Shown here: positions 1 to 64,000 of the stretch, one piece after another
Position numbering within the stretch: position 1 is the stretch's first letter
How the letters are laid out: every line of letters begins with the position of its first letter
Assembly: GCA_041650995.1 (NCBI GenBank)
Contig: JBAZJZ010000001.1
Coordinates: 491,302-555,301, forward strand
Reading direction: 5' to 3'
Length of the DNA stretch: 64,000 bases
Origin: Patescibacteria group bacterium
GTDB lineage: Bacteria; Patescibacteriota; Patescibacteriia; XYB2-FULL-38-15
Program-made: the position numbers and the translations under genes
The notes under the pieces: model-generated
What the model was told of the DNA's origin: nothing
The model's database searches: none
What the model saw: only the letters and a program-made list of their open reading frames with translations

Positions 1-530
1 CCGGCTGACCGTAAAATTGAACCGAAAGAGAAAGCAAGCTCATCTCGCCGGGCGCGGCGCAAATCCGCTCGGCCACTTCCTTTTGCACCATCACCGTAAT
101 TTCCTCCGGCCGCGGCTCTTCGCTTAAAAATTTTCTAAATACTGCTGACGTAATTTGATATGGGAGGTTGGCGACAATTTTATATTCATAATTTTTAACT
201 CCCAATTCGTCATTGGCAATTTTTAAAATATCCTTTTCCACAACTTCTAAATTTTTTGGGATGTCTAAAATTTCTCCCAATATTTTCGCCATTTTTCTGT
301 CTGTCTCTACGGCCACAACTCTTTTCGCTCGCCCGATCAACTCTGCGGTCAACACGCCAAACCCGGGACCGATTTCCAAAACAGTATCATTATTTTTTAA
401 ATCGGCCGCCTGAACTATACTTTCCAAAACTTCGCGATCTATTAAAAAATTTTGCCCGTATTCCCGTGACGGACGGACGCCGTATTTTTTACAAAGCGAT
501 TTTATTACGGTAAGTGAATATAATTCCATA
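1..530 (-). CDS. rsmA: 16S rRNA (adenine1518/1519-N6)-dimethyltransferase KsgA/RsmA; the C-terminus runs off the window start
   Basis: Minus-strand translation from ATG at 530..528 reads MELYSLTVIKSLCKKYGVRPSREYGQNFLID... The GQNFL motif and the SAM-binding GPG motif are both present. The gene is absent from the ORF track because it is cut by the window edge. Confidence 0.85.
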
Positions 531-542
531 AAAACACATTAT

Positions 543-690
543 CGATGCGGTAGCCGCGGGCTTTAGCCCGCGCTCTATTTGACGACGCAGCCTAAAGGCT
601 GCGACTACCAAAATAAATAATCAATTATCACGGCTGGGGCTACCAAAATTAAATCATTCGCGCCGGTAGCCGCGGGCTTTAGCCCGCGAA
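543..690. repeat. Cluster of REP-like palindromic units. Each is a short GC hairpin (cgcgggc-ttta-gcccgcg or gcagcc-taaa-ggctgc) joined to a G(A/G)CTACC tail, in alternating orientations.
   Basis: There are perfect hairpins at 555-572, 587-602 and 671-688. The GGTAGCC/G(A/G)CTACC tail recurs at 549-555, 603-609, 637-644 and 665-671. The units lie immediately 3' of the transposase gene. Confidence 0.7.
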
Positions 691-1164
691 AATCCAATCA
701 TCAAAATTATACAGTGTAGAGCCCCTAAAAGGATACCCAAGCCAGTCACGCGCCAAACCTTTTCTTTGGACATTTTCCAGAATATATTTAACTTGTTTAA
801 TGATGTCTTCATCTCTTCTTAAAATATGATCGTAAAAATCTTTTTGCCACTTAACGCCAAATTTTGAACACGAAAACCAATAGCCTGATCTTTGCTTAAA
901 TTCCACAATACACTTATACAGATTGGAGGACTCTTGTTTCCCTTCTATCACGAAGTGACAGTGATCGGGCATGAAATAATAAATATGGGCCTCACAACAA
1001 ATTTTTTTTAGTGTGCTTAATAAAATATTCTCTAATTGATTAAAAACATCCGGAGAAACAAAAAACGGTTGTCTATCCTCCAAACAAATTGTGAAAGCGC
1101 AGATTATTTGGCCGATGTAAAGATCCCTTGGTAGCCGATGCTTTCGTTCGTTAATTTTAAACAT
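679..1164 (-). CDS. REP-associated tyrosine transposase (RAYT) / IS200-IS605 family TnpA-like HUH transposase
   Basis: The 161-aa product carries an HUH motif (PDHCHFVIEG) and a downstream Tyr in ...KYILENVQRKGL..., matching the Y1 transposase / Transposase_17 fold. It is flanked on both sides by REP-type hairpins. Confidence 0.7.
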   Translation of the reverse strand: MFKINERKHRLPRDLYIGQIICAFTICLEDRQPFFVSPDVFNQLENILLSTLKKICCEAHIYYFMPDHCHFVIEGKQESSNLYKCIVEFKQRSGYWFSCSKFGVKWQKDFYDHILRRDEDIIKQVKYILENVQRKGLARDWLGYPFRGSTLYNFDDWIFAG

Positions 1165-1183
1165 TGATTGCTCTTTTAACTCA

Positions 1184-1207
1184 GGCTATAAAGCCTGCGG
1201 CTACCTA
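1184..1207. repeat. REP-like hairpin unit (caggct-ataa-agcctg + cGGCTACC) on the 5' side of the RAYT gene
   Basis: It has the same hairpin-plus-GGCTACC architecture as the units at 543-690, so REP units bracket the transposase gene. Confidence 0.65.
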
Positions 1208-1215
1208 TATCAAAC

Positions 1216-2397
1216 CTACATCAACGCGTACAACGCTGTCATCGCCGCGCCCAAAATAAAAAGCGCGACCCAACTATCCGGAAAAAAGAAAAGAACAACA
1301 AGGGCAAGAACACTTACAATAAGTTTTCCTAAAACTAAAGCCATCTGAAGAAAAACAACTGAGTTCATCACACTGGTTTTTTTCGCTTCATCATAGATAA
1401 TCGCCGCGAGCGGAACGCCGACTGTTCGTCTTGAAACCCGATACAGCGAATCAGACATAAAAACGCCGACACCGGAAACCACCAAAACCCTCATAAGCCA
1501 AGTAAAAGCGGTAAAAATAACCCCTATTTTCAAAACCTCGTGCCTTGATTCTTCGTCAGTAATCCTTCCGATGTATAAAGTTAAAATTGTCGCCACAAAA
1601 ACTGAGGCGGAAACTAAAAATCCGATGGAGGCGTAAGCCGGAATCATTAAAAAAATAAAAATTGGCCAAAGGTAGCCAGCCAGATGTTCTTCGCCAAAAC
1701 CAAAATAAGAAAAAAGTCTCCGGCGATTTTCCGGCGCGACGAGCCGCTTCATGGAATCCTTATAAGAAAAAGGCACGGGCACAAATTTTTCCGGAGTGGT
1801 AAGAAGCGGAATGTTTGAAACTAAAATTAAAAAAGCGACGATAATAAATAAAACTTTAAATCCCATGGTCGCGATAACAACGCCGCCAAACGCCGGACCC
1901 AAAATCATAACTATGGAATCGAGCACCACTAAATTGGAAATTTCCCTGCCGCGCGATCCGTCTTTTCCGAAACGGGCAAAATCGGCGTGATAACCAGGCC
2001 AATAAAGAGTTTTTTGGATTGCCAGAGAAATAATCGCGCTTACAATAAAAAACGGGTGATAGGGAATGGCAAATAAAGACAAATAAAAAAGAATTAAAAA
2101 GGGCGTGGAAAAAAGAATCGCGTGTTCGTAGCCGCGGGCCCGGGCAAATTTTCCACCAAGCGGCACTAATAAAAAATACAACGCGTAAACGGCGATGTAA
2201 AAAACTAATATTTTAGATAAAGAAAATCCCAATGTGTAAAGATAAATGGGTTCAAAAACACCAACAGCAGAAATGGCAAAATCCAAAATTGCTGTTGACC
2301 AAAAAAGTTCTTTCAACTCCCGCGCCATGCCGTCGGCGAAATAACGATGAAAAATTTTTTGTAAAAACATCTGATTACGGCTCAATTTACGGCTCAA
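1216..2397 (-). CDS. MFS-type transporter (about 12 predicted transmembrane segments)
   Basis: The 393-aa product is strongly hydrophobic with a periodic TM pattern. A G-x-x-x-A-R-G loop follows TM2, as is typical of MFS transporters. Confidence 0.55.
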   Translation of the reverse strand: MSRKLSRNQMFLQKIFHRYFADGMARELKELFWSTAILDFAISAVGVFEPIYLYTLGFSLSKILVFYIAVYALYFLLVPLGGKFARARGYEHAILFSTPFLILFYLSLFAIPYHPFFIVSAIISLAIQKTLYWPGYHADFARFGKDGSRGREISNLVVLDSIVMILGPAFGGVVIATMGFKVLFIIVAFLILVSNIPLLTTPEKFVPVPFSYKDSMKRLVAPENRRRLFSYFGFGEEHLAGYLWPIFIFLMIPAYASIGFLVSASVFVATILTLYIGRITDEESRHEVLKIGVIFTAFTWLMRVLVVSGVGVFMSDSLYRVSRRTVGVPLAAIIYDEAKKTSVMNSVVFLQMALVLGKLIVSVLALVVLFFFPDSWVALFILGAAMTALYALM

Positions 2398-2417
2398 TTA
2401 TCAAATCCGATCTATTT

Positions 2418-3380
2418 TCAGCAACTTGCTTTTTTGTTTCCCTGAAACCACCTTACCGTCATCTCTAATCCTTCATCTAAATTTACGTTTGGCTTCCAGC
2501 CAAGTTCGCGACGAATTTTTGAAGAATCTAAAACGCTACGCATTTGTTCTCCGGCAACTTTGCCGGCGGCCTTGCCCTGCCCGACCGGCGCGCCAAAAAT
2601 TTCGGAAGCGCGGGAACCGGTTAATTTCTTTAAAGTTTTAAAAAGCTTTAGAACGCTTGTTTCGCGAGCCGTTCCAACATTAAAAGGTCCTACCTTTTTT
2701 GATCTCAACGCCAAAAGATTTGCCCGAACAACGTCACCGACGTAAATGTAATCTCTGGTTTGTTTGCCATTGCCAAAAATAACCGGCTGCTTTCCTTGGA
2801 GCATTTTATTGGTAAAAATGGCAACTACTCCGGCTTCGCCATGCGGCGATTGGCGCGGTCCATAAACATTGGCTAAACGCAGAGCAATATATTTCATGCC
2901 ATAAGTCTTCCAAAAATAATGCAAATACATTTCCGTGGAAAATTTTGCCGCGCCGTAAGGAGAGGCGGGCAAAGAAATTTTATCTTCCGGAGTCGGCAAA
3001 ACTGTCTCCTCGGAAGAAAGATTACCGCCGCTTGAAGCAAAAATTATTTTCTTCACGCCCGCATTAGCGGCATTCTGTAAAATATTTATTGACCCAAGCA
3101 CGTTTACTTCCGCGTCAAACATTGGATCGCGCGCCGAAGCCCGCGCATCTATTTGAGCGGCATAATGAAATACCGCCTGGGGCTTTTCCTTTTTAAAAAT
3201 GCTGCCAATTTTTTTATCACGAATATCAACTTTATAAAACTTTGCTTTTGGATTAAGATTTTCCTTTCTGCCTGTAGACAAATTATCAAGCACAACGACC
3301 TGGTGACCGCGTCCGACAAGCGCATCCACAATGTGAGAGCCGATGAATCCTGCGCCGCCAGTGACAATAATCTTTGCCAT
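2418..3380 (-). CDS. NAD-dependent sugar-nucleotide epimerase/dehydratase (extended SDR; GalE / UDP-glucuronate decarboxylase-like)
   Basis: The N-terminus carries the TGGAGFIGSH Rossmann motif. The YxxxK catalytic signature (YGAAK) is present. Length is 320 aa. Confidence 0.8.
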   Translation of the reverse strand: MAKIIVTGGAGFIGSHIVDALVGRGHQVVVLDNLSTGRKENLNPKAKFYKVDIRDKKIGSIFKKEKPQAVFHYAAQIDARASARDPMFDAEVNVLGSINILQNAANAGVKKIIFASSGGNLSSEETVLPTPEDKISLPASPYGAAKFSTEMYLHYFWKTYGMKYIALRLANVYGPRQSPHGEAGVVAIFTNKMLQGKQPVIFGNGKQTRDYIYVGDVVRANLLALRSKKVGPFNVGTARETSVLKLFKTLKKLTGSRASEIFGAPVGQGKAAGKVAGEQMRSVLDSSKIRRELGWKPNVNLDEGLEMTVRWFQGNKKASC

Positions 3381-3416
3381 AAATATAAATTTTCAATTTT
3401 TAAACTATATATAATT

Positions 3417-4526
3417 TTATTTATTATTCTGTTCCTTTTTCCATTTTAAATATGCCTCCATAAACTGTTCCAAATCTCCATTAAGCACCGCGTCTGTATC
3501 CGCTGTTTCAAGTTTTGTTCTGTGATCTTTAACCATTCGGTACGGCTGCAAAACATATGACCGAATTTGATTTCCCCACGCCGCCAAAACTCCGGCTCGT
3601 AATTTATCAATTTCCTTTGTTCGGGTCTCCTCCTGCAGATGTAAAATTTTTGCTTTCAAAATTTTTAGGGCGGTTTCTTTATTTTGAGCCTGTGAACGTT
3701 CGCGCTGGCAGCTTACGGTGAGACCCGTGGGAAGATGAACAACTCTAACGGCCGAATAAGTTGTCTGCACGCTTTGTCCGCCGTGTCCGCTTGATAGATA
3801 TGTGTCGATCCGCAAATCTTTCGAATCCAATTTTATTTCTGAGACATCGTCAATTTCCGGCAAAACTTCAACTAAAGCAAACGAAGTATGCCGCATTTTT
3901 TCCGCATCAAAGGGAGAAATACGGACTAAGCGATGAACACCGGATTCACTCCGAAGCCATCCATAAGCCATCCGACCGGTGACTCTTACTGTTATGCTCT
4001 TAATGCCCGCTTCAGAACCACGCGTTTCATCAATAATTTCTGTTTTCCATCCCTTCTTCTCGCAAAACCTAAAATACATTCTGAGAAGCATCTCTGCCCA
4101 ATCCTGGGCTTCAGTGCCGCCCGTTCCGGCATGAATACTCAAAATGGCGTTCGCTCGATCGTGCGGGCCGGAAAATAAAACAAAAAATTCCAACTTCCTA
4201 AATTGAACGAGAAGCTCATTATATTTTTTTTCAATCTCTTCGCGCAAAGAAACTTCTTTGTCCTTTTGATCGAGCTTGGCCAAATCCAAAATATCCCCCA
4301 CTTCTTTTTTTAATTTTTCCCAAACTTCAACCTCTTCTTTCAAATCATTCAATCTCTGGTTCGTTTCCTTCGCCGCTTCCTGATCTTTCCAAAACTCCGG
4401 CGCCAAAGTTAATTTTTCCAATTTGACGATTTCTTTTTTACTATTTCCTAACTTTAAAAGTTCAAAGGCCTTTTCTATCCTCTGCTCCAACTCTTCTATG
4501 CTTTTAACTAATTCGTCCATTTTCAT
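3417..4526 (-). CDS. prfB: Peptide chain release factor 2
   Basis: The SPF tripeptide and the GGQ motif (SGHGGQSVQTT) are both present. The gene is encoded as a single uninterrupted ORF with no programmed +1 frameshift site. Confidence 0.9.
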   Translation of the reverse strand: MKMDELVKSIEELEQRIEKAFELLKLGNSKKEIVKLEKLTLAPEFWKDQEAAKETNQRLNDLKEEVEVWEKLKKEVGDILDLAKLDQKDKEVSLREEIEKKYNELLVQFRKLEFFVLFSGPHDRANAILSIHAGTGGTEAQDWAEMLLRMYFRFCEKKGWKTEIIDETRGSEAGIKSITVRVTGRMAYGWLRSESGVHRLVRISPFDAEKMRHTSFALVEVLPEIDDVSEIKLDSKDLRIDTYLSSGHGGQSVQTTYSAVRVVHLPTGLTVSCQRERSQAQNKETALKILKAKILHLQEETRTKEIDKLRAGVLAAWGNQIRSYVLQPYRMVKDHRTKLETADTDAVLNGDLEQFMEAYLKWKKEQNNK

Positions 4527-4553
4527 AATTTACAACTAACCTCCCGATTAAAG

Positions 4554-5801
4554 TTATTCTTTATACTCGGCAAGTGTTACTCTCACATCTTTTTCTTCGC
4601 CTTTGTGCAAAACTTTCAAAGTTATTTCATCGCCCGGCTTAGATTTAGCAATTTCCTTGGCTAAAGGATGATCTTCGTCTATTTTTTGACCATTCATTTC
4701 CAAAATTATATCATTCTCAACCAAACCCGCTTTGTCGGCCGGTGAGCCGGGCACTATGGCTAAATCCGTCTGCTTTTGGCCGCGGACAATTAATGCCCCA
4801 TAATCTTTTTCCAATTGATTTTCCTTGGCTATTTCTTGATTAATCAAAACATAACGAACGCCGAGCCATGGCCGAATAATTTTTCCATTCATTTTTACGC
4901 TCTCTATATCCTGCTTGGCCGCATTAATCGGAATAGCAAAACCGATCAACTGTCCTTCCTGGTTCATCGCTGTGTTAATGCCAATAACCTGCCCAGCGAG
5001 ATTCACGAGCGGTCCGCCGGAATTTCCCGGATTTATAGCCGCGTCAGTTTGAAGCGCTTCTTCAATAACCTCTGAACCACCAAGTCGATCACTCGCCACG
5101 ATCCGTCGCCCTATGCCAGAAATTATGCCTTTAGTCACGGCATTTTTATATTCCCCGAGAGAATTACCGATGGCAATAACCGTCTGACCAATTTCAATTT
5201 TATCGGAATCTCCCAATTCCACGGTTGGCAAATCTTTGGCGTCAATTTTTAAGACGGCAATATCCAAAACCGGATCAGTGGCTAAAATTTTCGCGTCATA
5301 TCTTTGATCGTCATTTGTAATAACCGTATATTCCGCCGCTGTGTCTGAGACCACATGTTTATTAGTTAAAATCAACCCATCCGAAGAAATTATAAAGCCC
5401 GTTCCCCCGCCAATTTCCGTTTTGCCCGTGCCGCCACTATTACCGCCCGTGTTTGGCTGCTCAAAACCAAAAGGAAAATTAAAACCAAACAAATCGTAAG
5501 GAAAAGTATTTGAATTATTAATTTTACTTAAATCTTTAGAAATAATTATTGAAACAACGGCCGGAGCAACTTTTTTTACGGCGCTAATTGTTGCCGACTC
5601 CTCAATAACCGCCTGAGTAAACACTCTCTCACTTTCATCGTTTCCGATTACAACGTCTTCACCTAAAAAATTCTTTTGAAACCATGGAACAATATGGCTC
5701 TTACCATAAAGCCCGCCGAGCACACCACCCACTCCGCCAAAAATTAAGCCAACGAGCGCCGCAACAGCAATAATTTTTTGAAAAGATTTATCTTGAAACA
5801 T
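4554..5801 (-). CDS. htrA: HtrA/DegP-family periplasmic serine protease with a C-terminal PDZ domain
   Basis: There is an N-terminal TM anchor, a trypsin-like catalytic core with GNSGGPL around the active Ser, and a C-terminal PDZ-like region. Confidence 0.85.
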   Translation of the reverse strand: MFQDKSFQKIIAVAALVGLIFGGVGGVLGGLYGKSHIVPWFQKNFLGEDVVIGNDESERVFTQAVIEESATISAVKKVAPAVVSIIISKDLSKINNSNTFPYDLFGFNFPFGFEQPNTGGNSGGTGKTEIGGGTGFIISSDGLILTNKHVVSDTAAEYTVITNDDQRYDAKILATDPVLDIAVLKIDAKDLPTVELGDSDKIEIGQTVIAIGNSLGEYKNAVTKGIISGIGRRIVASDRLGGSEVIEEALQTDAAINPGNSGGPLVNLAGQVIGINTAMNQEGQLIGFAIPINAAKQDIESVKMNGKIIRPWLGVRYVLINQEIAKENQLEKDYGALIVRGQKQTDLAIVPGSPADKAGLVENDIILEMNGQKIDEDHPLAKEIAKSKPGDEITLKVLHKGEEKDVRVTLAEYKE

Positions 5802-5871
5802 AGGTTTGAAAATTCCTAATTGACCTAATTAACCTAACGTCTAAATAAATCACAGTATCCAATAACCAAAA

Positions 5872-5891
5872 CTTTAGACATTAGACATTTT
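5872..5891 (-). promoter_or_regulatory. Conserved 20-mer (rc AAAATGTCTAATGTCTAAAG; tandem TGTCTAA heptads) about 70-90 nt upstream of htrA
   Basis: The same motif in the same gene-relative orientation and at similar distance lies upstream of topA at 36440-36459. Neighbouring short motifs (TTTGGTCATTT, AGAAATT) are also shared. Confidence 0.4.
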
Positions 5892-5930
5892 AGCATTTGG
5901 TCATTTATTAAAAATTAGAAATTGGGTTAA

Positions 5931-6245
5931 TTATTTATTCATCCTTTTATTAAATCTATAAATTACTTGCGCAAAATTATTTATTTTATTTTTTCTGACC
6001 TCTATCCCCTCTTCTCCAAGCAGTTCTGCCTTTTTTCTGATTCCACCGGCATATCCACCCAAACTTCCATCTGCTTTTACCACCCGATGACAAGGAATTT
6101 TTATGGGATGAGGATTTTTATGAAGAGCATTTCCAACCGCCCGGGGGCTGGTCTTTAAAATTCGCGCGATTTCTCCATATGTCGAAACTTTTCCCTTCGG
6201 AATTTTTTTCACCAACAATAAAACTTTTTCCTGAAACGGAGTCAT
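5931..6245 (-). CDS. ogt: Methylated-DNA--protein-cysteine methyltransferase (Ogt/MGMT DNA-binding domain type)
   Basis: The PCHRVV active-site motif is present. The likely true start is the internal Met (MTPFQEKV...) at 6245; the longer track ORF to 6293 would read through the upstream terminator hairpin. Confidence 0.8.
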   Translation of the reverse strand: MTPFQEKVLLLVKKIPKGKVSTYGEIARILKTSPRAVGNALHKNPHPIKIPCHRVVKADGSLGGYAGGIRKKAELLGEEGIEVRKNKINNFAQVIYRFNKRMNK

Positions 6246-6282
6246 ATTAATTATAGCAAAAAAATGGGTAAAAGTTAATAAA

Positions 6283-6310
6283 AGAGAGAGCACCCTTTAC
6301 TGCTCTCTCT
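6283..6310 (-). terminator. Rho-independent terminator hairpin (AGAGAGAGCA / TGCTCTCTCT stem) followed by a T-run on the minus strand
   Basis: A perfect 10-bp inverted repeat with an 8-nt loop sits immediately downstream of the Cys-rich peptide ORF on the minus strand. The minus strand then reads TTTTATTAACTTTT. Confidence 0.6.
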
Positions 6311-6334
6311 CAAGGCTGACCTACCCCACACCGA

Positions 6335-6502
6335 CTAGCACTTGCAGTCGCAACTGCAATCGGCGCAATCGCAACAGTCGCAATTGCTGCGGTCGCCGGA
6401 GGTCTGTGGGCCTCTCGAAGTCCGCCGCAGGTCCTTCTTCGACAACGGCTTGGCAGCCGCCCTCTTGCCCTTGAGGGCACGGACCATTTGCACAGCGCTC
6501 AT
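6335..6502 (-). CDS. 55-aa Cys/Asp-rich candidate RiPP precursor peptide (MSAVQMVRALKGKRAAAKPLSKKDLRRTSRGPQTSGDRSNCDCCDCADCSCDCKC)
   Basis: Hand translation of the minus strand gives this peptide. Its ATG overlaps the TGA stop of the upstream radical SAM gene (ATGA), and an AAGGAGGT Shine-Dalgarno sits 6 nt upstream. It has a basic leader and a C-terminal core with 8 Cys and 6 Asp in 16 residues. It falls below the 60-aa cutoff of the ORF track. Confidence 0.7.
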   Translation of the reverse strand: MSAVQMVRALKGKRAAAKPLSKKDLRRTSRGPQTSGDRSNCDCCDCADCSCDCKC

Positions 6503-7602
6503 TCCTTTACCTCCTTTCTACTGATAATTTCCTCTGGGTCGAAATGAGTCCAGAGGAAAGGACAGCCTCCTACACACTTCCCCCAGTGACGACAGCCCTT
6601 ACACTTCTCGTGAGGATATCGCCATATCTCACGCCGGAAGACTCCGTGGATGCCCTTCCTGCCGTACCAGACCTTGGCAAAGTCTGTCGCGGTTTTTACG
6701 GATTGCTCGCTCAGGTTGAAGAGCGGCCGCCCGACGAAGTGAGTGCACGGCAGAACATTGCCGTTAGGTTCGAACACCGCACCCGAGCCATAGAAGATGT
6801 GACAGTGGACACCATCGGAGATGCAGCCGATGGTCATCATCTCGTCCAGCAACGATTGATCAAACAAGCACAACGGAATCGTCGCGAAGAACTTCACCTT
6901 GATTCCTTTCGCCTTTAACGCCAAATAGGCGTCGGTGACGATTTGAGCCGTATGGGCCGGAGACAAGGCGAAAGACTCAGTTTTCTCTTGGCTACCGCCA
7001 GCCGAAGGCAAACCAACGTTAAAGAGGATGTTAACCACTCCCATTTTGTGCATCAACTCAGCTAGCGGAATCACTTCTCCGAAGTTGTGTCTGCTGACAG
7101 TCAGCAGAGTGTTGAACGACAGACCAAGCCTGAGACAATTCTCCACGCCCGCCATCGTCTCTCGAAAACTCAAGGTTCTGGTCACCGCGTTGTGGACTTT
7201 GGCGCTAGATCCCTCTACAGAGATGCTAGCGTGCTTTAGCCCGACATCGACAAGCGACCGTATGTACAGAGGATTGGCTAGTCTGCGTCCGTTGGTCACC
7301 AACTTGAACTCGATGTCAAACTGACTGCCTGCGCGTATCAGTTCAGCCAATCGGGGGTAGAGTGTTGGCTCACCGCCGATCAACAAACAGTCAGACGCTC
7401 CCATCTCTTTCATCATTCCACAGATTCTGATAGCCTGGTCAAAATCCATTGGCCGATCAACGAACTGACTGTGTTCGGCATAGCAACCGGCGCAATGATT
7501 GTTGCAGCCATAAGTCAACGCCAACCAGAACGTCTTGATCTGCGGTCGTTCTGTCCTTCCCATTTTTCTCTCCTTGCTTCTTCGCCAAGAACTCACGTTC
7601 AT
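6499..7602 (-). CDS. Radical SAM enzyme with a C-terminal SPASM/twitch domain (peptide-modifying maturase type)
   Basis: The CX3CX2C motif is present (GCNNHCAGCYAE). The C-terminal Cys cluster (CISDGVHCH...PCTHF...CKGCRHWGKCVGGCPF) is typical of SPASM domains. GC content and codon usage are markedly higher than in neighbouring genes. Confidence 0.8.
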   Translation of the reverse strand: MNVSSWRRSKERKMGRTERPQIKTFWLALTYGCNNHCAGCYAEHSQFVDRPMDFDQAIRICGMMKEMGASDCLLIGGEPTLYPRLAELIRAGSQFDIEFKLVTNGRRLANPLYIRSLVDVGLKHASISVEGSSAKVHNAVTRTLSFRETMAGVENCLRLGLSFNTLLTVSRHNFGEVIPLAELMHKMGVVNILFNVGLPSAGGSQEKTESFALSPAHTAQIVTDAYLALKAKGIKVKFFATIPLCLFDQSLLDEMMTIGCISDGVHCHIFYGSGAVFEPNGNVLPCTHFVGRPLFNLSEQSVKTATDFAKVWYGRKGIHGVFRREIWRYPHEKCKGCRHWGKCVGGCPFLWTHFDPEEIISRKEVKE

Positions 7603-7622
7603 GTTACATTAGCGTATATTCG

Positions 7623-8297
7623 CTATGTCGTCAACACCTCAACTCCGTATTTAACTAACTGATTAAAATTCTTATTTTTTTGCCACAAAATTTCCAATTT
7701 TTTTCTAAAAGCCTGATGCAGATCATATCCCTTATCTTTTTGGCATAGATATTTTTTAAACTCATAATTTAAAATAACCGTGAGAGATTCCTTTAAATAC
7801 TCAAATTGCCGAGGAGAGAGATTTTTAACCGGCTGCTTATTTTTACAATAAGCAATAAATTGAAAGTGCAACAATTCGTGCAGGAACGTTCCTAAATAAC
7901 ATTTAGCTGACCATACCGCGCAAAGCCACACGTACCCTTTTTCATAGTTATAAGGACAACGCGGAAAAGTGGTTAAAAAACAAGTAAACTTTTTTCTGTA
8001 CAATTGTTTTCCGGTTATTTTTTCCATCAGGCTGCACGCTTCTTGGGCATTATCATCAAATAATTTTTGAGCCTCCGCCAAATTTTTCTCCAAAACTTTT
8101 TTATGTTCTTTATAATATTTTTTCAAATAAGGTATTAAAAATTTAAAAGCTTCTTTTTCGGTTTTGCCATAAATTTTTTTCCACAGACTCTCCCCTACTC
8201 TTTGTTTCCAATCAACGCCGTGGGAAATTTTATTGCAAGCATTCCACCAATTCCAGGCGTCTTTTTTAATGTCTAGCTTGATGTTTATAGTTACCAT
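7623..8297 (-). CDS. Hypothetical protein with an HExxH motif (FLHELLHFQF); possible zinc metallopeptidase
   Basis: The 224-aa ORF is AT-rich like the host genome. The only recognisable feature is the HELLH motif. It lies immediately upstream of, and co-directional with, the rSAM cassette. Confidence 0.4.
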   Translation of the reverse strand: MVTINIKLDIKKDAWNWWNACNKISHGVDWKQRVGESLWKKIYGKTEKEAFKFLIPYLKKYYKEHKKVLEKNLAEAQKLFDDNAQEACSLMEKITGKQLYRKKFTCFLTTFPRCPYNYEKGYVWLCAVWSAKCYLGTFLHELLHFQFIAYCKNKQPVKNLSPRQFEYLKESLTVILNYEFKKYLCQKDKGYDLHQAFRKKLEILWQKNKNFNQLVKYGVEVLTT

Positions 8298-8356
8298 AAG
8301 TATAAATCTTTTTTATTTAACTTCTATATCCGGCCTACTGTTTATGGTTAGACTGT

Positions 8357-9064
8357 TCACCCCCGCACTTCACAAATTTCAAAATTATCTTTTATTTCAT
8401 CACGCAATTTCTTTAAAAATTCTATTGAATACGGTTTTATTTCACGAAATTCCGGACTGAAAATTTTCTCGCCTGATCTAAATTGCTGCAAATAATATTT
8501 TTTTGCTCCCCTGATAAAATTCGCAAGGTCCAAAATATTTTCTTCATTATGCAGCCCCGGAACGACTGTGGTACGAAATTCATATTCTAAACCGCTTTGC
8601 ATAATAATGCCAATACTTTGTTTAATATTCTCTATATCCACTGTGGCGCCAGCAACTTTTTCATATGATTCTTTTTGCAATAAAGTTTTTATATCCATAG
8701 AAATATAATCAATCATTTTTTCCGCTATGAGCGCCTTAAGCATTTCCGGATTTGTTCCATTGGTATCTAATTTTACCAAAAAACCAAGAATTCTAATTTT
8801 TTTTATAAACTCCGGCAAATCTGGATGAAGAGTCGGCTCTCCTCCTGTGATGCAAACCCCGTCAAGCAAACCGTGGCGCGAATTTAAAAAATCAAAAAAA
8901 ACTTTTTCTTCAATAATTTCCGATAATTTAAATTCAGCCGGATCAATTAATTCCGGATTATGGCAAAAATGACAACGAAAATTACAACCGACAGTAAAAA
9001 CCGTGCAAGCAATTTTGCCGGGGTAATCAATCAAAGTTAGTTTTTGTAATCCACCGATAATCAT
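8357..9064 (-). CDS. nrdG: Anaerobic ribonucleoside-triphosphate reductase activating protein (radical SAM)
   Basis: An N-terminal CNFRCHFCHN radical SAM cluster is present. Size and gene neighbourhood (next to nrdD) fit NrdG. Confidence 0.8.
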   Translation of the reverse strand: MIIGGLQKLTLIDYPGKIACTVFTVGCNFRCHFCHNPELIDPAEFKLSEIIEEKVFFDFLNSRHGLLDGVCITGGEPTLHPDLPEFIKKIRILGFLVKLDTNGTNPEMLKALIAEKMIDYISMDIKTLLQKESYEKVAGATVDIENIKQSIGIIMQSGLEYEFRTTVVPGLHNEENILDLANFIRGAKKYYLQQFRSGEKIFSPEFREIKPYSIEFLKKLRDEIKDNFEICEVRG

Positions 9065-9135
9065 AGGGACATTTTATCACAAAACACGGCTCCCATCAAT
9101 GGAAAGCCGTGTTTTAAGATTTCATCATTTTTTAC

Positions 9136-9285
9136 TTAAACTTCTTCCAGCTGTTTATCATAAGTCTTTCTCTCTCCAAATTCCGCCTGCTTGCCATCGT
9201 TCCATTGACTTACCGGTCGAAGATAGCCGACGACGCGGGAATAAATTTCACACGCCTGCCGTTTTGATTGTTTTTCCTCCGTCAT
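9136..9285 (-). CDS. Stand-alone glycyl-radical domain minigene (49 aa: MTEEKQSKRQACEIYSRVVGYLRPVSQWNDGKQAEFGERKTYDKQLEEV)
   Basis: Hand translation shows the glycyl-radical loop consensus of class III RNR (YSRVVGY...RPV..WN.GK). The ORF lies about 30 nt downstream of the nrdD stop, in a different frame and with in-frame stops between. It is not in the ORF track (<60 aa). Confidence 0.6.
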   Translation of the reverse strand: MTEEKQSKRQACEIYSRVVGYLRPVSQWNDGKQAEFGERKTYDKQLEEV

Positions 9286-9317
9286 ATATTTATTGTTATT
9301 TATTATTTTGTGATTAA

Positions 9318-11348
9318 TTAATCTTTATAACCAATTTCTTCGTCACACTTCGGACAAAACGGATGTTCACCGGCAAGGTATCCATGTTTCGGACAGACAC
9401 TAAAAGTCGGGGTCAAAGAAAAATAAGGAAGATGAAATTGGCTCGCGATTTTTTTAACAAGTATTTTTGCCGCGTCACCAGAAGGCAATCTTTCTCCGAT
9501 AAATCCATGAAGCACTGTTCCTCCAGTATACCGCGTTTGCAGGTCGTCTTGCAAGCGCAAGGCTTCAAAATAATCATTAGTAAAGCCAACGGGCAGATGA
9601 GATGAGTTTGTGTAATAAGGAGTGGCGCCTTTTTCCCGATGAGCCTTTTCGTTGGCGACAATAATATCCGGATATTTTATTTTATCTTTTTTCACCAAAC
9701 TGTAGCTCGTGCCTTCTCCGGGAGTTGCTTCAAGATTATAAAGATTATTTGTTTCTAGTTGATAATCCATCAACCTTTCCCTCATAAAATCAAGAACGGA
9801 TTTGGCAAAATCATGGCCTTCCTCCGTAGTGATATTCCTACCCAAGAAATTGAGGCATGCCTCGTTCATACCAATCAAACCGATCGTGTTGAAATGGTTT
9901 CTCCAATATTCATTAAATCTTTCTTTTATTGGCGCGAGATAATGTCGGCAATAAGGATAAAGTCCTTTTCCGGTTAGAGTTTCCACAACTTCTCTTTTTA
10001 TTTCAAGACTCTTTTTGGCCAAATCCATTAAACGCGCCAATCTGTCAAAAAATTCTTTTCTTGTTTTTGAAAGATAACCGATGCGAGGCAAATTGATTGT
10101 TACAACGCCGATTGAACCGGTTAAAGGATTGGCCGCGAAAAGTCCGCCGCCGCGTTTTCTAAGTTCGCGGTTATCAAGGCGCAAGCGGCAACACATTGAT
10201 CGCGCGTCTTCAGCTTTCATATCTGAATTTACAAAATTGGCAAAATAAGGAATGCCGTACTTGGCCGTCATTTCCCAAATTGAATCCAACTCTTTCTTCT
10301 CCCAATTAAAATCTGGCGTGATATTATAGGTCGGAATTGGAAAAGAAAAAACTCTACCCTTCGCGTCACCAGAAATCATCACTTCGGCAAAGGCCTGATT
10401 AAACATATCCATTTCCGCCTGAAATTCTCCGTATTTTTCTTTTTGTGGCACTCCGCCAACAATCACTGCTTCATCCGCCATGTTTTTGGGCGGGGTAAGA
10501 TCCATAGTGACGTTGGTAAACGGCGTCTGAAAACCAACGCGAGTGGGAACATTAACATTAAAAACAAATTCCTGCATGGCTTGTTTCACATCTTTGTAGG
10601 ACAAACCATCATAGCGAATAAAAGGAGCAAGAAGCGTGTCAAAATTGGCAAACGCCTGCGCGCCCGCTACCTCTCCCTGAAGAGTATAAAAGAAATTAAC
10701 AATCTGCCCCAACGCGCTCCTCAAGTGTTTTGCCGGTTTTGATTCTATCTTTCCGGCAACTCCCCCAAAACCGCGCGTCAAAAGATCATGGAGATCCCAA
10801 CCGCAACAATAAGCCGCCAAAATTTGCAAATCATGAATATGAAAATCTCCATCCACGTAAGCATCTCTGATTTCGGGCGGATAAACCTTATTTAGCCAAT
10901 AATGAGAACTTATCGCTGAACTAATATGATTATTCAATCCTTGCAAAGAAAACGCCATGTTGCTGTTTTCTCGAACCAACCAATCCAATTTATCCAAATA
11001 ATTGCCCATTATCTGGTTTCCATCAACCAACGCATTCAGTTCGCGAATTTTTGCGTGCTGATCGCGGTAGAGAATATACGCTTTAGCCACCCTAATCTGT
11101 CTGGCTCTAATCAAAACTTCTTCTACAATATCCTGAATTTCTTCCACGGCCGGTATTGAACGATGATGAAATTTTTTATTTAAAATTTTCATCACCTGGT
11201 CAGAGAGCCGATTCGCTAATTTTTCGTCTTTTTCTCCGATTGCCTCTATTGCCTTTCCAACAGCTACCGTAACTTTTCCTTGGTCAAAATCAACAATGCG
11301 GCCATCTCTTTTTCTTATTTGGGTGACTTTATTTTGACTATAAATCAT
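9318..11348 (-). CDS. nrdD: Anaerobic ribonucleoside-triphosphate reductase (class III) catalytic body. It ends after the Zn-ribbon half-site and lacks the glycyl-radical loop.
   Basis: An N-terminal ATP-cone is present. The product has NrdD-like length and a C-terminal ...CPKHGY...CPKCD Zn-binding segment. The RVxGY Gly-radical motif is missing from this ORF. Confidence 0.8.
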   Translation of the reverse strand: MIYSQNKVTQIRKRDGRIVDFDQGKVTVAVGKAIEAIGEKDEKLANRLSDQVMKILNKKFHHRSIPAVEEIQDIVEEVLIRARQIRVAKAYILYRDQHAKIRELNALVDGNQIMGNYLDKLDWLVRENSNMAFSLQGLNNHISSAISSHYWLNKVYPPEIRDAYVDGDFHIHDLQILAAYCCGWDLHDLLTRGFGGVAGKIESKPAKHLRSALGQIVNFFYTLQGEVAGAQAFANFDTLLAPFIRYDGLSYKDVKQAMQEFVFNVNVPTRVGFQTPFTNVTMDLTPPKNMADEAVIVGGVPQKEKYGEFQAEMDMFNQAFAEVMISGDAKGRVFSFPIPTYNITPDFNWEKKELDSIWEMTAKYGIPYFANFVNSDMKAEDARSMCCRLRLDNRELRKRGGGLFAANPLTGSIGVVTINLPRIGYLSKTRKEFFDRLARLMDLAKKSLEIKREVVETLTGKGLYPYCRHYLAPIKERFNEYWRNHFNTIGLIGMNEACLNFLGRNITTEEGHDFAKSVLDFMRERLMDYQLETNNLYNLEATPGEGTSYSLVKKDKIKYPDIIVANEKAHREKGATPYYTNSSHLPVGFTNDYFEALRLQDDLQTRYTGGTVLHGFIGERLPSGDAAKILVKKIASQFHLPYFSLTPTFSVCPKHGYLAGEHPFCPKCDEEIGYKD

Positions 11349-11493
11349 AAATTAGGCGAATAAAATAACAAGATAACCTTAAAGAACATTGATTCGAGAA
11401 TCTGGCAATAAATTTTCAAAACCTGTCTAAATCCTCCTTCTCAAATCTGCTCTTGCTATCTTGCTATCGTATTATCTCTTATACTAAATTTAT

Positions 11494-12714
11494 TTACATT
11501 ATTTTTTTTCGAAGAAACGCGGGAATATCCAAATCTTCCGTTTCTCCCCCTTCAGCCGCGCCGACTTTCTTTGCGGAAAAATTTTTACCACCTGATTCTT
11601 TCTCGTCATTTCCGTCAATATCTCCGAACTCGGTAATTTTTTTCACCGGTCTTTTTTGAAATTGGCCGACAGATGATTTTTCGGCTTCTTTTGCCTTTCC
11701 AATAGTTGGAACGGAAAACGACCGTGGCGTCGGAGCTTCCGCGTCATAAGAAGATTTTCTTCTTTCCGTAAATCCTGTCGCAATAACAGTTATCCTTACG
11801 CTATCTTTCATGTTTTCATTTATCACCGCGCCGAAAATAACTTTAGCGTCAGGATCAGCTGAACCGGTAATAATTTTCGCCGCCTCGGCCACCTCATGCA
11901 TGCCCAAATTCGGACCGCCTGTAACTGTAAAAAGTATTCCTCGCGCTCCATCAATGGACATTTCCAAAAGCGGGGAAGAAATCGCAGCTTTAGCTGCTTC
12001 GTCGGCTCTACTTTCACCACCCGCCTCGCCGATTCCCATCATTGCCGTTCCCGCGTCTTTCATAATTGCCCGCACATCGGCAAAATCAACGTTAATCAAA
12101 CCGGGAATTGTAATTAATTCGGAAATTCCCTGAACGCCGTTTTTTAAAACCTCGTCGCAAGTCATAAAAGCGTCCAGAAGGGAAGTTTTTTTATCAATAA
12201 TTTGTAAAAGACGGTCATTCGGAATAGTAATCAATGTATCAACCTTATCTTCAAGTTCTTCGAGCGCCCGTTCAGCAATAGTCCGCCGTTGAGCCCCCTC
12301 AAAAGAAAAAGGTTTGGTCACAACTCCCACGGTTAAAGCTCCCTGGTCGCGCGCAAGCTGGGCAACAATCGGCGCCGCGCCCGATCCTGTGCCTCCGCCT
12401 AAACCGCAAGTCACAAAGACCATGTCCGCGCCTTTTAGGGCGTCTCTAATTTCATTTTGACTTTCTTCGGCAGAACGCCGACCAACTTCCGGATCCATAC
12501 CCGCTCCCAAACCGCGCGTGATAGTTTTTCCGATATGCAATCTTACGGGCGCTTCCGAATAATGAAGAGCCTGAACATCGGTATTGGCGGCAATAAATTC
12601 AACACCTCTTATTTTTGCTTTGACCATACGATTTACCGCCGATCCGCCCGATCCTCCGACGCCAACAACCTTGATCTTGGCAAAGGTTTCAATTTCTGGT
12701 TTTATTTCTGGCAT
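11494..12714 (-). CDS. ftsZ: Cell division GTPase FtsZ
   Basis: The tubulin signature [10 protein letters not shown] is present, and the gene sits next to ftsA. Confidence 0.95.
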
Positions 12715-12721
12715 AAAATTG

Positions 12722-12797
12722 GATTATAGATTATAGATTATAGATTTTGGCTATTTTATCTTTTATTTAAAATCTACAATCTATAATCTGAAATCTA
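12722..12797. repeat. Imperfect inverted repeat of about 20 bp (GATTATAGATTATAGATTTT / AAAATCTACAATCTATAATC) built from TTATAGA heptad direct repeats, between ftsA and ftsZ
   Basis: Three tandem GATTATA copies run from 12722 to 12742. An inverted copy at 12769-12797 has one mismatch, with an AT-rich 20-nt spacer between the arms. Confidence 0.6.
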
Positions 12798-14023
12798 TTA
12801 TGGCATCAAAGATTTAAACCACTTTTTGACTTGGCTTGTAACTTTATCAATACTTTTGAAACGAGAAGTAAATCCGCCGCTTCTTTCATCATATACTGCA
12901 TTGCCCCAAAGAACCAGTCCCAGGGCCGGTACAAACGACACATCATTAACCTTATCAACCACGCTTGTGATATTTTGAGGATAGCCCAAAGAAACCGGCA
13001 GACGCAATTTTCTCTTAGCGACATCTAAAATTCCCGGGAGCTTGGCGGTTGAACCGACAAGGATCACGCCTGAAGGCAAAAGGCCGCTGCGTCCAATTTT
13101 TTTCAATTCGTCATCAATTTTTTCAAAAATTTCCTCAACCCTGGCCTCAATAATTTCCGCAACGTATTTTTTAGAAATTAAAGTATTTTCCCCTGGCTCA
13201 TAATCACCAAGATTAAGCTCATCTTTTTTACTAATATCTTTTGGCAGAGCTGTGCCGTGTTCCAATTTTATTTTTTCCGCGGCATCAAGCGACGTGCGAA
13301 GGCCAATGGCGACATCCGACGTGATATGATCGCCGCCGAGTGGCAAAAAAGCCGTATGCATAACATCCCCGCCTTCAAAAACTGCGAGCTCTGTAGATGT
13401 CCGCCCGATATTGGCCACGGCTACACCCAATTCTTTCTGGCGAGGACTCGTAACCGCTTCTGATGCGGCGAGAATTGAAAAAACAACATCCTCAATATCC
13501 ACGCCCGTGCGATAAATGCATTTGGTTAAATTTTTTATATGTGAACTTAAACCTTGAATAATTTGAGTTTCTACTTCAAGCCTTACTCCGCTCATGCCGA
13601 TCGGATCGCGAATATTAACTTGACTATCGATAGAAAAAGTCCTGGGTATAACATGTAAAATTTCAAAATTGGGAGGAGTGGCAACGGCACGCGAAGCTTC
13701 GATTGATCTTTCCACGTCACCATCATCAATTTCACCGTTAGGCTTTGCCACGGCAATAACTCCTTTGCTTTTTTGGAAAATAATGTGATCACCGGAAATA
13801 CCAACCCAAACCCCGTCGACAGGAACGCCCGTGACTCGCTCAGCTGCTTCAAAAGCCGCCGCAATGCTTGAGGTGGCGTTTTCAACGCTCATGACCGTCC
13901 CGCGAGACATCCCCTCTGACGGCACCTCTATCGCAGCTAAAATTTTTGGCGCTCCGGCCAGATCCCGCTGCCCCACGACTACTCGCGCTGCAGTTGAGCC
14001 AAGGTCTAAACCGGTGATTATTT
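12798..14023 (-). CDS. ftsA: Cell division protein FtsA
   Basis: The actin-like ATPase opens with GLDLGSTAARVVVG. The track ORF begins at a TTG (14096); the first ATG (MRSEIITGLDLG...) is at 14023. Confidence 0.85.
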
Positions 14024-14177
14024 CACTTCTCATATATTGACGCTTATCTGTTCTTCGCAAGTCTTTTATTATAAATAATCCTGGAAAATTTTGCAACTTT
14101 GTTAAATTGCCACATTATTACTCTGCCAAATGGTTAATGACGTAATCAGCTTTTCACCCGAGACAACAACTTTAGGC

Positions 14178-14543
14178 TTAAAATAATTTAATCAGATACG
14201 GACCCAAAATCAGAACGCCAACTATAATCGCTCCGAGTGAGGAAAGCAAAACTACCGCGGCCATAATATCCTTGACCGTTTCAACATAAGGATGCATTCT
14301 CGGCTTCAAAACATCCACCACTCTTTCAAAAACGCTGTTGATTAACTCTAGCACCAAAACCATCATAATGACAAGCAAAAGAGCTACCGCCTCCCAAACT
14401 TTAACATTAAAAAATAAGGCTAAAATTAAAACCAGAAACCCCAGTAACACTTGAACGCGAAAACTTTGTTCTTCCTTGAAAACCCTGACCAATCCCCTGC
14501 CTGCGTAACGAAAACTTTTTATCAAACGGCTTAAACTAAACAT
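14178..14543 (-). CDS. dgkA: Diacylglycerol kinase / undecaprenol kinase family (DgkA)
   Basis: It is a 121-aa protein with three TM segments and the conserved DgkA-like N-terminal amphipathic segment (RLIKSFRYAGRGL). Confidence 0.7.
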   Translation of the reverse strand: MFSLSRLIKSFRYAGRGLVRVFKEEQSFRVQVLLGFLVLILALFFNVKVWEAVALLLVIMMVLVLELINSVFERVVDVLKPRMHPYVETVKDIMAAVVLLSSLGAIIVGVLILGPYLIKLF

Positions 14544-14585
14544 TGCCGCATTGTTATATTGTTACATTATTAAATTGCCAACAAT

Positions 14586-15011
14586 TTAACCATCTAACAA
14601 TTTAACCATTTTATTTTGTAAATTTTCCATCCTCCTGGATTCTCTTAAACTCTTTTCGTGATCATACCCCGCCAAATGCAGAACGCCGTGGATTAATAAC
14701 ATTTTTATTTCTTCCAACGCGGTGTGCTTTTGCTCCTTCGCCTGCCTCACTGCCTGCGGATAAGAAATTATTATTTCGCCCTCTACTCCCCCGCCAACTT
14801 TTGATTCGTAGATAAAACTCAAAACATCTGTTGTCTTATTTTTCCCACGATAAAAATTATTTAGCTTTTTTATTTCCGCATCGCCGACAAAGGCAAGTGA
14901 AATTTCCGCATTTTTAACTTTTACACTCTTAAAAACTAATTCTACAATTTTGCTGATCCATTTTTTATCTAACTTTCTACCGACACGCTGATTTATTTCA
15001 ATTTTAATCAT
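14586..15011 (-). CDS. ybeY: rRNA maturation endoribonuclease YbeY
   Basis: The zinc-binding motif HGVLHLAGYDH is present. Confidence 0.9.
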   Translation of the reverse strand: MIKIEINQRVGRKLDKKWISKIVELVFKSVKVKNAEISLAFVGDAEIKKLNNFYRGKNKTTDVLSFIYESKVGGGVEGEIIISYPQAVRQAKEQKHTALEEIKMLLIHGVLHLAGYDHEKSLRESRRMENLQNKMVKLLDG

Positions 15012-15030
15012 TTTTACATCCTTAAAAACT

Positions 15031-16014
15031 TTACAAACTCAACTTAAAACTTTTTATCATCATTTCAAAAGTACTTTTATAATTTATCTCTGTTTTACTT
15101 CCGACGCTATAACTAATTGCATAAATTTTATCTCCCGAGGCAAAGTAAGTCGTAAGTCCATCAGGGCTCTTTTTTCCCAAAAGACCGCTTTTTGTTGTAA
15201 TATCGGCAAGCTCAGAAGGATTTGTTTCCGGCGACTCAAACAAATACCAATCTAAAAGCGGCAGGCGGTTAAGATTCTCATCAACTATAACCTGAAAAAT
15301 CTCTCCCGTTGTTGAAGTAAGAAGTATTTCTCTTTCTGTTTCATCAAGGGCTCTTGCGATCCAAAGTGAAGGGTAAAAAATAGAATATTTATAAATTTGG
15401 TTGTCATAAATTTTTACTAGATTTGTTTCTTCAATTTTCTGTGGAGCAAGTCCTGTCGGATTGTATAAATTTATAATTTCCAGGGTGTCGGGATAACCAT
15501 CTCCATCTGTATCTGCTTTAGTCGGATCAGTGCTAAACAAAGTTTCCTCCACGTCTGTCATGCCATCTTGGTCTGTGTCTGTTGCCGAAGGTAGCGGAGT
15601 TGCTGGTTCAGGCAGTGGTGCGGGACAATCAGCAAGGCACGTAATGGAATTTTCTCCTGATTCACATATTCCATTACCACAAACCGGCGCAGGCGGTACA
15701 TTTACAGGCACGTTAACGGGAACATTAACAGGCGGTACATTTACAGGCACGTTCGTCACGACGTTGGTATTAGCCGGCAATGTAGTGGTTTTTGGTTCGT
15801 TGGTCAAACTTTGAGTGAAAAGATACGCCGCCACAGCCATCAAGCCAATAACAACAATCCCCACCACAATAATCAGGGTTGTTTTCGACCCGCCACCCTT
15901 CCCCTCTTTCGGCACTTTTACTTTTTTAAAATAAAACTGCTCTGGCATAGCCTTAATTTCCACGGGCGGCTCTTCGGCGATATTTATGGGTTTCGTTGAC
16001 TCTCCGTTTGACAT
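15031..16014 (-). CDS. Membrane-anchored surface protein with (NVPV)n repeats, a CGNGICE Cys motif and thrombospondin type-3-like Ca-binding D-x-D-x-DG repeats
   Basis: There is an N-terminal TM segment. The tandem NVPVNVPPVNVPVNVPVNVPP tract and DTDQDGMTDVEE...DTDGDGYPD motifs are present. Confidence 0.6.
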   Translation of the reverse strand: MSNGESTKPINIAEEPPVEIKAMPEQFYFKKVKVPKEGKGGGSKTTLIIVVGIVVIGLMAVAAYLFTQSLTNEPKTTTLPANTNVVTNVPVNVPPVNVPVNVPVNVPPAPVCGNGICESGENSITCLADCPAPLPEPATPLPSATDTDQDGMTDVEETLFSTDPTKADTDGDGYPDTLEIINLYNPTGLAPQKIEETNLVKIYDNQIYKYSIFYPSLWIARALDETEREILLTSTTGEIFQVIVDENLNRLPLLDWYLFESPETNPSELADITTKSGLLGKKSPDGLTTYFASGDKIYAISYSVGSKTEINYKSTFEMMIKSFKLSL

Positions 16015-16124
16015 AACAAATAAATTAAAAGTGTAAAGTTAAAAGTGAAAAATTACAGTTAAAAATTAAAAGTTACAAAATTAAAATCAAAACTTTACAC
16101 TTTTAATTTATAACTTTTAACTTT

Positions 16125-16769
16125 CTAGGGCTGTTCCAGTAATCTCCCCGGCCCTTTTGGATCATAGCCGTTTTCTACCTCACTACCATCTAAAAAGGTA
16201 TCTCCGTCCGTATCGGAATTTAAGGGATCAGTGAAATAAAAATTCACTTCCATACCATCATTTAATCCATCTTCGTCTGTATCAACCTTTGTCGGGTCAG
16301 TTCCAAGAGCTGCCTCTTCCGCGTCGGTTAAACCGTCATCATCTGAATCAATGCTTTCCGGCGGAGGAACGACAGGCGCGGTTTCAAGAACTGCGGGCGG
16401 TATTTCCACGGGAGTTTCGTTAACGATTGGTTCTATTTCGGCCGGGATATTTTCTGGAGGCAAGTTGGCATTAAAGTCAGCAACTACGGGAGTTTCAGTC
16501 TCTTCTGGCGCGGCAGAAAACTGCCGCCAGACAAGGTAACCTCCGCCGCCAAGAATTAAAACTAAAATTCCCGCGGCCAAAATTAAAAGTATTTTCTTCT
16601 TACCCGAACCCCCGCTCTCTTCTCCAACATCTTCTGGGGTTGCGCCAACCGGAGCGGCGCCTCCGGGCATGCCGGGCACGGTCGGCGAAAGAGCGCCAGA
16701 CGGTCTTAAGGTTTCGGGTTTTGTCGGCTCAACGCCGGCAAACATATCTTCTGGTTCTTTGTCAAACAT
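16125..16769 (-). CDS. Membrane-anchored surface protein with thrombospondin type-3-like Ca-binding repeats
   Basis: There is an N-terminal TM anchor. A Pro-rich linker is followed by DSDDDGLTDAEE...DTDEDGLNDGME...DTDGDTFLDGSE repeats. Confidence 0.6.
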   Translation of the reverse strand: MFDKEPEDMFAGVEPTKPETLRPSGALSPTVPGMPGGAAPVGATPEDVGEESGGSGKKKILLILAAGILVLILGGGGYLVWRQFSAAPEETETPVVADFNANLPPENIPAEIEPIVNETPVEIPPAVLETAPVVPPPESIDSDDDGLTDAEEAALGTDPTKVDTDEDGLNDGMEVNFYFTDPLNSDTDGDTFLDGSEVENGYDPKGPGRLLEQP

Positions 16770-16791
16770 AATTTTTAATATTAATTTTAAT

Positions 16792-19700
16792 TTATCTTAC
16801 GGTAAAGTAAATACTGCGTTCTCCGCCAATACTTTCGATTGGCGGCGCTGGTGCCGGAATAACTGGTGAGGAATCAAGTCCAAAGTCAACCGTACCGTCT
16901 AAATTATAAGTAACATTATAATTACCACTCGGCGTTCCACTCACATAAACAATTCTGAGATGATGCCGGCCTCTTGATAAGGTGTTTACTGCTGCAAACG
17001 TTGATCGACAAACTTCATCACCCCACGCACAAACTCTCCACTGGACAACTTTATGATTATCAATGTAAACGTCGAAAATATCATCGTCGACGCCAGTGAC
17101 GCGTAAATTTACTGTCGCACAATTTGTCTCGCCGTCCATACAACCATCAACATTACTATTATCATTTGGATCGCAAGCGTCAATTATTCCGTCATTATCA
17201 GCATCCGGATTTCTCGCACCGCTAGGCCCATATTTTCTATTGTCGCAAGCTTGGCCAGCGGCGCAAGTGATAGCACAAGATGCCGGACTACAAGTCGGCG
17301 CGGCTAAATCATATGGTTTTGCCCAAGGATTTGAAGTATCAACGCAGATCCAATTCGCGGGATAGGCCGGTAAATGGCTATCGCACTGCTCTGTTCCATT
17401 AACTGTACCATCGCCGCAAGTCGGACCGCTTGCAGTTCGCAAGGTGCATTCGCGGCTGCAATAATTGCAAGTTGAACCATATGGCGCCGTGCACGGCGTG
17501 CCATTGACCGCATCTCCGGAATCGCACGCCTCTATTCCGGCTCTTGTAAACCCGTCGCCGCAACGGGAACTTTGACAATTAACGCAAGCATCAGTATTTA
17601 TGTCATTACCATCGTCACATTGTTCGCCACCCTGCACAATTCCGTCACCACATTCCCCTGTCACGGTGCAAGAGCTCCAGCCTTCGTCTTGCCAACGGCA
17701 TTGTCTTATATCACCAGGTATTTCACAATTTAAAGTTCTGACCCTTGGATAACCCGTTCCTGTCTCTGGGGCACATAACAGACATTCCTCACCTGACCCG
17801 CAATCCGCGTTACTTTCACAAATTACAGTATAATAGCTAGGAAGGATTGGACTTTCTGGACTTAAATATTCCTCAACCGGAACACAAACACCTCTTGAGG
17901 AAATTTGATTTCTATCACACTCCTCTTGCGGTTCATCCACCACTGTATTCCCACAATATGGCGCCGAGCCAACACAACCCGCGGCGCAATACGGCGTGCC
18001 GTCAGGTTTTTTTCCATATCGGCCATTATCCGCTCCATCGTCGCACCGTTCACCGTAAGCACTTTGCAAAATTCCATCACCACAATAACCGCCGCTCATT
18101 CGGCAAACCGTGGAGCACTGATATTGATTTGTCGGCAATGTCCCGCCACCCGGAATTCTTCCCCCTCCCGGTCCGCGGTCGCAGGCTTCGCCAGTATCAA
18201 TAATTCCATTACCACAAGTGGCAAGACATGTCCCCCAATCATTCCAGCGGCAAGTAGCTAAATTACAAGTACGGCTTTGGCGGCCGTTTGCGCCGCTCGA
18301 GGCGGTACAAACTTGTTCGTTAACGCGGCATGTTCCGCCGCCACAATCCGCGTCAGTCCGGCAAGAAATTGTCGGATCATTAGAGCACGTATTTGCCAAA
18401 CTTGGTTCGCATTCTTCGCTGGCGTTAATTATTCCGTCGCCGCAAATTCCGCCCACGCTGTAAATTGTGTTATTGCAAACGTCTTCATATTGGATTCTTG
18501 ACGGATGCGCTGCCCGGAACCAATGCCAGCTTGGATTTGTTTCCGGAGGAATCATGTATTCTAAATCACTACCAATATTATAAAATCCCGTTTCTGACTC
18601 ATAACGATATTGATAAATATGCGATAAGCCTGGGCAAACGTAAGACTCTCCACTTGTATTCCAGCAAGTATCGGCGCTGTAAGGATCCAGACAACCTTGA
18701 AATTTATTTAATGGGTCAGTCGGCAAGCCGCCGCCGAGCTCCTGGCCAAGGGTTGCCCAAGAGTCCCATTTGCTAGTGGAAATCCCGCGGACATACGAAC
18801 CCGCTTCCAATTTTGGCGGATAGCCTCGCATGGCCATATATCTTTCCACTGCCTCTTTAATTTTATCCAAATCAGATAAACGCTGGACATCGCGCGCCAG
18901 TTTATCTTTTGGCGAATCACATAAAAATTGTGTCGGAGTTTGTGGACAATCTAAATCCGCTGAACAAGAAATTACCGCGCCATCCGCATCTCGCGCCACG
19001 ACTCCCTCGGCGTTACGGCACACTTTGTTGTTCGCCAAATTAATATTAAATTTCCAATTATCCACTAACTGATTATAAATATCAATCGTGTCTTGGCTCG
19101 CGCCTTCATTATATGAAATTAAATAAACATTTGTATAAATATCCGGTTCGGAACCAGAACCGTCCGCACCTCTCGGTTGATTGGCCGCTGAAACATAAAT
19201 CGTCCGGCCGTCTTCCGCCGCTTGATATTGGTCAATTGTTTTTCCGCCCGAAGCTGATGGCCTGAATCCCTGAGCTAAATACCAATCAAACAAAGCCAGG
19301 TGATTTTTGTTTGTGTAAATTCTAATGCCAATCGCGTCAGACGAGCTTTGACATGAGCCGCCCCCTGGGGCGCAAGGACTTTCCGTGTTGCAAGGAAGTT
19401 TGGAAAGAGTGCAGTAACTTCCGCCGACAAACAAGAAATATTCCCTGAGCAAAAAATCTGTCGAGCCGACAGGCGCGGGCGGATTATTTACAACCGGCGG
19501 ATCGCTAATTGTCGGCAAATCGTCGCCAAAACCAATTTCTCCCCTATCCTGACAATAATATGTTTCAAAGTTATATGTTTCATCAATCAATGCTTCCCCG
19601 GTCACACCAAACCTGTCTGGCCACGGATTTTCACAAAGGAAAACTGTTATGTCGGCTCCGCTGCTTATAACTTTCCCCACGGTGCGCGGCGACAAAACTG

Positions 19701-22700
19701 TATCCGTCGTAATTTTTGCCGAAACCAAAATTCTTGCTTCGCCATTTTTATTTTGCGCTGTCGCTGTCTGGCGCTCGCTAAATTGGCAAATACCCCCTGA
19801 ACCACAATCACTATTTCTATTACATCTAGTTCCTGTTTCAACGCAAGATCCCTCGGGAACCAAGTCAACTACAGTTAAATCGTTGGACAACCAATCCTGC
19901 CATTCCCAGTAATAAACATCCGGAAGGCGAGAAAGCATTCTCCCTCGCGCGTCACGGGCCGTGGCAAGAAATTCATGAGTTTCTTCGCTTCGCGTAAAGA
20001 CATAAGAAGCGGGAGAAACTACTACTTGGCTCAAAGCACAAATACTGCTTCCAGTTTCAAAATCCCACCGATAAATTTCCCTGCCACTATAAGCTTCTGG
20101 ATATTCACCATACAACCTTCCGCCTCCCAAAGCCACACCTTTTGAATTTCTAATTCCTTTAATTTCCGGCGATCCGGGATTATCACCTAAAAGTAAAACT
20201 CTATACCTGCGTCCGCCGTCAAAAGCTTTAGTCGGGCTAAAGCTTGCTTCGGTCACCAAATCACTGCCCTTACTTACAACTGTAGATGACGCCGTTCCTG
20301 GCCAGACACACCATGGAGAGGGCGGAGCGGCGCTCACTGGCCGGCCAAACAATGCTTGGCTTAACTGGTTAATTACATTTTTAACTTGACTCAAAATTTC
20401 TAAATCTTTTTCTATTTTGGAAATCGGCTTGATTAATAATCTCGCGATCGGCACTGGCAGCCATTTTTTTATTTTTTGAACAAAGTGGAAACCACCCGTT
20501 TCTTCTCCGGTCCACAAAGCCAGAGAAGTTGTCCCCTCAGGGCACGCGCCGCCGTAATCGCCAACCACTAAAATATTCCCTGTTATGCTTGCCGTTTCCA
20601 TTATTTGATCAAAAGTCACGGAAATTTTAGCATTGCGGCAGACATCAACCGCTCCGGATTCACAAGCAGTTGCGCCATCCCGAGTAGGATCGCAGTTTGC
20701 TACTTTCGGTTTAAAATAGCAGCAAGTATTCCGACCCACTCCTAGCACACAATCAGCATCACTTGTGCAGGTTTGCGAAGTCGTCCCCTCGCACACATGA
20801 GATGGCATACATGACAAATGAATCGCTCCACAATCTTGTCCGCCGCAGCGCAAAGTTAAATCACCGCTATCAGATTTTCCTTCGGTCTCAGCAAAAATTT
20901 CCGTAGTGCTGGAATTTACTCCGGCAGCCACAGCTTCTGGCGCAAGATCAATTGCTGTTGCCGTTTGGTATGGATCAATTCTCGTATCTCTAACTGTTCC
21001 CTCGTTTAAACAAGTTACGCTGCAACCATCACCAGAAACCGCGTTCCCGTCATCACAATCTTCGCCGCGTTCTACTGAACGATTTCCGCAAACTCCCCCG
21101 CCGGCTACAGATCCTTCGTGCTGACAGATATTATTACATCCGTCGCCCGAACGAGTATTTCCGTCGTCGCAGTCCTCGCCCACGTCAATAACTCTATTGC
21201 CACAATGAGTTGATCCTTCATTTAAACAAGCTCCCGCTCCGCCGCAGGGCGTACCAATTCCTGGCGGACAGCCAGTGCACCCGTCGAGAGAAACTGTGTT
21301 GCCGTCATCACAATCTTCGCCAAATTCTTTTACACTATTTCCGCAAGACGGATAATTATTGTTATTTGTAATCGTCGCTACTCCCGGATCGGCCGAAGTC
21401 CATCTCCAATTGTAGTCCATAACAGAAAGACGCTGACCGATCGGACTGCAAAGATCTGGATTACTAAAAGGCGTGGAAGAATAATTTTGTGTTTCGCCGA
21501 TAAAATTTAAAATTGCATTTTGCGGATTAACCACGACACGATCCACAGTGCAAGGATTGGTATCATCTTTAGTCTTGAAAGACCAAGAGTATGAATTTGG
21601 ACTCCCGACCGGATAATTTAAATCAGTCAAATGAACACCGCTTGCTGATGTTACATCATCGGAAATTACCGCGCGATAAAAAGTATTGGGTAAAAATAGT
21701 GTGCCTGCGGGTGGAGCAATTATTAATTTCTTTGTCGTATCATTATAAGAAAGACCCAAAGGAAGAACTTCTGTCAACGGCCGTGTCCCTTCATTTAAAC
21801 AAGTTATTGTGTTACAACCTGCGGGAAATGGCGAACCATCACAATCCTCACCCTCTTCAATAATTCCATTGCCACAATTTGGTCCGAGATTTCCCTCATT
21901 TAAACAGGTTACGCGATTACAACGCTCCGGAAACGGCACGCCATCGCAATCTTCTCCTGTCTCCCGGCGGTCATTACCGCAATATGATCCATAACGCGCG
22001 TTTGATCCTTCATTTAAACAAGTCTCACTGCAACCATCACCAGAAACCGCATTCCCGTCATCACAATCTTCGCCTGGCTCAAGCACACCATTACCACATT
22101 TCCAAATATAAAGATGAACATTCGCCGCGCTCTCCACGCTCGCCCGATTCATATTTGTATTAAATTCCGCGCCGATTTCCGCGTTAATACAAGCGTCGCT
22201 GCAATTCGGCCAACTATCTTTTACCTTTGGATCAGTAAAATCTATGGTCAAATTTCCCGAGCCAGACTTTATTTCACTCGGAATCTCGCCAGTAATCCGA
22301 ACCGGCGAGCCAACTTCTGTTTCTGCCCGAGCTGTAGCAATGGTACGCGGAGTCGCACTGATTGCAACTACTGCCCTTATAATATCTGATGAAGTCCAGC
22401 GCCAATCATACGGACTACAGTCAATAGTTAGACAAACATCACCGGCGGCGTAACAAAGGCCATTATAATCTTGCGTCGCGTCAACACTCGTCAATGTCAT
22501 TTCATAAGGCAAAACTCCCACCAAACCAATCGCGCAAGTTTCGTCACTGTCGCGAGTTTTAAATTGCCAAACATAGTCCCCGCCTTCCACACCGTCTCGA
22601 TCGCCGTCCAAGAAAAATCCTCCGTCCGGACATCCGACGCCGCCGAGACAACTTTTTATTCCTGTGCCTGCAGCCACATCACTTTTTAAAGTTACTTGAT

Positions 22701-25512
22701 ACCAAGTATTTCGCGCCCAGCTGGTTGCAGGTTGAAAAACAAAACCATCCCGATCAGAAGAAATGGCCTCATGTTGAGGATAAAGCGCTCGCGCGGGTTT
22801 TATAGTTCTGGCTACACATGTTTGGTCAGCGCACTCTTCTACTAAAATATTTTCACTATTTATTGACGCTGAATTTATTTTTGTCGTAAAATGAGCTCTA
22901 ACCTCGGCGTTAACACAAACCCGGTCTCCGCCATCTCGTCCAATCCAGGGCGAGGGAGAAGGCGGTGGCGGTGGCGGATTACTACAACTTTCCACCACTT
23001 GCGGATAAATCGGAAGCTGACCAGTAGAAAATTGCCAGAAATAATATCCTCTACCAGCGGCAGCCGCGCAAGCCACGGCGCAACTGCCATCGCGGCAGCA
23101 TTGCTCCCCCGAAGGACAAGCCGCGCCCGCGCGGCAATCTTGAACTATAAAATTAACGCTATTACCCGTGGCTCCCCCGGAAGTAATATTAACCGGACCA
23201 GTTTGGGCTCCTGTTGGCACGGCCGTAGAAATCTCTGTGCCATCAATCGGCGTAACCGTCGCGGGAGTCGCGCGATAAAAATTAACTAAAGCGGACGCTC
23301 CAAATCTCTCTCCATCAATTCTCACCGGTAAATCAATCGGCCCGTTATCTAGAGTAATTTTACAAATGCCCGGCCCGGCCGTCCCTATATCAACCGTAAA
23401 ATCTGAGGTGGTTAAATCACTTGTATCATCAGACTGGCCGCCCGCGGTTCCCGCGGTTGTAATTTTCAAAACATCTGTTACCGCACCGGCCGGTACCTTT
23501 ACAATAATTTGATCATTTTTCCACCAATCTGCGCCGCAAGCCGCGGGAAAATCAGTCGCGGCTAAAATATCCGCGCCCAAAGCGTTCTTAAAAAATACCT
23601 GACCAGTCGCGTCCCCGAAATTGGCGCCGAAAATCGTCACATACTCGCCCACCGGTCCGTGCGTCGGAGAAAAACTTAAAATTCTCGGAGCGGCGGCCGT
23701 CGCGACAACTCTAAAATTAATTGGATTGCTATTTTGTCCGCCAACCACGACCTGAGCCGGAATGGTCGCCGGAGCAATTAAAGGGACAACCGCGCCAATA
23801 CTTGTGGCCGTCCAAAGAATAACTCGTTCGGCTCGCGTACCGCCAAAAAGAATTTCACTTGTTCCTTGTGTTCCGCCAAATTGTGTGCCGGCAACAACGA
23901 CTTCGAAACGGGGTTCTCCGCTGTCTGGCGTGATGGAACAAATTCCCGGCCGGCTTGTATCATTCACATCAAAATTCGGCAAAACCGGACCGCGTTCATC
24001 ATCAGTTTGGTCAGTGTAGTCGGCCGCAGTCGCGCCGGTTGGCGGTGGAACAACAACTTTAATCGGACCATCAGTCGCACCCGCGGGCACAACCACAATA
24101 ATCTGATTATTTTGCCATGTGGCTGAAGCGGGACAAGCAGGCGACCCAGCTAATACAGTATTAAAATAAACCTGTCCGAGGACATCGCCAAAACCTTCCC
24201 CATAAATTGTCACATAATTTCCCACTGCGCCGTCATTTGGCAAAACCGCGGTAATTGTAGGCAATGTTCGGCAAACCCCGCCAATGCACGTGCCGCTTCG
24301 GCAGTCGGCGCCGCTCGTGCAAGATCCTCCATCACAAGTTCCGCAATCAGCTCCGCCGCAATCAAGTCCGGTTTCGTCTCCATCTTGGCTACCATTAAAA
24401 CAATGTGCCGCTCGGACAATAACATCCACGCCGCCGGAAGTCGTATTATTTGAATCAATATCAAAAGCTTTAGCAGTTAAAGTATGCCGCGAACCAGCCA
24501 CGATGCCGGTCGTATCCCAGTCAAAAATTGAAGAATAATCACGCGGCGTTGGGCCACTTGGCGCGTCTGTGCCGAGCGTTCCGCCATTTGAAAAATATTC
24601 CAAATAAGAAACTCCCGCATCATCAGTGGCGTGCGCTTCAATTGAAACTATTACGTCCGCGGAAACCGATTGCCCCGGATCAGGATAAGTAATTCTCACT
24701 TCCGGTCCGGTCACGTCAACTAAATTTCCTGTTGTAAAATTGGCAATACAATTTGGCGCGAGCCCGCCGCAAACCAAATTTCTGCCATCAGCGCTTCTGA
24801 GCCCTGTTGTCGCTTCCACGGTAAATTCCGTATCCCCATCAAAACACTTTCTATCTTCATTCGGCGCCGGACAATTAGCGCTCGGAGTAAATTCCACGAC
24901 CGTGCCGGAAGCACTCGCCGTTCCGTCCACCAAACTTCCGTCAGTCGTTTTTTTCACGGTTAAATTTCCAGTTAAAGTTGTCGCGTCAACATCTTTATTA
25001 AAGACAACCCGCACAACAACATTACGAATTGGAATCGCGCCATTCGGCTGAATACCGCGAATAACAAAAGAGTCTGAAGGCAAACCACCGCCGCCTCCGC
25101 CTCCACCGCCGCCTCCGCCTCCACCGCCGGGAGTTATGCCAGTCGCTTCCATTAATCTATTTAAAACAAACTGGGTAATCCCAAAAGAAAAAATAATAAT
25201 AATCAAACCAATCACGCCGTTTACCAAAATCTTTTTTGCCTTACTGATTCTTTCTTCATTGCCGGCTGCCGTCATCCAAACAAAACCGCCGTATAAAACA
25301 ATGGCCACAGCCACAATTCCCAAAAACCCAAGCGCCACGCGAATAATCTGCGCTGCGACAACTCGAGGATCTTGGGTTGGCAAAGCGATTTCATTCCCCA
25401 CTTCGTTCACGCCAAAATCCTGGGCAAAAATCGTTGTAGCAAATAAAAATCCACTTGTGATTAAAAACAAGGTGAAAAGGATTTTTAAAATTTTTCTCTC
25501 GTGTGGTTTCAT
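16792..25512 (-). CDS. Giant (2906 aa) cell-surface protein. It has a signal peptide plus two-helix membrane module, a 15-residue poly-Gly linker, IPT/Ig-like domains and more than 10 Myxococcus-type cysteine-rich repeats (CGNGxxExGExCDDGN...DGC).
   Basis: It is a single uninterrupted 8.7-kb ORF. Cys-rich repeats include CGNGVLEPGEDCDDGNAVSGDGCSETC, CGNRVIDVGEDCDDGNTRSGDGC and CGDGIVQGGEQCDDGNDINTDAC. IPT-like segments include ITAVLPNDGAVGNYVTIYGEGFG. The N-terminal module is shared with the ORF at 26494-28383. Confidence 0.85.
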   Translation of the reverse strand: MKPHERKILKILFTLFLITSGFLFATTIFAQDFGVNEVGNEIALPTQDPRVVAAQIIRVALGFLGIVAVAIVLYGGFVWMTAAGNEERISKAKKILVNGVIGLIIIIFSFGITQFVLNRLMEATGITPGGGGGGGGGGGGGGGLPSDSFVIRGIQPNGAIPIRNVVVRVVFNKDVDATTLTGNLTVKKTTDGSLVDGTASASGTVVEFTPSANCPAPNEDRKCFDGDTEFTVEATTGLRSADGRNLVCGGLAPNCIANFTTGNLVDVTGPEVRITYPDPGQSVSADVIVSIEAHATDDAGVSYLEYFSNGGTLGTDAPSGPTPRDYSSIFDWDTTGIVAGSRHTLTAKAFDIDSNNTTSGGVDVIVRAAHCFNGSQDGDETGLDCGGADCGTCDGGSCTSGADCRSGTCIGGVCRTLPTITAVLPNDGAVGNYVTIYGEGFGDVLGQVYFNTVLAGSPACPASATWQNNQIIVVVPAGATDGPIKVVVPPPTGATAADYTDQTDDERGPVLPNFDVNDTSRPGICSITPDSGEPRFEVVVAGTQFGGTQGTSEILFGGTRAERVILWTATSIGAVVPLIAPATIPAQVVVGGQNSNPINFRVVATAAAPRILSFSPTHGPVGEYVTIFGANFGDATGQVFFKNALGADILAATDFPAACGADWWKNDQIIVKVPAGAVTDVLKITTAGTAGGQSDDTSDLTTSDFTVDIGTAGPGICKITLDNGPIDLPVRIDGERFGASALVNFYRATPATVTPIDGTEISTAVPTGAQTGPVNITSGGATGNSVNFIVQDCRAGAACPSGEQCCRDGSCAVACAAAAGRGYYFWQFSTGQLPIYPQVVESCSNPPPPPPSPSPWIGRDGGDRVCVNAEVRAHFTTKINSASINSENILVEECADQTCVARTIKPARALYPQHEAISSDRDGFVFQPATSWARNTWYQVTLKSDVAAGTGIKSCLGGVGCPDGGFFLDGDRDGVEGGDYVWQFKTRDSDETCAIGLVGVLPYEMTLTSVDATQDYNGLCYAAGDVCLTIDCSPYDWRWTSSDIIRAVVAISATPRTIATARAETEVGSPVRITGEIPSEIKSGSGNLTIDFTDPKVKDSWPNCSDACINAEIGAEFNTNMNRASVESAANVHLYIWKCGNGVLEPGEDCDDGNAVSGDGCSETCLNEGSNARYGSYCGNDRRETGEDCDGVPFPERCNRVTCLNEGNLGPNCGNGIIEEGEDCDGSPFPAGCNTITCLNEGTRPLTEVLPLGLSYNDTTKKLIIAPPAGTLFLPNTFYRAVISDDVTSASGVHLTDLNYPVGSPNSYSWSFKTKDDTNPCTVDRVVVNPQNAILNFIGETQNYSSTPFSNPDLCSPIGQRLSVMDYNWRWTSADPGVATITNNNNYPSCGNSVKEFGEDCDDGNTVSLDGCTGCPPGIGTPCGGAGACLNEGSTHCGNRVIDVGEDCDDGNTRSGDGCNNICQHEGSVAGGGVCGNRSVERGEDCDDGNAVSGDGCSVTCLNEGTVRDTRIDPYQTATAIDLAPEAVAAGVNSSTTEIFAETEGKSDSGDLTLRCGGQDCGAIHLSCMPSHVCEGTTSQTCTSDADCVLGVGRNTCCYFKPKVANCDPTRDGATACESGAVDVCRNAKISVTFDQIMETASITGNILVVGDYGGACPEGTTSLALWTGEETGGFHFVQKIKKWLPVPIARLLIKPISKIEKDLEILSQVKNVINQLSQALFGRPVSAAPPSPWCVWPGTASSTVVSKGSDLVTEASFSPTKAFDGGRRYRVLLLGDNPGSPEIKGIRNSKGVALGGGRLYGEYPEAYSGREIYRWDFETGSSICALSQVVVSPASYVFTRSEETHEFLATARDARGRMLSRLPDVYYWEWQDWLSNDLTVVDLVPEGSCVETGTRCNRNSDCGSGGICQFSERQTATAQNKNGEARILVSAKITTDTVLSPRTVGKVISSGADITVFLCENPWPDRFGVTGEALIDETYNFETYYCQDRGEIGFGDDLPTISDPPVVNNPPAPVGSTDFLLREYFLFVGGSYCTLSKLPCNTESPCAPGGGSCQSSSDAIGIRIYTNKNHLALFDWYLAQGFRPSASGGKTIDQYQAAEDGRTIYVSAANQPRGADGSGSEPDIYTNVYLISYNEGASQDTIDIYNQLVDNWKFNINLANNKVCRNAEGVVARDADGAVISCSADLDCPQTPTQFLCDSPKDKLARDVQRLSDLDKIKEAVERYMAMRGYPPKLEAGSYVRGISTSKWDSWATLGQELGGGLPTDPLNKFQGCLDPYSADTCWNTSGESYVCPGLSHIYQYRYESETGFYNIGSDLEYMIPPETNPSWHWFRAAHPSRIQYEDVCNNTIYSVGGICGDGIINASEECEPSLANTCSNDPTISCRTDADCGGGTCRVNEQVCTASSGANGRQSRTCNLATCRWNDWGTCLATCGNGIIDTGEACDRGPGGGRIPGGGTLPTNQYQCSTVCRMSGGYCGDGILQSAYGERCDDGADNGRYGKKPDGTPYCAAGCVGSAPYCGNTVVDEPQEECDRNQISSRGVCVPVEEYLSPESPILPSYYTVICESNADCGSGEECLLCAPETGTGYPRVRTLNCEIPGDIRQCRWQDEGWSSCTVTGECGDGIVQGGEQCDDGNDINTDACVNCQSSRCGDGFTRAGIEACDSGDAVNGTPCTAPYGSTCNYCSRECTLRTASGPTCGDGTVNGTEQCDSHLPAYPANWICVDTSNPWAKPYDLAAPTCSPASCAITCAAGQACDNRKYGPSGARNPDADNDGIIDACDPNDNSNVDGCMDGETNCATVNLRVTGVDDDIFDVYIDNHKVVQWRVCAWGDEVCRSTFAAVNTLSRGRHHLRIVYVSGTPSGNYNVTYNLDGTVDFGLDSSPVIPAPAPPIESIGGERSIYFTVR

Positions 25513-25574
25513 AATCTGGCCACACTAAAAATTATTGATAACCTGAAACTTTAAACTTTTTTGTTATTCTAAAT

Positions 25575-26474
25575 CTATTTTAATGTGAATGTCTTAATAA
25601 TCTGTTTGATTTCATCGGCAATCACAGACCATTTTTGGTTCTCCATCCCCGGCGCTCCTGCAAAATCTCCCGCGCCCTGGTAATAAAATGCGTATTGATT
25701 ATTTTCTTTAATAAAAGTATGAGGATAATCAATATTTTCCGGATCATTTTTGTCTTCCAATCTTACAATATCAATTTTTATCCAACGATCTTTGTTTATT
25801 TTGGAAACGAGATCCATCGCCTTCACAATTTTATCCGCCCCAAGATTTAGGACATCTTTTTCTTCAATCGCTCCCCACTCCACGGGAAAAACCAATGAAA
25901 ATCCATATTCACTATTTGTATAGGTGGTGGGTGTCGTAGCTGGTTTTAAAGTTAACTTAAAAGAATCGCTCTTTGCTTCATCCGGGGCGCAAAATACGCC
26001 GTTTACCCAACTCAATTGATATTCTTGATTTTCATCAAGCGAAACCACGACAAACTCGCTCGGCCAACTTTCCATCTCACCTGTCGGTTCATAAATGATT
26101 TCAAAATTTCCGCCAGCATCAACTTTATCTCCTCCGGTCAAATTTGACGCCATACTCAAACAACTCGGATCCATTTCGGAAACTGGAAATAGCCAAACTG
26201 TATAATTCGGCGTAGCTTTTCCCGTAATTTTTATACCTTCCGGAGAATTTTCCACTGTTGCTCCGCTTAACGGTGAAGTTACAGTCGGTTTAACAATTGT
26301 GGTTTGGACCGAAGCCGATTCTGGCACAGTTGGCTCGGCTTCTTTTGATTCCATATTTTGCCACCAATAAACTCCCCCGCCGACGATAAGAGCCGTGAGA
26401 ACCACGGAAATTAACACCGCAATGACGGGAAATTTTTTAGGACTGGCTGGCTGCGTGATCGGCTGGTTTTCCAT
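25575..26474 (-). CDS. Hypothetical membrane-anchored extracellular protein (299 aa)
   Basis: An N-terminal TM segment is followed by a Thr/Ser/Pro-rich linker. It sits between the two paralogous surface proteins on the same strand. Confidence 0.5.
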   Translation of the reverse strand: MENQPITQPASPKKFPVIAVLISVVLTALIVGGGVYWWQNMESKEAEPTVPESASVQTTIVKPTVTSPLSGATVENSPEGIKITGKATPNYTVWLFPVSEMDPSCLSMASNLTGGDKVDAGGNFEIIYEPTGEMESWPSEFVVVSLDENQEYQLSWVNGVFCAPDEAKSDSFKLTLKPATTPTTYTNSEYGFSLVFPVEWGAIEEKDVLNLGADKIVKAMDLVSKINKDRWIKIDIVRLEDKNDPENIDYPHTFIKENNQYAFYYQGAGDFAGAPGMENQKWSVIADEIKQIIKTFTLK

Positions 26475-26493
26475 AAAATTTTAAATTATAAAT

Positions 26494-28383
26494 TTATTCT
26501 ATTGGCCACGTGCAACCCGCGCCAGTTGGGTCAGTACAACTTGTTCCCCCGGCCGGGCCAATTGGCTCATAAAAACAATTTTGATAAATATCTTTTATTC
26601 TATGCGTTGCCCGCGGAAAATATCTTACAAGCCGCTCAAGAACATCTTCCCCATCGCAAGTCGGCGCCGGAGCGGGCGCCACGGTACTTTCAATAAAATT
26701 TCCATGGTAAATTATGGCTTTGTGTTTTTCCGGCGTTCCTCCACGCGGTGTGGGCGTGCCAAGAGCGTCTGTCCCCTCTCCCCCCAAAGTAAACCAAATC
26801 GCGCATTTTTCTTGCTCGTTGTCGTCCAAAATAATATTCTCCGAAGAAAAACTTGTCACACTCATTTGTTTGCTAAACTGCATTTCAACAGGCGCATCGA
26901 GCGGGACATCGCCTACCTCCGCCGGCACATTGGGCGGACCGGGTTTTACCGCTTCAATCCGCGGCGGAATTAAATCAATTGTATTATTGGTAGAAAAATC
27001 CCAAGGATAATTATCAGCGGTCGGTCCTTCGGCCGTGCCGTTTCCATTGCCATCCAAAGAATTGCCGACGACATCGGTCGTGCCGGTGTAGGGCATTTCC
27101 GCTTCCGGCGGAGTTGTGCCAAGCCGCGCGGCTTTTACGGTCACGGCAATATCCGCATCAGAGGGCAAACAGAAAACATCGCCGCCGCAAGAATTTGTTC
27201 CGCACCGAAAATCCGTTGTAAATTCTATTGTTTTATATTGATTGCCAATTGCCCAAGTACCGGCAACCGGCCCGGGAACTGGCACTCCGTCGGCCAAAAC
27301 TTCAATTTTATCAAATCCTTCTGAAGTTTTTCCGGCCACGGTCGTTGGATCCATGGCTTCATCAAAATTTACTTGTACTAAAATATTTCTGGCATTTTCT
27401 GTCCCATCTCCCGGAATCACGCTTTCCACTTTTGGCGGCGTAACATCAACAAAAGTGCTTACTTCAAAATCCCAGGCGTATCCATCGCCAAACGCGCCGG
27501 TGAACGCATCGCCTCCGTCGGCCTTTTTCAATCCAGGTTTCAATGCTACCGTATACCAAATATTTTCCGACGGACTTCCTAAAAGTTCCGCGGGATCAAA
27601 AGTGAAATTTTTCAAATCAGTGGTAAAACCGACTCTTGCCTGATTTGGCTGCAAAAAATTCTCTGGTTGTGGCGCGCCCGGCGTCGGCGGCGTACCGTAT
27701 TCACCTTGAAGTGATTGATAAATTCTGATATTTTCACTTTTTATCGGTAAAATCGTAGCTGACGTAATAAGTACTCCCCCGAGCGTGTCATCACCAGGAT
27801 TGGCTGGATCGTTAATTTCATAACCTTCAATAATCGTATCCAATGCCATCGGTTCTTTAAAAGTAATAATTACTTTCGTATTTCTCGCGATGCCCGTGCC
27901 GCCGCGCGGCGGATAATGACTTTCAATAATGCTGTTGCCGAGCGCTCCGCTGTAACGGCCCACTGCCGGCGGACCAGTCGGCCCTCCTCCGGGACCACCT
28001 CCGCCCGTAAGCGCACCTATTAAAGTATTTAAAACAAATTGCGTAATGCCAAAAGCCATTAAGATAATAACTAAACCAATTATTCCGTTCGTCAAAATCT
28101 TTTTGGCCGTGGCAATTTTTTCTTCATTCCCGGCCGAGGTCATCCATACAAATCCGCCGTAAAGAACAATGCCCACCGCGATGATTCCCAAAAAACCGAG
28201 CGCCACTCTTACGATTTTAGCGGCGATAACTCGAGGATCGCCTTCTACTAAATTAATCTGATTACCCACTTCATTCAAACCAAAATTTTGAGCTAAAGCT
28301 ATTTGGACAAATAAAAGACTGACCGCGAGGACGGCTAAACAAGCTAAAATCTTTAACGCTTTTTTAACTTGCATGTGCGGCAA
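26494..28383 (-). CDS. Surface protein paralog (629 aa). It carries the same N-terminal signal-plus-two-helix module and Gly/Pro linker as the giant protein, followed by Ig-like beta-rich domains.
   Basis: N-terminal residues about 30-130 are roughly 75% identical to the giant protein (QNFGLNEVGNQI...GFVWMTSAGNEEKI...FGITQFVLN). A GGGGPGGGPTGPP linker follows. Confidence 0.8.
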   Translation of the reverse strand: MPHMQVKKALKILACLAVLAVSLLFVQIALAQNFGLNEVGNQINLVEGDPRVIAAKIVRVALGFLGIIAVGIVLYGGFVWMTSAGNEEKIATAKKILTNGIIGLVIILMAFGITQFVLNTLIGALTGGGGPGGGPTGPPAVGRYSGALGNSIIESHYPPRGGTGIARNTKVIITFKEPMALDTIIEGYEINDPANPGDDTLGGVLITSATILPIKSENIRIYQSLQGEYGTPPTPGAPQPENFLQPNQARVGFTTDLKNFTFDPAELLGSPSENIWYTVALKPGLKKADGGDAFTGAFGDGYAWDFEVSTFVDVTPPKVESVIPGDGTENARNILVQVNFDEAMDPTTVAGKTSEGFDKIEVLADGVPVPGPVAGTWAIGNQYKTIEFTTDFRCGTNSCGGDVFCLPSDADIAVTVKAARLGTTPPEAEMPYTGTTDVVGNSLDGNGNGTAEGPTADNYPWDFSTNNTIDLIPPRIEAVKPGPPNVPAEVGDVPLDAPVEMQFSKQMSVTSFSSENIILDDNEQEKCAIWFTLGGEGTDALGTPTPRGGTPEKHKAIIYHGNFIESTVAPAPAPTCDGEDVLERLVRYFPRATHRIKDIYQNCFYEPIGPAGGTSCTDPTGAGCTWPIE

Positions 28384-28418
28384 AGTTAAATTTTTTACTT
28401 TTGCGTTTTTGTTTTGGT

Positions 28419-28883
28419 TTACTTTTTCTCTAAAAATTCTTTCACCATTTTACTTACCGCGTCTCCGCTTGCTCTTCCGCCGGCCGCCTTCATCACCGCG
28501 CCCATTACTTTTCCAAAATCTCCCGGGCCAGAAGCGCCGAGCTCTTTAATTTTTTCTTCAACGATTTTTCTGAGCTCATCTTCCGGAAGTTCTGCCGGCA
28601 AATATTTTGCCAAAATTTCCATTTCTGATTTTTCTTTTGACGCTAGCTCAGCCCGCCCGCCTTTTTCGTAATCAGCGATCGAGTCTTTGTGTTTTTTGAC
28701 TTCGGAATTTATGACCTTTATTACTTCATCATCTCCAAATTCTTTTCTTCCGCCGGCAATTTCCGCGTTCAAAATCGCGGCCCGAAGCAGGCCGAGGGTG
28801 GAAACCACGGCTTCATTCTTTTCTTTTCGGGCACCAACAAAATCTTTTTCGATTTGTTCTTTCAAAATCATGGTAGAGAACAA
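28419..28883 (-). CDS. GatB/YqeY domain protein
   Basis: The product aligns with the YqeY family (…LGLLRAAILNAEIA… …DFGKVMGAVMK…). Confidence 0.75.
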   Translation of the reverse strand: MFSTMILKEQIEKDFVGARKEKNEAVVSTLGLLRAAILNAEIAGGRKEFGDDEVIKVINSEVKKHKDSIADYEKGGRAELASKEKSEMEILAKYLPAELPEDELRKIVEEKIKELGASGPGDFGKVMGAVMKAAGGRASGDAVSKMVKEFLEKK

Positions 28884-28885
28884 AC

Positions 28886-29137
28886 TTACCTTCTAAATTT
28901 ATTTCTTGTTTCAAACTCGTCTTTGAGTTTGCCGATTTTTTTCAAGTATTCGCGTTTTTTTTTGATTTCCTCGCGGCGAAGCGCTGAAGCGCGCTGCAAA
29001 TTGCGGCTTTTTCCTGATGTATGGAATCTGATTTTTTTCGCTTGCAATAATTTTCCGCTTTGCTGAACGCGACGGCTAAATCTCCTCATCATGCTTTCAA
29101 AAGTTTCTCCCCTTTTTCTTTTTACTTCTTGAGCCAT
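28886..29137 (-). CDS. rpsU: 30S ribosomal protein S21
   Basis: It is a small basic protein whose N-terminus resembles S21 (…RRFSRRVQQSGKL…). Confidence 0.65.
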   Translation of the reverse strand: MAQEVKRKRGETFESMMRRFSRRVQQSGKLLQAKKIRFHTSGKSRNLQRASALRREEIKKKREYLKKIGKLKDEFETRNKFRR

Positions 29138-29191
29138 TCTTTCACCTCTCTTTCTTAAGATTATGATTATTTTATTATATGATAAATTTAA

Positions 29192-30574
29192 TTATTTGAC
29201 CACACCGTTTGTTAATTTCTTTTTCATTTCCTGAACAATCTTAACAAAATCCACGATTTCTTGAGAACCACCCTCCATATCCCTAATGATAATTGTGCCA
29301 TCAAGCACTTCTTTTTGACCTAAAAGCAACGCGTACTTCGCGCCAAGCTTATTGGCAATTTCAAGCTGCTTTTTTAATCCCTCTTTAGTCAAGCCATGAG
29401 TAATATAAAATCCGGCACGACGCAAATCCTCAATCAGGGCAAAACTTTTCTTTCTCGCTTGTTCACCAAGCTGCGCCAAGAAAATATCCGGAACGGTAAG
29501 TGGAGGAACTTCAATGTTGTTTTCTTTTATTTTCAAAATCAACCGTTCCACGCCGAGCGCCACGCCGCAAGCCGGAGTAGGTCGACCACCCAAAATCTCA
29601 ACCAGGTTGTCATATCTCCCCCCTCCACCCAAAGCTTCTAATTTTTGGTCCGTAGCCTGATTTTCTTCAGAAAAAAATTCAAAAACGGTTTTAGTGTAAT
29701 AATCCAGGCCGCGCACAAGATATGGGTTCAAATTATAAGGAACAGCCGCGTCGTCAAGATATTCCAAAACTCGAACAAAATGATTTTTACAATCATCACA
29801 AAGATAATCAACAATTTGCGGCGCACCTTCTTTCAACGGCTCACAACCCGCTTCTTTACAATCTAAAATGCGCAAAGGATTTTTAATTAATCTTTTTTTA
29901 CATTCTTCGCAAAGCGAGCTCCGGCGCTCGCGATAATAATTTACTAATTTATTTTTATAAGACTCACGGCACTTGGAGCAACCAATGCTATTTATCTGAA
30001 CATTAATTTTTAATCCCAAAGACTGGATCAAGTTGTAGGTTAAAAAAATTATTTCCGCGTCAATCACAGCATTGCCATCACCCAAAGATTCAAAGCCAAA
30101 CTGATGGAACGATCGAAGCCGGCCAGCTTGCGGACGTTCATGGCGAAACATCGGACCAAAATAAAAGAATTTTACCGGTTGCGGAAGATTTATCATGCCA
30201 TGCTGAACATAAGCTCTCGCGATAGAAGCCGTTGCTTCGGGCCGCAGACATACATTTTCTCCGCCGCGATCAGTAAAGGTAAACATTTCCTTGCCAACAA
30301 TGTCTGTTTCTCCGCCAACCGCCCGGTTAAATAAAGCTGTTTCTTCCAAAATCGGCGTCTCAATAAATTCATAACCGTAATTATTAGAAAAATTTTCCGC
30401 CCGAGTTTTAACTAAATGCCAATACTTATATTCTCCCGGCAAAAGATCTTTCATCCCCCGAAGCGTCTGAAAAACTCTTGTTTTTTGCGGACCAACAGCT
30501 TTACCTTTTTTCTGCTTTTTAACCGCTACTCGCGGCTTTTTTGCTTTTTTTTGAATTTTTACTTTTTTTGCCAT
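29192..30574 (-). CDS. hisS: Histidyl-tRNA synthetase with a roughly 35-aa Lys-rich N-terminal extension
   Basis: The class II aaRS motifs and the HisRS-specific RGMKD motif are present, along with a C-terminal anticodon-binding domain. The N-terminus begins MAKKVKIQKKAKKPRVAVKKQKKGK. Confidence 0.9.
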   Translation of the reverse strand: MAKKVKIQKKAKKPRVAVKKQKKGKAVGPQKTRVFQTLRGMKDLLPGEYKYWHLVKTRAENFSNNYGYEFIETPILEETALFNRAVGGETDIVGKEMFTFTDRGGENVCLRPEATASIARAYVQHGMINLPQPVKFFYFGPMFRHERPQAGRLRSFHQFGFESLGDGNAVIDAEIIFLTYNLIQSLGLKINVQINSIGCSKCRESYKNKLVNYYRERRSSLCEECKKRLIKNPLRILDCKEAGCEPLKEGAPQIVDYLCDDCKNHFVRVLEYLDDAAVPYNLNPYLVRGLDYYTKTVFEFFSEENQATDQKLEALGGGGRYDNLVEILGGRPTPACGVALGVERLILKIKENNIEVPPLTVPDIFLAQLGEQARKKSFALIEDLRRAGFYITHGLTKEGLKKQLEIANKLGAKYALLLGQKEVLDGTIIIRDMEGGSQEIVDFVKIVQEMKKKLTNGVVK

Positions 30575-30580
30575 ACTTAA

Positions 30581-31216
30581 TTACTGATTATACTCGGGTG
30601 TTTCAAAAACTTTTAACTTATTGAATGGCCAACCCCTAAACCACACCTTACCAACAATACTTTCTCTTTTAATCGGGCCAAAACTTCTTGAATCAAAACT
30701 CGCCAGACGGTTGTCGCCCATTATAAAATACTCGTCCATACCAAGAGAAATCGTCCGATCACCAAAAGTTTTAACATCATCATCTAAATAGTCTTCTTCA
30801 AGGCGTAATCCTTCTCGATTTTCGCTGTTAAAAACCGTAATTTTTCCGTCTTTTATTTCCAGCGTCTCGTTAGGTAAACCAAGAATTCTTTTTATAAAAT
30901 ACTGGCTCGGGTCCCGCGGATATTTGAAAACCACAATATCTCCCCTTTCCGGTTCGTTAAAGCGATAACTTATTTCATTAATAATCAAATATTCATGATC
31001 GAAAAAATTCGGCTCCATGGACGCGCCCTTGACGTAAAACGGCTGGATTAAAAAATATCGCACCGGCACGATGATGGCCAGAGAAATCAAAATCACCTTT
31101 ATTATTTCCAACGTATACTCTGTAAAACGCTTTATAGTATTTTCTTTTTTAATTTGATTTCCGGATTCTACCGGCGGTTCAGCTTGTTCGGGTAAATTTT
31201 TATTTAATATTGGCAT
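30581..31216 (-). CDS. lepB: Signal peptidase I
   Basis: S26 motifs are present: GASMEPNF (catalytic Ser), and GDNR..S.DSR near the C-terminus. Confidence 0.85.
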   Translation of the reverse strand: MPILNKNLPEQAEPPVESGNQIKKENTIKRFTEYTLEIIKVILISLAIIVPVRYFLIQPFYVKGASMEPNFFDHEYLIINEISYRFNEPERGDIVVFKYPRDPSQYFIKRILGLPNETLEIKDGKITVFNSENREGLRLEEDYLDDDVKTFGDRTISLGMDEYFIMGDNRLASFDSRSFGPIKRESIVGKVWFRGWPFNKLKVFETPEYNQ

Positions 31217-31253
31217 AATTTATTAACGTTAAATTAATATCAGGAAATTTTTT

Positions 31254-31330
31254 TGGTGGACGATGGAGGATTCGAACCTCCGACCTTTCGAATGTGAATC
31301 GAACGCTCTAACCAGCTGAGCTAATCGTCC
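31254..31330 (-). tRNA. tRNA-Val (anticodon CAC)
   Basis: It folds into a 77-nt cloverleaf by hand: acceptor GGACGAT/ATCGTCC, anticodon loop TTCACAT, T-loop TTCGAAT, with CCA encoded. Confidence 0.85.
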
Positions 31331-31546
31331 GCAAGGGACGAAGTAACAAAATTTAAGCAAGACTCTCTTGCCTTTACCAAATTTATATTTTAATATCCAC
31401 ATTATAGCACGCGAACTTTATAAAAGCAAGTTATTTTTTATACCCGAAATATAGTCGATTTTAACTTAAAAAATATTAAAATTTCGCCTTTTACTGATTT
31501 TGTTATATAATGGAAAAATACCAAATAATTTTTACCTCAAAAAATA

Positions 31547-32992
31547 ATGAAGATAAATCTCCTGGAAAAAAATCTAGCGCCAACTCCCAAAAAGGGTCTG
31601 TCTATTTTCTGGAAATCGGCGATTGCCTGCGCGGTTATCGCCCCGCTTTTTTTGGTTCAGACAACTTTCTTAAAAGGAAATTTCAATCCCTTTTTAAAAA
31701 TTGGCGCGGCGCTGCAAACTTTTGAATTTAGCAACATTACCGAGTGGGTTAGCCAGATTGGAAAGTTAATCAGAAGCGAAGATAAAATTTTAAATGGAGA
31801 AAAAGACGGCCGAATAAATTTTTTACTGCTGGGCATGGGCGGGGCGGGACACGATGGCGCGTATCTTACCGACACAATGATTGTTGCCAGCTTCCAGCCC
31901 AAAGAAAAAAAAGTTGCCATGATTTCCATCCCCCGCGATTTAGCTGTTCCCATGTCTGGCTACGGCTGGCGGAAAATAAATAATGTTAACGCTTTTGCCG
32001 AAGCCAAAGAAAAAGGCAGCGGCGGTGAAGCTGCTATGGCGGTTGTAAGTGAAGTATTGGATATTCCTATACATTATTATATACGAGCCGATTTCCAGGG
32101 CTTTGAAACTTTAATTGATAAACTGGGTGGAGTTTCTGTATATGTTGACCGATCTTTCACTGACTACAAATATCCGACTGCCGACGAAAAATATCAAACT
32201 CTTACCTTTGAAGAAGGCTGGCAAACAATGGACGGCGATACGGCTTTAAAATTCGTCCGCTCCCGCCATGGCACGAATGGCGAAGCATCAGATTTCGCTC
32301 GAAGCAGGCGCCAGCAAAAAATTCTCGTGGCCTTAAAAGAAAAAATTCTTTCTTTCAGCACACTTTTAAATCCCATTAAAATCCAAAGTATTTTTGACGC
32401 AGTAAAAAATTCCATTGATACAAATATGGAAATGTGGGAAATTGTGCGAATGAGCCACTTGGCGCGCGACGTTGATACGGAAAAAATTATCCATCAAGTT
32501 TTAACCGCCGATCAAGAAGGACTGCTTGTGGCCGCGAACATTGACGGCGCCTATGTCCTGGAACCGCGGGCGGGAAATTTCAGTGAAATACAATTTTTAG
32601 TAAAAAATATTTTTAATGTCGCCTCTGAAATAAATTTTGAAGATAAACCCAAACCAACTTACCTTGAAATTCAAAATGGAACAAAGATAGCTGGCTTAGC
32701 TTCACGCACTGCTGAAATGCTCAAAAAATTTGATTACAAAATATCAAAAGTAAGTAACGCCGCCGAACAAAACCATGAAAAGACCATTATTTACGATCTG
32801 ACCGAAGGGGCAAAAAATGACAACCTGAATTTTTTAAAAGAAAAATTAAACGCTGAGGTTTCTCTTTCTATTCCCTCATGGCTTACAAATTCAACTACTC
32901 CTGGAGAAATCGCCCTTTTTGATTCTTCTACAACGGCGGCAAATAATTCAACTGACTTTTTAATTATCCTTGGTAAAAACGTCACTTTCTAA
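31547..32992 (+). CDS. LytR-CpsA-Psr (LCP) family cell-envelope phosphotransferase
   Basis: There is an N-terminal TM anchor. The LCP core motif region reads YLTDTMIVASF...ISIPRDLAV. Confidence 0.8.
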   Translation: MKINLLEKNLAPTPKKGLSIFWKSAIACAVIAPLFLVQTTFLKGNFNPFLKIGAALQTFEFSNITEWVSQIGKLIRSEDKILNGEKDGRINFLLLGMGGAGHDGAYLTDTMIVASFQPKEKKVAMISIPRDLAVPMSGYGWRKINNVNAFAEAKEKGSGGEAAMAVVSEVLDIPIHYYIRADFQGFETLIDKLGGVSVYVDRSFTDYKYPTADEKYQTLTFEEGWQTMDGDTALKFVRSRHGTNGEASDFARSRRQQKILVALKEKILSFSTLLNPIKIQSIFDAVKNSIDTNMEMWEIVRMSHLARDVDTEKIIHQVLTADQEGLLVAANIDGAYVLEPRAGNFSEIQFLVKNIFNVASEINFEDKPKPTYLEIQNGTKIAGLASRTAEMLKKFDYKISKVSNAAEQNHEKTIIYDLTEGAKNDNLNFLKEKLNAEVSLSIPSWLTNSTTPGEIALFDSSTTAANNSTDFLIILGKNVTF

Positions 32993-32998
32993 ATAACC

Positions 32999-34360
32999 AT
33001 GAAATTTACTGTTGCTATTGTTGGCCGAGCCAACGTGGGAAAATCAACCCTCTTTAATCGCCTGCTTGAACGGCCGAAAGCAATTGTCTCCCCCCTGGCC
33101 GGAACAACTCGCGATCGAAATTACGGTCAAGCTCGTTGGCGCGGCCGTGATTTTGAAGTTGTTGATACCGGCGGTCTGGAAGCTGCGGAATTTTTTTCTG
33201 GAGGCATAAAAAAACAAGTGGATATTGCCATCCAAAAAGCCGACCTGGCGCTTTTTTTGGTTGATTTAAAAGATGGCCTTATGCCTCAAGACCGCGCCAT
33301 CGCGAAATTTTTAAAAAAATTAAAAAAACCTGTTCTCCTGGTTGGCAACAAAGCTGATACACCGAAACTTTTTGACGAAGTAGAAAATAAAGAATGGTTA
33401 AAACTTACTTTCGGAAAACCCCTGGCCGTTTCCGCCGCGAATGGCGCCGGAACGGGAGATCTGCTTGATAAAATTTTTAAATTTTTAAAAAAAGAAAAAT
33501 TTGACGAAAAAACACCTGAAGAAATCTCCGCCGTGACACCGATTAAAGTGGCAATTGTGGGAAAACCAAACGCCGGAAAATCTTCGCTTCTAAACTCACT
33601 TTTGGGAGAAGAGAGAGTTCTCGTCAGTGAAGTTCCTTTTACCACCCGCGAACCGCAGGATATGATTTTGCTTTATCGAGATCAACCATTTCTTTTAATT
33701 GACACTGTGGGAATGAGAAAGAAGGCGCGAATTGATCCTGGCTTGGAAAAAGTTGGTGTCCGAAGAAGCATTGCCGCCCTGGATCGGGCTGATGTTATTC
33801 TTTTTATCACTGAAGCTCAAGAACAAATGACCTCGCAAGATAAACATCTCTCCGAATTGATTTTAGAAAAAAATGCCGGTCTCATCATTGTTGCCAATAA
33901 ATGGGATTTGGTAAAAAAAGAAGGACCGAAAACCATGAATCTTTTTGTGGACTACTACCATCGCTTCTTCCCCTACCTCGATTGGGCGCCCGTCGTTTTT
34001 GTGTCGGCGAAGACCGGAGAAAAAGTTGGAAAAATTCTTGACCTTGTTCTTGAAATAAAAAATAAGAGAGAAAAATTTATCAAATCTGAAGATTTAAAAA
34101 AATTTCTAAAAGAAACTTTAGCCAAGCACTGGACAATTATTCATCGCCGAAAAAAATCCGGCGCGGGCGCGCGGCCAAAACTAATCAATCTTGTCCAGGA
34201 AGGGATAAACCCCCCGAAATTTCATCTCGTCACTACTTCTAAAGCAGAGCTGCCTGAAGGTTTTATAAAATTTATTGAAAAAAAATTCCGCGAACGTTTT
34301 GATTTTACCGGCACGCCAATAAAATTGGGCGTAAGACATATCAAAAAAAATAAAGAATAA
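32999..34360 (+). CDS. der: Ribosome biogenesis GTPase Der (EngA), two tandem GTPase domains
   Basis: Two P-loops (GRANVGKST and GKPNAGKSS) are followed by a KH-like C-terminal domain. Confidence 0.9.
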   Translation: MKFTVAIVGRANVGKSTLFNRLLERPKAIVSPLAGTTRDRNYGQARWRGRDFEVVDTGGLEAAEFFSGGIKKQVDIAIQKADLALFLVDLKDGLMPQDRAIAKFLKKLKKPVLLVGNKADTPKLFDEVENKEWLKLTFGKPLAVSAANGAGTGDLLDKIFKFLKKEKFDEKTPEEISAVTPIKVAIVGKPNAGKSSLLNSLLGEERVLVSEVPFTTREPQDMILLYRDQPFLLIDTVGMRKKARIDPGLEKVGVRRSIAALDRADVILFITEAQEQMTSQDKHLSELILEKNAGLIIVANKWDLVKKEGPKTMNLFVDYYHRFFPYLDWAPVVFVSAKTGEKVGKILDLVLEIKNKREKFIKSEDLKKFLKETLAKHWTIIHRRKKSGAGARPKLINLVQEGINPPKFHLVTTSKAELPEGFIKFIEKKFRERFDFTGTPIKLGVRHIKKNKE

Positions 34361-34367
34361 TAATTTT

Positions 34368-34940
34368 ATGAAAATTATTGTCGGCCTGGGAAATCCTGGG
34401 GAAAAATACGAGAACACGCGGCATAACGCTGGCTTCTTTATAATTGAAAATTTAAAACTAGAGAATGAAAATTTTTCCGGATGGAAATTAAATAAAAAAT
34501 TCAACGCGGAAATTTCCGAAGGAAAGATTGGCGGGGGAAAAATTGTTTTGCTAAAACCCCTCACTTTTATGAATAACTCTGGACAAACCGTTGCCGCCGC
34601 CGCGCATTTTTACAAAATAAAACCGGATAATATTTTAGTAATCCACGACGACATCGATTTGCCGCTCGGGAAAATTAGAGTAAAAAAAGACGGGTCGTCT
34701 GGCGGCCACCGCGGCGTGGAATCGATTATTACGGCGCTCAATTCGGAAAATTTTTCCCGATTAAAAATCGGCGTCGGACCAAAGGAACGTCCAAAAAATT
34801 TTGACGCGGCAAATTTTGTTTTAAAAAAATTTAGCAAAAGCGAAGAAAAAACCGCCGGCGATATTACCAAAAAAGCAACCGAGGCGGTCGCTATGATTTT
34901 GGCCGAGGGAGTTAGCGCGGCGATGAATAAATTTAATTAA
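34368..34940 (+). CDS. pth: Peptidyl-tRNA hydrolase
   Basis: The N-terminus reads MKIIVGLGNPGEKYENTRHNAGF. Confidence 0.9.
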   Translation: MKIIVGLGNPGEKYENTRHNAGFFIIENLKLENENFSGWKLNKKFNAEISEGKIGGGKIVLLKPLTFMNNSGQTVAAAAHFYKIKPDNILVIHDDIDLPLGKIRVKKDGSSGGHRGVESIITALNSENFSRLKIGVGPKERPKNFDAANFVLKKFSKSEEKTAGDITKKATEAVAMILAEGVSAAMNKFN

Positions 34941-34953
34941 AAAAATAATCCCG

Positions 34954-34990
34954 CAGTACTGCGGGATACCAAAATTTTTAATTTTTCGTT
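34954..34990 (+). terminator. Rho-independent terminator (CCCGCAGT/ACTGCGGG perfect palindrome followed by a T-rich stretch) after pth
   Basis: An 8-bp perfect stem is followed by ATACCAAAATTTTTAATTTTT. Confidence 0.6.
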
Positions 34991-35262
34991 TTTAACTTTT
35001 AATTTGAGGAGTGTGACGACGATTTTGTCCGTAACACTGCCTGCAAGCGTAAAGTCTATTCCGAAAACGGAAAAAACTTTAACTTATGGTTACTTGCTAG
35101 ATCAGGAGGGGTGATCATCGCGTTCACCGCTCACAGGCAGAGGCACAAACACAATCTCAAATATCTTGATATCTTAACAGAAATTGCTGTTTTTTGTCAA
35201 GACTCAAGCTTCGAGATTTTACAACGGTTTTCATACTCTATCTGGAAATAAAATATCCTTCC

Positions 35263-36363
35263 ATGAACTCCCAAGACGACTTAAAATACTGGGTCGCTAT
35301 CTCCAAATATCCGAAAATTGGCGCAATCCGCCTCATGAAACTTTTTAATTTTTTCCATTCCATGAAAGAAGCCTGGGCGGCTTCTTTTTCTGATCTGCGA
35401 AGAGCCGGACTTGATGAAAATATTATCCATGATTTTCTGGCTCAAAAAATGATCATTAATCCTGACGCTGAATGGGAAAAGCTGGTTAAAGAAAACATCT
35501 CCATCCTAACAATAAACGATCCCGGATATCCAAAATTACTAAAAGAAATCTGGAATCCGCCCGCGATTTTATATGTTAAAGGCACTCTACCGGCTGATGA
35601 TGAATTTAACTTAGCCGTTGTTGGCACAAGAAAAATTAGCACATACGGCCGACAATTAACCTCACTTTTAACCGGCGAATTAGTACAAAATGGTTTTAAT
35701 ATTATAAGCGGCCTGGCTTTGGGAGTTGACGCGCTTGCCCATCAAACAACCGTGCGGCTCGGCGGGAAAACCGTGGCCGTGCTCGGTTCTGGCATTGATA
35801 GTGAAAGTATTTATCCAACAGGAAATAGATTTCTGGCTTCGGAAATTATAAAAACCGGCGGAGCCATAATTTCTGAATATCCCCTGGGTACTGTTGCTCT
35901 GCCGGGAAATTTTCCCCACCGAAATCGCATCGTTTCTGGACTCTCTCTTGGCACGCTTGTAATTGAAGCGGCCGAAGAATCCGGCGCCCTAATCACTGCT
36001 CAATGCTCCTTGGAACAAAATCGCGAAGTTTTCGCCGTGCCTGGCAGTATTTTTAACCCCACTTCTGTTGGACCGAATAAATTGATAAAACTGGGTGCCA
36101 AAGCTGTAACGGAAGTCCGCGATATTTTGGAGACACTGAATTTAGTCCAAGCGGCCGATTTTACCCAAAATAAAAAAATTCTCCCCTCCTCCCCAGAAGA
36201 AGAGAAAATTTTATCAAATCTCTCGGCCGAACCGACTCACGTTGATAAGCTTATCGCCGCCTCAGGCCTTGACACAGCCAAAGTTGGTGCTATACTAACC
36301 CTTATGGAAATGAAGGGAATGGTAAAAAATTTGGGCGGAATGAACTATGTGCTCGGCAAATAA
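35263..36363 (+). CDS. dprA: DNA processing protein DprA (Smf)
   Basis: A Rossmann-like DprA core is present (…LAVVGTRKISTYG…GLALGVDALAH…). The likely start is the internal ATG (MNSQDDLKYW...). Confidence 0.8.
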   Translation: MNSQDDLKYWVAISKYPKIGAIRLMKLFNFFHSMKEAWAASFSDLRRAGLDENIIHDFLAQKMIINPDAEWEKLVKENISILTINDPGYPKLLKEIWNPPAILYVKGTLPADDEFNLAVVGTRKISTYGRQLTSLLTGELVQNGFNIISGLALGVDALAHQTTVRLGGKTVAVLGSGIDSESIYPTGNRFLASEIIKTGGAIISEYPLGTVALPGNFPHRNRIVSGLSLGTLVIEAAEESGALITAQCSLEQNREVFAVPGSIFNPTSVGPNKLIKLGAKAVTEVRDILETLNLVQAADFTQNKKILPSSPEEEKILSNLSAEPTHVDKLIAASGLDTAKVGAILTLMEMKGMVKNLGGMNYVLGK

Positions 36364-36439
36364 ACATTAAAAATCAAAAAATAGTTTAGGCCAAAATTAC
36401 TAATGCCTAATTCCTAATTTCTAATAAATGTCCAATGAC

Positions 36440-36459
36440 AAAATGTCTAATGTCTAAAT
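36440..36459 (+). promoter_or_regulatory. Conserved 20-mer AAAATGTCTAATGTCTAAAT about 60-80 nt upstream of topA; a second copy of the htrA upstream motif
   Basis: It matches the reverse complement of 5872-5891 at 19 of 20 positions. TTTGGTCATTT follows in both places. Confidence 0.4.
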
Positions 36460-36519
36460 TTGGTCATTTGAAATTTGGGATTTGTTTAGAAATTAGATAT
36501 TAGAAATTAAAAATTAATT

Positions 36520-38733
36520 ATGAATCTAGTCATTGTCGAATCTCCGACAAAGGCAAAAACTATCAGTAAATTTTTGAGTAAAGACTTCGTAGTTAAGTCT
36601 TCTTTTGGTCATCTTCGCGATCTGCCACAAAAAGAAATGGGCATTGATATTGAACATGATTTCGCGCCCCATTATGTCGTGCCGAGAAAAAATCAGAAGA
36701 CAGTTACTGATTTAAAAAAATCCGCCGCGAAAGCTAAATTCATTTACTTCGCGTCTGACGAAGACCGCGAAGGAGAAGCCATCTCTTGGCACTTAACTCA
36801 AATATTAAAGCCGAAAACCGGACAGGCTCGCCGGATTGCTTTTCATGAAATTACCAAAGATGCGATCTTAAAAGCCCTAGAAAATCCCCGCGACCTTGAT
36901 TTAAATATGGTTGATGCCCAGCAAGCCCGTCGGGTTTTGGATCGCCTGGTTGGCTATGAACTCTCCCCCTTTCTCTGGAAAAAAGTCGCCAAAGGTTTAT
37001 CCGCCGGCCGCGTCCAATCTGTCGCCGTCCGTTTAATTGTTGAACGCGAACGGGAAATTCAAAAATTTGTTCCTGAAGAATATTGGAATATTGAAGGCGA
37101 TTTTCAGAAAGATGATGGTAAGGAAAAATTTTCCGCGAAATTGAATAAAATTAATAACAAAGTTTTAGAAAAATTTTCAATTAAATCAAAAAATGAAGCC
37201 GATAAAATTTTAAAAGATTTGGCAGGTCGGAATTATCGCGTGGTCAATATTGAAGAAAAAGAGACAAAACGCACTCCCCCGCCGCCTTTTATCACTTCAA
37301 CCTTGCAACAAGATGCCAACCGCCGTTTAGGTTTTTCGGCGAAACAAACAATGCTCATTGCCCAACAATTATACGAAGGTGTGGATTTAGGCAACGAAGG
37401 TTCGGTTGGTTTGATTACCTATATGAGAACTGATTCAGTCAATCTCGCAGAAAAATTTCTGTCTGAATCGCGAGCATTCCTTAAAAAATCTTTTGGCGAA
37501 AAATATTTGGCTCCGAGTTCGCGGCGCTTTACAACCAAATCAAAACTCGCGCAAGAAGCTCACGAAGCAATACGCCCGACCGACGCCGCTCGCGATCCAG
37601 AATCCGTCCGGCCTTATTTAGATGATCACCAATTCAAACTTTATAATCTGATCTGGCGGCGGGCTATGGCTTCGCAAATGTCCGACGGGGCGCTTATTGG
37701 CACAGCTATAGACATTGAAGCAGAAAAATCCAGCGCAAAAATTTCTTATACTTTCCGCGCCAACGGCTTGACTATAAAATTTGATGGCTTCTTAAAAGTT
37801 TATGGCACAAGCCAAGAAACAATTTTACCTGTTTTCAAAATAAAAGAATTATTGGAATTATTAAAGTTAAATCCGAATCAGCATTTCACCGAACCGCCGG
37901 CCCGATATTCTGACGCTTCGCTTGTCAAAACGCTTGAAGAATATGGAATCGGCCGGCCATCAACTTACGCCCCAACAATTTCCACAATTATTGATCGCGG
38001 TTATGTTGAAAAAATTGAAGGACGAAGATTAAAACCAACTGAAATTGCCTTCACGGTGAACGATTTATTGGTGGAACATTTTCCAAATATTGTTGATTTT
38101 AAATTCACGGCTCGCATGGAAGACGACCTGGACGAAATTGCCGAAGGAAAAAAGAAATGGGTCCCGGTAATTAAAGAATTTTATATGCCATTCAAGGAAA
38201 ACCTTGACCAAAAATACAAAGATGTCAGCAAGGCCGAAGAACCGACTGAAGAAGTTTGCGAAAAATGCGGATCGCCTATGGTTATTAAAACGGGACGTTA
38301 TGGAAAATTTTTAGCTTGCAGCGGATTTCCCAAATGTCGAAATATCAAATCGCTCAGCGGCCAAACTGACGGCGGCCCGGCCGAACCGGAAACAACTGAC
38401 GAAGTTTGCGACAAATGCGGCGCGCCCATGGTCATAAAACACGGACGCTTCGGAAAATTTTTATCTTGTTCAAAATATCCTGAATGTAAAAACATGAAGC
38501 CGCTCGTGAAGTCCACGGGCGTTGCCTGCTCCGAATGTGGCAAGGGAGAAATTGTGGAACGGCGTTCAAAGAGAGGAAAAACTTTCTATTCCTGCAACCG
38601 TTATCCTGACTGTAAATTCGCTCTCTGGTCAAAACCGACCGGAGAAAAATGTCCAAAGTGCGGAAGTTTATTGGTCTACGGAAAGGGCGACACCGTTACT
38701 TGTTCCAGTAAAGAATGCGATTATAAAAAATAA
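36520..38733 (+). CDS. topA: DNA topoisomerase I with C-terminal Zn-ribbon repeats
   Basis: A Toprim N-terminus is followed by the topo IA core and four C-terminal Cys4 ribbons (CEKCGSPMV...CSGFPKC). Confidence 0.95.
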   Translation: MNLVIVESPTKAKTISKFLSKDFVVKSSFGHLRDLPQKEMGIDIEHDFAPHYVVPRKNQKTVTDLKKSAAKAKFIYFASDEDREGEAISWHLTQILKPKTGQARRIAFHEITKDAILKALENPRDLDLNMVDAQQARRVLDRLVGYELSPFLWKKVAKGLSAGRVQSVAVRLIVEREREIQKFVPEEYWNIEGDFQKDDGKEKFSAKLNKINNKVLEKFSIKSKNEADKILKDLAGRNYRVVNIEEKETKRTPPPPFITSTLQQDANRRLGFSAKQTMLIAQQLYEGVDLGNEGSVGLITYMRTDSVNLAEKFLSESRAFLKKSFGEKYLAPSSRRFTTKSKLAQEAHEAIRPTDAARDPESVRPYLDDHQFKLYNLIWRRAMASQMSDGALIGTAIDIEAEKSSAKISYTFRANGLTIKFDGFLKVYGTSQETILPVFKIKELLELLKLNPNQHFTEPPARYSDASLVKTLEEYGIGRPSTYAPTISTIIDRGYVEKIEGRRLKPTEIAFTVNDLLVEHFPNIVDFKFTARMEDDLDEIAEGKKKWVPVIKEFYMPFKENLDQKYKDVSKAEEPTEEVCEKCGSPMVIKTGRYGKFLACSGFPKCRNIKSLSGQTDGGPAEPETTDEVCDKCGAPMVIKHGRFGKFLSCSKYPECKNMKPLVKSTGVACSECGKGEIVERRSKRGKTFYSCNRYPDCKFALWSKPTGEKCPKCGSLLVYGKGDTVTCSSKECDYKK

Positions 38734-38838
38734 TTTTCCCCTCCTGCCTGAGGAGGGGTTAGGGGTGGTGGGAGAAAAACATAATAGGACACAAAAAACA
38801 CCTCGGCCTCCGCCGGGTGTTTTTATTATAATCAAAAT

Positions 38839-39138
38839 TTATCTAAGTTCTTTGAGCTGTGATAGAGCCTGGCTCAACGCTGTAGTTAATTCTTCCAAGC
38901 CACTGATCAATTTTCGCTTTTTTTCTTCACTGTCTTTCTCTCTTTCGACAACGTTCATCAACTTCTCAAGACTGCCCTGATGGCGAATTAATATAGCCAG
39001 GGATTCCGTTGCTTCTTCCGGAGAAAAACCAAACCTATCTCCCCCGTGTTCAAGAATCCATTGCTGATCTCTTAGCGCCCGCATTTTTTCTTTACCGCCC
39101 TCCTCCATTATAACTGGAGACTCTCTGCCCTCTGTCAT
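38839..39138 (-). CDS. Hypothetical acidic 99-aa protein
   Basis: The ORF is flanked by hairpin terminators. No recognisable motif was found. Confidence 0.4.
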   Translation of the reverse strand: MTEGRESPVIMEEGGKEKMRALRDQQWILEHGGDRFGFSPEEATESLAILIRHQGSLEKLMNVVEREKDSEEKKRKLISGLEELTTALSQALSQLKELR

Positions 39139-39476
39139 AAATTTAAAAAATTAATAATTAATTCCTCCACTTCCTATAGTACTCTCTCTGATTTTGTCAA
39201 AAATAAAAAAGACAGGGCCGAGACGGACCGTAACCCCTAAACCTATGGTGATGCTAGGGTGGTTGCTCGGACCCCGCCAATTTTATTAAAACATAAAAAA
39301 GAATAAAAATAAACACCCCGCCTTGCGGCGGGGTGTTTTGATTTGGGGTTGGTCCTCTATTTCACGAAGTGGAACAAAGGACTTACCTAGCATCACAAAG
39401 ATATCATAGCATAGTTTCTGTCATTTTGTCAAGGGTTATTTACAAATTCCCCGTTTTAATCTAAAATTAATTTGTT

Positions 39477-40958
39477 ATGATAACGATTGACGATTTAATC
39501 CAAAAAATTAAATTCTACGCGCCAAATGCCGACCTAGATTTGGTGCGCTTAGCTTTTGATTACGCCAAAAAAGCGCACAACGGACAAAAGCGACTTTCCG
39601 GCGAACCATATATTAATCACCCGCTTGCCACGGCCATGAATTTAGCGGAAATGAAATTACATCAAGATATTATCATCGCCGGTCTCCTGCACGATATCCC
39701 CGAAGAAACTCGTCCGGAAAACCCGGAAATCTCTATCCGAGAAATAAAACACAACTTTGGCGAAGAAGTGGCTTTCATGGTCCGCGGAATTACTAAACTA
39801 GGAAAAATAAAATATCGCGGCATGGAACGGTATTTAGAAAATTTGCGCAAAATGTTTATAGCTATGGCCGAAGATGTCCGAGTGATTTTCATCAAATTCG
39901 CTGATCGGCTGCATAATTTGGAAACGCTTGAAGCCCAGCCATCGGCAAAACAAAAACGCATTGCCATGGAAACAATGGAAATTTATGCCCCAATCGCAAA
40001 CCGTCTCGGTATGGGTGAAATAAAAGGTCGTCTCGAAGATCTATCTTTTCCCCACCTTTATCCTAAAGATTTTGAAAAATTAAGAAAAGAAGTTGCGCCG
40101 CGCTACAAAGCCAAAGAAGAATATTTGAAAAAAATAAGGGTAAAACTTTTAAAAACCATTGCCAATTTTTCTTTAGGCGCACCAGGAGAAAAGAGCAGTG
40201 AACAGCGGATTAAAGTTTATTCGATCCACGGCCGAACCAAGCGTCTTTGGAGTATACATAAAAAATTACAGCAAAAAGGATATGACGATCTTTCAAAAAT
40301 TTATGATTTAGTCGCCCTTCGAGTGATTGTGGAAACAGTGGCTGAATGCTACACGGTCTTGGGTATTATTCACCAATTATGGAAACCATTAAAAGGACGC
40401 ATCAAGGACTATATCGCTCAACCAAAACCAAACGGCTATCAATCTCTTCACACTACAGTTTTTTGCGATGACGGTGAAATCGTGGAATTCCAAATCAGAA
40501 CGAAAAAAATGCACGAAGAAGCCGAATTTGGTATTGCTTCGCACTGGTATTATGACGAAAAAGGATCAATGCCCGTTGCAAAAGATTTAAAATGGGTTAA
40601 AGAACTGACAAGGTGGAAAAAAGAATTTGAAGAGAATCAAAGATATTTAGAATCTTTAAAAATTGATGTTTTCCAAAACAGAATTTTTGTTTTCACGCCA
40701 AAAGGCGATGTTATTGATTTACCAGAAAATTCCACGCCGGTTGATTTCGCCTATACCCTACACTCTGATCTTGGAGACAAATGCGCTGGCGCTAAAATTA
40801 ATGAGCAAATGACAAAACTTGATACAAAATTACAAAGTGGCGACGTCGTGGAAATTATAATTGATAAAAATAGAAAAACTCCTTCGTCCGATTGGCTGAA
40901 ATTTGTAAAAACCAACGCCGCCCGGCATAAAATTAAAAGCCGACTGAAAACAAAGTAA
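39477..40958 (+). CDS. (p)ppGpp synthetase/hydrolase, RelA/SpoT family (HD + synthetase + TGS domains; no ACT domain)
   Basis: An HD motif is present (GLLHDIPEE). The synthetase region reads …DLVALRVIV…, and a TGS-like region follows (VFTPKGDVIDLPENSTPVDFAY). Confidence 0.85.
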   Translation: MITIDDLIQKIKFYAPNADLDLVRLAFDYAKKAHNGQKRLSGEPYINHPLATAMNLAEMKLHQDIIIAGLLHDIPEETRPENPEISIREIKHNFGEEVAFMVRGITKLGKIKYRGMERYLENLRKMFIAMAEDVRVIFIKFADRLHNLETLEAQPSAKQKRIAMETMEIYAPIANRLGMGEIKGRLEDLSFPHLYPKDFEKLRKEVAPRYKAKEEYLKKIRVKLLKTIANFSLGAPGEKSSEQRIKVYSIHGRTKRLWSIHKKLQQKGYDDLSKIYDLVALRVIVETVAECYTVLGIIHQLWKPLKGRIKDYIAQPKPNGYQSLHTTVFCDDGEIVEFQIRTKKMHEEAEFGIASHWYYDEKGSMPVAKDLKWVKELTRWKKEFEENQRYLESLKIDVFQNRIFVFTPKGDVIDLPENSTPVDFAYTLHSDLGDKCAGAKINEQMTKLDTKLQSGDVVEIIIDKNRKTPSSDWLKFVKTNAARHKIKSRLKTK

Positions 40959-41010
40959 AAAAATTAAAATAAAAATCACCCGCCGATTTGGCAGGTGGTT
41001 TTTTTGTATG

Positions 41011-41871
41011 TTATCTTTTGGAAATTTTTTTAATTATATCACTATATTCTTCATCACTATAAAAATGAATTATTATTTGGCCTTTCGCGCCTCTTTTCTT
41101 TATTTCCACCTTTGTCCCGAAAACACCGCGTAATAATTCTTCTTTAGCCGCGAGTGCCGGATCAACTTTTCTTTGTCTCACTCCTTTTACTTTTTTTACC
41201 GCGCTCTCTGTGTCGCGGACAGTCATTTCATTTTTCAAAATTTTAGAAAAATATTTTAATTGTGATTTCTCGTCGGGTAAAGACAAAAGTGTGCGACCGT
41301 GGCTTTCTTTTATCTTTCCACTTCGGAGCGCTTGTAAAATTTCTTCCGGCAAACTAAGCAAACGCAAAGTATTGGCAATAACTGGCCGACTTTTACCAAC
41401 TCTTACTGCTACTTCTTCCTGTGTTAAATTAAATTCATCCATCAATCTTTGAAATGCCCTGCCCTCTTCAATCGGATTTAAATTTTTCCGTTGGATATTT
41501 TCAATTAAAGCCAGCTCTAATTTTTCCTGATCCTTGGCTGTCCGGACAATCGCCGGTACAGTTTTCAAATTCAAAAATTTCGCGGCGCGGTAACGGCGTT
41601 CGCCGGCGATTAACTCATAGTTTTCTGCGTCAATTTTTGTGACGACAAGGGGCTGCAAAATCCCATGTTCCTTGATGGAATTTATCAAATCCTCCAAATC
41701 CTGATAGCCAAAATCTTCGCGCGGCTGTTTCGGATTCGGCCGGATGTTTTTCACAGGAACGTCAACGAGGCGAACACCCTGTGGCGCCGCTTCAGCTCCG
41801 GAAGAAAACGCTTGAACTATTCTTTTTGGAGGAATTAATGAATTTAGTCCTCTGCCCAGACCATATGACAT
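41011..41871 (-). CDS. parB: Chromosome partitioning protein ParB/Spo0J
   Basis: The ParB box reads LIAGERRYRAAKFLNL. Confidence 0.9.
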   Translation of the reverse strand: MSYGLGRGLNSLIPPKRIVQAFSSGAEAAPQGVRLVDVPVKNIRPNPKQPREDFGYQDLEDLINSIKEHGILQPLVVTKIDAENYELIAGERRYRAAKFLNLKTVPAIVRTAKDQEKLELALIENIQRKNLNPIEEGRAFQRLMDEFNLTQEEVAVRVGKSRPVIANTLRLLSLPEEILQALRSGKIKESHGRTLLSLPDEKSQLKYFSKILKNEMTVRDTESAVKKVKGVRQRKVDPALAAKEELLRGVFGTKVEIKKRGAKGQIIIHFYSDEEYSDIIKKISKR

Positions 41872-41889
41872 ATATATAATTTAAATTTT

Positions 41890-42654
41890 TTAAAATTTAA
41901 TTTCCAAAATTTCTCGCGCCAATCTTTCATATGCTTTAGCTCCCTTGCTTTTATCATCATAATGCAAAATCGTTAAACCATGAGATGGGGCCTCGGCTAA
42001 TCTGACGTTTCTCGGAATAACCGACCGAAAAATTTTATTTGGAAAATATTGATACAGCTCTTTTAAAATTGCGTCCGAAAGTCCGACGCGGCTATCAAAC
42101 ATAGTAATGACCGCGCCCAAAATTTTTAAATCCGGCTTGAGGTTATCTTGGACCAATTTAATTGTTTCAAGTAATTGACCAAGCCCTTCCAGGGCGTAAT
42201 ACTCCGCCTGAACTGGGATAAAAACATGATCGGCCGCGGTTAAACTATTTATTGTCAAAAGCCCAAGCGACGGCGGGCAATCAATAATGATGTAATCAAA
42301 ATCATTGCGTGCTTCAAGCAAAGCGTCATATAGACGAAATTCCCGCCTATCAGCACCAACAAGTTCCACGTTCGCTCCGGCCAAAGAAACCGTGGCTGGA
42401 GCAACTTTATAACCCTGAACAGGAGTATTTACAATAATATTTCTAAATGGTGATGCCCCGGCAATGGCTTCATATACACCCTTTTCTAAATTGCGATGAT
42501 CAATACCAAGCCCAGAGGTAGCATTGGCCTGCGGATCCATGTCCACGAGAAGAACAAATTTTCCAAGGTGTGCCAAATAAGCGCCCAAATTTACGGCAGT
42601 CGTCGTTTTGCCCACTCCGCCTTTTTGGTTGACAATAGAAATAATTTGAGCCAT
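41890..42654 (-). CDS. parA: Chromosome partitioning ATPase ParA/Soj
   Basis: A deviant Walker A motif is present (KGGVGKTTTAVNLGA). Confidence 0.9.
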   Translation of the reverse strand: MAQIISIVNQKGGVGKTTTAVNLGAYLAHLGKFVLLVDMDPQANATSGLGIDHRNLEKGVYEAIAGASPFRNIIVNTPVQGYKVAPATVSLAGANVELVGADRREFRLYDALLEARNDFDYIIIDCPPSLGLLTINSLTAADHVFIPVQAEYYALEGLGQLLETIKLVQDNLKPDLKILGAVITMFDSRVGLSDAILKELYQYFPNKIFRSVIPRNVRLAEAPSHGLTILHYDDKSKGAKAYERLAREILEIKF

Positions 42655-42732
42655 AATAAATTATCTGCTCCTTAAGATTTAATCATTATACCCAACTATT
42701 GCTTTTTTGACAACTTTGTCGTAAAATAAGAC

Positions 42733-42816
42733 TAAACTGACGCCGATGTGGCGGAACTGGCATACGCGTGCGACTCAAAATCGCATTCCCTTACGGGATT
42801 GTGGGTTCAACTCCCA
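42733..42816 (+). tRNA. tRNA-Leu (anticodon CAA), long variable arm; CCA not encoded
   Basis: It folds by hand: acceptor GCCGATG/CATCGGC, anticodon loop CTCAAAA, a 14-nt variable arm, and T-loop TTCAACT. Confidence 0.75.
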
Positions 42817-42876
42817 CCATCGGCACTTTGACAAAATATTATATATTAGTTATTCTAATATATAATATAAAATTAT

Positions 42877-42951
42877 AGCGGGGTGGAGAAGTAGCATCTC
42901 GCCTGGCCCATAACCAGGAGATCGCCGGTGCAAATCCGGCCCCCGCAACCA
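42877..42951 (+). tRNA. Initiator-type tRNA-Met (anticodon CAT) with non-canonical features
   Basis: It aligns to the bacterial tRNA-fMet consensus (GCGGGGTGGAG...CCCATAACC...AAATCCGGCCCCCGCAACCA) with an unpaired 1:72 position. It also has C33 in place of U33, and a D-loop lacking the GG dinucleotide. Confidence 0.6.
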
Positions 42952-43036
42952 AAAAATAATTGAATTATATAAAGCCGGGTTTGTAGGAAAGGGGTCGGGA
43001 AAACGTAGTTTTCCCGATTTGCGGAAATATTAAAAC

Positions 43037-43090
43037 CGCGGGGTTTTAAAGAGCGAGGCGATAAATCCGGCCCCCGCAACCAAGTTTTTT
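43037..43090 (+). repeat. Truncated duplicate of the initiator tRNA (5' CGCGGGG stem plus the 3' 20 nt AAATCCGGCCCCCGCAACCA)
   Basis: There is an exact 20-nt repeat of the tRNA 3' end 115 nt downstream of the full copy. The D and anticodon arms are missing from this copy. Confidence 0.6.
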
Positions 43091-43121
43091 TGTCTTTTTT
43101 AAATAAATCCAACGGTAGCGA

Positions 43122-43198
43122 GGCTGGGTAGCTCAGTTGGTTAGAGCGAGGGACTCATAAGCCCTAGGTCGTCGGTTCGATCCCGACCCCAGCCACCA
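43122..43198 (+). tRNA. Elongator tRNA-Met (anticodon CAT; tRNA-Ile2 not excluded)
   Basis: It forms a 77-nt cloverleaf with a G1-C72 pair, anticodon loop CTCATAA and T-loop TTCGATC, and CCA is encoded. Confidence 0.8.
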
Positions 43199-43205
43199 AA
43201 GTTTT

Positions 43206-43667
43206 ATGCTCTTAACAGTCCACGCTACAACCGGCGCCTTAATCGGCCAACAAGTAAATAATCCAATTTTAGCTTTTGTTTTAGGGTTCATATCTCATTT
43301 TGTTTTAGATATGATTCCTCACGGCGATCAAGATTGGATTGAAGAATATAAGAGCGACCAAAAGTCCAAAGCTAGAAAAATCATCTGCATTGTAGCCATA
43401 GATGCAATAATTTTATTTACTTTATTGGTTTCGCGATATTTCTACGGCGACTCCTTTGCTCCGAGTTTAAGTATCGCTTCAGGAATTCTCGGTGGCATTC
43501 TTCCTGATTTCATAGTCGCTTGCCATGAATTATCCGATAGACTCTTTAAAAATTTCTATCGATTCCATTTTATTGTCCATGATTTAATTAAAGTCAAACC
43601 AACAACTGCTCAAGGCCTAGCTTTTCAAGCCATTGTTACTGCCATTCTTTTATTAAATTTTATTTAG
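43206..43667 (+). CDS. Hypothetical integral membrane protein, possibly a YdjM-like metal-dependent hydrolase
   Basis: It is hydrophobic with a conserved-looking H..LD..PHGD pattern. The call rests on weak similarity. Confidence 0.35.
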   Translation: MLLTVHATTGALIGQQVNNPILAFVLGFISHFVLDMIPHGDQDWIEEYKSDQKSKARKIICIVAIDAIILFTLLVSRYFYGDSFAPSLSIASGILGGILPDFIVACHELSDRLFKNFYRFHFIVHDLIKVKPTTAQGLAFQAIVTAILLLNFI

Positions 43668-43711
43668 ACAAAAACCCGACCTTGCGGTCGGTTTTTTTAA
43701 TTTATTTTTTA

Positions 43712-44923
43712 TTAAACGTTTGCGACTTCTCCGTAAACTTTAAGTGTTTCCTCAGCGCATTTCTTCCAGTTAAATTTTTCAGCCTGGATTATCCCTTTTT
43801 TACTAAGTTCTTCCCGTAAATTCCGATCCACTAAAATTTTTTCTAACGCACTGGAAATTTCTAAAACTTTTTCTGGATTAATAAGTATGGCAGCTTGACC
43901 GGCAATCTCTGGCAGAGAGGATTTATTTGATGTAATTGTCGGAACTCCAAGAGACAATGCCTCAAGCACTGGCAAACCAAATCCTTCATAGAAAGATGGA
44001 AAAATAAAACAAGCGGCACCTTTCATTAAAGAAAATTTTTCGCGACCGGGAACATAGCCAATATATTTTATCTCTCCGCTTTCCCCTAACTTTTTTTGGC
44101 ACGCCTCAATTTCTTTAAAAACATTTTTATACTTCCATCCTCTAACCCCAGCTAAAATGAGCTGGTATTTTTTTTCTAAATTTTTATTTTTATAAATTAA
44201 ACCGCAAAACGCCTGAACTAAGGCAACGATGTTTTTCCTCGGCTCAATCGTCCCTAAAAATAGGGCGTAATCATCTTTAAGGCCGTATTTTACCTTTAAA
44301 TCTTCAAAACAAATTTCTGACTCTACGCCGCAGGCGGTTTCTTTTTTCGAAGGCAAATTTCTAAACTCCACCCCCTCATAAATCACTTCTACTTTCCCGG
44401 GATTTATTTTGAAAATTTCCGTAATATCTTTTTTGGTATTTTTTGAAACAGCGATAATTTTTTCTGCCTTTTTTAAACTTTTCGGAACCAACGTTTTAGT
44501 TGAAAAATTTTGACCTATCAAAAATTTTTTTGGAAACCACTCGGGATTTTTATATATAGCAAGATCATGAACCGTTACAACGGACTTTCCCTTGTAAGCC
44601 AAGGGCAAAGTATAGGCCGGCGAGTGGAAAACATCCAACTTTTCTTTCTCAATGGCGTTTGCCGTTAAAAGATGAGAAAAGGCAAAAGGTAGATAATGTT
44701 TATATTGATGAAATGGAAAAAATTTTATTTTTACATTTGGTGCGCCAACAATCATTTCTTCGGCGGCGTCTTTGGAAAGTAAATTATCAAAAAAAAGAAC
44801 GTACTCGTTCTTTTTATCTATCTTCAGGAGATTTTTTATCAAAAAAAATGTGTAATGTCCAACGCCGGCAGCTTCTCCATAACCCGGATTTAAAATTGTT
44901 CTACAGTCAATGCCAATGCGCAT
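43712..44923 (-). CDS. Glycosyltransferase family 4 (GT-B, group 1)
   Basis: A C-terminal EGFGLPVLEA motif and typical GT4 architecture are present. Confidence 0.8.
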   Translation of the reverse strand: MRIGIDCRTILNPGYGEAAGVGHYTFFLIKNLLKIDKKNEYVLFFDNLLSKDAAEEMIVGAPNVKIKFFPFHQYKHYLPFAFSHLLTANAIEKEKLDVFHSPAYTLPLAYKGKSVVTVHDLAIYKNPEWFPKKFLIGQNFSTKTLVPKSLKKAEKIIAVSKNTKKDITEIFKINPGKVEVIYEGVEFRNLPSKKETACGVESEICFEDLKVKYGLKDDYALFLGTIEPRKNIVALVQAFCGLIYKNKNLEKKYQLILAGVRGWKYKNVFKEIEACQKKLGESGEIKYIGYVPGREKFSLMKGAACFIFPSFYEGFGLPVLEALSLGVPTITSNKSSLPEIAGQAAILINPEKVLEISSALEKILVDRNLREELSKKGIIQAEKFNWKKCAEETLKVYGEVANV

Positions 44924-44942
44924 AATATAATATTGTATGATT

Positions 44943-45911
44943 TTACCATTGATAATTTACAAATGCCCAATCAACCAAACCCTTAATTTCTTTAAATCTG
45001 TCTTCCGCAGTCGCACTGCCTAAAACCACGGCAATTATTTTATGTCCTCCGCGCATAACTTCCACCGCTAAATTATACCCCGATTCTTCTATATAACCAG
45101 TTTTTCCCCCAATAAAATTATATGGTTCATCATTTAAAAAACTCCAAAGTAATTCATCTGTACTTTTTACATAATAAGTTTTCCCACTTCCGATCGGGTT
45201 GAAGACATATCTTTTTTGCAATGTTGCTGACCTGACCTCTTCCCGCGCCAAGGCCGTAGCAACAAGTTTTGCCACATCACGAGCCGTTCCCTGATTTTCT
45301 GGCAAAAGGCCCGTTGGATCAACAAAAATTGTATCTTTTAAGCTAAGCTCCTCTGCTTTTTTATTCATTTCCGCGACAAAATCTTTTTGCTCCAAACCGG
45401 TGGAGCGCGCCAGGGCAATCGCGGCGTTATTAACTGACCCAACTAAAGCCATATTAAACAAATCCTTAACAGTCACTTCTTCCGGCGAACGAGCGTAAAC
45501 AATGCCACCTTCACGATCGTCCGCTCTTGTCAAACGAATTACCTTATCCCAATCTGGGTCTTGATCCAAAAAAACCAAAACAGTCATCAGCTTGGTCAAA
45601 CTGGCCAAAGGTGTTTTTTCCTGAGGATTTTTTGCAAATAAAACTGTACCCGTACCTTCGTCAAAAACCAATACTGATTTAGCCGTTGTTAAAATTCCAA
45701 TACTCCGGCTATCTTCTTTCTTCCAAGGAGCGCGAGGTTCAGCTCTTGGTAAGCTAAATTGCTGGCCATCACCTTCACTTTGTGTATGGAGCGCCTCTTC
45801 CGCAATAATTTCGTCTGTTAAATCCGAAACAGTCGTCTCGGTGCTCCCTGGGGAATACGCAACAAACGGAGTAAAAATTAAGATTATACTTAGAATGATG
45901 GAAAACATCAT
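44943..45911 (-). CDS. D-alanyl-D-alanine carboxypeptidase (peptidase S11, PBP5-like)
   Basis: There is a signal peptide, and the SxxK motif appears in ASLTKLMT. The SxN-like and KTG-like (GKTG) motifs are also present. Confidence 0.75.
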   Translation of the reverse strand: MMFSIILSIILIFTPFVAYSPGSTETTVSDLTDEIIAEEALHTQSEGDGQQFSLPRAEPRAPWKKEDSRSIGILTTAKSVLVFDEGTGTVLFAKNPQEKTPLASLTKLMTVLVFLDQDPDWDKVIRLTRADDREGGIVYARSPEEVTVKDLFNMALVGSVNNAAIALARSTGLEQKDFVAEMNKKAEELSLKDTIFVDPTGLLPENQGTARDVAKLVATALAREEVRSATLQKRYVFNPIGSGKTYYVKSTDELLWSFLNDEPYNFIGGKTGYIEESGYNLAVEVMRGGHKIIAVVLGSATAEDRFKEIKGLVDWAFVNYQW

Positions 45912-46480
45912 ACAGTAACTTTATCTTGCGACGGCGCGTCGGTTGATAAATTTAAAATTTTATCTAAAATTTCGCTCTTTGATAATTTATCATAATCAGG
46001 CAATTCACTTTGTTTAGTAATTCCGAGATAACGCATGAAGTCGAAAGTAATATTGAAAAGTGGCTCTCCGCCTTTGTCGGAATTTTTTGATTCCGCCAAC
46101 CCCTTTATCATGAGGTTTCGTAAAATTAAACTGCAATTAACTCCGCGTATTTGTTCAAGATCGGATTTCGCGATTGGTCCACGATAAGCAATAATTGTTA
46201 ACGTCTCAAGCGCCGGACGAGTCAATTCCCCAGTCATTTCATCTTTTAAAAAATCTTTTACCATTTTTGAAGAATCCCCACGGGTGGCCATTTGATATTC
46301 ACCATCAATTTCCATGATTTGCACTCCTCTTTTATTATTTTCGCAATCGTCCGCCAAATCTGCTAATAATTTTTTAACCTCTTCTTTTTCCCCACCGACC
46401 TGCTCACATATTTTTTTCAAACTTAGGGGCCGACTCGCCACAAAAAGCAAACTTTCTATTTTTGATTTCAAATTAGCCAT
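45908..46480 (-). CDS. scpB: Segregation and condensation protein B
   Basis: The winged-helix ScpB pattern is present, and the gene sits next to scpA. Confidence 0.8.
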   Translation of the reverse strand: MANLKSKIESLLFVASRPLSLKKICEQVGGEKEEVKKLLADLADDCENNKRGVQIMEIDGEYQMATRGDSSKMVKDFLKDEMTGELTRPALETLTIIAYRGPIAKSDLEQIRGVNCSLILRNLMIKGLAESKNSDKGGEPLFNITFDFMRYLGITKQSELPDYDKLSKSEILDKILNLSTDAPSQDKVTV

Positions 46481-46487
46481 AAATAAA

Positions 46488-47198
46488 TTATATTTTTATA
46501 CTATCTCCTTTTTTAATATTAATTTCACCAAACATTTCCTCTTGTCGAACAACAATGTGTCTATGCTTTAAAAGTTCCAGTACGGCTAAAAAATGAACAA
46601 TGATTTCTACCTTATCTTTTGCTTTAGAAATTATGGTATGAAATCTAACTTCAAGATTTTTTTGGATTAGATCTCTGATGTGCTGTATTTTCTCTTGGAT
46701 AGAAATAGCGCTTTTAACTACGCCGCGCGGCAAACGAACAATCGGTTCAAGGTCTTCTATAATTTCGCGCATCACTAAGATTAATTTTTCTTTCGTAAGC
46801 CAGGCCGGTGGATTAAATAATATATCCCCCGCTCCAAGCGACGGCCGCTCACGGACAAAAGCAAAATGTTTTTTTAAAATCATTTTATGAATTACAAGCG
46901 ATGCGTCGCGGTATTCTTTATAAATTTTAAGTTGTGCGGCCAAATCTGACCCATCACCTCCTTCAGGTTCGAGCGAAGGAAAAAGAGCTTTTGATTTTAT
47001 CCAAAGAAGTTTTGCAGCCACCACCAAAAAATCTGCCATCTCTGCCGGATTAAGATTATCCATCCGCTCAATATATTCAACAAATTGATCGGCAATATAA
47101 GCGAGAGAAATATCCGTGATATTCATCTCCTCTTTCTCGATCATCTGTAGAAGAAGGTCGAACGGACCTTCAAATTTTTCTATTTTTACCTTATACAT
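46488..47198 (-). CDS. scpA: Segregation and condensation protein A
   Basis: The N-terminus reads FEGPFDLLLQMIEKEE. Confidence 0.8.
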   Translation of the reverse strand: MYKVKIEKFEGPFDLLLQMIEKEEMNITDISLAYIADQFVEYIERMDNLNPAEMADFLVVAAKLLWIKSKALFPSLEPEGGDGSDLAAQLKIYKEYRDASLVIHKMILKKHFAFVRERPSLGAGDILFNPPAWLTKEKLILVMREIIEDLEPIVRLPRGVVKSAISIQEKIQHIRDLIQKNLEVRFHTIISKAKDKVEIIVHFLAVLELLKHRHIVVRQEEMFGEINIKKGDSIKI

Positions 47199-47216
47199 TT
47201 TTTAATAAACTCCTTC

Positions 47217-47684
47217 TTATTTTTTCTTCCCAAAAACTCCCATAATTCCACTTGTTGCTTTAAGAAAATTTTTTGCTGTCATTGCAACTGATTCTTCAAA
47301 TGTTCCCGCTCCTGCAATGATCTGTTTTGCCCTAAGAATAGTTTTATCTATATAAACCGGAACTTTATAAATTTGGCCAAAGGGCGTTACGGCGCCAGGC
47401 TTAATTTTAAATACTTTTTTCATTATTCCTTCTCTGGTAATCTCGATTTTTTTCGCTTTAACTATTTTTTTTAACTTTCCTAGATCTAACTTATGCGAAG
47501 CCGGCAAAACCGCCAAAAGATAAATTTTATCCGCCTTTATCACCAAAGTTTTAGCAATTTCACCAAGCTTCACGCCAAGCGTCTGGGCCGCGTCATAAGC
47601 CGTATAAACAGTTTTGTGTCTAACTATTTTATACTTAATTTTAGCTTTGTCAAGATAACTCAAGAGTTTTTTTGGTATGGCCAT
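47217..47684 (-). CDS. YbaK/ProX-type aminoacyl-tRNA deacylase
   Basis: The size and the Gly-rich motif region (…KPGAVTPFG… …IAGAG…) fit this family. Confidence 0.55.
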   Translation of the reverse strand: MAIPKKLLSYLDKAKIKYKIVRHKTVYTAYDAAQTLGVKLGEIAKTLVIKADKIYLLAVLPASHKLDLGKLKKIVKAKKIEITREGIMKKVFKIKPGAVTPFGQIYKVPVYIDKTILRAKQIIAGAGTFEESVAMTAKNFLKATSGIMGVFGKKK

Positions 47685-47688
47685 ATTT

Positions 47689-49110
47689 TTACTTTTTTTT
47701 ATTTTTTCTTAAACGTGAAATCTGCCAAACCATAACTCCAATCATCGCGGCCGTAAAAATAATCCAAACAACACTAATCGCCGCCGCCATACTTGAATCA
47801 TAAATTGTCCCCGTCCAATAATCAGCTCTATACGCCGACCATCCTAAAAAGAGAAGCGCGCCCAAAGAAACTGTAGTCAAAAGGGCTAAACTCTGAAGAA
47901 TCCAGGCGACAATTTTGACGACCTTATGTTTAGAAAAAAACTGCAGCAAGGCGCAAAGAATAAAAACCAAACCAACGGGCGAGAGCACCCCTATCACAAC
48001 AGAAATACTAAGAATTATTAAGAAAAGTAAAATGCCTGTCAAAACATTTTCCCAATCTGCTTCTGGTACTCCGATTTCATCGTTGTCATCCGCGTCACGA
48101 AAATACAAATCGTAAGTCATTTCTGACGGCTGCATATAACGCGATAATTTTGTCAGATAATATTTTCCCTCTTCTGGCTGGATCCAATAATCACCATTTG
48201 ATTCAACTGCCAATTTTTCGATATCTTTTGATTTGATCCAACTGGCATAATTCGTAGTAAATCCAGGCAAATCTTTTTTATGGTCAGAAAAAACGTAAAG
48301 AAGAATATTCACGCCCGGCTGCCGTGGATAGTAGTAATCCGTAACCGGATAAGCTTCAACTGTGGCAGTATTCGCACCGACCGCAACACCCGCGCTCGCA
48401 CTTCCGGCCTCGCCACTTTCCATCATGAGCGGAGTTGGTTCGGGATTAGGATATTTAAAATATTCAGCAATGCCGGAAATTTTTAAAGGAAAAACAATTT
48501 TTGAAGAAGCAAAAATAAACTTAAGCGGCACGGCATGGCCCTGTCTCAATTGCGCTTCAACTCCCCCGCTTATTGATTCAGTATCAAGTTTAATCGCGGT
48601 AAAATACCATTTATTATTAATGTAATCATCAAACAAATATTTCCCCTCTTCTGGAAATTGGTAATTATTATCTTTAAGCCATTTTGTTAAGGCCTCGGGA
48701 TCATCAGCTTCAAGAACAGTGATGTCATAATACTCCACCTTTTTTGTTTCAAGAACCACTACGCCACCTTCAGCTGTTGCCGCGTCCCGCGCCGCGCCAC
48801 TATACATCGGCGTAACCCGATAACTATATTCTGGAGCCGTTAATTTGTCCAAGGCGGTAAAAAGTTCATCAGTAGATTTAGAAACTTCGGGACGGGAAGG
48901 CGTGGGAACAATCCAGCTAAAATTTTCCGCGTCTCCTCGGAAAGTTACGGAAAGAATCATTGTTTCCGTGTTTTCATTGTGAAAAATCACGGCTTTTTGA
49001 TCTGTTTCTTGAATCCAATAATCTGGCGGCGGAAAAATAGCGCCGTCGGCGGAGACAGCTGTCGGCATTACAAGAAGGATGAGGCTGATCGCGAGAATGA
49101 TTTTTTTCAT
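47689..49110 (-). CDS. Hypothetical secreted/membrane protein (signal peptide; C-terminal triple TM)
   Basis: It has an N-terminal signal sequence, a large extracytoplasmic domain and three C-terminal TM helices. Confidence 0.5.
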   Translation of the reverse strand: MKKIILAISLILLVMPTAVSADGAIFPPPDYWIQETDQKAVIFHNENTETMILSVTFRGDAENFSWIVPTPSRPEVSKSTDELFTALDKLTAPEYSYRVTPMYSGAARDAATAEGGVVVLETKKVEYYDITVLEADDPEALTKWLKDNNYQFPEEGKYLFDDYINNKWYFTAIKLDTESISGGVEAQLRQGHAVPLKFIFASSKIVFPLKISGIAEYFKYPNPEPTPLMMESGEAGSASAGVAVGANTATVEAYPVTDYYYPRQPGVNILLYVFSDHKKDLPGFTTNYASWIKSKDIEKLAVESNGDYWIQPEEGKYYLTKLSRYMQPSEMTYDLYFRDADDNDEIGVPEADWENVLTGILLFLIILSISVVIGVLSPVGLVFILCALLQFFSKHKVVKIVAWILQSLALLTTVSLGALLFLGWSAYRADYWTGTIYDSSMAAAISVVWIIFTAAMIGVMVWQISRLRKNKKK

Positions 49111-49137
49111 AAATTAATAAAATAAAATCGTTAATTA

Positions 49138-51501
49138 TTATTTACTAAGGATTAATTGTTTTCCCATTGCCGCCCTTAACACATCATCCACGTCTTTGGC
49201 AAAAATAAATTTTAAATCTTTTCTAACATTATTTGGAAGCTCTTCCAAATCTTTTTCATTATCTTTTGGCAAAACTATCGTTTTGATGTCAGCCCGATGC
49301 GCAGCCAAAACTTTTTCCTTAACGCCGCCGATTTCCATAGCTCTGCCGCGGAGAGTCACTTCGCCGGTCATGCCAACATCTTTTTTAATAGGTCTTCCGG
49401 TCAGAACTGAAATAATTGCCGTAGCCATAGCCACGCCGGCCGAGGGACCGTCTTTCGGAATAGCCCCTGCAGGAACATGGATATGGATATCCGAATCTTT
49501 ATAAAATTTATCTTTGATCCCGAAAACCTTAGCGCGTGAGCGAGCATAAGAATAAGCCGCTTGGGCCGACTCCTGCATCACTTTGCCCAATTGGCCGGTC
49601 AAAATTAACTGCCCCTTGCCCGGCATTTTAGTCGCTTCAATCAAAAGTATTTCTCCGCCAGCCTGTGTCCAGGCAAGCCCGGTTGCCACGCCAACTTCAT
49701 CCTTTTTCTCGGCCATAGTCGTGTGATATTTGGCTGGCCCCAAGAATTGATGGAGATCGGAAATACCGACCTTATAATTTTTATGATCACCCTCGGCAAT
49801 TTTTCGCGCCACCTTTCGGCAAACGGCGGCAATATTTCTTTCAAGTTCACGAACGCCAGCTTCCCGCGTATATTCTCTGATAATCGTCTTTAAAGCTGGT
49901 TCGGTAATTATCAATCTGCTACCGTTCTCGAGCCCATTTTCTTTTAATTGTTTTGGGAGTAAAAATTTTTCCGCGATATGAAATTTTTCTTCCTCAATAT
50001 ATCCAGGAAATTCAATCATCTCCATGCGGTCGCGGAGCGCCGGCGGGATTGTGTCTAAAATATTAGCCGTGGTAATAAACATCACATCCGATAAATCAAA
50101 GGGAACTTCAAGATAATGATCAGAAAAAGAATAATTTTGTTCCGGATCAAGCGCTTCTAATAATGCCGCTGATGGATCGCCGCGAAAGTCCGCGCCAACT
50201 TTATCAATTTCATCAAGCATAAAAACCGGATTTTTTGTACCAGCCGTATTTATCCCCTGGATAATCCTTCCGGGCAGAGCGCCAACATAAGTTCGGCGAT
50301 GGCCGCGAATTTCAGCTTCATCGCGAATACCGCCGAGCGACATTCTAAAAAATTTTCTGCCAAGAGCTTTGGCGATAGCTTTACCGATTGAAGTTTTGCC
50401 TGTCCCCGGCGGACCGGAAAAACAAAGAATCGGGCCTTTTATTTTTCCCACTAATTTTTGCACTGCTAAATACTCAAGCACTCTTTCTTTAACTTTGTCT
50501 AAACCATAATGGTCGTCATCCAAAATATTTTTAGCTTTTTTAATATCAACTTTACTTTCGGTTTTTCTTGACCACGGTAACATAGCCAACCAATCCAAAT
50601 AAGTTCTGATGTAAGAAATTTCCGGACTAAAGGAAGGCATTTTTTCAAGACGAGCCAACTCTTTTAAGGCTTGCTCTTTTGCCTCGGAAGGCATTCCCGC
50701 CTTTTCTATTTTTGCTTTTAACTCCTCAACTTCTGTTCGGCCGCCGGCCATCCCCAATTCCTTTTCAATCGTTTTCATCTGTTCACGCAAAAACATTTCT
50801 TTTTCCATTTTTCCCAATTCCTTTCCGGTTTCCGCCTGAATTTTTTGGGCCATGCGCAAAACTTTCAATTGCCGACCGATAGATTCCCCTAATTTTCCTA
50901 ACTTCCCCTCAATGTTATCGGCCTCAAGAATTTCCTGCTTCTCTTCCACTTTAAAATCCAAATTTATGGTCATCAAATCCGCTAACTCCCAAGGATCGGT
51001 AATATTTAAAATTACTAAAAGTACATCAAACGGAACTGTCGCGCCGAGAGAAATACATTCCTTAAATTGATTAATCAGGCTATACATCAAGGCTTCAATC
51101 CGTTCGGTTTTTTTAACCATTGGTTCCGGCGCCGGTTCAACTTTAACTCTAACAAACGGATCAAATGATAAAAATTCCGTAATTTTTGCACGCATCATTC
51201 CTTCAACCACGATTCGGACAGAACCATCGGGCTGTTTTGTAATTTCCCTTATTTTAGCAAGCGTGCCGATGGAATAAAGATCGTCTTGGGTGATTTTGTC
51301 TCCCACGTCTCTTTTTTCCGCGACACAAACCGCTATTTGATCATGCTGCATGGCGTAGTCCAACGCCTTCATGGTCTTTTCCTTTTTAACTATCAAGGTC
51401 AATGCAACTCTCGGAAAAACAACAACGTCAACCAGCGGGATGACTGCTAATTCCTTTTTTGCCTTACTATCCATCGTGCCTGAAAATTTTTCTGCCTCCA
51501 T
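49138..51501 (-). CDS. lon: ATP-dependent Lon protease
   Basis: The AAA+ Walker A motif (GPPGTGKTS) is present. The S16 protease active-site region reads DGPSAGVAMA. Confidence 0.95.
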   Translation of the reverse strand: MEAEKFSGTMDSKAKKELAVIPLVDVVVFPRVALTLIVKKEKTMKALDYAMQHDQIAVCVAEKRDVGDKITQDDLYSIGTLAKIREITKQPDGSVRIVVEGMMRAKITEFLSFDPFVRVKVEPAPEPMVKKTERIEALMYSLINQFKECISLGATVPFDVLLVILNITDPWELADLMTINLDFKVEEKQEILEADNIEGKLGKLGESIGRQLKVLRMAQKIQAETGKELGKMEKEMFLREQMKTIEKELGMAGGRTEVEELKAKIEKAGMPSEAKEQALKELARLEKMPSFSPEISYIRTYLDWLAMLPWSRKTESKVDIKKAKNILDDDHYGLDKVKERVLEYLAVQKLVGKIKGPILCFSGPPGTGKTSIGKAIAKALGRKFFRMSLGGIRDEAEIRGHRRTYVGALPGRIIQGINTAGTKNPVFMLDEIDKVGADFRGDPSAALLEALDPEQNYSFSDHYLEVPFDLSDVMFITTANILDTIPPALRDRMEMIEFPGYIEEEKFHIAEKFLLPKQLKENGLENGSRLIITEPALKTIIREYTREAGVRELERNIAAVCRKVARKIAEGDHKNYKVGISDLHQFLGPAKYHTTMAEKKDEVGVATGLAWTQAGGEILLIEATKMPGKGQLILTGQLGKVMQESAQAAYSYARSRAKVFGIKDKFYKDSDIHIHVPAGAIPKDGPSAGVAMATAIISVLTGRPIKKDVGMTGEVTLRGRAMEIGGVKEKVLAAHRADIKTIVLPKDNEKDLEELPNNVRKDLKFIFAKDVDDVLRAAMGKQLILSK

Positions 51502-51536
51502 AGTATAAATATTCTTTAATATTTAATACGAAATTT

Positions 51537-51920
51537 TTATTTAAATGGTAACACCGCTTGTTTACCCCGCAGACTTCTCGCCGCCTTTCTTCCGGCCGCT
51601 GTTAATTTTATTTCTTTAATAAACCACTTTTTAGGCGTCCGGACTCCGTAGCCAATAAGAAAACCCTTGTCAATTAATCTTTCCAGGGATTTTGTGACAA
51701 TATTTACTCTATCATCCAGCTTGGGCGGCCGTTTTTGTTTGTCGTAAAACCTTAAAATTTTTCCACGGCCAAATTTGTCTTTTTCCGCGTAACCCAAGCC
51801 CAAAACATACCTTTGGAGATGGGATATTTTCATATATTTATGATAGCAAAAAAATGGCTTAATGTAAAATAAAAAAACGGCCATTTTGGCTGCTGATTTT
51901 ACGCTTAACTTACTATTCAA
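51537..51920 (-). CDS. Hypothetical small basic protein; the true start is probably the internal MKISHLQRYV...
   Basis: It is an ORF with no recognised motif. Confidence 0.35.
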   Translation of the reverse strand: MNSKLSVKSAAKMAVFLFYIKPFFCYHKYMKISHLQRYVLGLGYAEKDKFGRGKILRFYDKQKRPPKLDDRVNIVTKSLERLIDKGFLIGYGVRTPKKWFIKEIKLTAAGRKAARSLRGKQAVLPFK

Positions 51921-52341
51921 TTTTACTTAAATCTCCCTCTAAAACAATCGGCTGCATGGCGATGATTTCATCTTTATAGCCCATTTCTGGAATTGGATTT
52001 AAAAGAAAAATTTCTTTATTCAAAACATGAGCAAAACCCATTTCAAGTAATGAATTTCCGCCAATATAATTTGGAATACCATGACGTTCATTATTCAAAA
52101 CCAAAATTGCATCACCACCCTTTATTTCATCAAAATAATAACGGATAAGCCCATGCTTTATTTTGTTGGCAGCTGATTCGCGATGCACTATTTCAGATGT
52201 CCCCATATCAGCATAATCGTATGTAAATTTTGGCAGGATAACTTCGTGACCATACTTCCGTAATTCTTTTTCCGCCGCCACCATTTCCTTGGCGAAAGTC
52301 ATACTGCCGCAAATAACGATTTTCATATTATTTTTCCACAA
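51913..52341 (-). CDS. Nucleoside 2-deoxyribosyltransferase-like protein
   Basis: The N-terminus reads MKIVICGSM, and the flavodoxin-like size and pattern fit. The call is tentative. Confidence 0.35.
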   Translation of the reverse strand: MWKNNMKIVICGSMTFAKEMVAAEKELRKYGHEVILPKFTYDYADMGTSEIVHRESAANKIKHGLIRYYFDEIKGGDAILVLNNERHGIPNYIGGNSLLEMGFAHVLNKEIFLLNPIPEMGYKDEIIAMQPIVLEGDLSKIE

Positions 52342-53719
52342 TTTTAATGTGCGCTTCTTTCAATTGCTGCTCCGGCAAATCCGACGGGGCCCCCATCATT
52401 AAATCGCGGGCATCGGAAGTTTTTGGGAAAGCCATCACTTCACGAATATTTGGTTCGCCGGCAAAAATCATCGCCAACCGATCAAGCCCCGGAGCAATAC
52501 CGCCATGTGGCGGCGCGCCATAAGTAAAGGCTTCAAAGATATGGCCAAAACGCGCTTCGGCGTCATCTTTACCAACGCCAAGCAATCGGAAAATTTTTGA
52601 CTGCAACGTTCGGTCATGAATTCTGATACTTCCTCCTCCAACTTCATAACCATTTAAAACCAAATCATAAGCATAAGCGCGAACATCAAGCGGATGTTCC
52701 TCTAAATCATCCATATCTTCCTTGTGCGGCATAGTAAATGGATGGTGGGAAGAAACCAATTTTTTTTCCGACTCAGACCATTCAAAAAGTGGAAAATCAA
52801 TCACCCAACAAAAAGCTAATTCATTAGAATTTTTTTTATCTTCACGCAAATCCGGCTTGTCGGTTTTATATTTTTTCATTGCCTCGTCATAAGTCAAAAC
52901 TGGAAAAGGCATCTTTTTAATTTTTTTATCCGGCACCACGGTTTTTGCCAAATGGATCATCAATTCTTCGGTTAATTTCATCACGTCCTCCTGTTCCGCA
53001 AAAGACATTTCCATATCAAGCTGAGTAAATTCCGGCTGGCGGTCGCCGCGCTGATCTTCATCGCGAAAACATCTGGCAATTTGAAAATATTTTTCAAAAC
53101 CAGCGACCATCAATAACTGTTTAAATTGCTGTGGTGATTGTGGCAGAACATAAAATTTTCCGGCATGTAAGCGCGCCGGCACAATATATTCACGCGCGCC
53201 CTCTGGCGTGCCTTTGGTAATGTAGGGCGTTTCTATTTCTGCGAAATTACGCTCGTGCAAAAATTTTCTTATTTCATCAAGCATTTTGCTCCGCAATAAA
53301 ATATTTGTTTTCATCCGCTCGCTTCGTAAATCAAGATATCTATATTTCATACGTAATTCTTCGCTGACGGGTGTTGTATCTTTATCAATTTCAAAAGGCA
53401 GCGTTTTTGATTCATTTAAAATCTCCAAATTTTTTGCTTCAAGTTCTACTGTGCCAGTTAACATTTTTGGGTTGATCATTTTCTCCGGACGTTTATTCAC
53501 TTTCCCGGTAATGGCTACAACAAATTCTGACCGCAACTTGTCGGCTAACGTCATAAATTCTTTATCTTTGGAAGCAAAAACTATCTGAATTAAACCACTC
53601 GTATCACGAAGATCAATAAAAATAATTTTGCCCATATCTCGCCGGACATGAACCCAACCCTTAAGAATAACTTCTTCGCCAATTTTTGAAACTGTGTCTT
53701 TTATAAGCGTGCGAGTCAT
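52328..53719 (-). CDS. aspS: Aspartyl-tRNA synthetase, short form lacking the GAD insertion domain
   Basis: An N-terminal OB fold is followed by a class IIb core carrying GGGSIRIH and FPKT...DLMMGAPS motifs. Length is 463 aa. Confidence 0.75.
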   Translation of the reverse strand: MTRTLIKDTVSKIGEEVILKGWVHVRRDMGKIIFIDLRDTSGLIQIVFASKDKEFMTLADKLRSEFVVAITGKVNKRPEKMINPKMLTGTVELEAKNLEILNESKTLPFEIDKDTTPVSEELRMKYRYLDLRSERMKTNILLRSKMLDEIRKFLHERNFAEIETPYITKGTPEGAREYIVPARLHAGKFYVLPQSPQQFKQLLMVAGFEKYFQIARCFRDEDQRGDRQPEFTQLDMEMSFAEQEDVMKLTEELMIHLAKTVVPDKKIKKMPFPVLTYDEAMKKYKTDKPDLREDKKNSNELAFCWVIDFPLFEWSESEKKLVSSHHPFTMPHKEDMDDLEEHPLDVRAYAYDLVLNGYEVGGGSIRIHDRTLQSKIFRLLGVGKDDAEARFGHIFEAFTYGAPPHGGIAPGLDRLAMIFAGEPNIREVMAFPKTSDARDLMMGAPSDLPEQQLKEAHIKIVEK

Positions 53720-53728
53720 AAATAATTT

Positions 53729-55021
53729 TTATGGTCTTAATCTATTAATCATTCTTGGAAAAGGGATCGTTTCGCGAACATGATGAATGCCGCACATCCA
53801 GCCGGTGATGCGCTCCAACCCGTAACCAAAGCCTGAGTGAGGAACCGAGCCGTATTTTCTTAAATCTAAATACCATTGAAAATCTTCAAGCAGCATTTTT
53901 TCTTCTTTCATTCGCGCAAGCAATAAATCATAATTGTCTTCACGCTCCGAGCCACCGATGATTTCTCCGTGGCCTTCCGGCGCGATTAAATCTGAACCCA
54001 AAACCAGTTCGGGATTTTTTGGATCGCGTTTCATATAAAAAGCTTTAATTTGCCGTGGCCACTTTTCCACAAAAATCGGTACGTCGGAATCTTGAGTCAG
54101 CAAAGTTTCATCGTCAGCACCCAAATCTTCGCCATCTTTAATATCAGACCCTAACGCTTGAACTTTTTTAACCGCTTCATGATAAGTCATTCGCCCAAAG
54201 GGAGCTTGAACTTTTTCTAATTTGGAAATATCTCGTTCCAAAATTTCCAATTCTTTTCTATTTTTTTCTAAAACTTTTTTCACGATATGGCAGATCAATT
54301 CTTCCTGAATTTTCATATTGCCCTCGTGATTAACAAAAGCCGCCTCGGCGTCCATCATCCAAAATTCCGTTAAGTGTCGGCGAGTTTTTGATTTTTCCGC
54401 CCGGAAAGTCGGGCCAAAGTCAAAGCATCGGCCAAAACTCATTGCCGCGGCTTCAAGATAAAGTTGACCTGACTGCGCAAGATAAGCTTTTCCTAAATCA
54501 AAATACGGAACTTCAAAAAGGGTCGTTGTTCCCTCGCAGGCGGTCGGGGTCAAAATCGGCGTGTCAATTTTTATAAAACCATTCTGATTAAAATATTCAT
54601 AAGTCGCGTTGATGACAGTATTTCTAACGCGAAGCGCCGCCCATTGTTTTGATGAGCGAAGCCAGAGGTGTCTTTGATCTAACAAAAAATCCGGGCCATG
54701 TTCTTTTTTTCCAATCGGGTACTCTTCAGCAATTTGAAGTATTTTTAAATTTTTAACTTGAAGTTCATACTCTTCTTTTTTGGGATGTTTACTGACAGTT
54801 CCGGAAATTTCTATCGAACTTTCTATAGTTATTTTTTCGCAAGCTTCCCAGATTTCTGGAGCTACTTCTTTTTTAGAAACAATCGCCTGGACAAAGCCTG
54901 AACCGTCACGAACTTGTAAAAAGAAAATGCTACCCGAGGAACGAAAATTAAAAATCCAGCCGCGAATCGCGACTTCCTGGCCTAAATATTGGCTAATATC
55001 TTTCAATAAAATCGTCTGCAT
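53729..55021 (-). CDS. asnS: Asparaginyl-tRNA synthetase
   Basis: It is a class IIb enzyme. The motif region reads GEIIGGSERE, and the C-terminus reads …PHSGFGYGLERI…IPFPR. Confidence 0.7.
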   Translation of the reverse strand: MQTILLKDISQYLGQEVAIRGWIFNFRSSGSIFFLQVRDGSGFVQAIVSKKEVAPEIWEACEKITIESSIEISGTVSKHPKKEEYELQVKNLKILQIAEEYPIGKKEHGPDFLLDQRHLWLRSSKQWAALRVRNTVINATYEYFNQNGFIKIDTPILTPTACEGTTTLFEVPYFDLGKAYLAQSGQLYLEAAAMSFGRCFDFGPTFRAEKSKTRRHLTEFWMMDAEAAFVNHEGNMKIQEELICHIVKKVLEKNRKELEILERDISKLEKVQAPFGRMTYHEAVKKVQALGSDIKDGEDLGADDETLLTQDSDVPIFVEKWPRQIKAFYMKRDPKNPELVLGSDLIAPEGHGEIIGGSEREDNYDLLLARMKEEKMLLEDFQWYLDLRKYGSVPHSGFGYGLERITGWMCGIHHVRETIPFPRMINRLRP

Positions 55022-55104
55022 ATAATTGTTTAATTATAGATTATTTACCCAACAAAATCAAGATAAAAAGACCGACCAGTCGCTGCTGATCGGCGTACAT
55101 ACTC

Positions 55105-55419
55105 TCACTCCCTTCCTTCCGCGACTCGACCATCTTCGCCGCGGTCATTCTGCGCCTTGATGACTGCGAGTTCTTGTTTGAACTCACGCCACCATCGATT
55201 GAACTTGAAACTCGCCTTTGCAACTAAGATAAACCAAACGCCGAGGAAAGTGAGAGGCAGCGCGATGCTTAAGAATACCCACCCGCTCATTCCTCCGGCG
55301 ATGTAATCCCAGTTCACGATGCCGATACACACCCAGACGAGCGCGGCCAGAAAGATTGCTAACCATGACGGAAAAGTCGCGCCGATGTTTAGTTCGGCGT
55401 TCTCTTTCTCGTTTTCCAT
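55105..55419 (-). CDS. Small two-TM protein with a charged C-terminal tail (104 aa) in a GC-rich insert
   Basis: The translation is MENEKENAELNIGATFPSWLAIFLAALVWVCIGIV...WFILVAKASFKFNRWWREFKQELAVIKAQNDRGEDG. Confidence 0.45.
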   Translation of the reverse strand: MENEKENAELNIGATFPSWLAIFLAALVWVCIGIVNWDYIAGGMSGWVFLSIALPLTFLGVWFILVAKASFKFNRWWREFKQELAVIKAQNDRGEDGRVAEGRE

Positions 55420-55531
55420 CTCGCCCTCCTTCTGCCTCAACTTTATCATAAAACCAAAAAACGTCAATTTATTTTATAAAAAAGCCGATCCAGAATATTT
55501 TTCTGAATCGGCGAGAACGTTGGAACTGCTC

Positions 55532-56212
55532 CTATCTGTCAAGGAACAGCCGGCGGCGACAGGAAGGCACACCGCGGTCTTCTCTCCGACTATCCAACTG
55601 GCTAAAGTTCTGTGTCGGACCGCCAGAACTAAGCCAAAGTTCTGGCACGCATTGCCGGCGAATGCCGTTTCCTGACCACGGTTCACTCTGGTAGTCCGCA
55701 TCAATCAACGCGAAGGCGTGATGAATGAGCGATTCCGGTGAGTGGAGAGCGAGAGCGATCGCTTCTTCCATAATGAGGCCGTGCCGGCAAGCGCGTTTGA
55801 TCTCGCCCGTAACTTCGCCCGTAGTCCGGCCCACATTCCCAGCGCCGTCGTCCACGTCGCAAATGAGATGGGGCGATTTCGACTCACCGATTCCCTCGGG
55901 ATTCCACAATTTGTCACACTCGAGACTCGAATAACCGTGCTTCTTTGCCACGACGAGCAGTTCCATTTGCTTCGCGACAGAAAGCATGGCGTGAGGAATC
56001 ACGACAAGAAACGGGGTACGCTCGGGAATCGTCTCGCCGACCGCATGAAGAAGGCCCGTGGGCGAATCGGCGAGCATGGAAAGATAGAGTCGAAGATCTC
56101 TCTCTGCCCACCCGAGCGCCGTATGCCAACCACCTGCGACGAGTCGCTCCACCTGCCGATCAAACACCTGCCGAAGCAGAGTTCCTTCATCCGGACAACT
56201 CATCGGAAGCAT
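55532..56212 (-). CDS. Hypothetical protein (226 aa) in a GC-rich insert
   Basis: It is the most protein-like of several overlapping frames in this GC-rich stretch. No recognised motif was found. Confidence 0.35.
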   Translation of the reverse strand: MLPMSCPDEGTLLRQVFDRQVERLVAGGWHTALGWAERDLRLYLSMLADSPTGLLHAVGETIPERTPFLVVIPHAMLSVAKQMELLVVAKKHGYSSLECDKLWNPEGIGESKSPHLICDVDDGAGNVGRTTGEVTGEIKRACRHGLIMEEAIALALHSPESLIHHAFALIDADYQSEPWSGNGIRRQCVPELWLSSGGPTQNFSQLDSRREDRGVPSCRRRLFLDR

Positions 56213-56224
56213 TTACTCCTTCCT

Positions 56225-56265
56225 CCCAATTCCTTGGGTACAAAAAAACGGCGGAGGATTCCTCC
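56225..56265 (-). terminator. Rho-independent terminator (GGCGGCGGAGGAGG-AATC-CTCCGCCG + TTTTTTTG on the minus strand) after recO
   Basis: A perfect GC-rich hairpin is followed by a T7 run on the minus strand. Confidence 0.7.
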
Positions 56266-56302
56266 TCCGCCGCCCCCTTTCAACGTTCTGAAATTGAGTT
56301 TA

Positions 56303-57064
56303 TCAAATCTTTAATGTTTTGGTCAAATAGTTTATCCACATAAGGCTTTTTAGCTCTCTATCCCGATGAACCTCGGTAAAAATATCAATAATTTTTGCCA
56401 ACTCCCCGACATGCGCTTTGGTAATTTTAAGCACCACTATTTTTTTAAAATTATTTTCTAAAACAAAACGTGAAATTTTTATCGCCGCAGTGGAAATCGG
56501 TAGCTCACCCCCGCCACACTGACCGCAAGTTAGTCCTCCTCTCCCCGCGTCAAAAAAATTTCTGCTCGGGGTAATTTTATTTTTACATTTAACGCAAGTA
56601 TAAAGTTCTGGCATCCAACCGAGAATGGTTAATAATTTTAAAACAAAAAATTTTGATAAGATATATAATTTTAAAAAACTTTTAATTTTCACCTCATTAA
56701 AAATTTCTAAAATTTCCAAAAGCAATTCATAGATTTTTAAATCCGGATGATCAGTTTTAGTAAAAACATCCACTATTTCTAGACAAAAACTTGCAAGCAC
56801 GGTTTTTCCTAAATCACTTTTGATATTTAAAAAATTTTTTTCTCTGGCAGCACCAGCAATTTGATAGTTTGTTTTCCCTGGTGCCACCATTAAATCAATC
56901 ACGGAAAATAGTTCCAGGTGCCCAGCCATTTTACTTTTTATTTTTCGTACGCCCTTTGCCACCGCGGAAATTTTACCGAGCTCGTCGGTATAAATTACAA
57001 AAAGACGATCGCTTTCACGATAGTCTTGTTTTCTTAAAATTATACCTCGGACAAGACGCGTCAT
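56303..57064 (-). CDS. recO: DNA repair protein RecO
   Basis: An N-terminal OB fold (…ILRKQDYRESDRLFVI…) is followed by a C-terminal Cys4 zinc motif. Confidence 0.8.
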   Translation of the reverse strand: MTRLVRGIILRKQDYRESDRLFVIYTDELGKISAVAKGVRKIKSKMAGHLELFSVIDLMVAPGKTNYQIAGAAREKNFLNIKSDLGKTVLASFCLEIVDVFTKTDHPDLKIYELLLEILEIFNEVKIKSFLKLYILSKFFVLKLLTILGWMPELYTCVKCKNKITPSRNFFDAGRGGLTCGQCGGGELPISTAAIKISRFVLENNFKKIVVLKITKAHVGELAKIIDIFTEVHRDRELKSLMWINYLTKTLKI

Positions 57065-57453
57065 TTTTTTCTATCAAAAAAACTCTGCAAAATAATCATC
57101 GCCGCCACGGCGTCGCGTTCTTTCACGCCGGATTCTGCCATCAGTTTATCCACCATGGCGCTTGAAAATCTTTCATCTTCCATTTCTGTTGGCACCGCTA
57201 AATTATTTTTTAAAAAATCCACAAAACGCATAATTTCTTCTGCTTGCGGTCCGGTCTCGCTCGCCATGGTGAGCGGCAGACCGACTACAATTTTTCCAAT
57301 ATTTTCTTCAACACAAACTCTTTTAATCTCTGCCAATAAAAAATCTCTTCCCTTGTTTTCTAAAACGAAAAACGGCGAGGCTATTTTTGTCTCATCACTG
57401 CCGGTGGCAAACCCAACTCTTTTTTCACCGTAATCAATTCCTAAATAATTCAT
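57061..57453 (-). CDS. ruvX: Holliday junction resolvase-like RuvX/YqgF
   Basis: The N-terminus reads LGIDYGEKRVGFA. Confidence 0.85.
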   Translation of the reverse strand: MNYLGIDYGEKRVGFATGSDETKIASPFFVLENKGRDFLLAEIKRVCVEENIGKIVVGLPLTMASETGPQAEEIMRFVDFLKNNLAVPTEMEDERFSSAMVDKLMAESGVKERDAVAAMIILQSFFDRKK

Positions 57454-58238
57454 AATCTCGTCAAAACTTCATGGCCATTTTTAGTTACAGCTATAGTGTG
57501 TTCAAAATGGGCCGCAAGACTGCGGTCGGAGGTAACTACAGTCCATTCATCGTCTAAAGTTTCAACTTCCGCTCCGCCGGCGCAAACCATTGGTTCCGGG
57601 CAAATCGTCATGCCTTCCCGTAATTCAACTGGTTTATAAAAACGATCCAAAAAATTAGGAACATAAGGGGGTTCATGCACGCGTTTTCCGACACCATGCC
57701 CGACAAGGTCGCGCACTACAGAAAAATCATTTTTCTCAACATGCCCTTGAATGGCTCCGGCTATATCAGAAACAAAATTTCCCGGCTTGATTTGGGCGAT
57801 CCCGGCTTCTAACGCTTCAGCTGTCACTCGAACTAATTTTTCTTTTTCGTCACTAATTTCACCTACAGCTACGGTAATCGCCGCATCAGTAAAAAGCCCT
57901 TCTGATCCGGCGGGATATTTCACTCCCAAATCAAGGCTAATAATATCACCTTCTTTTAAAACTCGTGATGGCAGCGCCGGCGCGTGAATAACTTCGTCAT
58001 TAATTGAAGTGCAAAGTGTTGTTGGGAACGGAGTTGAGTTTGAATTTGACTGGTAATGTTTAAACGCTGGCACTGCTCCGTGCTCGGAAATTAATTTCTC
58101 GGCTAAAGAATTAAGCTCTCCGGTCGTTATGCCTGGACGAACCGCCTTACGCAATTCTTCCAAAACCATCGCTAAAATTCTGCCGCTTTGCCGCATAATT
58201 TTTATTTCTTCTGAAGTTTTTATGATTATTTTTTCCAT
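57450..58238 (-). CDS. map: Methionine aminopeptidase type I
   Basis: The pita-bread fold and its metal-binding His/Asp/Glu pattern are present. Confidence 0.9.
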   Translation of the reverse strand: MEKIIIKTSEEIKIMRQSGRILAMVLEELRKAVRPGITTGELNSLAEKLISEHGAVPAFKHYQSNSNSTPFPTTLCTSINDEVIHAPALPSRVLKEGDIISLDLGVKYPAGSEGLFTDAAITVAVGEISDEKEKLVRVTAEALEAGIAQIKPGNFVSDIAGAIQGHVEKNDFSVVRDLVGHGVGKRVHEPPYVPNFLDRFYKPVELREGMTICPEPMVCAGGAEVETLDDEWTVVTSDRSLAAHFEHTIAVTKNGHEVLTRL

Positions 58239-58242
58239 GAAT

Positions 58243-58890
58243 TTATTTAACTTTTTCTTCGAGTTTATTATCTATTTCCGCAAAAACTTTTTCAATGGGG
58301 CCAACCCCGTTTACCCTAATAATTTTTTCTTTTTTGCCATAATAATTTATAATAGGCTCTGTTTCCGCGTGATAAATTTGAAGCCTCTTCGCAATCGCTT
58401 CTGGCTTGTCGTCGTCGCGCGCTGTAAGTTTTTCTCCACAAACATCGCAAAGTTCATCCCGATGCGGAGGTTTATTTAAAATATTATAAATCGCACCGCA
58501 TTTTGGGCAAACTCTCCGGCTGGCCAACCTTTTTTGAACTTCATCATCGTTTATTTCAAGTAAAATCGCCCAATCCAAACCAATATTTTTTTCCAAAACC
58601 GCCAGTTGATTCATATTCCGCGGATAGCCATCTAAAATAAACCCATGTTGATATTTTGAAGTAGCAAGTTCTCCGAGAACAATTTTATCCGTAATCTCAT
58701 CGGGAACCAATTGTCCTTTATTAATTAACGCGGCAGCCAACCTACCAAGTTCTGTTTGTTTTTTAATTTCCTGGCGAAAAACCTCTCCGGTTGATAAAAT
58801 TTCTAGGTTATATTTTTTTGCCAGCATTTCCGCCTGCGTGCCCTTTCCGGATCCTTGCGAGCCAAAAAGCGCTAATTTTAATTTTCCCAT
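58243..58890 (-). CDS. adk: Adenylate kinase with a Zn-binding lid
   Basis: The P-loop (GSQGSGKGTQ) is present, and the lid region contains CPKCG...CDVCG. Confidence 0.9.
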   Translation of the reverse strand: MGKLKLALFGSQGSGKGTQAEMLAKKYNLEILSTGEVFRQEIKKQTELGRLAAALINKGQLVPDEITDKIVLGELATSKYQHGFILDGYPRNMNQLAVLEKNIGLDWAILLEINDDEVQKRLASRRVCPKCGAIYNILNKPPHRDELCDVCGEKLTARDDDKPEAIAKRLQIYHAETEPIINYYGKKEKIIRVNGVGPIEKVFAEIDNKLEEKVK

Positions 58891-59056
58891 ACCCCGTTAA
58901 AAATCTGACAATTTAATTTTGAGTAATTGTCAGAGTTAAAAATATTAATAAACTATAATGCGCCGCTATTTTATGCAGAAAAATTTTAATAATTTTTCTA
59001 CCAAAGATTTCTAACGGGGCATAAATTCAGAAAACCCACACTAAAAACTGTGTGGG

Positions 59057-59341
59057 TTATTTGTAAATTAAATTTTTTAATTTTTGATAATCAACCGAAG
59101 AAATTTTTCCGGCTTTTACCATTCTAGAAAGTTCCGGTAGAACATGCAACCGATATTCTTCAACCGTTACTCCGCCAGACCCCATAAATCTTACAATAAT
59201 GCTTTTTACGAACAACCGCTGTTCTTGATTCAAAGTTCCGATACGGAAAAGTGTTTTTTCTACCTCAATTGAAGTAGTAAAAAGCATTCCTTGCTTTTTA
59301 GCTCTACCGTTACTGCCGAAAATAATGTCTAAAAAACCCAT
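59057..59341 (-). CDS. Hypothetical 94-aa protein inserted between secY and adk
   Basis: It is an ORF with no recognisable motif. Confidence 0.35.
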   Translation of the reverse strand: MGFLDIIFGSNGRAKKQGMLFTTSIEVEKTLFRIGTLNQEQRLFVKSIIVRFMGSGGVTVEEYRLHVLPELSRMVKAGKISSVDYQKLKNLIYK

Positions 59342-59385
59342 ACGATTTTAATTTAGATTTTAGACTATATTTTCCAAACTATAAA

Positions 59386-60657
59386 TTACAACCCATCATA
59401 CTCCCGCATAGTAAGCTGAGAATCAATTTGTCTGATAGTTTCAAGCACAACAGAAACAACAATCAAAACGCTTGTTCCGCCAAATTGCAAAACTTGCACG
59501 CCGGTAATTTGTTGTAAAATCATCGGCAAAACCGCGATAATCGCGAGAAATAGCGCTCCGGCCAGAATAATTCTTGAAGTCGTCGCACTAAGATACTGGG
59601 CAGTTGGCGCTCCCGGCCTTATGCCTGGGATAAAGCCTCCATTTTTTTGAAGATTATCGGCAATTTGCTGCGGATGAAAAATAACTGCTGTATAAAAATA
59701 GGTAAAACCAAAGACTAAAATAAAATAAAGCAAGCCATAAATAAATTGATTACGAAAAATATCAATCACCCATTGTGCTCCTCCGGCAATCCAAGCCGAC
59801 TTAGCTTGCACAAAAAATTGAGCAACCATCGGCGGGAGAAGAATCAGGGAAATTGCAAAGATAATCGGAATTACACCAGCCATATTAACCCGAAGAGGCA
59901 AATGCGTTGAAGCGCCGCCATACATTTTTGTCCCGCGCACCTGTTTGGCGTAAGAAACCGGAACCTGCCGTTGACCCTCGGTAATAATTACTACTCCGAC
60001 AATCGTGACTATCGCAATGATCGCAAAAATTATAAAGTTAAAAACTTGAGAAGCATCAAACACTACCAAAGCCTGCTGCACGGCGGCTGGCAAACCGCTT
60101 ACAATTCCAGCAAAAATCAAAAGTGAAATACCATTTCCAATTTTTTTCTCGGAAATCAATTCACCTATCCACATCAGAAAAATCGTACCAGTGGTAATGG
60201 TCATAACCGTGCTAAAAAGGCGCCAAGGAGAAACGTCCGTAATAATAGGATTCGCTGATTGGCGAAGCATCGCAATCATGCTATAAGCTTGCAATGCCGC
60301 GAGCGGCACAGCTAAAATTCTTGTCCACTGATTTATTTTTTGTCTGCCATATTCTTCTTTCCCGAGTTCCTCCAAACGAGGGATAATCATCATTAATAAC
60401 TGAAAAATAATTGATGCCGTGATGTACGGAGCAACGCCCAACATCACTACGGAAAAATTTTCCATGCTTCCGCCGGAAAAAACATTCAACAAACCAAGAA
60501 TCTGGTTTGATTCAAAAAATTTTTTTAAATTTTCAAGGTCAACTCCCGGAACCGGAATATGCGCGGCTAAACGAAAAATGCCCAACATCAGAAGGACAAA
60601 AAGAATATTTTTGCGTAAATCAGGAATTTTCCAAATTTGGATAAATTTTTGCCACAT
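59386..60657 (-). CDS. secY: Preprotein translocase subunit SecY
   Basis: It has 10 TM segments and conserved SecY segments. Confidence 0.95.
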   Translation of the reverse strand: MWQKFIQIWKIPDLRKNILFVLLMLGIFRLAAHIPVPGVDLENLKKFFESNQILGLLNVFSGGSMENFSVVMLGVAPYITASIIFQLLMMIIPRLEELGKEEYGRQKINQWTRILAVPLAALQAYSMIAMLRQSANPIITDVSPWRLFSTVMTITTGTIFLMWIGELISEKKIGNGISLLIFAGIVSGLPAAVQQALVVFDASQVFNFIIFAIIAIVTIVGVVIITEGQRQVPVSYAKQVRGTKMYGGASTHLPLRVNMAGVIPIIFAISLILLPPMVAQFFVQAKSAWIAGGAQWVIDIFRNQFIYGLLYFILVFGFTYFYTAVIFHPQQIADNLQKNGGFIPGIRPGAPTAQYLSATTSRIILAGALFLAIIAVLPMILQQITGVQVLQFGGTSVLIVVSVVLETIRQIDSQLTMREYDGL

Positions 60658-60681
60658 ATTAATGATTGGACAATATAACTA

Positions 60682-61122
60682 TTATTGAATGATTTTTCCG
60701 CCTGCCTTTTCTATTTTTTCTTTGGCACTCCCAGAGACAGAACAATCCTTGATGATCAATTTCTTTTTTATTTCCCCACTACCTAAAATTTTCACCGCTA
60801 CTTTCATTTTACCAACTAATCCTTTTTCTAACAATGTTTTCGGCGTAACACGTTCCCCGTCATTAAATTTCTTTTCCAAGTCTTTAACATTTACGGCAAT
60901 CATTTTAGGATAAGGACTATTAAAACCGCGCAACTTCGGGGTGGACATAATAATCCTTCTCATACCCAAAATTTTGAGGCCTTTTCTACCACCTGATCTT
61001 GCGCGCTGCCCCTTCTGTCCCCTGCCACTATATGTGCCCGTGCTTCCAAGACCTCTCCCAACTCGCTTTACTTTTTTCCTTGATCCCGAAGATGATTTAA
61101 TTGTGTGTAATGTTAACGCCAT
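60682..61122 (-). CDS. rplO: 50S ribosomal protein L15
   Basis: The basic Gly-rich motif region reads GRGLGSTGTYSGRGQKGQRARSGG. Confidence 0.9.
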   Translation of the reverse strand: MALTLHTIKSSSGSRKKVKRVGRGLGSTGTYSGRGQKGQRARSGGRKGLKILGMRRIIMSTPKLRGFNSPYPKMIAVNVKDLEKKFNDGERVTPKTLLEKGLVGKMKVAVKILGSGEIKKKLIIKDCSVSGSAKEKIEKAGGKIIQ

Positions 61123-61126
61123 AAAT

Positions 61127-61621
61127 TTATTTTCGCAATTCTAATTTCAACTTGCCTAAAGCATTAATCGTCGCTCTGCTATTATTAATTTTATTTTTTG
61201 ATCCTAAAATTTTTCCAACTACGTTCGGCACGCCAGCCAATTCAAAAACATTCCGCATGGCTCCGCCCGCTTTAACACCCGTGCCTTTTGGCGCAGGTTT
61301 CAAAAGAACAACCGCTGCTCCGAATTTTTCTTTAATTTCGTAAGGAATCGTTTCGTTTTTTAACGGCACGGTTACTAAATTTTTTTCAGCCTTGATCCCT
61401 GCTTTAGCCACTGCTTGCGTCACATCTGATCCTTTAGCTACAGACATGCCGACGCGGCCTTTTTTGTCACCAACAATAACGCAGGCGCGAAATTTCATTC
61501 TTTTTCCGCCCGCCGTTACTCTCGTAACACGCGCTATCTCAAGAATTTTTTGTTCAAATTCTTTTTCCTTGTCAAATCCTTTTTCTCTTCTTTTTCCCTG
61601 GCCTCTTTTGTTAGGCATCAT
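61127..61621 (-). CDS. rpsE: 30S ribosomal protein S5
   Basis: The S5 dsRBD region reads …RVTRVTAGGKRMKFRA…. Confidence 0.9.
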   Translation of the reverse strand: MMPNKRGQGKRREKGFDKEKEFEQKILEIARVTRVTAGGKRMKFRACVIVGDKKGRVGMSVAKGSDVTQAVAKAGIKAEKNLVTVPLKNETIPYEIKEKFGAAVVLLKPAPKGTGVKAGGAMRNVFELAGVPNVVGKILGSKNKINNSRATINALGKLKLELRK

Positions 61622-61639
61622 ATATTAGACTTTATAAAA

Positions 61640-62053
61640 TTAAAATTTAATTCCACCTTCTCTCGCGCCATCAGCGACCGCTTTTATTCTGCCATGATAG
61701 GCAAAACCGCCTCTATCAAAAATCACTGTTTCAATTCCTAATTTTTTTGCTTTTTCCGCAATTAATTTTCCTATCTCAAAAGCAATCGCAACTTTATTGG
61801 TTTTATCGCCAAGATTTTTCGGCGCAACCGGAACAACTCTCTTATTTTTACCCACCGCCTTTTTCCCCAAAGCAAAATCAGAAGCAGAGGCGAGCGTCTT
61901 ACTATTAACATCATCTATCAGCTGGGCACTTATATGTTTGTCACTTCGAAAAACTGCGAGCCTTGGTCTTTTTTGGTCACCAAAAATTTTTGCCCTGACG
62001 CGTGACTGGCGTCTTGCTCTTTTTTTCTCTTTTATTTGCTGTAAATTTTTCAT
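61640..62053 (-). CDS. rplR: 50S ribosomal protein L18
   Basis: The L18 N-terminal pattern and conserved gene order support the call. Confidence 0.85.
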
Positions 62054-62076
62054 ATCTCTAAAATTCTAAATTATTT

Positions 62077-62631
62077 TTATGCTCCAGCGCCGGCCGCTTT
62101 GGCCGCTTTTCCAGCTTTCTTAACAATCACTTCATCAACATATTTTATACCTTTTCCCTTATATGGTTCCGGTGGTTTTAATGCCCTGATCTCTGAAGCT
62201 ACCGCCCCGACCAATCGTTTATCAATTCCGCTGATGGAAATAATATTTTTATCAATTCCTGCGGCGATACCCTTGGGGAGGGGAAAATCTACCGGATGAG
62301 AAAAACCGAGATTTAAAACAATTTTTTCTCCACTTAAAGCTGCTTTATAACCAACTCCGTTTATTTCTAATTTTTTTTCAAAACCAACTGTCACACCTAT
62401 AATCATATTTTTTATCAAGCTACCATAAAGACCCCAAAGCGCTTTATCCGACTTCAATTCTGGATCTTTAACGGTTATTTTCAACTCATTATTTTCCAAA
62501 ACAATAGACACTCGCGGATGGATAGTTTCTTTAAGTTCTCCCTTCGGCCCTTTGACCAAAACAAAAGCTTGCTCGATTTTTACCTCGACTCCCTTTGGAA
62601 CTGGAATTAATTTTTTACCTATTCGAGACAT
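62077..62631 (-). CDS. rplF: 50S ribosomal protein L6
   Basis: The N-terminus reads MSRIGKKLIPVPKGVEV. Confidence 0.9.
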   Translation of the reverse strand: MSRIGKKLIPVPKGVEVKIEQAFVLVKGPKGELKETIHPRVSIVLENNELKITVKDPELKSDKALWGLYGSLIKNMIIGVTVGFEKKLEINGVGYKAALSGEKIVLNLGFSHPVDFPLPKGIAAGIDKNIISISGIDKRLVGAVASEIRALKPPEPYKGKGIKYVDEVIVKKAGKAAKAAGAGA

Positions 62632-62652
62632 TATCGCTTAAATTAATTTTAA

Positions 62653-63036
62653 TTAATATATTTCACAAAGCACTTCTCCGCCCAATCCTCGCTTCCTGGC
62701 TTCAGCAGCGGTTAAAAGTCCGGACGACGTGGAAATAATCGCGACACCAATCCCTCCCAAAACTCTTGGCAAATCCGCTTTTGACGCGTAAACTCTTTTG
62801 CCCGGCTTGCTCACTCTTTTCAAACTTCTAACAGCAGGCGCACCATCTGTATCATATCTTAAAATAATTTTCATTTGCCTTTCTTTTTCCAAAACTTCTA
62901 TCCCACCTACAAATTTTTCTGCTTCCATTATTTTGGCAATTTCAAACTTAATCCTTGAAAAAGGGATCTTAACCTCGTCCTTTTTTACAAGAACGGCGTT
63001 TCTAATTCTGGTAAGCATGTCTGAAATTGGATCCAT
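62653..63036 (-). CDS. rpsH: 30S ribosomal protein S8
   Basis: The N-terminus reads MDPISDMLTRIRNA. Confidence 0.95.
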   Translation of the reverse strand: MDPISDMLTRIRNAVLVKKDEVKIPFSRIKFEIAKIMEAEKFVGGIEVLEKERQMKIILRYDTDGAPAVRSLKRVSKPGKRVYASKADLPRVLGGIGVAIISTSSGLLTAAEARKRGLGGEVLCEIY

Positions 63037-63083
63037 AGTATTGATGCGATGTTTAATTTGTGTTTTTAAATAATTAACCGATT

Positions 63084-63269
63084 CTACCAGCTCGATTTCG
63101 TCACACCAGGAAGCTCTCCGCGATTGGCAAGTTCCCTAAAACATATCCTGCATAACTCAAATTTTCTCATATATCCCCTCTTTCTTCCACAACGCCAACA
63201 TCGCCGAACTTCGCGTGTTTTAAATTTCGGTTTTTTAAGGGATTTGGAAATTTGTGCTTCAGTAGCCAT
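63084..63269 (-). CDS. rpsZ: 30S ribosomal protein S14 type Z (zinc-binding)
   Basis: It is 61 aa with a CxxC...CxxC arrangement. Confidence 0.9.
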
Positions 63270-63281
63270 ATTTTGTTTATT

Positions 63282-63833
63282 CTATGCTTCCTGCATGGGA
63301 AAACCCATCAATTTTAATAAAGTTAATCCTTTTTCTCTGTTCCGCGCTGTGGTTTTAATTGTCACTTGCAAACCATGGATTTTCTCAATTTCTTCTGATC
63401 TAATTTCAGGAAAAGAAATGTTTTCCCTGAAACCAACTGATAAATTTCCTTCTTTGTCTAAAAATTTTTGAGAAATTCCACGGAAATCGCGAACTCGAGG
63501 GAAAGTAATGTTAATTAATTTATCAACAAAGTCATACATTCTCTGGCCGCGCAATGTCACAACTATACCGACCGGCATTCCTTTTCTTATCTTAAAATTA
63601 GAGATTGATTTTTTTGCTAAGGTTTTAACGGGTTTTTGTCCCGTGATTTTTCTTAAAGTGTCTTCAACAATATCCAAAAATTTAGCGTCTTTCAGCCCAG
63701 CGGATAATCCGGCAGTCACCACTACTTTTTCTATTTTAGGCACGGCTAAATTGTTTTTATAACCAAAAAGCTTCTTCATTTCCGGAATAACTTCTTTGGT
63801 ATATTTTGTTTTAATCCTTGATTCGTTTTCCAT
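63282..63833 (-). CDS. rplE: 50S ribosomal protein L5
   Basis: The L5 N-terminus reads MENESRIKTKYTKEVIPEMKKLFGYKN. The track ORF starts at an upstream TTG. Confidence 0.9.
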   Translation of the reverse strand: MENESRIKTKYTKEVIPEMKKLFGYKNNLAVPKIEKVVVTAGLSAGLKDAKFLDIVEDTLRKITGQKPVKTLAKKSISNFKIRKGMPVGIVVTLRGQRMYDFVDKLINITFPRVRDFRGISQKFLDKEGNLSVGFRENISFPEIRSEEIEKIHGLQVTIKTTARNREKGLTLLKLMGFPMQEA

Positions 63834-63852
63834 ATATTTAATTAATCTCGAT

Positions 63853-64000
63853 TTATTCAATTACCTCTTTGCATTTCTTGCACATTCTTATTTTTTTACC
63901 ATTCTCCAAAATTTTATAACTAACCCGCGTCAATTTATTACATTTACTACAAATCAACATCACGTTCGAAGCGCGAAACGGTGCTGGAAACTGAATACGC
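63853..64000 (-). CDS. rplX: 50S ribosomal protein L24, C-terminal part; the N-terminus lies beyond the window end
   Basis: Hand translation gives ...[43 protein letters not shown]. It was not in the ORF track because it is cut by the window edge. Confidence 0.8.

What the first reader, a model, noticed from the sequence alone, without database searches (positions are those of the whole stretch)
9136..11348. Class III ribonucleotide reductase split into a catalytic body (NrdD, 676 aa) and a separate 49-aa glycyl-radical-domain minigene
The large NrdD ORF stops right after its Zn-ribbon half (…CPKHGY…CPKCDEEIGYKD*). The canonical glycyl radical loop (…CEIYSRVVGYLRPVSQWNDGKQ…) is encoded about 30 nt downstream, in another frame with intervening stops, as its own small ORF with an ATG. 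This is either a genuine two-piece NrdD, a recoding or editing event, or a frameshift sequencing error. A two-piece enzyme with a replaceable radical cap would be reminiscent of the GrcA/YfiD spare-part glycyl radical domain.
Basis: seen in the sequence. Interest (0 to 1): 0.6.

Follow-up and report, generated by a model that had tools for sequence, protein, structure and literature searches.

The report
Two-piece anaerobic ribonucleotide reductase
This bacterium encodes its oxygen-sensitive DNA-precursor enzyme as two genes, a 676-residue catalytic body and a separate 49-residue peptide that carries the radical-bearing glycine; the same split recurs in many ultra-small bacteria and archaea, many phages carry the small piece alone, and I found no paper describing it.

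Summary
On the minus strand, nrdD (9318-11348, 676 aa) has an ATP-cone, the catalytic barrel and a complete Zn ribbon, and then stops. After a 32-nt AT-rich spacer, a 49-aa ORF (9136-9285) supplies exactly the missing end of the NrdD profile, the RVVGY glycyl-radical loop. nrdG follows.

- **Same split elsewhere:** close relatives from 7 independent assemblies have it, with 25-26-nt spacers. So do about 20 species-level genomes of Patescibacteria and DPANN archaea, with spacers from -4 to +179 nt in all three relative frames.
- **Body homologues:** 119 of the 120 best lack the Gly loop.
- **Selection:** the minigene is under strong purifying selection (dN/dS about 0.05).

Sequencing error, recoding and pseudogene decay are effectively excluded. 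The most likely mechanism is a two-subunit class III ribonucleotide reductase (RNR): NrdG activates the small subunit, which works in trans inside the barrel.

Two related things turned up. Orphan copies of the minigene sit in bona fide phage contigs with no nrdD or nrdG nearby. Stand-alone Zn-ribbon plus Gly-loop proteins of about 113 aa occur in Desulfobacterota. No paper found describes any of this, and a 2026 review states that spare-part proteins are known only for formate lyases. Verdict: a new variant of a known kind, of high interest. Biochemistry is untested, and AlphaFold docking was inconclusive.

The parts
9318..11348 (-). nrdD 'body' gene, 676 aa. It encodes the class III RNR catalytic subunit without the glycyl-radical loop.
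   Evidence: ORF. Pfam NRDD positions 1-529 of 562 (E 1.6e-180) plus ATP-cone. NF006126 scores 1037.8 bits against a cutoff of 548. The AF2 model of the body matches only class III RNR structures in the PDB, with E from 5e-30 to 5e-20.
11052..11321 (-). ATP-cone (aa 10-99), the domain that regulates overall activity allosterically.
   Evidence: Pfam PF03477, E 5.9e-21.
10185..10199 (-). Finger-loop motif SMCCR (aa 384-388). It carries the cysteine(s) expected to receive the radical from the glycine.
   Evidence: Sequence. The SCCR finger-loop motif is described for T. maritima NrdD. Assigning the role to these residues is an inference by homology.
9345..9395 (-). Complete Zn-ribbon, C652-P-K-H655 ... 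C665-P-K-C668.
   Evidence: Sequence. The same C..H..C..C pattern is conserved in fused and split relatives. The Zn ribbon of TmNrdD lies between the last barrel strand and the Gly loop.
9327..9344 (-). Conserved tail motif D-E-E-I-G-Y, directly after the Zn ribbon and just before the body stop.
   Evidence: CPxCD(E/A)E(I/M)G(Y/F) is present in nearly all of the 119 Gly-loop-less homologues. It also occurs in the fused relative L006. Its function is unknown.
9286..9317 (-). 32-nt AT-rich intergenic spacer between the body stop (TAA, 9320-9318) and the minigene ATG.
   Evidence: The spacer is 26 and 25 nt in close relatives. No Shine-Dalgarno motif is present, which is normal for this genome (7 of 46 ORFs have one).
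9136..9285 (-). Minigene, 49 aa: the glycyl-radical small subunit (proposed). The radical glycine is Gly20 (codon GGC, 9228-9226) in the motif SRVVGY.
   Evidence: ORF. Pfam NRDD positions 530-562 of 562, E 1.4e-10. It aligns to TmNrdD residues 614-646 around Gly621. dN/dS is 0.05. The search found 394 database relatives, and the best 120 are all stand-alone proteins of 41-83 aa.
9081..9115 (-). Stem-loop AAAACACGGCU...AGCCGUGUUUU after the minigene stop; possibly a partial terminator.
   Evidence: The fold predicts the hairpin. It is conserved, with sequence changes, in L081 and L086. The terminator scan did not call it because the T-run is short. The role is inferred.
9071..9099 (-). Promoter-like site (TTGATG, 17-nt spacer, TG-TAAAAT) just upstream of nrdG.
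   Evidence: This is a consensus match only.
8357..9064 (-). nrdG, the radical-SAM activase for NrdD.
   Evidence: TIGR02495 NrdG2 scores 218.9 bits against a cutoff of 131. Pfam Radical_SAM also matches. It follows the minigene in the split loci where the downstream sequence is held and tblastn finds it.

Best explanation
The locus encodes a class III (anaerobic) ribonucleotide reductase made of two polypeptides, not one.

1. The 676-aa body provides the ATP-cone, the ten-stranded barrel with the finger-loop cysteines, and the Zn ribbon.
2. The 49-aa product of the downstream minigene provides the buried loop with the radical glycine (Gly20) and the short C-terminal segment after it.
3. The two genes are transcribed together. 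The minigene is translated from its own ATG.
4. The peptide binds the body non-covalently, with its Gly loop inserted into the barrel opposite the SMCCR finger loop.
5. NrdG, encoded next, uses S-adenosylmethionine to abstract a hydrogen from Gly20, either on the free peptide or on the bound one.
6. The glycyl radical then generates the thiyl radical that reduces NTPs, as in single-chain NrdD.

Shown: the gene architecture, its conservation, the selection on it, and the domain assignment. Inferred: co-transcription, separate translation, trans assembly, and activation by NrdG.

A likely but unproven benefit concerns oxygen damage. Oxygen cleaves the chain at the glycyl radical, which here would destroy only a peptide of about 5.8 kDa. 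That peptide could be replaced while the body of about 77 kDa is reused.
For: - **Complementary halves:** the body and minigene each match one part of a single NrdD profile, with no missing positions. The break maps between TmNrdD residues 611 and 614, straight after the Zn ribbon and before Gly621.
- **No other copy in view:** the 64-kb window has no second NrdD or Gly loop.
- **Close relatives:** the same split is found in assemblies from 7 samples, with spacers of 25-26 nt rather than 32 nt.
- **Selection:** dN/dS is 0.05 for the minigene, 0.03 for the body and 0.15 for nrdG.
- **Wider genomes:** about 20 GTDB species genomes (Patescibacteria, Micrarchaeota, Iainarchaeota, Aenigmatarchaeota, Woesearchaeota) split at the same point. 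Each minigene has its own ATG. Spacers run from -4 to +179 nt in all three frames. Some show classic coupling signals, such as TAAATG or ATGA overlaps and a GGAGG motif in the body's last codons.
- **Body homologues:** 119 of the 120 best lack the Gly loop.
- **Fused counterparts:** relatives with long linkers exist (L006 with 22 aa, L032 with 20 aa), showing where the fission occurred.
- **Start context:** the AT-rich leader matches this genome's usual start context.
- **Works in trans:** 73 of 80 viral loci carry the minigene with no NrdD body or NrdG within +-10 kb. Six of them were checked for phage hallmark genes and all have them.
- **Literature:** the glycyl-radical domain of fused NrdD is highly mobile and must flip out of the core to be activated.
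Against: - There is no protein-level evidence of any kind: no proteomics, EPR or activity data.
- AlphaFold2 on the concatenated sequence did not place the peptide. Residues 674-725 and the finger loop (389-409) have pLDDT below 50. The alignment was unpaired, so this is inconclusive rather than negative.
- Only 64 kb of the genome is visible, so a second, fused NrdD elsewhere cannot be excluded.
- The minigene has no Shine-Dalgarno motif, although this genome rarely uses one.
- The repair or economy rationale is speculation.
Confidence: 0.85

Rival explanations
1. Programmed recoding joins the two ORFs during translation, so the cell makes an ordinary single-chain NrdD. The mechanism could be a -1 frameshift, ribosomal bypassing or stop read-through.
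For: In the window the minigene frame is open from 9324, a few bases before the body stop. A -1 slip within AAA-GAT-TAA could in principle fuse the two. Three relatives (L037, L076, L079) have overlapping frames and no ATG in the small ORF.
Against: There is no slippery heptamer at the junction. Relatives place the minigene in frame 0, +1 or +2. Spacers reach 179 nt. In at least 7 loci the minigene frame is closed by a stop well downstream of the body stop. Each minigene has its own ATG and a variable leader, and some have a Shine-Dalgarno motif or a start overlapping the stop. Spacers differ in length even among close relatives, at 32, 26 and 25 nt. Orphan phage copies show that the peptide is made on its own.
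Confidence: 0.04
2. A sequencing or assembly indel artificially broke a normal nrdD gene.
For: One contig alone cannot exclude an indel. One relative, L014 (Saccharicrinis, a long-read assembly), does show two apparent frameshift errors in its nrdD.
Against: The spacer has stops in all frames and does not read as protein. The same split is found in 7 independent assemblies of close relatives and in more than 100 distinct homologues. The body carries an extra tail and the minigene an extra leader, both absent from fused forms.
Confidence: 0.01
3. The locus is a decaying pseudogene. The body is inactive and the small ORF is a remnant.
For: Patescibacteria have reduced genomes and lose genes (general knowledge, not tested here).
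Against: Purifying selection is strong on the body (dN/dS 0.03), the minigene (0.05) and nrdG (0.15). The motifs examined, the SMCCR finger loop and the Zn-ribbon ligands, are intact, and the body matches the full NrdD catalytic profile. The architecture persists across phyla.
Confidence: 0.03
4. The minigene is a true spare part or regulator for a different, full-length NrdD encoded elsewhere in the genome. The truncated body either has another role or borrows the peptide only occasionally.
For: Only 64 kb of a contig of about 567 kb is visible. A Paceibacterota genome (L017) has a fused nrdD plus an extra 85-aa Zn-ribbon and Gly-loop gene. Desulfobacterota carry orphan versions of about 113 aa.
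Against: The body here has no Gly loop of its own and sits in an operon-like array with the minigene and nrdG. 119 of 120 close homologues show the same arrangement. Nothing else NrdD-like is found in the window.
Confidence: 0.05

Closest known systems
Canonical single-chain class III RNR NrdD with NrdG (phage T4, E. coli, Thermotoga maritima, Prevotella copri, Streptococcus thermophilus)
   Same: It has the same domains in the same order: ATP-cone, barrel with finger loop, Zn ribbon, and Gly loop with RVxGY. It has the same partner activase. The modelled body fold matches these structures only.
   Different: The chain is interrupted between the Zn ribbon and the Gly loop, so the radical glycine sits on a separate 49-aa polypeptide. 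The body gains a conserved DEE(I/M)GY tail, and the peptide gains a short variable leader.
GrcA/YfiD of E. coli and Y06I of phage T4 (autonomous glycyl-radical cofactors, the 'spare parts' for pyruvate formate-lyase)
   Same: It is a small stand-alone protein carrying a glycyl-radical loop that must work in trans with a large catalytic body. A phage-encoded version exists as well.
   Different: GrcA is homologous to the PFL C-terminus, whereas this peptide matches only the NrdD family. GrcA backs up a PFL that has its own Gly loop; here the body has none, so the peptide is obligatory. The peptide is 49 aa, against about 127 aa for GrcA (14.3 kDa). The review states that spare parts are known only for formate lyases.
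Split class II RNR NrdJa/NrdJb (Pseudomonas aeruginosa; Crona et al. 2015, cited)
   Same: An RNR catalytic subunit is encoded as two consecutive genes, and the C-terminal functional module sits on the second polypeptide.
   Different: It belongs to a different RNR class with different chemistry (adenosylcobalamin, no glycyl radical). The split lies at a different position, and the second piece is a large protein rather than a 5.8-kDa peptide.
Multi-subunit glycyl radical enzymes (benzylsuccinate synthase alpha-beta-gamma; 4-hydroxyphenylacetate decarboxylase small subunit)
   Same: These are glycyl radical enzymes (GREs) that need small accessory polypeptides (established knowledge; GRE review).
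   Different: In those enzymes the radical glycine stays on the large catalytic subunit. Here it is on the small one.

Membership tests
Class III ribonucleotide reductase NrdD (Pfam PF13597; TIGR02487; NF006126) | Catalytic NRDD barrel domain scoring above the curated family cutoffs | tested here: met
   The body scores 601.9 bits on PF13597 (cutoff 26.2), 1037.8 bits on NF006126 (cutoff 548) and 532.8 bits on TIGR02487 (cutoff 326). The fold search returns only NrdD structures at the top.
Class III ribonucleotide reductase NrdD (Pfam PF13597; TIGR02487; NF006126) | Zn-ribbon between the last barrel strand and the Gly loop | tested here: met
   C652-x2-H-x9-C-x2-C668 lies in the body. Compare CxxxHx6CxxC in TmNrdD. 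Metal binding itself cannot be tested here.
Class III ribonucleotide reductase NrdD (Pfam PF13597; TIGR02487; NF006126) | C-terminal glycyl-radical loop (RVxGY) on the same polypeptide as the barrel | tested here: not met
   The body ends at profile position 529 of 562. The loop SRVVGY is on the separate 49-aa ORF. The system as a whole has the loop, but the body protein alone does not.
Class III ribonucleotide reductase NrdD (Pfam PF13597; TIGR02487; NF006126) | Finger-loop cysteine to accept the radical | tested here: met
   SMCCR at aa 384-388, like the SCCR motif of TmNrdD. Which of the two cysteines is used is not known.
Class III ribonucleotide reductase NrdD (Pfam PF13597; TIGR02487; NF006126) | Cognate radical-SAM activase NrdG encoded nearby | tested here: met
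   ORF 8357-9064 scores 218.9 bits on TIGR02495 NrdG2 (cutoff 131).
Class III ribonucleotide reductase NrdD (Pfam PF13597; TIGR02487; NF006126) | Glycyl radical formation and NTP reduction | not testable with these tools
   This needs anaerobic reconstitution, EPR and activity assays.
GrcA/YfiD autonomous glycyl-radical cofactor | Homology to the PFL-type glycyl-radical domain (Pfam Gly_radical PF01228) | tested here: not met
   The Pfam scan of the 49-aa protein returns only NRDD PF13597. The NCBIfam scan returns only NrdD models.
GrcA/YfiD autonomous glycyl-radical cofactor | Coexists with a parent enzyme that keeps its own Gly loop (spare part, not sole part) | tested here: not met
   The adjacent body lacks the loop, and no other copy is found in the window. 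The rest of the genome was not seen.
GrcA/YfiD autonomous glycyl-radical cofactor | Small stand-alone protein with a radical-glycine motif acting in trans | tested here: inconclusive
   The stand-alone gene and the motif are shown. Action in trans is inferred from the architecture and from orphan phage copies, not demonstrated.
Programmed ribosomal frameshift or bypass gene | Conserved slippery or take-off site and a fixed frame relation between the two ORFs across relatives | tested here: not met
   The frame relation is 0, +1 or +2, and spacers run from -4 to +179 nt, with stops closing the downstream frame. Spacer length varies among close relatives.
Split intein / protein trans-splicing | Intein halves flanking the break (roughly 100 aa on the N side and 35 aa on the C side) | tested here: not met
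   Only 8 residues follow the Zn ribbon in the body, and 11 precede the conserved core in the peptide. No intein family matched.

The most novel reading that the evidence does not exclude
NrdD-type glycyl-radical peptides may form a widespread class of exchangeable 'radical cartridges', in three guises.

- **Obligate small subunit:** a large clade of Patescibacteria and DPANN archaea, as in this window.
- **True spare parts:** Desulfobacterota carry Zn-ribbon plus Gly-loop proteins of about 113 aa. One Paceibacterota genome has a version beside a fused nrdD.
- **Phage auxiliary genes:** these would re-arm the host's NrdD body with fresh radical subunits during infection.

This would be the first non-PFL spare-part system. 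It would also be the first glycyl radical enzyme whose radical natively resides on a separate peptide.
Probability: 0.45. Interest if true: 0.9.

Novelty: new variant of a known kind. Interest (0 to 1): 0.8.

Why it matters
- **A new architecture for glycyl radical enzymes.** They are taught as single chains in which the radical glycine lies at the C-terminus of the catalytic subunit. The one known exception is the PFL repair protein GrcA/YfiD. A 2021 paper asks explicitly whether other enzymes have spare parts, and a 2026 review says none are known. This locus and its many relatives show a class III RNR whose radical glycine is natively on a separate peptide of about 5.8 kDa.
- **A natural system for open questions.** How does the activase reach a glycine that is buried in the mature enzyme? 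Can a glycyl radical be made on a free peptide and then docked? How is radical transfer maintained across a non-covalent interface? How do oxygen-exposed anaerobes repair RNR?
- **Annotation.** The bodies are labelled as complete NrdD. The peptides are labelled hypothetical, 'oxidoreductase', or, at 49 aa, 'anaerobic ribonucleoside-triphosphate reductase'. Large RNR phylogenies discard sequences under 400 aa, so they would miss the peptides.
- **Phage biology.** Orphan phage copies suggest a previously unrecognised auxiliary gene that targets host dNTP supply.

Tried and rejected
- **AlphaFold2 on the body plus minigene, single sequence:** the model is useless (pLDDT 34.5).
- **AlphaFold2 with an unpaired alignment (A3):** the body is good (mean pLDDT 79, pTM 0.75). 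The peptide and the finger loop have pLDDT below 50, so the docking question stays open.
- **Neighbour-joining tree of NrdD bodies from 69 loci:** one coherent split clade contains the window. Other split lineages are scattered among fused ones on very short deep branches. I therefore cannot say whether the split arose once or several times.
- **The look-up of encoding contigs for the window's own peptide:** no record, so the source sample remains unnamed. The nearest named relative is a Candidatus Falkowbacteria NrdD at 84% identity.
- **Seven literature searches and several full-text look-ups**: I found nothing on a split NrdD or an NrdD-type spare part. Absence from this library is not proof of absence elsewhere.
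- **Terminator scan:** it did not call the hairpin after the minigene, so its terminator role is only a suggestion.
- **Ideas considered and rejected:**
  - A group I intron, as in T4 nrdD: a 32-nt spacer is far too short.
  - A split intein: the flanks are too short.
  - Read-through: there are multiple in-frame stops.
Full report
**1. The observation**

The minus strand carries an ORF at 9318..11348 encoding 676 aa that ends ...CPKHGYLAGEHPFCPKCDEEIGYKD, with stop TAA. A 32-nt AT-rich spacer follows. An ATG at 9285 then opens a 49-aa ORF (9136..9285): MTEEKQSKRQACEIYSRVVGYLRPVSQWNDGKQAEFGERKTYDKQLEEV.

The small ORF is in the -1 frame relative to the body. Its frame is closed by TAA at 9327-9325, and the other two frames carry several stops in the spacer.

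Profile searches show that the two ORFs are complementary pieces of one family.
- Pfam NRDD positions 1-529 of 562 (E 1.6e-180), plus an ATP-cone, lie in the body. Positions 530-562 (E 1.4e-10) lie in the small ORF.
- NCBIfam NF006126 covers positions 2-650 in the body and 648-683 in the small ORF.
- The next gene (8357..9064) is the activase NrdG, matching TIGR02495 at 218.9 bits against a cutoff of 131.

Against solved structures, the body aligns to T. maritima NrdD residues 99-611 and the peptide to residues 614-646, around the radical Gly621. The break therefore lies exactly between the Zn ribbon and the Gly loop. The Zn ribbon is complete in the body (C-x2-H-x9-C-x2-C). The T. maritima paper describes the equivalent element as a Zn ribbon inserted between the last barrel strand and the C-terminal Gly loop.

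**2. It is not an error or a recoding site**

Close relatives. Two sister lineages carry peptides 94% and 92% identical to the window's.
- They were assembled from 7 different samples (SRR5011273, SRR32167788, SRR28264343, SRR7867194, GCA_003589615.1, DRR321573, DRR381269).
- All have the same gene order: ftsA-ftsZ-nrdD-minigene-nrdG.
- Their spacers are 26 and 25 nt rather than 32 nt, so the frame relation differs even among near relatives.
- Nei-Gojobori estimates give dN/dS of 0.05-0.07 for the minigene, 0.03 for the body and 0.14-0.16 for nrdG, at dS of about 0.7-1.1.

More distant genomes. A scan of one genome per GTDB species returned 80 loci.
- Most are fused NrdDs. About 20 are split at the same place.
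- In the split loci the body ends a few to about 70 residues after CPxC. The stop is TAA, TAG or TGA.
- Spacers measure -4, -1, +1, 18, 24, 32, 35, 41, 59, 65, 93, 103, 144 and 179 nt, in all three relative frames.
- Each small gene has its own ATG and a variable leader, followed by the conserved core (K)R(Q/T)xCE(V/I)YSRVVGYLRPVxQWNxGKQAEF.
- In at least 7 loci a stop closes the minigene frame tens to more than 160 nt downstream of the body stop, so no single slip could fuse them.
- Several loci show textbook translational coupling: TAAATG, ATGA, or GGAGGTAAATAATATG.

The window's minigene has no Shine-Dalgarno motif, but only 7 of 46 ORFs in this window do. AT-rich leaders are the norm here.

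**3. How common it is**

- The peptide search found 394 relatives, and the best 120 are all proteins of 41-83 aa.
- Of the 120 best homologues of the body (68-92% identity), 119 lack the Gly loop and end in CPxCD(E/A)E(I/M)G(Y/F) plus a variable tail. Those with names come from Candidatus Falkowbacteria, Uhrbacteria, Buchananbacteria, Parcubacteria and the 'Patescibacteria group'. Only one, P0239, is fused.
- The split genomes carry these labels: Patescibacteria, Micrarchaeota, Iainarchaeum, Aenigmatarchaeota and Woesearchaeota, plus some MAGs labelled Gammaproteobacteria, whose labels I did not verify.
- Public records call the peptides 'hypothetical protein', 'oxidoreductase' or 'anaerobic ribonucleoside-triphosphate reductase'. 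Examples are MFA5076337.1, MDD4900534.1, MCD6215596.1, MBI4361440.1 and MBI5732043.1.

**4. Origin**

- Fused relatives have linkers of 7, 9 or 12 residues between CxxC and the SR of the Gly loop.
- Two fused genes have long linkers that look like unsplit versions of the split architecture. L006 reads CSICDEENGYVEGMVVDEKRQKCEVF (22 aa). L032 reads CPKCDALIDNLQENLKKRTRCEIY (20 aa).
- In a neighbour-joining tree, L006 sits next to the main split clade that contains the window, and L032 sits next to the split L068.
- The deep branches are too short to decide between one fission and several, or to rule out re-fusions.

**5. Most likely mechanism**

By homology, the body supplies everything except the radical site. 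The peptide supplies the loop that in T4, T. maritima and P. copri NrdD dips into the barrel to meet the finger loop. In the body that finger loop is SMCCR, aa 384-388.

I propose the following steps.
1. The two genes are co-transcribed. No terminator-like element lies between them, and a conserved hairpin follows the minigene.
2. The peptide is translated independently.
3. It assembles non-covalently with the body.
4. NrdG abstracts a hydrogen from Gly20.

In fused enzymes the glycyl-radical domain must flip out of the core to be activated. It is so mobile that it vanishes from cryo-EM maps in some states. A detachable loop is therefore physically plausible and might simplify activation.

Oxygen cleaves glycyl radical enzymes at the radical glycine. 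In a two-piece enzyme only the 49-aa piece would be lost. That rationale is inference.

AlphaFold2 could not settle the docking. The body model is good and matches only class III RNR structures. The peptide and the finger loop are modelled at low confidence, probably because the alignment had to be unpaired.

**6. Related things found on the way**

(a) Phage copies. The same peptide alignment hit 158 places in IMG/VR.
- Of the best 80, 67 are stand-alone ORFs of 40-123 aa.
- With +-10 kb of flank (1.04 Mb in total), 73 loci contain no NrdD body (HMM built from the bodies, E < 1e-3) and no NrdG.
- Six of these loci were checked, and all carry phage hallmark genes: terminase, portal, minor head protein, tape measure or tail fibre.
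- These orphans imply that the peptide functions in trans with a host enzyme.

(b) A second family, with 936 hits, of which the best 120 are 97-154 aa.
- It consists of an N-terminal helix, its own CxxC...CxxC ribbon and the same Gly loop.
- It occurs in Desulfobacterota as a monocistronic gene, away from nrdD and nrdG wherever the surrounding DNA was examined.
- An 85-aa version lies between a fused nrdD and nrdG in a Paceibacterota genome.
- A 144-aa stand-alone ORF annotated as anaerobic RNR, to which the phage peptide query matches, is present in the archaeal virus ANMV-1. Its ribbon was not inspected.
- These are candidate true spare parts for NrdD.

(c) Inteins. Several body genes carry large in-frame insertions at residues 274/275 and 386/387, presumably inteins.

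**7. Comparison with what is known**

- **Membership:** the system is a class III RNR by every sequence criterion except one. The Gly loop is not on the catalytic polypeptide.
- **GrcA/YfiD:** it is not a member of that family. It is NrdD-type rather than PFL-type, and it is the sole Gly loop rather than a spare. It does work like GrcA in that a small protein donates a radical loop to a large body.
- **Split RNR precedent:** the split class II NrdJa/NrdJb shows that RNR gene fission happens, but it involves different chemistry and a different position.
- **Literature:** none of the searches found a description of a split NrdD. [quoted passage not shown] A large RNR phylogeny removed sequences under 400 aa, which would hide the peptides.

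**8. Verdict**

- It is a new variant of a known kind of enzyme.
- Confidence in the genetic architecture and in separate translation is high.
- Confidence in trans function is good but rests on inference.
- The repair and cartridge rationale, and the role of the phage copies, are open.
- Interest: 0.8.

Noticed in passing
L090-L169 and L172-L251 (IMG/VR viral contigs), e.g. L098:3492-3644, L105:3483-3635, L137:3444-3635: Orphan NrdD-type glycyl-radical minigenes of 40-123 aa sit in phage contigs. 73 of 80 loci have no NrdD body or NrdG within +-10 kb. Phage hallmark genes (terminase, portal, minor head protein, tape measure, tail fibre) are confirmed in six of them. PHROGs has no family for these peptides.
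   Followed up: partly
L035:3752-4114, L022:3734-4141, L040:3620-4117, L088:8001-8345 (Desulfobacterales CP070697.1, UCF89954.1): A family of stand-alone proteins of about 111-118 aa has an N-terminal helix, its own CxxC...CxxC Zn ribbon and the NrdD Gly loop. The search found 936 database hits, mostly Desulfobacterota. The gene is monocistronic and not next to nrdD or nrdG. These are candidate NrdD 'spare parts' analogous to GrcA.
   Followed up: partly
L017:4148-4405 (Candidatus Paceibacterota DAONFR010000001.1): An 85-aa gene with a Zn ribbon and a Gly loop lies between a normal fused nrdD and nrdG. Its Gly-loop region repeats the sequence at the end of the fused NrdD almost exactly.
   Followed up: partly
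L171:2686-3120 (ANMV-1 virus KP703175.1, AJP62049.1): A deposited archaeal virus genome has a 144-aa stand-alone ORF annotated 'anaerobic ribonucleoside triphosphate reductase', two genes downstream of the prohead protease. No full nrdD is annotated within the 6.1-kb stretch shown.
   Followed up: no
L037, L076, L079 (MAGs labelled Thermotogae or uncultured bacterium), junction near 3930-3966: A variant split in which the small ORF overlaps the body end by 29 nt (68 nt in L037). It has no ATG (a TTG or GTG start at best). Ala replaces the conserved Cys (QKAEVYSR). It carries an N-terminal DGNL(I/V)LEDG(R/T)VIPA extension also seen in a group of phage minigenes. I cannot tell whether it uses a non-ATG start or a +1 frameshift.
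   Followed up: partly
L011, L033, L049, L056, L062, L070 (nrdD body genes): In-frame insertions of roughly 0.45-1.2 kb interrupt the NrdD body, at window-body residues 274/275 and 386/387 in most of these loci. They are presumably inteins. The second site is inside the SMCCR finger-loop motif, between the two cysteines.
   Followed up: no
window 9327-9344 and body homologues P0121-P0240: The motif D-(E/A)-E-(I/M)-G-(Y/F), directly after the Zn ribbon, is conserved in nearly all Gly-loop-less bodies and in the long-linker fused relative L006. Its function is unknown. It may be a docking element for the peptide or for NrdG.
   Followed up: no
window 9136-9285, residue Cys12 of the peptide: The Cys just before E(V/I)YSR is invariant in the 38 aligned minigenes. 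It is present in most fused relatives (CPxCGxxCEVY) but absent from T. maritima NrdD. Its role is unknown.
   Followed up: no
window 9064-9115: A conserved hairpin follows the minigene. It overlaps a promoter-like TTGATG-17-TG-TAAAAT whose -10 element ends about 7 nt before the nrdG ATG. That would give a nearly leaderless nrdG mRNA and expression uncoupled from nrdD and the minigene.
   Followed up: partly
window 6499-8297: Between nrdG and the HtrA-like protease gene, this genome has a 224-aa ORF with no Pfam match and a 367-aa radical-SAM/SPASM protein. The close relatives L081 and L086 instead have a small gene for a protein with a methylated-DNA-protein-cysteine methyltransferase domain (PF01035).
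   Followed up: no
window 16792-25512: A 2906-aa ORF with Ig-like (Big_5, Big_7, TIG), DUF4215 and T4SS-pilin-like domains. It is probably a giant surface protein.
   Followed up: no
L014 (Saccharicrinis sp. CAXXLC010000039.1): The nrdD shows two apparent frameshifts, one at body residue 529 and one before the Gly loop. The contig naming suggests a long-read assembly. This is probably sequencing error, not a true split.
   Followed up: no

Follow-up and report, generated by a model that had tools for sequence, protein, structure and literature searches.

The gene at positions 16792..25512 (minus strand) of the 64,000-nucleotide window (the whole stretch of DNA that was analysed) encodes a giant protein, which we consider on balance to be a core, vertically inherited cell-surface protein of class ABY1 Patescibacteria that makes contact as a tethered fibre. 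Its most likely function is that of a membrane-tethered fibrillar surface protein presenting binding modules. The protein would be exported by the Sec pathway and cleaved by signal peptidase, and its VirB2-type hairpin would stay in the cytoplasmic membrane with the basic loop inside and the C-terminus outside. A flexible Gly-rich tether would link the hairpin to an ectodomain of ~2,760 residues. The stalk would consist of Ig-like domains (Big_5, Big_7 and TIG) and disulfide-knotted acidic repeats and bear a conserved PsbP/LpqN-like plus pseudopilin-like cassette, and the far end would be a tip domain differing between lineages. Together with a smaller pilin-fusion paralogue and downstream TSP3 membrane proteins, the giant may form a surface assembly that contacts a host cell or a surface, and a role in host attachment is plausible.

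Patescibacteria account for a large part of bacterial diversity, and their few cultivated members live attached to hosts. We know of no contact-interface molecules for most of their lineages and of no cultivated ABY1 organism with a known host. The locus of the giant occupies over 1% of a genome of ~1 Mb, is kept in place class-wide, and joins two themes found essential in experiments with Saccharibacteria. According to two reports (PMC10633639, PMC12857230), VirB2-like pilins and adhesins are both essential for the epibiotic growth of a cultured Saccharibacterium. Three targets are thereby offered in ABY1: the conserved hairpin, the conserved PsbP-like/pilin-like cassette and the swappable tip.

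The reading frame starts with ATG and runs uninterrupted for 2,906 codons plus a stop, in agreement with the single 8.7-kb frame described in an earlier sequence-only reading, and the stop-to-stop frame is longer by just 4 codons. The probability of so many stop-free codons arising by chance in DNA of ~45% GC would be negligible. The sequence-only reading had proposed to look for orthologues in related genomes; the giant proved to belong to a large family, of which 848 clusters at 50% identity reached E ≤ 1e-30, and the central cassette was carried by 1,471 clusters at the same identity level. Colinearity over residues 1-2700 extended to 111 distant relatives, with exchange confined to the last ~190 residues. 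Comparison with an orthologue of 80% identity showed a fairly even identity along the length, with no hypervariable patch. The relatives bear the names Patescibacteria, Uhr-, Falkow-, Magasanik- and Kuenenbacteria. Eight of their genomes could be cross-referenced, and each is assigned to GTDB class ABY1. The earlier view of a giant modular extracytoplasmic surface protein in a reduced genome is supported. No description of DUF4215 in CPR bacteria or of giant pilin fusions was found in the literature.

The gene lies in a conserved order consisting of SPase I, HisRS, S21, YqeY, a pilin-fusion paralogue of 600-900 residues, the giant, TSP3 membrane proteins, YbeY, DAGK, FtsA and FtsZ. Up to 81 loci, belonging to Falkow-, Uhr-, Magasanik-, Kuenen- and Komeilibacteria, showed the same order. 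Because the gene occupies the same chromosomal place in every ultra-small ABY1 genome examined, it appears to belong to a core surface structure and not to be a one-off oddity. The idea of a strain-specific adhesin was rejected, as the family of the giant is large and its locus holds a fixed place in the core genome. Horizontal transfer was also rejected, given that the gene does not differ from its neighbours in codon-position GC, including GC3, and that the synteny extends across the class. The pair of medium and giant proteins was present in 60 of the 81 loci, and 10 more had a third pilin-domain ORF. In family loci the paralogue lies directly upstream of the giant and often overlaps its start, while in the window an ORF specific to this strain is inserted between them. 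The hairpin of the paralogue, whose likely start is an ATG 3 codons into the ORF, was ~78% identical to that of the giant over the first 120 residues. Homologues of the two downstream proteins were each found in 63 of the 81 loci, the 214-residue one at the same position; the C-terminal domain of the 327-residue protein matched PsbP_2 weakly, and this protein showed no significant similarity to the inserted 299-residue one. All cluster neighbours have a transmembrane segment and extracytoplasmic-type domains, and they may act in a complex with the giant. The features are listed in Table 1.

Table 1. Features of the giant protein and of its neighbours, with positions in the window.
Feature	Residues	Positions	Strand	Basis or remarks
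Signal peptide	1-31	25420..25512	-	Hydropathy and family consensus; MKPHERKILK, then hydrophobic core; predicted cut between IFA and QD
VirB2-like T4SS pilin hairpin	49-121	25150..25368	-	PF18895 match
Gly15 linker	129-143	25084..25128	-	Exactly 15 Gly; codons GGC/GGT/GGA
Big_5 Ig-like domain 1	166-261	24730..25017	-	Big_5 match
Big_7 Ig-like domain	270-347	24472..24705	-	Big_7 match
Cys-knot CFNG..DETG.DCGG..CG.C.GG.C	370-416	24265..24405	-	Conserved in family
IPT/TIG array	418-790	23143..24261	-	3 Pfam stretches and a probable fourth
Big_5 Ig-like domain	860-947	22672..22935	-	Big_5 match
Cys-rich acidic repeats, triplet 1	1139, 1178, 1213	21772..22098	-	Repeat profiles
Cys-rich acidic repeats, triplet 2	1390, 1437, 1475	20983..21345	-	Repeat profiles
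Ig-like/Big_5-like beta domains	~1600-1870	19903..20715	-	AF2 model 1, weak Big_5
PsbP/Mog1/LpqN-like alpha/beta domain	~1950-2155	19048..19665	-	Boundaries approximate
Predicted type IV pilin/T2SS GspG-like head	~2197-2319	18556..18924	-	
Degenerate Cys-rich repeat block, C-terminal	2357-2714	17371..18444	-	5 significant and 2 borderline copies
Variable C-terminal tip	2720-2906	16795..17355	-	TSP3-like Asp-rich stretch and beta-rich domain
Upstream paralogue, 629 aa		26494..28383	-	Pilin hairpin, Gly/Pro linker, Big_5 domains
Membrane-anchored ORF, 299 aa		25575..26474	-	Inserted between paralogue and giant
Downstream single-pass membrane protein, 214 aa		16125..16769	-	TSP3 (Ca-binding type) repeats
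Downstream single-pass membrane protein, 327 aa		15031..16014	-	TSP3-like stretch and C-terminal domain

We compared the ORF with the whole window by self-BLASTN (E ≤ 1e-3), and the sole match outside the ORF was the pilin-domain segment of the paralogue (221 bp, 77% identical). A DGR target was considered because one relative carries bAvd and an RT nearby, but it seems unlikely here: no RT family was found among the 39 window ORFs, and the self-BLASTN showed no template repeat, although a template/variable repeat pair that is short or has diverged through many mutations could have escaped it. An Rfam scan returned only three tRNAs, none of them associated with the giant gene, and a promoter and terminator scan gave counts near the shuffled expectation, with no clean intergenic terminator.

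At the N-terminus, hydropathy showed a signal-peptide-like segment (residues 7-31) and two hydrophobic helices (residues ~49-84 and 89-121). The family consensus at the predicted SPase I site is V-x-A-Q, suggesting cleavage between A and Q. The sequence-only reading had rightly noticed two hydrophobic helices, but the module is more than a generic anchor; it is a VirB2-like T4SS pilin domain, in which helix 1 is followed by the basic loop NEERISKAKK and helix 2. PF18895 (T4SS_pilin) scored 28.0 bits with the whole protein, 30.7 with the first 400 residues and 34.9 with the isolated domain, against a cutoff of 26.6, and it matched all 32 relatives tested (best E 1.9e-14). NF045849 reached an E value of 2e-7 on the hairpin, under its own cutoff, and TrbC matched weakly; the hairpin profile found no match among the PDB sequences at E ≤ 10. 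The hydropathy profile and the KAKK loop are consistent with a hairpin in N-out/C-out orientation, and by the positive-inside rule the loop is predicted to be cytoplasmic and the C-terminus to lie outside the cell. Identity among the 111 distant relatives was 53% at residues 51-100, exceeded only at residues 351-400, and seven columns (Y, G, M, T, G, A, G) were invariant among 32 aligned hairpin domains. This very high conservation argues for a role beyond anchoring. The giant is not itself a small pilin, with only residues ~49-121 of its 2,906 forming the pilin domain. Counts of "VirB2 pilins" that rely on PF18895 may include proteins thousands of residues long.

The glycine linker behind the hairpin contains exactly 15 residues, close to where it had been placed (about 25085-25130). 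Its DNA is a perfect repeat of an 18-bp unit with 2.5 copies and 100% matches. A linker rich in Gly, Pro and Ser, ~12-30 residues long, occurs at this position in every family member, for example as G7-P-G8 in one relative, which makes a linker of variable length a family feature. Slippage at the tract is plausible, but as the repeat unit is 18 bp, it would alter the linker length in frame without on/off switching; phase variation through the tract was rejected on the same ground.

Profile searches confirmed the IPT/Ig-like domains and Myxococcus-type cysteine-rich repeats that had been listed from the sequence. TIG matched in three stretches, Big_5 in three above threshold besides weaker ones, and Big_7 was also found. 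Few stretches of the family are conserved as well as the Cys-knot at residues 370-416. The earlier count of more than 10 cysteine-rich repeats held with an HMM built from the giant's own copies (11 significant and 2 borderline) but not with PF13948 DUF4215 (102.7 bits, 6 stretches) or TIGR02232 myxo_disulf_rpt (132.5 bits, 8 stretches). The protein has 144 cysteines, an even number.

About one-third of the giant had no annotation before structure prediction, and a single-sequence search of the centre against the PDB gave only a marginal match to NKG2-D (E 0.035). In the AF2 models, which lie outside the N-terminal 1,500 residues and have moderate confidence (pLDDT 71-78), this centre is predicted to contain two folds in succession, a PsbP/LpqN-like domain and then a head resembling type IV pilin/GspG. 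The beta domains at residues ~1600-1870 are interrupted by a helical low-confidence insert in model 1. The first of the two central domains carries the motifs FLCENPWP, DAIGIRIY and YTNVYLISYN, and if modelled correctly, the cassette could bind ligands, for which the PsbP/LpqN fold would point to a lipid or glycolipid. The second has a 29-residue helix followed by a sheet and the motif YPPKLEAG...W.SW...LP.DP.N, with no hydrophobic segment ahead of it. A Foldseek search with the central region gave the S-layer protein SbsC and LdtMt2 Ig domains as top matches (TM 0.14-0.19).

The tip type of the giant was found in only two of the 81 related loci (L001 and L002), both of which encode the 80% identical orthologue P0001, while P0002, which lies outside the locus comparison, aligned to the tip at 44-56% identity. 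More distant relatives instead have VWA, CarboxypepD_reg or malectin domains, which are absent from the giant; the VWA domain of relative P0004 was C-terminal where checked. The giant showed neither a recognised adhesive or enzymatic domain nor any Pfam match to SLH or related cell-wall-anchoring domains.

An alternative that we regard as unlikely takes the VirB2-like domain as a working pilin. The T4SS, encoded elsewhere in the genome, would pull the giant and its paralogue out of the membrane and build them into a conjugative-type pilus as minor or tip subunits, and the pilus would carry a 300-kDa binding arm outside. The hairpin, including its invariant residues, is indeed conserved far beyond the needs of a simple anchor, and every member tested passes the pilin profile. 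In the F, T and pKM101 pili the N- and C-termini of the pilin are exposed on the outer surface of the filament, and a C-terminal fusion is thus topologically possible. Of the eight family-bearing genomes listed in Table S1 of PMC12102498, six have VirB4, and in one of these six a VirB3-TrsD-VirB4 cluster has a VirB2 of its own close by. Patescibacteria typically encode divergent VirB2-like pilins in tandem arrays, which are essential in S. epibionticum (PMC12857230). However, neither the 39 ORFs of the window nor the Pfam-annotated flanking regions of four related loci (L001, L003-L005) contained T4SS machinery genes, VirB4 was undetected in two family-bearing draft genomes, and no ABY1 organism is known to have a demonstrated pilus. 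Subunits that all carried a bulky C-terminal extension could not pack into the VirB2 helix, so that display on a pilus would work only at low stoichiometry. It is quite doubtful, too, that the hairpin is an assembly or insertion module by which ectodomains of 60 and 300 kDa are mounted on a T4SS-type filament or at its tip, or that the hairpins assemble with one another into a separate filament base. If true, such use of a conjugative-pilus subunit would be previously undescribed, and the long-suspected Patescibacteria "T4SS pilus" would be an organelle of host contact that includes a giant adhesin as a built-in part.

The giant and its partners might also form a coat, an S-layer-like lattice or an envelope-spanning scaffold that serves integrity or division without partner recognition, which we judge improbable. 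Among known structures SbsC matched the central region best, and Big_5 is an SbsA-type Ig domain, but with such low TM values the match reflects generic tandem Ig arrays. Ca-binding-type TSP3 and acidic cysteine repeats would suit lattice formation. The core is conserved class-wide and the gene is co-located with ybeY-dagK-ftsA-ftsZ, although this order may be mere ancestral synteny. A membrane-inserted 300-kDa monomer with a swappable tip (VWA, malectin or CarboxypepD_reg) resembles a binding fibre more. Host recognition usually evolves fast; the 2,700 conserved residues and the fixed place of the gene would fit a structural envelope role equally well. The even identity to the 80% orthologue and the lack of a recognised adhesive or enzymatic domain also count against the contact-fibre reading.

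A mis-assembled or chimeric ORF, or pseudogene-like read-through of repeats, is suggested by the metagenome-type sequence with its internal repeats and simple-sequence tract, but it is effectively refuted: assembly error is unlikely because the identical protein occurs on at least two contigs, P0001 is fully colinear and was assembled independently from two sources, the 111 relatives are colinear, and the longest DNA repeat inside the ORF is 72 bp, and the codon-position GC shared with the neighbours also speaks against it.

To place the tethered fibre among known systems, we compared it first with VirB2/TrbC-type T4SS pilins (PF18895). The arrays in the accessible parts of PMC12102498 and PMC10633639, which make no mention of giant pilin fusions, share with it the signal peptide, the two helices and the short basic loop, as well as the occurrence of 2-3 divergent copies in tandem and in the same orientation. 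Ordinary pilins of this type have ~100-150 residues and are often encoded near virB4. In contrast, the hairpin here accounts for the first 4% of the 2,906-residue giant and also heads the 629-residue paralogue, and the pair lies in a housekeeping neighbourhood with no T4SS gene nearby. Compared with T2SS GspG and type IV pilin heads, the internal domain of the giant lacks a class III signal peptide and an N-terminal hydrophobic helix for filament assembly, and it lies mid-polypeptide, fused to the PsbP/LpqN-like domain.

Like the fibrillar adhesins SiiE, LapA and Bap-type proteins, the giant is very long and has a tandem Ig-like stalk (Big_5, Big_7 and TIG, with structure matches to Ig arrays), Ca-binding-type acidic repeats and a variable distal domain. 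However, its predicted anchor is an N-terminal pilin-type hairpin instead of an LPXTG motif, a T1SS retention module or an autotransporter barrel; its stalk repeats are not near-identical, and ~2,700 residues are colinear across a class. Geobacillus S-layer proteins SbsA and SbsC also have Big_5 Ig-like domains and gave the top Foldseek match, whereas the giant is far larger, Cys-rich and predicted to be membrane-anchored, with no S-layer homology or cell-wall-binding domain found. To our knowledge, the TIGR02232/DUF4215 repeat has no assigned function in any organism. The giant shares its CGNG..E.GE.CDDGN...GDGC modules, in 11-13 copies, with the Myxococcus-type Cys-rich proteins, but here they are spacers within a far larger conserved architecture.

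The ORF of the 2,906-aa giant protein opens with ATG and runs for 2,906 codons without interruption, and its stop-to-stop frame exceeds the ATG-started ORF by just four codons. The single ORF, the signal peptide, the two hydrophobic helices and the run of 15 glycines described in the sequence-only reading were all recovered (see the table), and Pfam confirmed the claimed IPT/Ig-like domains with matches to TIG, Big_5 and Big_7, besides T4SS_pilin and DUF4215. The protein contains 144 cysteines and matches the NCBIfam myxococcal cysteine-rich acidic repeat (TIGR02232). More than 10 such repeats had been claimed; an HMM trained on the giant's own repeats detected 11 significant and 2 borderline ones, which form two triplets and a degenerate block at the C-terminus, but curated models returned only 6 to 8. 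These domain matches and repeat counts indicate that the first description was correct at the tabulated coordinates.

Coordinates of the features of the giant, its locus and the rest of the window
Feature	Position	Strand	Remark
Signal-peptide-like hydrophobic segment	giant aa 7-31	-	hydropathy
Hydrophobic helices 1 and 2	giant aa ~49-84, ~89-121	-	hydropathy
Gly tract, exactly 15 Gly	giant aa 129-143 = window 25084-25128	-	
NKG2-D-like stretch	giant aa ~1836-1904 (window ~19801-20007)		marginal similarity, E 0.035
S21, then YqeY	locus genes 1-2	-	upstream of paralogue
629-aa paralogue	locus gene 3	-	pilin hairpin ~78% identical to giant's over 120 aa, Gly/Pro linker, Big_5
299-aa membrane protein	locus gene 4, window 25575-26474	-	N-terminal TM segment
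Giant	locus gene 5, window 16792-25512	-	
Two single-pass membrane proteins, TSP3-type repeats	locus position 6	-	downstream of giant
YbeY, DAGK, FtsA, FtsZ	locus end	-	downstream of TSP3 membrane proteins
IS200-like Y1 transposase ORF	window 679-1164	-	edge of window; PF01797, E 6e-7
parB and parA	window 41011-42654	-	
tRNA gene	window 31257-31330	-	
tRNA gene	window 42742-42825	+	
tRNA gene	window 43122-43195	+	
Class II aminoacyl-tRNA synthetase paralogues, side by side	window 52328-53719, 53729-55021	-	tRNA-synt_2 + OB fold

An artefact was rejected, an assembly error being unlikely. Public assemblies contain the identical protein on two or more contigs, and an orthologue with 80% identity (P0001), found in independent NCBI MAG and Logan assemblies, is fully colinear with it. 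Residues 1-2700 align colinearly in 111 more distant relatives, the longest DNA repeat inside the gene is 72 bp, and its GC3 (0.386) equals that of the adjoining housekeeping genes. The raised GC resides in codon position 2, owing to the Gly/Cys/Ala/Pro-rich composition of the protein.

The N-terminal two-helix hairpin matches the VirB2-like T4SS pilin family PF18895; against a cutoff of 26.6, the full-length giant scores 28.0 bits and the domain taken alone 34.9 bits. The N-terminal domains of all 32 relatives compared also matched PF18895, two of them TrbC/VirB2 as well, and a Mycoplasma ICE pilin-like NCBIfam model matched the giant under its own cutoff. A profile search with the hairpin found no solved structure by sequence. 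The interhelix loop (NEERISKAKK) is short and basic, so that the positive-inside rule predicts both hairpin ends, and with them the other 2,760 residues, to be outside the cell. Seven columns are invariant among the 32 aligned domains, and identity across the family reaches 53% at aa 51-100, exceeded only at aa 351-400.

This exceptional conservation speaks for a working pilin module by which the giant may be mounted on a T4SS pilus, and so does the occurrence of T4SS genes elsewhere. Table S1 of PMC12102498 lists eight family-bearing genomes, all of GTDB class ABY1; VirB4 is present elsewhere in six and missing in two drafts, and one of them has a VirB3-TrsD-VirB4 cluster with a VirB2 of its own. 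However, T4SS machinery families were absent from the 39 window ORFs and the relatives' annotated flanks, and both this constant separation and steric limits oppose such mounting. In Table S3 of the same paper, VirB2 homologues are identified by PF18895 and protein lengths are not given; that census may therefore include the giant and medium-sized ABY1 pilin fusions among its pilins located away from virB4.

In all family members examined, the hairpin is immediately followed by a Gly/Pro/Ser-rich linker of ~12-30 residues. In the giant, the tract is encoded by 2.5 copies of a perfect 18-bp unit, and its counterpart in P0001 reads G7-P-G8. Slippage is plausible; it would lengthen or shorten the tract by six glycines without breaking the frame, which rules out an on/off switch, and the tract would be a tether adjustable in length.

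The orthologues that the sequence-only reading had proposed to look for were found in a search of 5.8 billion proteins. It gave 398 matches, more than 100 of which have 2,000-4,700 aa and the same Pfam set as the giant; where named, these large relatives come from Patescibacteria, Uhrbacteria, Magasanikbacteria or Parcubacteria. Family proteins are called 'Ig-like domain-containing', 'DUF4215 domain-containing' or 'hypothetical' in databases. A BLAST-chain profile showed that aa 1-1150 and 1400-2700 are conserved and colinear, aa 1150-1400 are variable, and the last ~190 residues are confined to close relatives; distant relatives have VWA, CarboxypepD_reg or malectin domains instead, all missing from the giant.

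The unannotated centre was modelled twice with AlphaFold2 on family alignments (aa 1521-2420, pLDDT 71.5; aa 1905-2335, pLDDT 77.5, pTM 0.77). Besides a PsbP-like domain, the models point with moderate support to a type IV pilin/pseudopilin head following a 29-residue helix, with comparison scores of 5.9 for PilA4, 5.9 for a Shewanella pilin, 5.8 for EpsG (18% identity) and 4.5 for PulG (20% identity). Five of 18 family members matched Pfam T2SSG, with a best E of 0.004, and GspG reached E~1 at best in a PDB profile search. The head lacks a hydrophobic N-helix, which excludes a conventional role as a filament subunit. The stretch resembling the C-type-lectin-like NKG2-D lies partly inside a low-confidence model loop. 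An exhaustive HMMER search with the PsbP-like plus pilin-like cassette (aa 1905-2335) returned 1,471 clusters at 50% identity, 848 of them at E<=1e-30. Most are giants; a few are short proteins, such as P0238, P0234, P0216, P0247 and P0186 (456-1,124 aa), in which the cassette directly follows a signal peptide. By this placement, the cassette is an autonomous module reused in other surface proteins.

S21, FtsZ and all genes between them share one strand, with small gaps. Their order is identical in four relatives' loci (36-80% identity) and, by tblastn, in 76 further loci of GTDB species representatives, most of the misses lying at contig ends. According to a pilin-domain HMM, 60 of 81 loci contain a medium (~560-1,140 aa) and giant (~1,800-4,300 aa) pair, and 10 others have a third copy; the paired ORFs are adjacent and frequently overlap. 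In some Uhrbacteria (L017, L025, L046, L055, L066), an extra ORF of 250-330 aa with a weak pilin match (27-34 bits) precedes the pair, giving a small-medium-giant series. The 299-aa gene has no Pfam match, is missing at the corresponding position from all 81 related loci and is present in the other contig with the same giant, which suggests that this strain recently gained it by insertion into a conserved operon. In one relative (L004 3992-5325, GCA_004297205.1), bAvd and reverse-transcriptase (RVT_1) genes that resemble a diversity-generating retroelement precede the locus by about 5 kb. Records titled 'uncultured Gammaproteobacteria bacterium' (L007, L011, L012, L014-L016 and ~30 more; TPA co-assemblies, GTDB-representative MAGs) and a 'Vicinamibacterales' bin (L040) show full Patescibacteria synteny at the locus, and their titles or bin assignments look wrong. 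Elsewhere in the window, gene orientation flips near 31.3 kb, and the two synthetase paralogues are presumably of AspRS/AsnRS or LysRS types.

The best-supported reading is that the giant is a membrane-tethered fibrillar surface protein and belongs to the core equipment of the cell surface in class ABY1 Patescibacteria. A pilin-type hairpin would anchor it in the membrane, and a flexible tether would join this anchor to an Ig-like, disulfide-rich stalk; a conserved cassette of ligand-binding type and, at the far end, an exchangeable tip would complete the protein. Its assembly may alternatively be a structural coat, as favoured by class-wide conservation and SbsC-like arrays, but the swappable tip opposes this. 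For the tethered fibre, contact with a host or surface appears the most plausible role, because the genomes are reduced and, according to PMC10633639, PMC12857230 and PMC11665869, adhesins and VirB2-like pilins are both essential in the sole genetically tractable relative.

The Patescibacteria literature, as far as its accessible portions go, describes small VirB2-like pilins and pilin arrays and reports PrgB-type adhesins as not detected. Those open-access portions held no mention of giant proteins starting with a VirB2-like domain, and nothing on DUF4215 in CPR was found in the open-access literature. The giant combines two known kinds of protein, a VirB2-like pilin and a giant fibrillar surface protein.

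Follow-up and report, generated by a model that had tools for sequence, protein, structure and literature searches.

Why do two proteins of very different length, encoded by neighbouring genes of a Patescibacteria chromosome, begin with the same module, and how could this module attach them to the cell? Patescibacteria (CPR) are ultra-small bacteria that account for much of bacterial diversity and seem to live attached to host cells. We addressed the question in a 64-kb stretch of this chromosome (the window), for which an earlier note had proposed that the module resembles TrbC/VirB2-type pilins. Both open reading frames were confirmed on the minus strand, at 26494..28383 (629 aa) and 16792..25512 (2906 aa). 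For the shorter one, a TTG start at 28383 gives 629 aa and an ATG at 28374 gives 626 aa; the ATG is the start called by NCBI (MFA5128874.1), and the TTG lies 9 nt upstream of it. The 626-aa protein is referred to here as P600 and the 2906-aa protein as the giant protein.

A common N-terminal module in two neighbouring genes

That both proteins have an N-terminal module in common proved to be real: BLASTP of P600 against the giant protein gave E = 6e-47, and strong similarity was limited to the N-terminus. The identity of about 75% that had been reported for residues 30-130 was slightly generous, as 74% (67 of 91 positions) is reached only in the mature core of 91 aa, from A↓Q to FVLN (the arrow marks the cut), and residues 30-130 in the 629-aa numbering give 69% (70 of 101). 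The described layout, on the other hand, was recovered in full. Both proteins have a signal peptide with a cleavage motif, two hydrophobic helices separated by a short basic loop, and a Gly/Pro linker, which reads GGGGPGGGPTGPP in P600 and consists of 15 consecutive Gly in the giant protein. The cut expected at AQ(D/N)FG is predicted after ALA in P600 and after IFA in the giant protein, corresponding to A↓Q(N/D)FG. At the DNA level, the two modules are 73% identical, with 55% identity at third positions and a longest exact run of 12 nucleotides, and 42% of the identical residues are encoded by different codons; the similarity is thus maintained at the protein level. Recent duplication or gene conversion of the two modules was ruled out by the third-position identity and the short identical run. 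When the six-frame translation was searched locally with an HMM, only these two module copies were detected in the window. The coordinates are given in Table 1.

Table 1. Location of the pilin-module genes, their parts and neighbouring genes in the window
Feature	Position	Strand	Remarks
P600 gene, pilin-module/Ig-like protein	26494..28374	-	exact match to MFA5128874.1 'Ig-like domain-containing protein'
P600 signal peptide, residues 1-28 (MQVKKALKILACLAVLAVSLLFVQIALA)	28291..28374	-	predicted signal peptidase I cut after ALA
P600 mature pilin module, residues 29-123	28006..28290	-	PF18895 at residues 53-117, AF2, hydropathy
P600 module, acidic N-tail		-	
P600 module, helix 1	28141-28236	-	
P600 module, loop TSAGN	28126-28140	-	
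P600 module, helix 2	28006-28125	-	
P600 Gly/Pro linker (GGGGPGGGPTGPPAVG)	27958..28005	-	AF2 pLDDT below 50 at residues 123-139
P600 predicted extracellular region, residues 140-626	26497..27957	-	beta-rich Big_5/Ig-like chain, Cys-containing C-terminal part
Giant pilin-module protein gene, 2906 aa	16792..25512	-	Pfam PF18895, Big_5, Big_7, TIG, DUF4215
Giant protein, predicted signal peptide, residues 1-30 (…ATTIFA↓Q)	25423..25512	-	
Giant protein, mature pilin module, residues 31-124	25141..25422	-	PF18895 at residues 56-116
Giant protein, linker (GITP, then 15 Gly, then L)	25081..25140	-	
Giant protein, predicted extracellular region, residues 145-2906	16795..25080	-	
299-aa gene between the two pilin-module genes	25575..26474	-	single N-terminal TM; NCBI WC445_02790
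Two TSP3 (Ca-binding) repeat single-TM proteins, downstream	16125-16769 and 15031-16014	-	Pfam TSP3_bac
Signal peptidase I gene	30581..31216	-	Pfam Peptidase_S26 E 1e-42; 2.2 kb upstream of pair

P600 matches PF18895 and PF13205 (Big_5, E 7e-15) in Pfam and has at least 120 full-length orthologues with identities of 38-85%. Its full-length AF2 model (pLDDT 80.9) consists of the hairpin, a disordered linker and a beta-rich ectodomain with pLDDT mostly 80-97; helices are located at residues 3-27, 47-78 (47-79) and 84-123, the two module helices having pLDDT values of 81-94. The giant protein contains TIGR02232 cysteine-rich acidic repeats and 144 Cys, its orthologues are approximately 30-35% identical, and the hydropathy segments of its module lie at residues 49-84 and 89-121. 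A resemblance of residues ~2200-2345 of the giant protein ('…ARDVQRLSDLDKIKEAVERYMAMRGYPP…') to type IV pilin or pseudopilin head domains found no support, Pfam being empty there even at E<=10.

The 299-aa gene between the two genes is lineage-specific and occurs in just one of 82 related loci (L013). Conserved TSP3 genes follow the giant gene on its 3' side in about a dozen loci with sequence reaching there, and the two found here are possibly part of the same envelope block as the pair. Between 14 and 31.6 kb, promoter and terminator predictions were about as numerous as in shuffled sequence, and the scan placed no intergenic terminator between the genes; beyond being compatible with co-transcription, it is uninformative.

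Relationship of the module to VirB2/TrbC pilins

The proposed relationship to pilins was supported by the comparison with TrbC/VirB2 and related profiles. Both whole proteins exceed the gathering threshold of PF18895 (T4SS_pilin, 26.6 bits), with 33.4 bits for P600 and 28.0 bits for the giant protein, and the isolated modules score 36.9 and 33.2 bits, respectively, with 37.5 bits in a second scan. PF04956 (TrbC, threshold 27.9 bits) remains below threshold in the window proteins, with 10.5 bits for the 629-aa protein and 15.7 bits for the isolated module of the giant protein (E 0.018-0.75), though the match is colinear over its full length. We aligned the two window modules with 41 homologues (stand-alone pilins). 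PF18895 is matched by all 43 sequences and PF04956 by 25 of them at E<=0.1 (best 3.6e-7). Twelve columns of this alignment are invariant and are shared by both window modules, since both belong to it; P600 accordingly retains the family-invariant residues. Among the invariant polar residues and motifs are D-P-R as well as T79, G82 and N83 inside the loop W-M-T-A-A-G-N-E-E. Stand-alone CPR pilins of 115-215 aa are 46-67% identical to the module.

As a reference for VirB2, a profile was built from seven genuine VirB2/TrbC sequences whose genes all lie between virB1 and virB3; its anchor is the solved T-pilus structures PDB 8cue/8exh. Comparison by hhalign gave a probability of 89.3% (E 2.1e-6) for the mixed module profile and 88.7% (E 2.6e-6) when the profile was restricted to 154 fused modules. 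The alignment covers only the end of the signal peptide and helix 1 up to W-M; within this stretch the D-P motif is matched, and the A↓Q site of the module falls on AAA↓Q48 of VirB2, its experimentally known processing site. The opposite outcome, a simple uncleaved signal anchor with no relation to pilins, was not observed. The module profile matched no pilin among PDB sequences, the sole match being an unrelated oxidoreductase (E 0.35), and a fold search with the module returned only generic helical hairpins. The fold comparison is uninformative, since a helical hairpin resembles many unrelated hairpins. An assignment to type IV pilins or pseudopilins was ruled out, as neither protein has the prepilin-peptidase motif G↓F-T/S-L-I-E in its first 60 residues; a Pfam N_methyl or T2SSG match was not obtained either.

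PF18895 proteins typically comprise ~115-145 aa, and the window proteins with 626 and 2906 aa lie outside that range. An exhaustive HMMER search for the module family yielded 63,746 cluster representatives, at least 20,049 of them at E<=1e-10. Among the best 150 of these 63,746 matches, 23 are single-module proteins of more than 500 aa, always with the module at the N-terminus; Big_5, TIG and Laminin_G_3 lectin-like domains are found in their ectodomains. The fusion of a pilin module to a large protein is therefore a recurrent architecture of the family. The contrary impression that fusions are rare was an artefact of a word-index search with the isolated module, which yielded hardly anything but proteins of 115-215 aa and missed even the identical full-length protein; it was corrected by the exhaustive search together with a full-length query.

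Predicted membrane attachment, conservation and possible roles

In the explanation that we favour, with a probability of roughly 60% for the whole, the pilin-module hairpin serves as the membrane anchor of the ectodomains and may also connect these with pilin assemblies. Both genes would encode Sec-exported proteins, the first ~95 mature residues forming a VirB2/TrbC-like PF18895 module. Signal peptidase I would cut at (A/V)-x-A↓Q and leave the module as a helical hairpin in the cytoplasmic membrane, with the N-terminus outside, the loop W-M-T-(A/S)-A-G-N-E-E-K/R toward the cytoplasm and the C-terminus outside. The charges of the module (+3 in the n-region, -3/-4 in the mature N-tail and +1/+2 in the loop) fit such an N-out, loop-in, C-out topology. 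The enzyme encoded in the upstream block SPase I-HisRS-S21-YqeY, which it heads and which precedes the pair in 63 of 82 loci, is likely to process the modules. The flexible Gly/Pro linker would hold the ectodomain outward, comprising ~490 aa with Ig-like folds in P600 and ~2,760 aa with Ig-like, TIG and cysteine-rich repeats in the giant protein.

The hairpin would be the sole membrane attachment of both proteins. Besides the signal peptide and the two helices, only residues 564-592 of the giant protein form a hydrophobic stretch, which was judged to be a beta-strand within a TIG domain. Hydropathy and motif scans of the giant protein found no further TM segment, LPXTG motif or C-terminal anchor. 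Neither protein has an LPXTG-like motif near the C-terminus or a C-terminal hydrophobic segment, which rules out an assignment to sortase-anchored LPXTG adhesins, and no SLH domain was found in the window proteins by Pfam.

Relatives are encoded in at least 577 GTDB species representatives. In approximately 70 of 82 loci, a gene for ~600 aa is directly followed by one for 1,500-3,650 aa with the N-terminal module, and the pair is located between rpsU-yqeY and ybeY-dgkA-ftsA, in the conserved order SPase I-HisRS-S21-YqeY-[pair]-TSP3-YbeY-DgkA-FtsA. P600 and the giant protein form a gene pair that is inherited vertically and is a fixed part of the core genome in many Patescibacteria. Across orthologues, conservation amounts to 67% in helix 1, 72% in the loop and 62% in helix 2, compared with 33% in the signal peptide, 44% in the linker and 41-59% in the ectodomain; no part of the protein is better conserved than the hairpin. 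Within genomes, the P600 and giant modules are on average 50% identical. In 26 of 70 genomes, none of the 70 giant modules is closer than the one from the same genome; of the orthologous P600 modules that other genomes encode, a median of only 9% lie closer. The modules of the two proteins co-vary within a genome, with no recent gene conversion between them.

The fused modules probably keep the intramembrane or assembly contacts of stand-alone pilins, as the invariant residues are kept, conservation is above that of the ectodomains and the modules co-vary within genomes. The proteins could then be the base, the tip or sparse subunits of a surface structure made of pilins and tether adhesive or structural ectodomains to it. 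Counting against the favoured explanation, a C-terminal load of 500-2,800 aa is sterically incompatible with packing of every subunit as in a VirB2-type filament. Since the ectodomains are conserved and not variable, a structural envelope role fits at least as well as that of a host-specific adhesin.

The hairpin might instead have been co-opted as a plain two-helix anchor for core proteins of the envelope, for instance those of an S-layer-like coat or a spacer, with no interaction with pilins or a T4SS. We consider this a real, though minority, possibility. A Pfam scan of 43 of the larger ORFs of the 64-kb window (to 55,021) detected none of VirB3, VirB4, VirB6, VirB8 and VirD4, and VirB4, VirB6, VirB3 and VirD4 were also missing within 10 kb of the pilin arrays examined. 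The pair is inherited vertically among housekeeping and cell-division genes, the best structural match is an S-layer protein, and both ectodomains are conserved, nearly full length among P600 orthologues and over more than 90% of the length in ~40 of 69 giant orthologues. However, hairpin and loop are the most conserved parts (62-72% identity, against 33% for the hydrophobic segment of the signal peptide), every residue that is invariant in stand-alone pilins is retained, and the two modules co-vary. Such constraint and co-variation argue against a generic anchor, which should not be so constrained.

It is improbable that the N-terminal segment stays on the protein as an N-in signal anchor, giving three membrane spans and likewise an external C-terminus. 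The cut is a prediction, the h-region is long (about 20-25 residues) and the ectodomain would be outside in that case too. Against this stand the features of the site itself: across 203 aligned modules, position -1 is Ala in 191, -3 is Ala or Val and +1 is mostly Gln, a helix-breaking Pro is found at about -5/-6, and the site aligns with the known VirB2 processing site. The 33% conservation of the signal-peptide region, compared with that of the hairpin, is as expected of a discarded segment. Very improbable is a role of the proteins as precursors, in which the Gly-rich linker would be a processing site, the ectodomain would be released and an ordinary small pilin would stay. C-terminal processing occurs in the TrbC family, the trimming of RP4 TrbC being the analogy here, and stand-alone pilins stop about ten residues past helix 2, exactly where the linker starts. 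However, no protease or recognition motif was identified, the linkers are poorly conserved (44%), other fusions have different linkers, and nine dedicated small pilin genes are most likely already present in the genome. That the Pfam match merely reflects two hydrophobic helices is hardly credible: weak spurious matches to other TM families (FixQ, DUF898, XK-related) and the fold and PDB searches without a pilin are outweighed by scores over a curated threshold, invariant polar residues and motifs, a VirB2 register that is consistent in two independent profiles including the cleavage site, an independent sub-threshold likeness to Mycoplasma ICE pilin-like conjugal transfer proteins, and the number of cluster representatives matching at E<=1e-10.

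An identical copy of the protein WC445_04625, whose name carries the locus-tag prefix of this MAG, is encoded on an ENA contig within nine tandem PF18895 genes. This array sits upstream of rpoBC, and the complete genome of a close relative has the same array. The MAG most likely carries this separate tandem array of nine small pilin genes. It is a tentative and in our view rather unlikely extension that P600, the giant protein and the nine-pilin array make up a surface organelle that is fixed in the chromosome of Paceibacteria-type Patescibacteria and passed on vertically, and in which VirB2-type hairpins would polymerise or anchor and some subunits would covalently bear adhesive or structural ectodomains. 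To our knowledge, experiments have yet to reveal a pilus made of PF18895 pilins in a CPR bacterium. If the organelle existed, it would provide the 'missing adhesins' of the CPR T4SS-like apparatus, the first T4SS-type pilin fused to its adhesin and the first pilin of conjugative origin to be domesticated for a core structure of the envelope, next to cell-division genes.

VirB2-like pilin arrays are common in CPR, where PrgB-like adhesins were undetected (PMC12102498), and T4SS-pilin genes are highly expressed in Paceibacterales co-cultures (PMC10936435). A six-gene array of VirB2-like pilins is essential in Southlakia epibionticum (PMC10633639). T4SS-like genes and such arrays are essential in the one CPR species tested genetically, and T4SS-associated adhesins are not known from these bacteria. 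A review speaks of the 'potential to elaborate conjugative pili' and no more (PMC12857230). The gene pair, which is undescribed in the literature searched and recurs in hundreds of related species, offers two concrete and very widely conserved candidates, with a pilin module joined to Ig-like, lectin-like or cysteine-rich ectodomains. Its fixed core-genome position and the covalent fusion make the role of CPR VirB2-like pilins directly testable. In addition, the annotation improves for proteins now named only 'Ig-like domain-containing protein' or 'hypothetical'.

Comparison with known systems

The top Foldseek match of the P600 model in the PDB is the S-layer protein SbsC of Geobacillus stearothermophilus (4uic/4uj6; E 3.7e-7 for 4uic), likewise an elongated Ig-like chain, followed by Ig-domain chains. 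The TM-score of this match is only 0.15 at 10% identity, and no SLH or cell-wall-binding domain was found in the window proteins, which would be attached by the hairpin instead. Pam pili of Ca. Mycosynbacter amalyticus (bioRxiv 10.64898/2026.03.03.709456) are also CPR-specific and Sec-exported and have Ig-like folds. However, Pam pilins, which occur in Saccharimonadia and Microgenomatia, polymerise through donor-strand exchange, with chaperones that have a C-terminal TM helix as their anchor, and the paper does not mention VirB2 or T4SS; Pam pilins have no VirB2-like hairpin, and an assignment to Pam pili was ruled out. The VirB5 tip protein and PrgB-type adhesins are a plausible functional analogy only, as an adhesive surface part tied to a T4SS or pilus, and no sequence relationship of the window proteins to either was found. 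VirB5 is a separate polypeptide and PrgB is LPXTG-anchored, whereas in the window proteins the pilin module and the putative adhesive part form one covalent chain.

The module also resembles the pilin-like conjugal transfer proteins of the Mbov_0395 family from Mycoplasma ICEs (NF045849). The similarity extends along the whole 80-residue model (E 1e-8 and 2e-7), at 34.3 and 30.4 bits and thus below the 40-bit cutoff; Mbov_0395 proteins are small and ICE-encoded and belong to monoderm conjugation. With canonical TrbC/VirB2 pilins (Agrobacterium VirB2, 8cue/8exh; RP4 TrbC), the modules have in common a long signal peptide cut before Gln, the D-P motif and a two-helix hairpin whose loop is charged and whose two ends lie on the outer side, the cut and the topology being predicted in our case. 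In contrast, the window genes score below the gathering threshold of PF04956, lie outside any virB operon and belong to a monoderm host. VirB2-type pili usually contain bound phospholipid, and T-pilin and RP4 TrbC undergo head-to-tail cyclisation; the large C-terminal fusion of the window proteins rules out such cyclisation and uniform filament packing.

Among the nearest known systems are the PF18895 pilins of Patescibacteria. Published CPR pilins are small, stand-alone and usually discussed beside virB4, and the literature searched on CPR VirB2-like pilins does not mention pilin-ectodomain fusions. The window modules, unlike these, make up the N-terminal 4-20% of proteins of 626 and 2906 aa, encoded by a fixed core-genome pair with no T4SS gene in the 64-kb window. 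Both groups nevertheless belong to the same phylum and the same Pfam family, with several paralogues per genome, and have the signal peptide, the A↓Q site, the two helices and the conserved loop in common.

The shared N-terminal module and its carriers

The sequences of P600, the roughly 600-residue member of the gene pair, and of the giant 2906-aa protein resemble each other (BLASTP, E = 6e-47) almost wholly within the first ~125 residues. Both start with a basic n-region (+3) and a hydrophobic core closing in ALA|Q or IFA|Q, followed by an acidic mature N-tail (-3/-4) with a D-P-R motif. Helix 1 closes in …LYGGFVWM, the inter-helix loop is short (T-S/A-A-G-N), helix 2 opens with E-E-K/R…AKKIL, and loop plus flank carry a net charge of +1/+2. 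The Gly/Pro linker reads GGGGPGGGPTGPP in one protein; that of the other has 15 consecutive Gly. All elements described in the earlier note (signal peptide, A|Q cut, two helices, short basic loop, Gly/Pro linker) are present in both proteins, and its estimate of roughly 75% identity comes close to the measured 74% over the mature core (67/91) and 69% over residues 30-130 (70/101). In nucleotide sequence the modules share 73% identity, with just 55% at third codon positions and a longest common run of 12 nucleotides; it is therefore selection at the protein level that keeps the resemblance. Recent duplication or gene conversion as its source is ruled out by the same third-position identity and run length. 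A six-frame translation of the window, searched locally with an HMM, yielded exactly two copies of the module.

Neither an LPXTG motif nor a type IV prepilin motif was found in either protein. P600, already deposited in public databases under an uninformative name, was modelled with AF2 as the 626-aa product on 38 orthologues (pLDDT 80.9, pTM 0.71). In the model, residues 47-78 and 84-123 form the hairpin and 123-139 a disordered linker; the ectodomain is beta-rich and modelled with confidence, its top PDB match being the S-layer protein SbsC, followed by Ig-like domain chains, and its Pfam domain Big_5. In the giant, Pfam detects Big_5, Big_7, TIG and DUF4215 and NCBIfam cysteine-rich acidic repeats; it contains 144 cysteines. 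One further hydrophobic stretch (giant residues 564-592) was judged to be a beta-strand inside a TIG domain and not a membrane span. Giant residues ~2185-2395 (window 18331-18963, minus) hold a segment '…KDKLARDVQRLSDLDKIKEAVERYMAMRGYPPKLEAG…DPLNKF…YQYRY' that is conserved in the orthologue P0262 and has no Pfam match even at E<=10; it may resemble the opening part of the globular head in a type IV pilin/pseudopilin, minus the hydrophobic helix.

Features of the window and of related loci and proteins
Feature	Position	Strand	Remarks
IS200-like Y1 transposase ORF	679-1164	minus	Pfam Y1_Tnp E 6e-7; window edge, otherwise housekeeping region
Two single-TM proteins with thrombospondin type-3 (TSP3, Ca-binding) repeats, 3' of giant	15031-16769	minus
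Giant gene	16792..25512	minus	ORF, 2906 aa
Gene between P600 and giant genes	25575..26474		299 aa
P600 ORF	26494..28383	minus	629 aa from TTG
P600 as called by NCBI (MFA5128874.1)	ATG at 28374	minus	626 aa
Two class II aminoacyl-tRNA synthetase genes, Asp/Asn/Lys type, tandem	52328-55021	minus	463 + 430 aa
Nine-gene PF18895 array between solute-binding-protein gene and rpoB-rpoC	L093 7457-12263; L005 7496-12200		121-289 aa
P0242			820 aa; eight tandem hairpins, no internal signal peptides
P0290			1775 aa; concatenated hairpins
P0281			1147 aa; concatenated hairpins

Relation to T4SS pilins

The Pfam family PF18895 (T4SS_pilin) matches P600 with 33.4 bits and the giant with 28.0 bits, both above the gathering threshold of 26.6; the alignment to PF04956 (TrbC/VirB2) is colinear and its score sub-threshold. 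When the two window modules were aligned with 41 stand-alone homologues (A1), PF18895 was matched by 43/43 and PF04956 by 25/43 sequences (best E 3.6e-7). The reference set for VirB2/TrbC comprised seven genuine plasmid proteins, each encoded between a virB1-type lytic transglycosylase gene and virB3, and its profile matches the solved T-pilus structures 8cue/8exh. Against this set, hhalign gave a probability of 89% (E 2e-6) for A1 and of 88.7% for a profile of 154 fused modules only; the predicted A|Q cut falls on the VirB2 processing site AAA|Q48, D-P on D-P, and helix 1 is aligned through W-M. In NCBIfam, sub-threshold similarity to 'pilin-like conjugal transfer' proteins of Mycoplasma ICE was seen; a PDB sequence search and a fold search with the hairpin model were both uninformative. 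The observation of the earlier note is thereby confirmed and its reading as kinship to TrbC/VirB2 supported, by the above-threshold PF18895 scores and the hhalign result against genuine VirB2/TrbC. Judged by sequence, the module is a PF18895 member and a remote VirB2/TrbC homologue, not a canonical PF04956 pilin.

Of 1.84 billion cluster representatives, an exhaustive HMMER search matched 63,746 at E<=1e-3, of which 20,049 also pass E<=1e-10. The top 150 matches include 23 one-module proteins of more than 500 aa (the longest 3,647 aa), always with the module N-terminal and with ectodomains that include Big_5, TIG and a lectin-like Laminin_G_3 domain. Other matches carry 2-17 concatenated hairpins after one N-terminal signal peptide (e.g. 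P0242, P0290 and P0281); these 'poly-pilins' suggest that hairpins pack side by side, and could represent an unrecognised class of polytopic membrane proteins. A word-index search with the 124-aa module, the length distributions of which are biased for domain-sized queries, delivered short proteins only and missed the identical 626-aa protein.

A 122-aa PF18895 pilin, WC445_04625, shares the MAG locus-tag prefix of the window. An identical copy lies on an ENA contig as one of nine pilin genes (122-233 aa) that stand in tandem close upstream of rpoB-rpoC; a close relative with a complete genome has this nine-gene array as well. From array and window pair together, a total of at least 11 module-bearing genes is most likely for the lineage, all in housekeeping neighbourhoods. 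Certain array pilins have C-terminal extensions of 80-170 aa; with the 600-aa and 3,000-aa proteins added, the extensions form a series graded by length.

A conserved pair in a housekeeping neighbourhood

The window is a piece of Patescibacteria (CPR) chromosome, encoding FtsZ, FtsA, YbeY, DgkA, HisRS, signal peptidase I (SPase I), S21, YqeY, EngA, Pth, DprA, TopA, RelA/SpoT, ParAB, ScpAB, Lon and two tRNA-synt_2-family (D/K/N-class) aminoacyl-tRNA synthetases. P600 has no fewer than 120 full-length orthologues (38-85% identity), nearly all with PF18895 and Big_5, in Falkowbacteria, Uhrbacteria, Parcubacteria and others, and at least 577 species encode a relative in a scan of one genome per GTDB species. 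In ~70 of 82 loci the ~600-aa gene is directly followed by a gene for 1,500-3,650 aa opening with the same module; the remaining loci are mostly cut by a contig edge. Of the 82 loci, 63-71 have SPase I, HisRS, S21 and YqeY upstream; on the downstream side, two TSP3-repeat membrane proteins, YbeY, DgkA and FtsA follow where the sequence extends that far. The intervening 299-aa gene is confined to the window and its closest relative. Homologues of the giant share ~30-35% identity and ~40/69 span >90% of its length; by these alignments they form an orthologue set, not a variable cassette.

The pair sits inside rpsU-yqeY … ybeY-dgkA (window ~14178-31216, minus; loci L001-L092), with SPase I and HisRS upstream and FtsA-FtsZ downstream, and this synteny is very stable among distant Patescibacteria. 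We take these surroundings to resemble the rpsU-yqeY…ybeY-dgkA-era cluster of Firmicutes. The TSP3 gene pair recurs between giant and ybeY-dgkA-ftsA in about a dozen related loci and may be part of the same envelope module. G+C is 0.45-0.50 over both pilin-module genes (window 16001-28000) against ~0.36-0.42 in the flanks; because the synteny is deep, the probable cause is amino-acid composition (Gly 11.6%, plus Ala, Pro, Cys and Asp) and not foreign origin. Many public MAGs with this clearly patescibacterial locus (L014, L017, L020, L023 and others) are titled 'uncultured Gammaproteobacteria bacterium', apparently through systematic mislabelling within a single submission series.

Predicted mechanism and known systems

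Among orthologues, mean identity to the window P600 reaches 67% for helix 1, 72% for the loop and 62% for helix 2; the signal peptide (33%), the linker (44%) and the ectodomain (41-59%) stay below this. All residues invariant in stand-alone pilins are kept in the fused modules. Within one genome, the modules of P600 and giant share 50% identity on average, more than the orthologous modules of most other genomes; a median of just 9% of foreign orthologous modules are closer than the own partner, and in 26 genomes the best match out of 70 giant modules is that of the same genome. Both modules co-evolve within genomes, and since a purely greasy anchor should not show such conservation and co-variation, the pattern argues for specific contacts, common to small pilins and between both proteins. 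It is strongly predicted that both proteins would be exported by Sec and cleaved by SPase I, and that the hairpin would lie N-out / loop-in / C-out, rooting the ectodomain in the membrane; the hairpin probably associates with a pilin-based assembly.

A VirB2-like filament cannot bear a C-terminal load of 500-2,800 residues on all of its subunits, and such a load rules out the cyclisation known for T-pilin and TrbC. T4SS components were absent from the 43 larger window ORFs scanned and VirB4 from 10 kb around the arrays examined, and in these regions the pair could not be connected with any T4SS ATPase or channel gene. No PF18895 pilus is known from experiments, and a review writes of a 'potential to elaborate conjugative pili' (PMC12857230). 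A co-opted hairpin that only holds a structural envelope component, e.g. an S-layer-like coat, is a real if lesser possibility; the conserved ectodomains and the core-genome position of the pair speak for it, the conservation and co-variation of the hairpins, unlike those of a plain greasy anchor, against it. An uncleaved three-span topology is unlikely; across 203 modules, position -1 is Ala in 191, -3 Ala/Val and +1 usually Gln. Proteolytic release at the linker is quite improbable, and chance similarity to pilins hardly credible.

The module family itself is already known. VirB2-like pilins and their arrays (2-11 genes) in CPR were published from PF04956/PF18895 searches that detected them in 1,948 assemblies, and PrgB-like adhesins were not found in CPR (PMC12102498). 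The Southlakia pilin array is essential (PMC10633639), and T4SS-pilin genes belong to the highly expressed unknowns of Paceibacterales-methanogen co-cultures (PMC10936435). The open-access literature text searched holds no description of a pilin module fused to large ectodomains or of the P600-giant pair. New is that two large surface proteins of very wide conservation have a VirB2-like pilin module as their putative N-terminal membrane part, together with the fixation of their genes as a core-genome pair adjoining signal peptidase and cell-division genes and the co-evolution of both modules within genomes. The recently reported Pam pili, which use donor-strand exchange and do without the VirB2 hairpin, are distinct from the P600/giant system.
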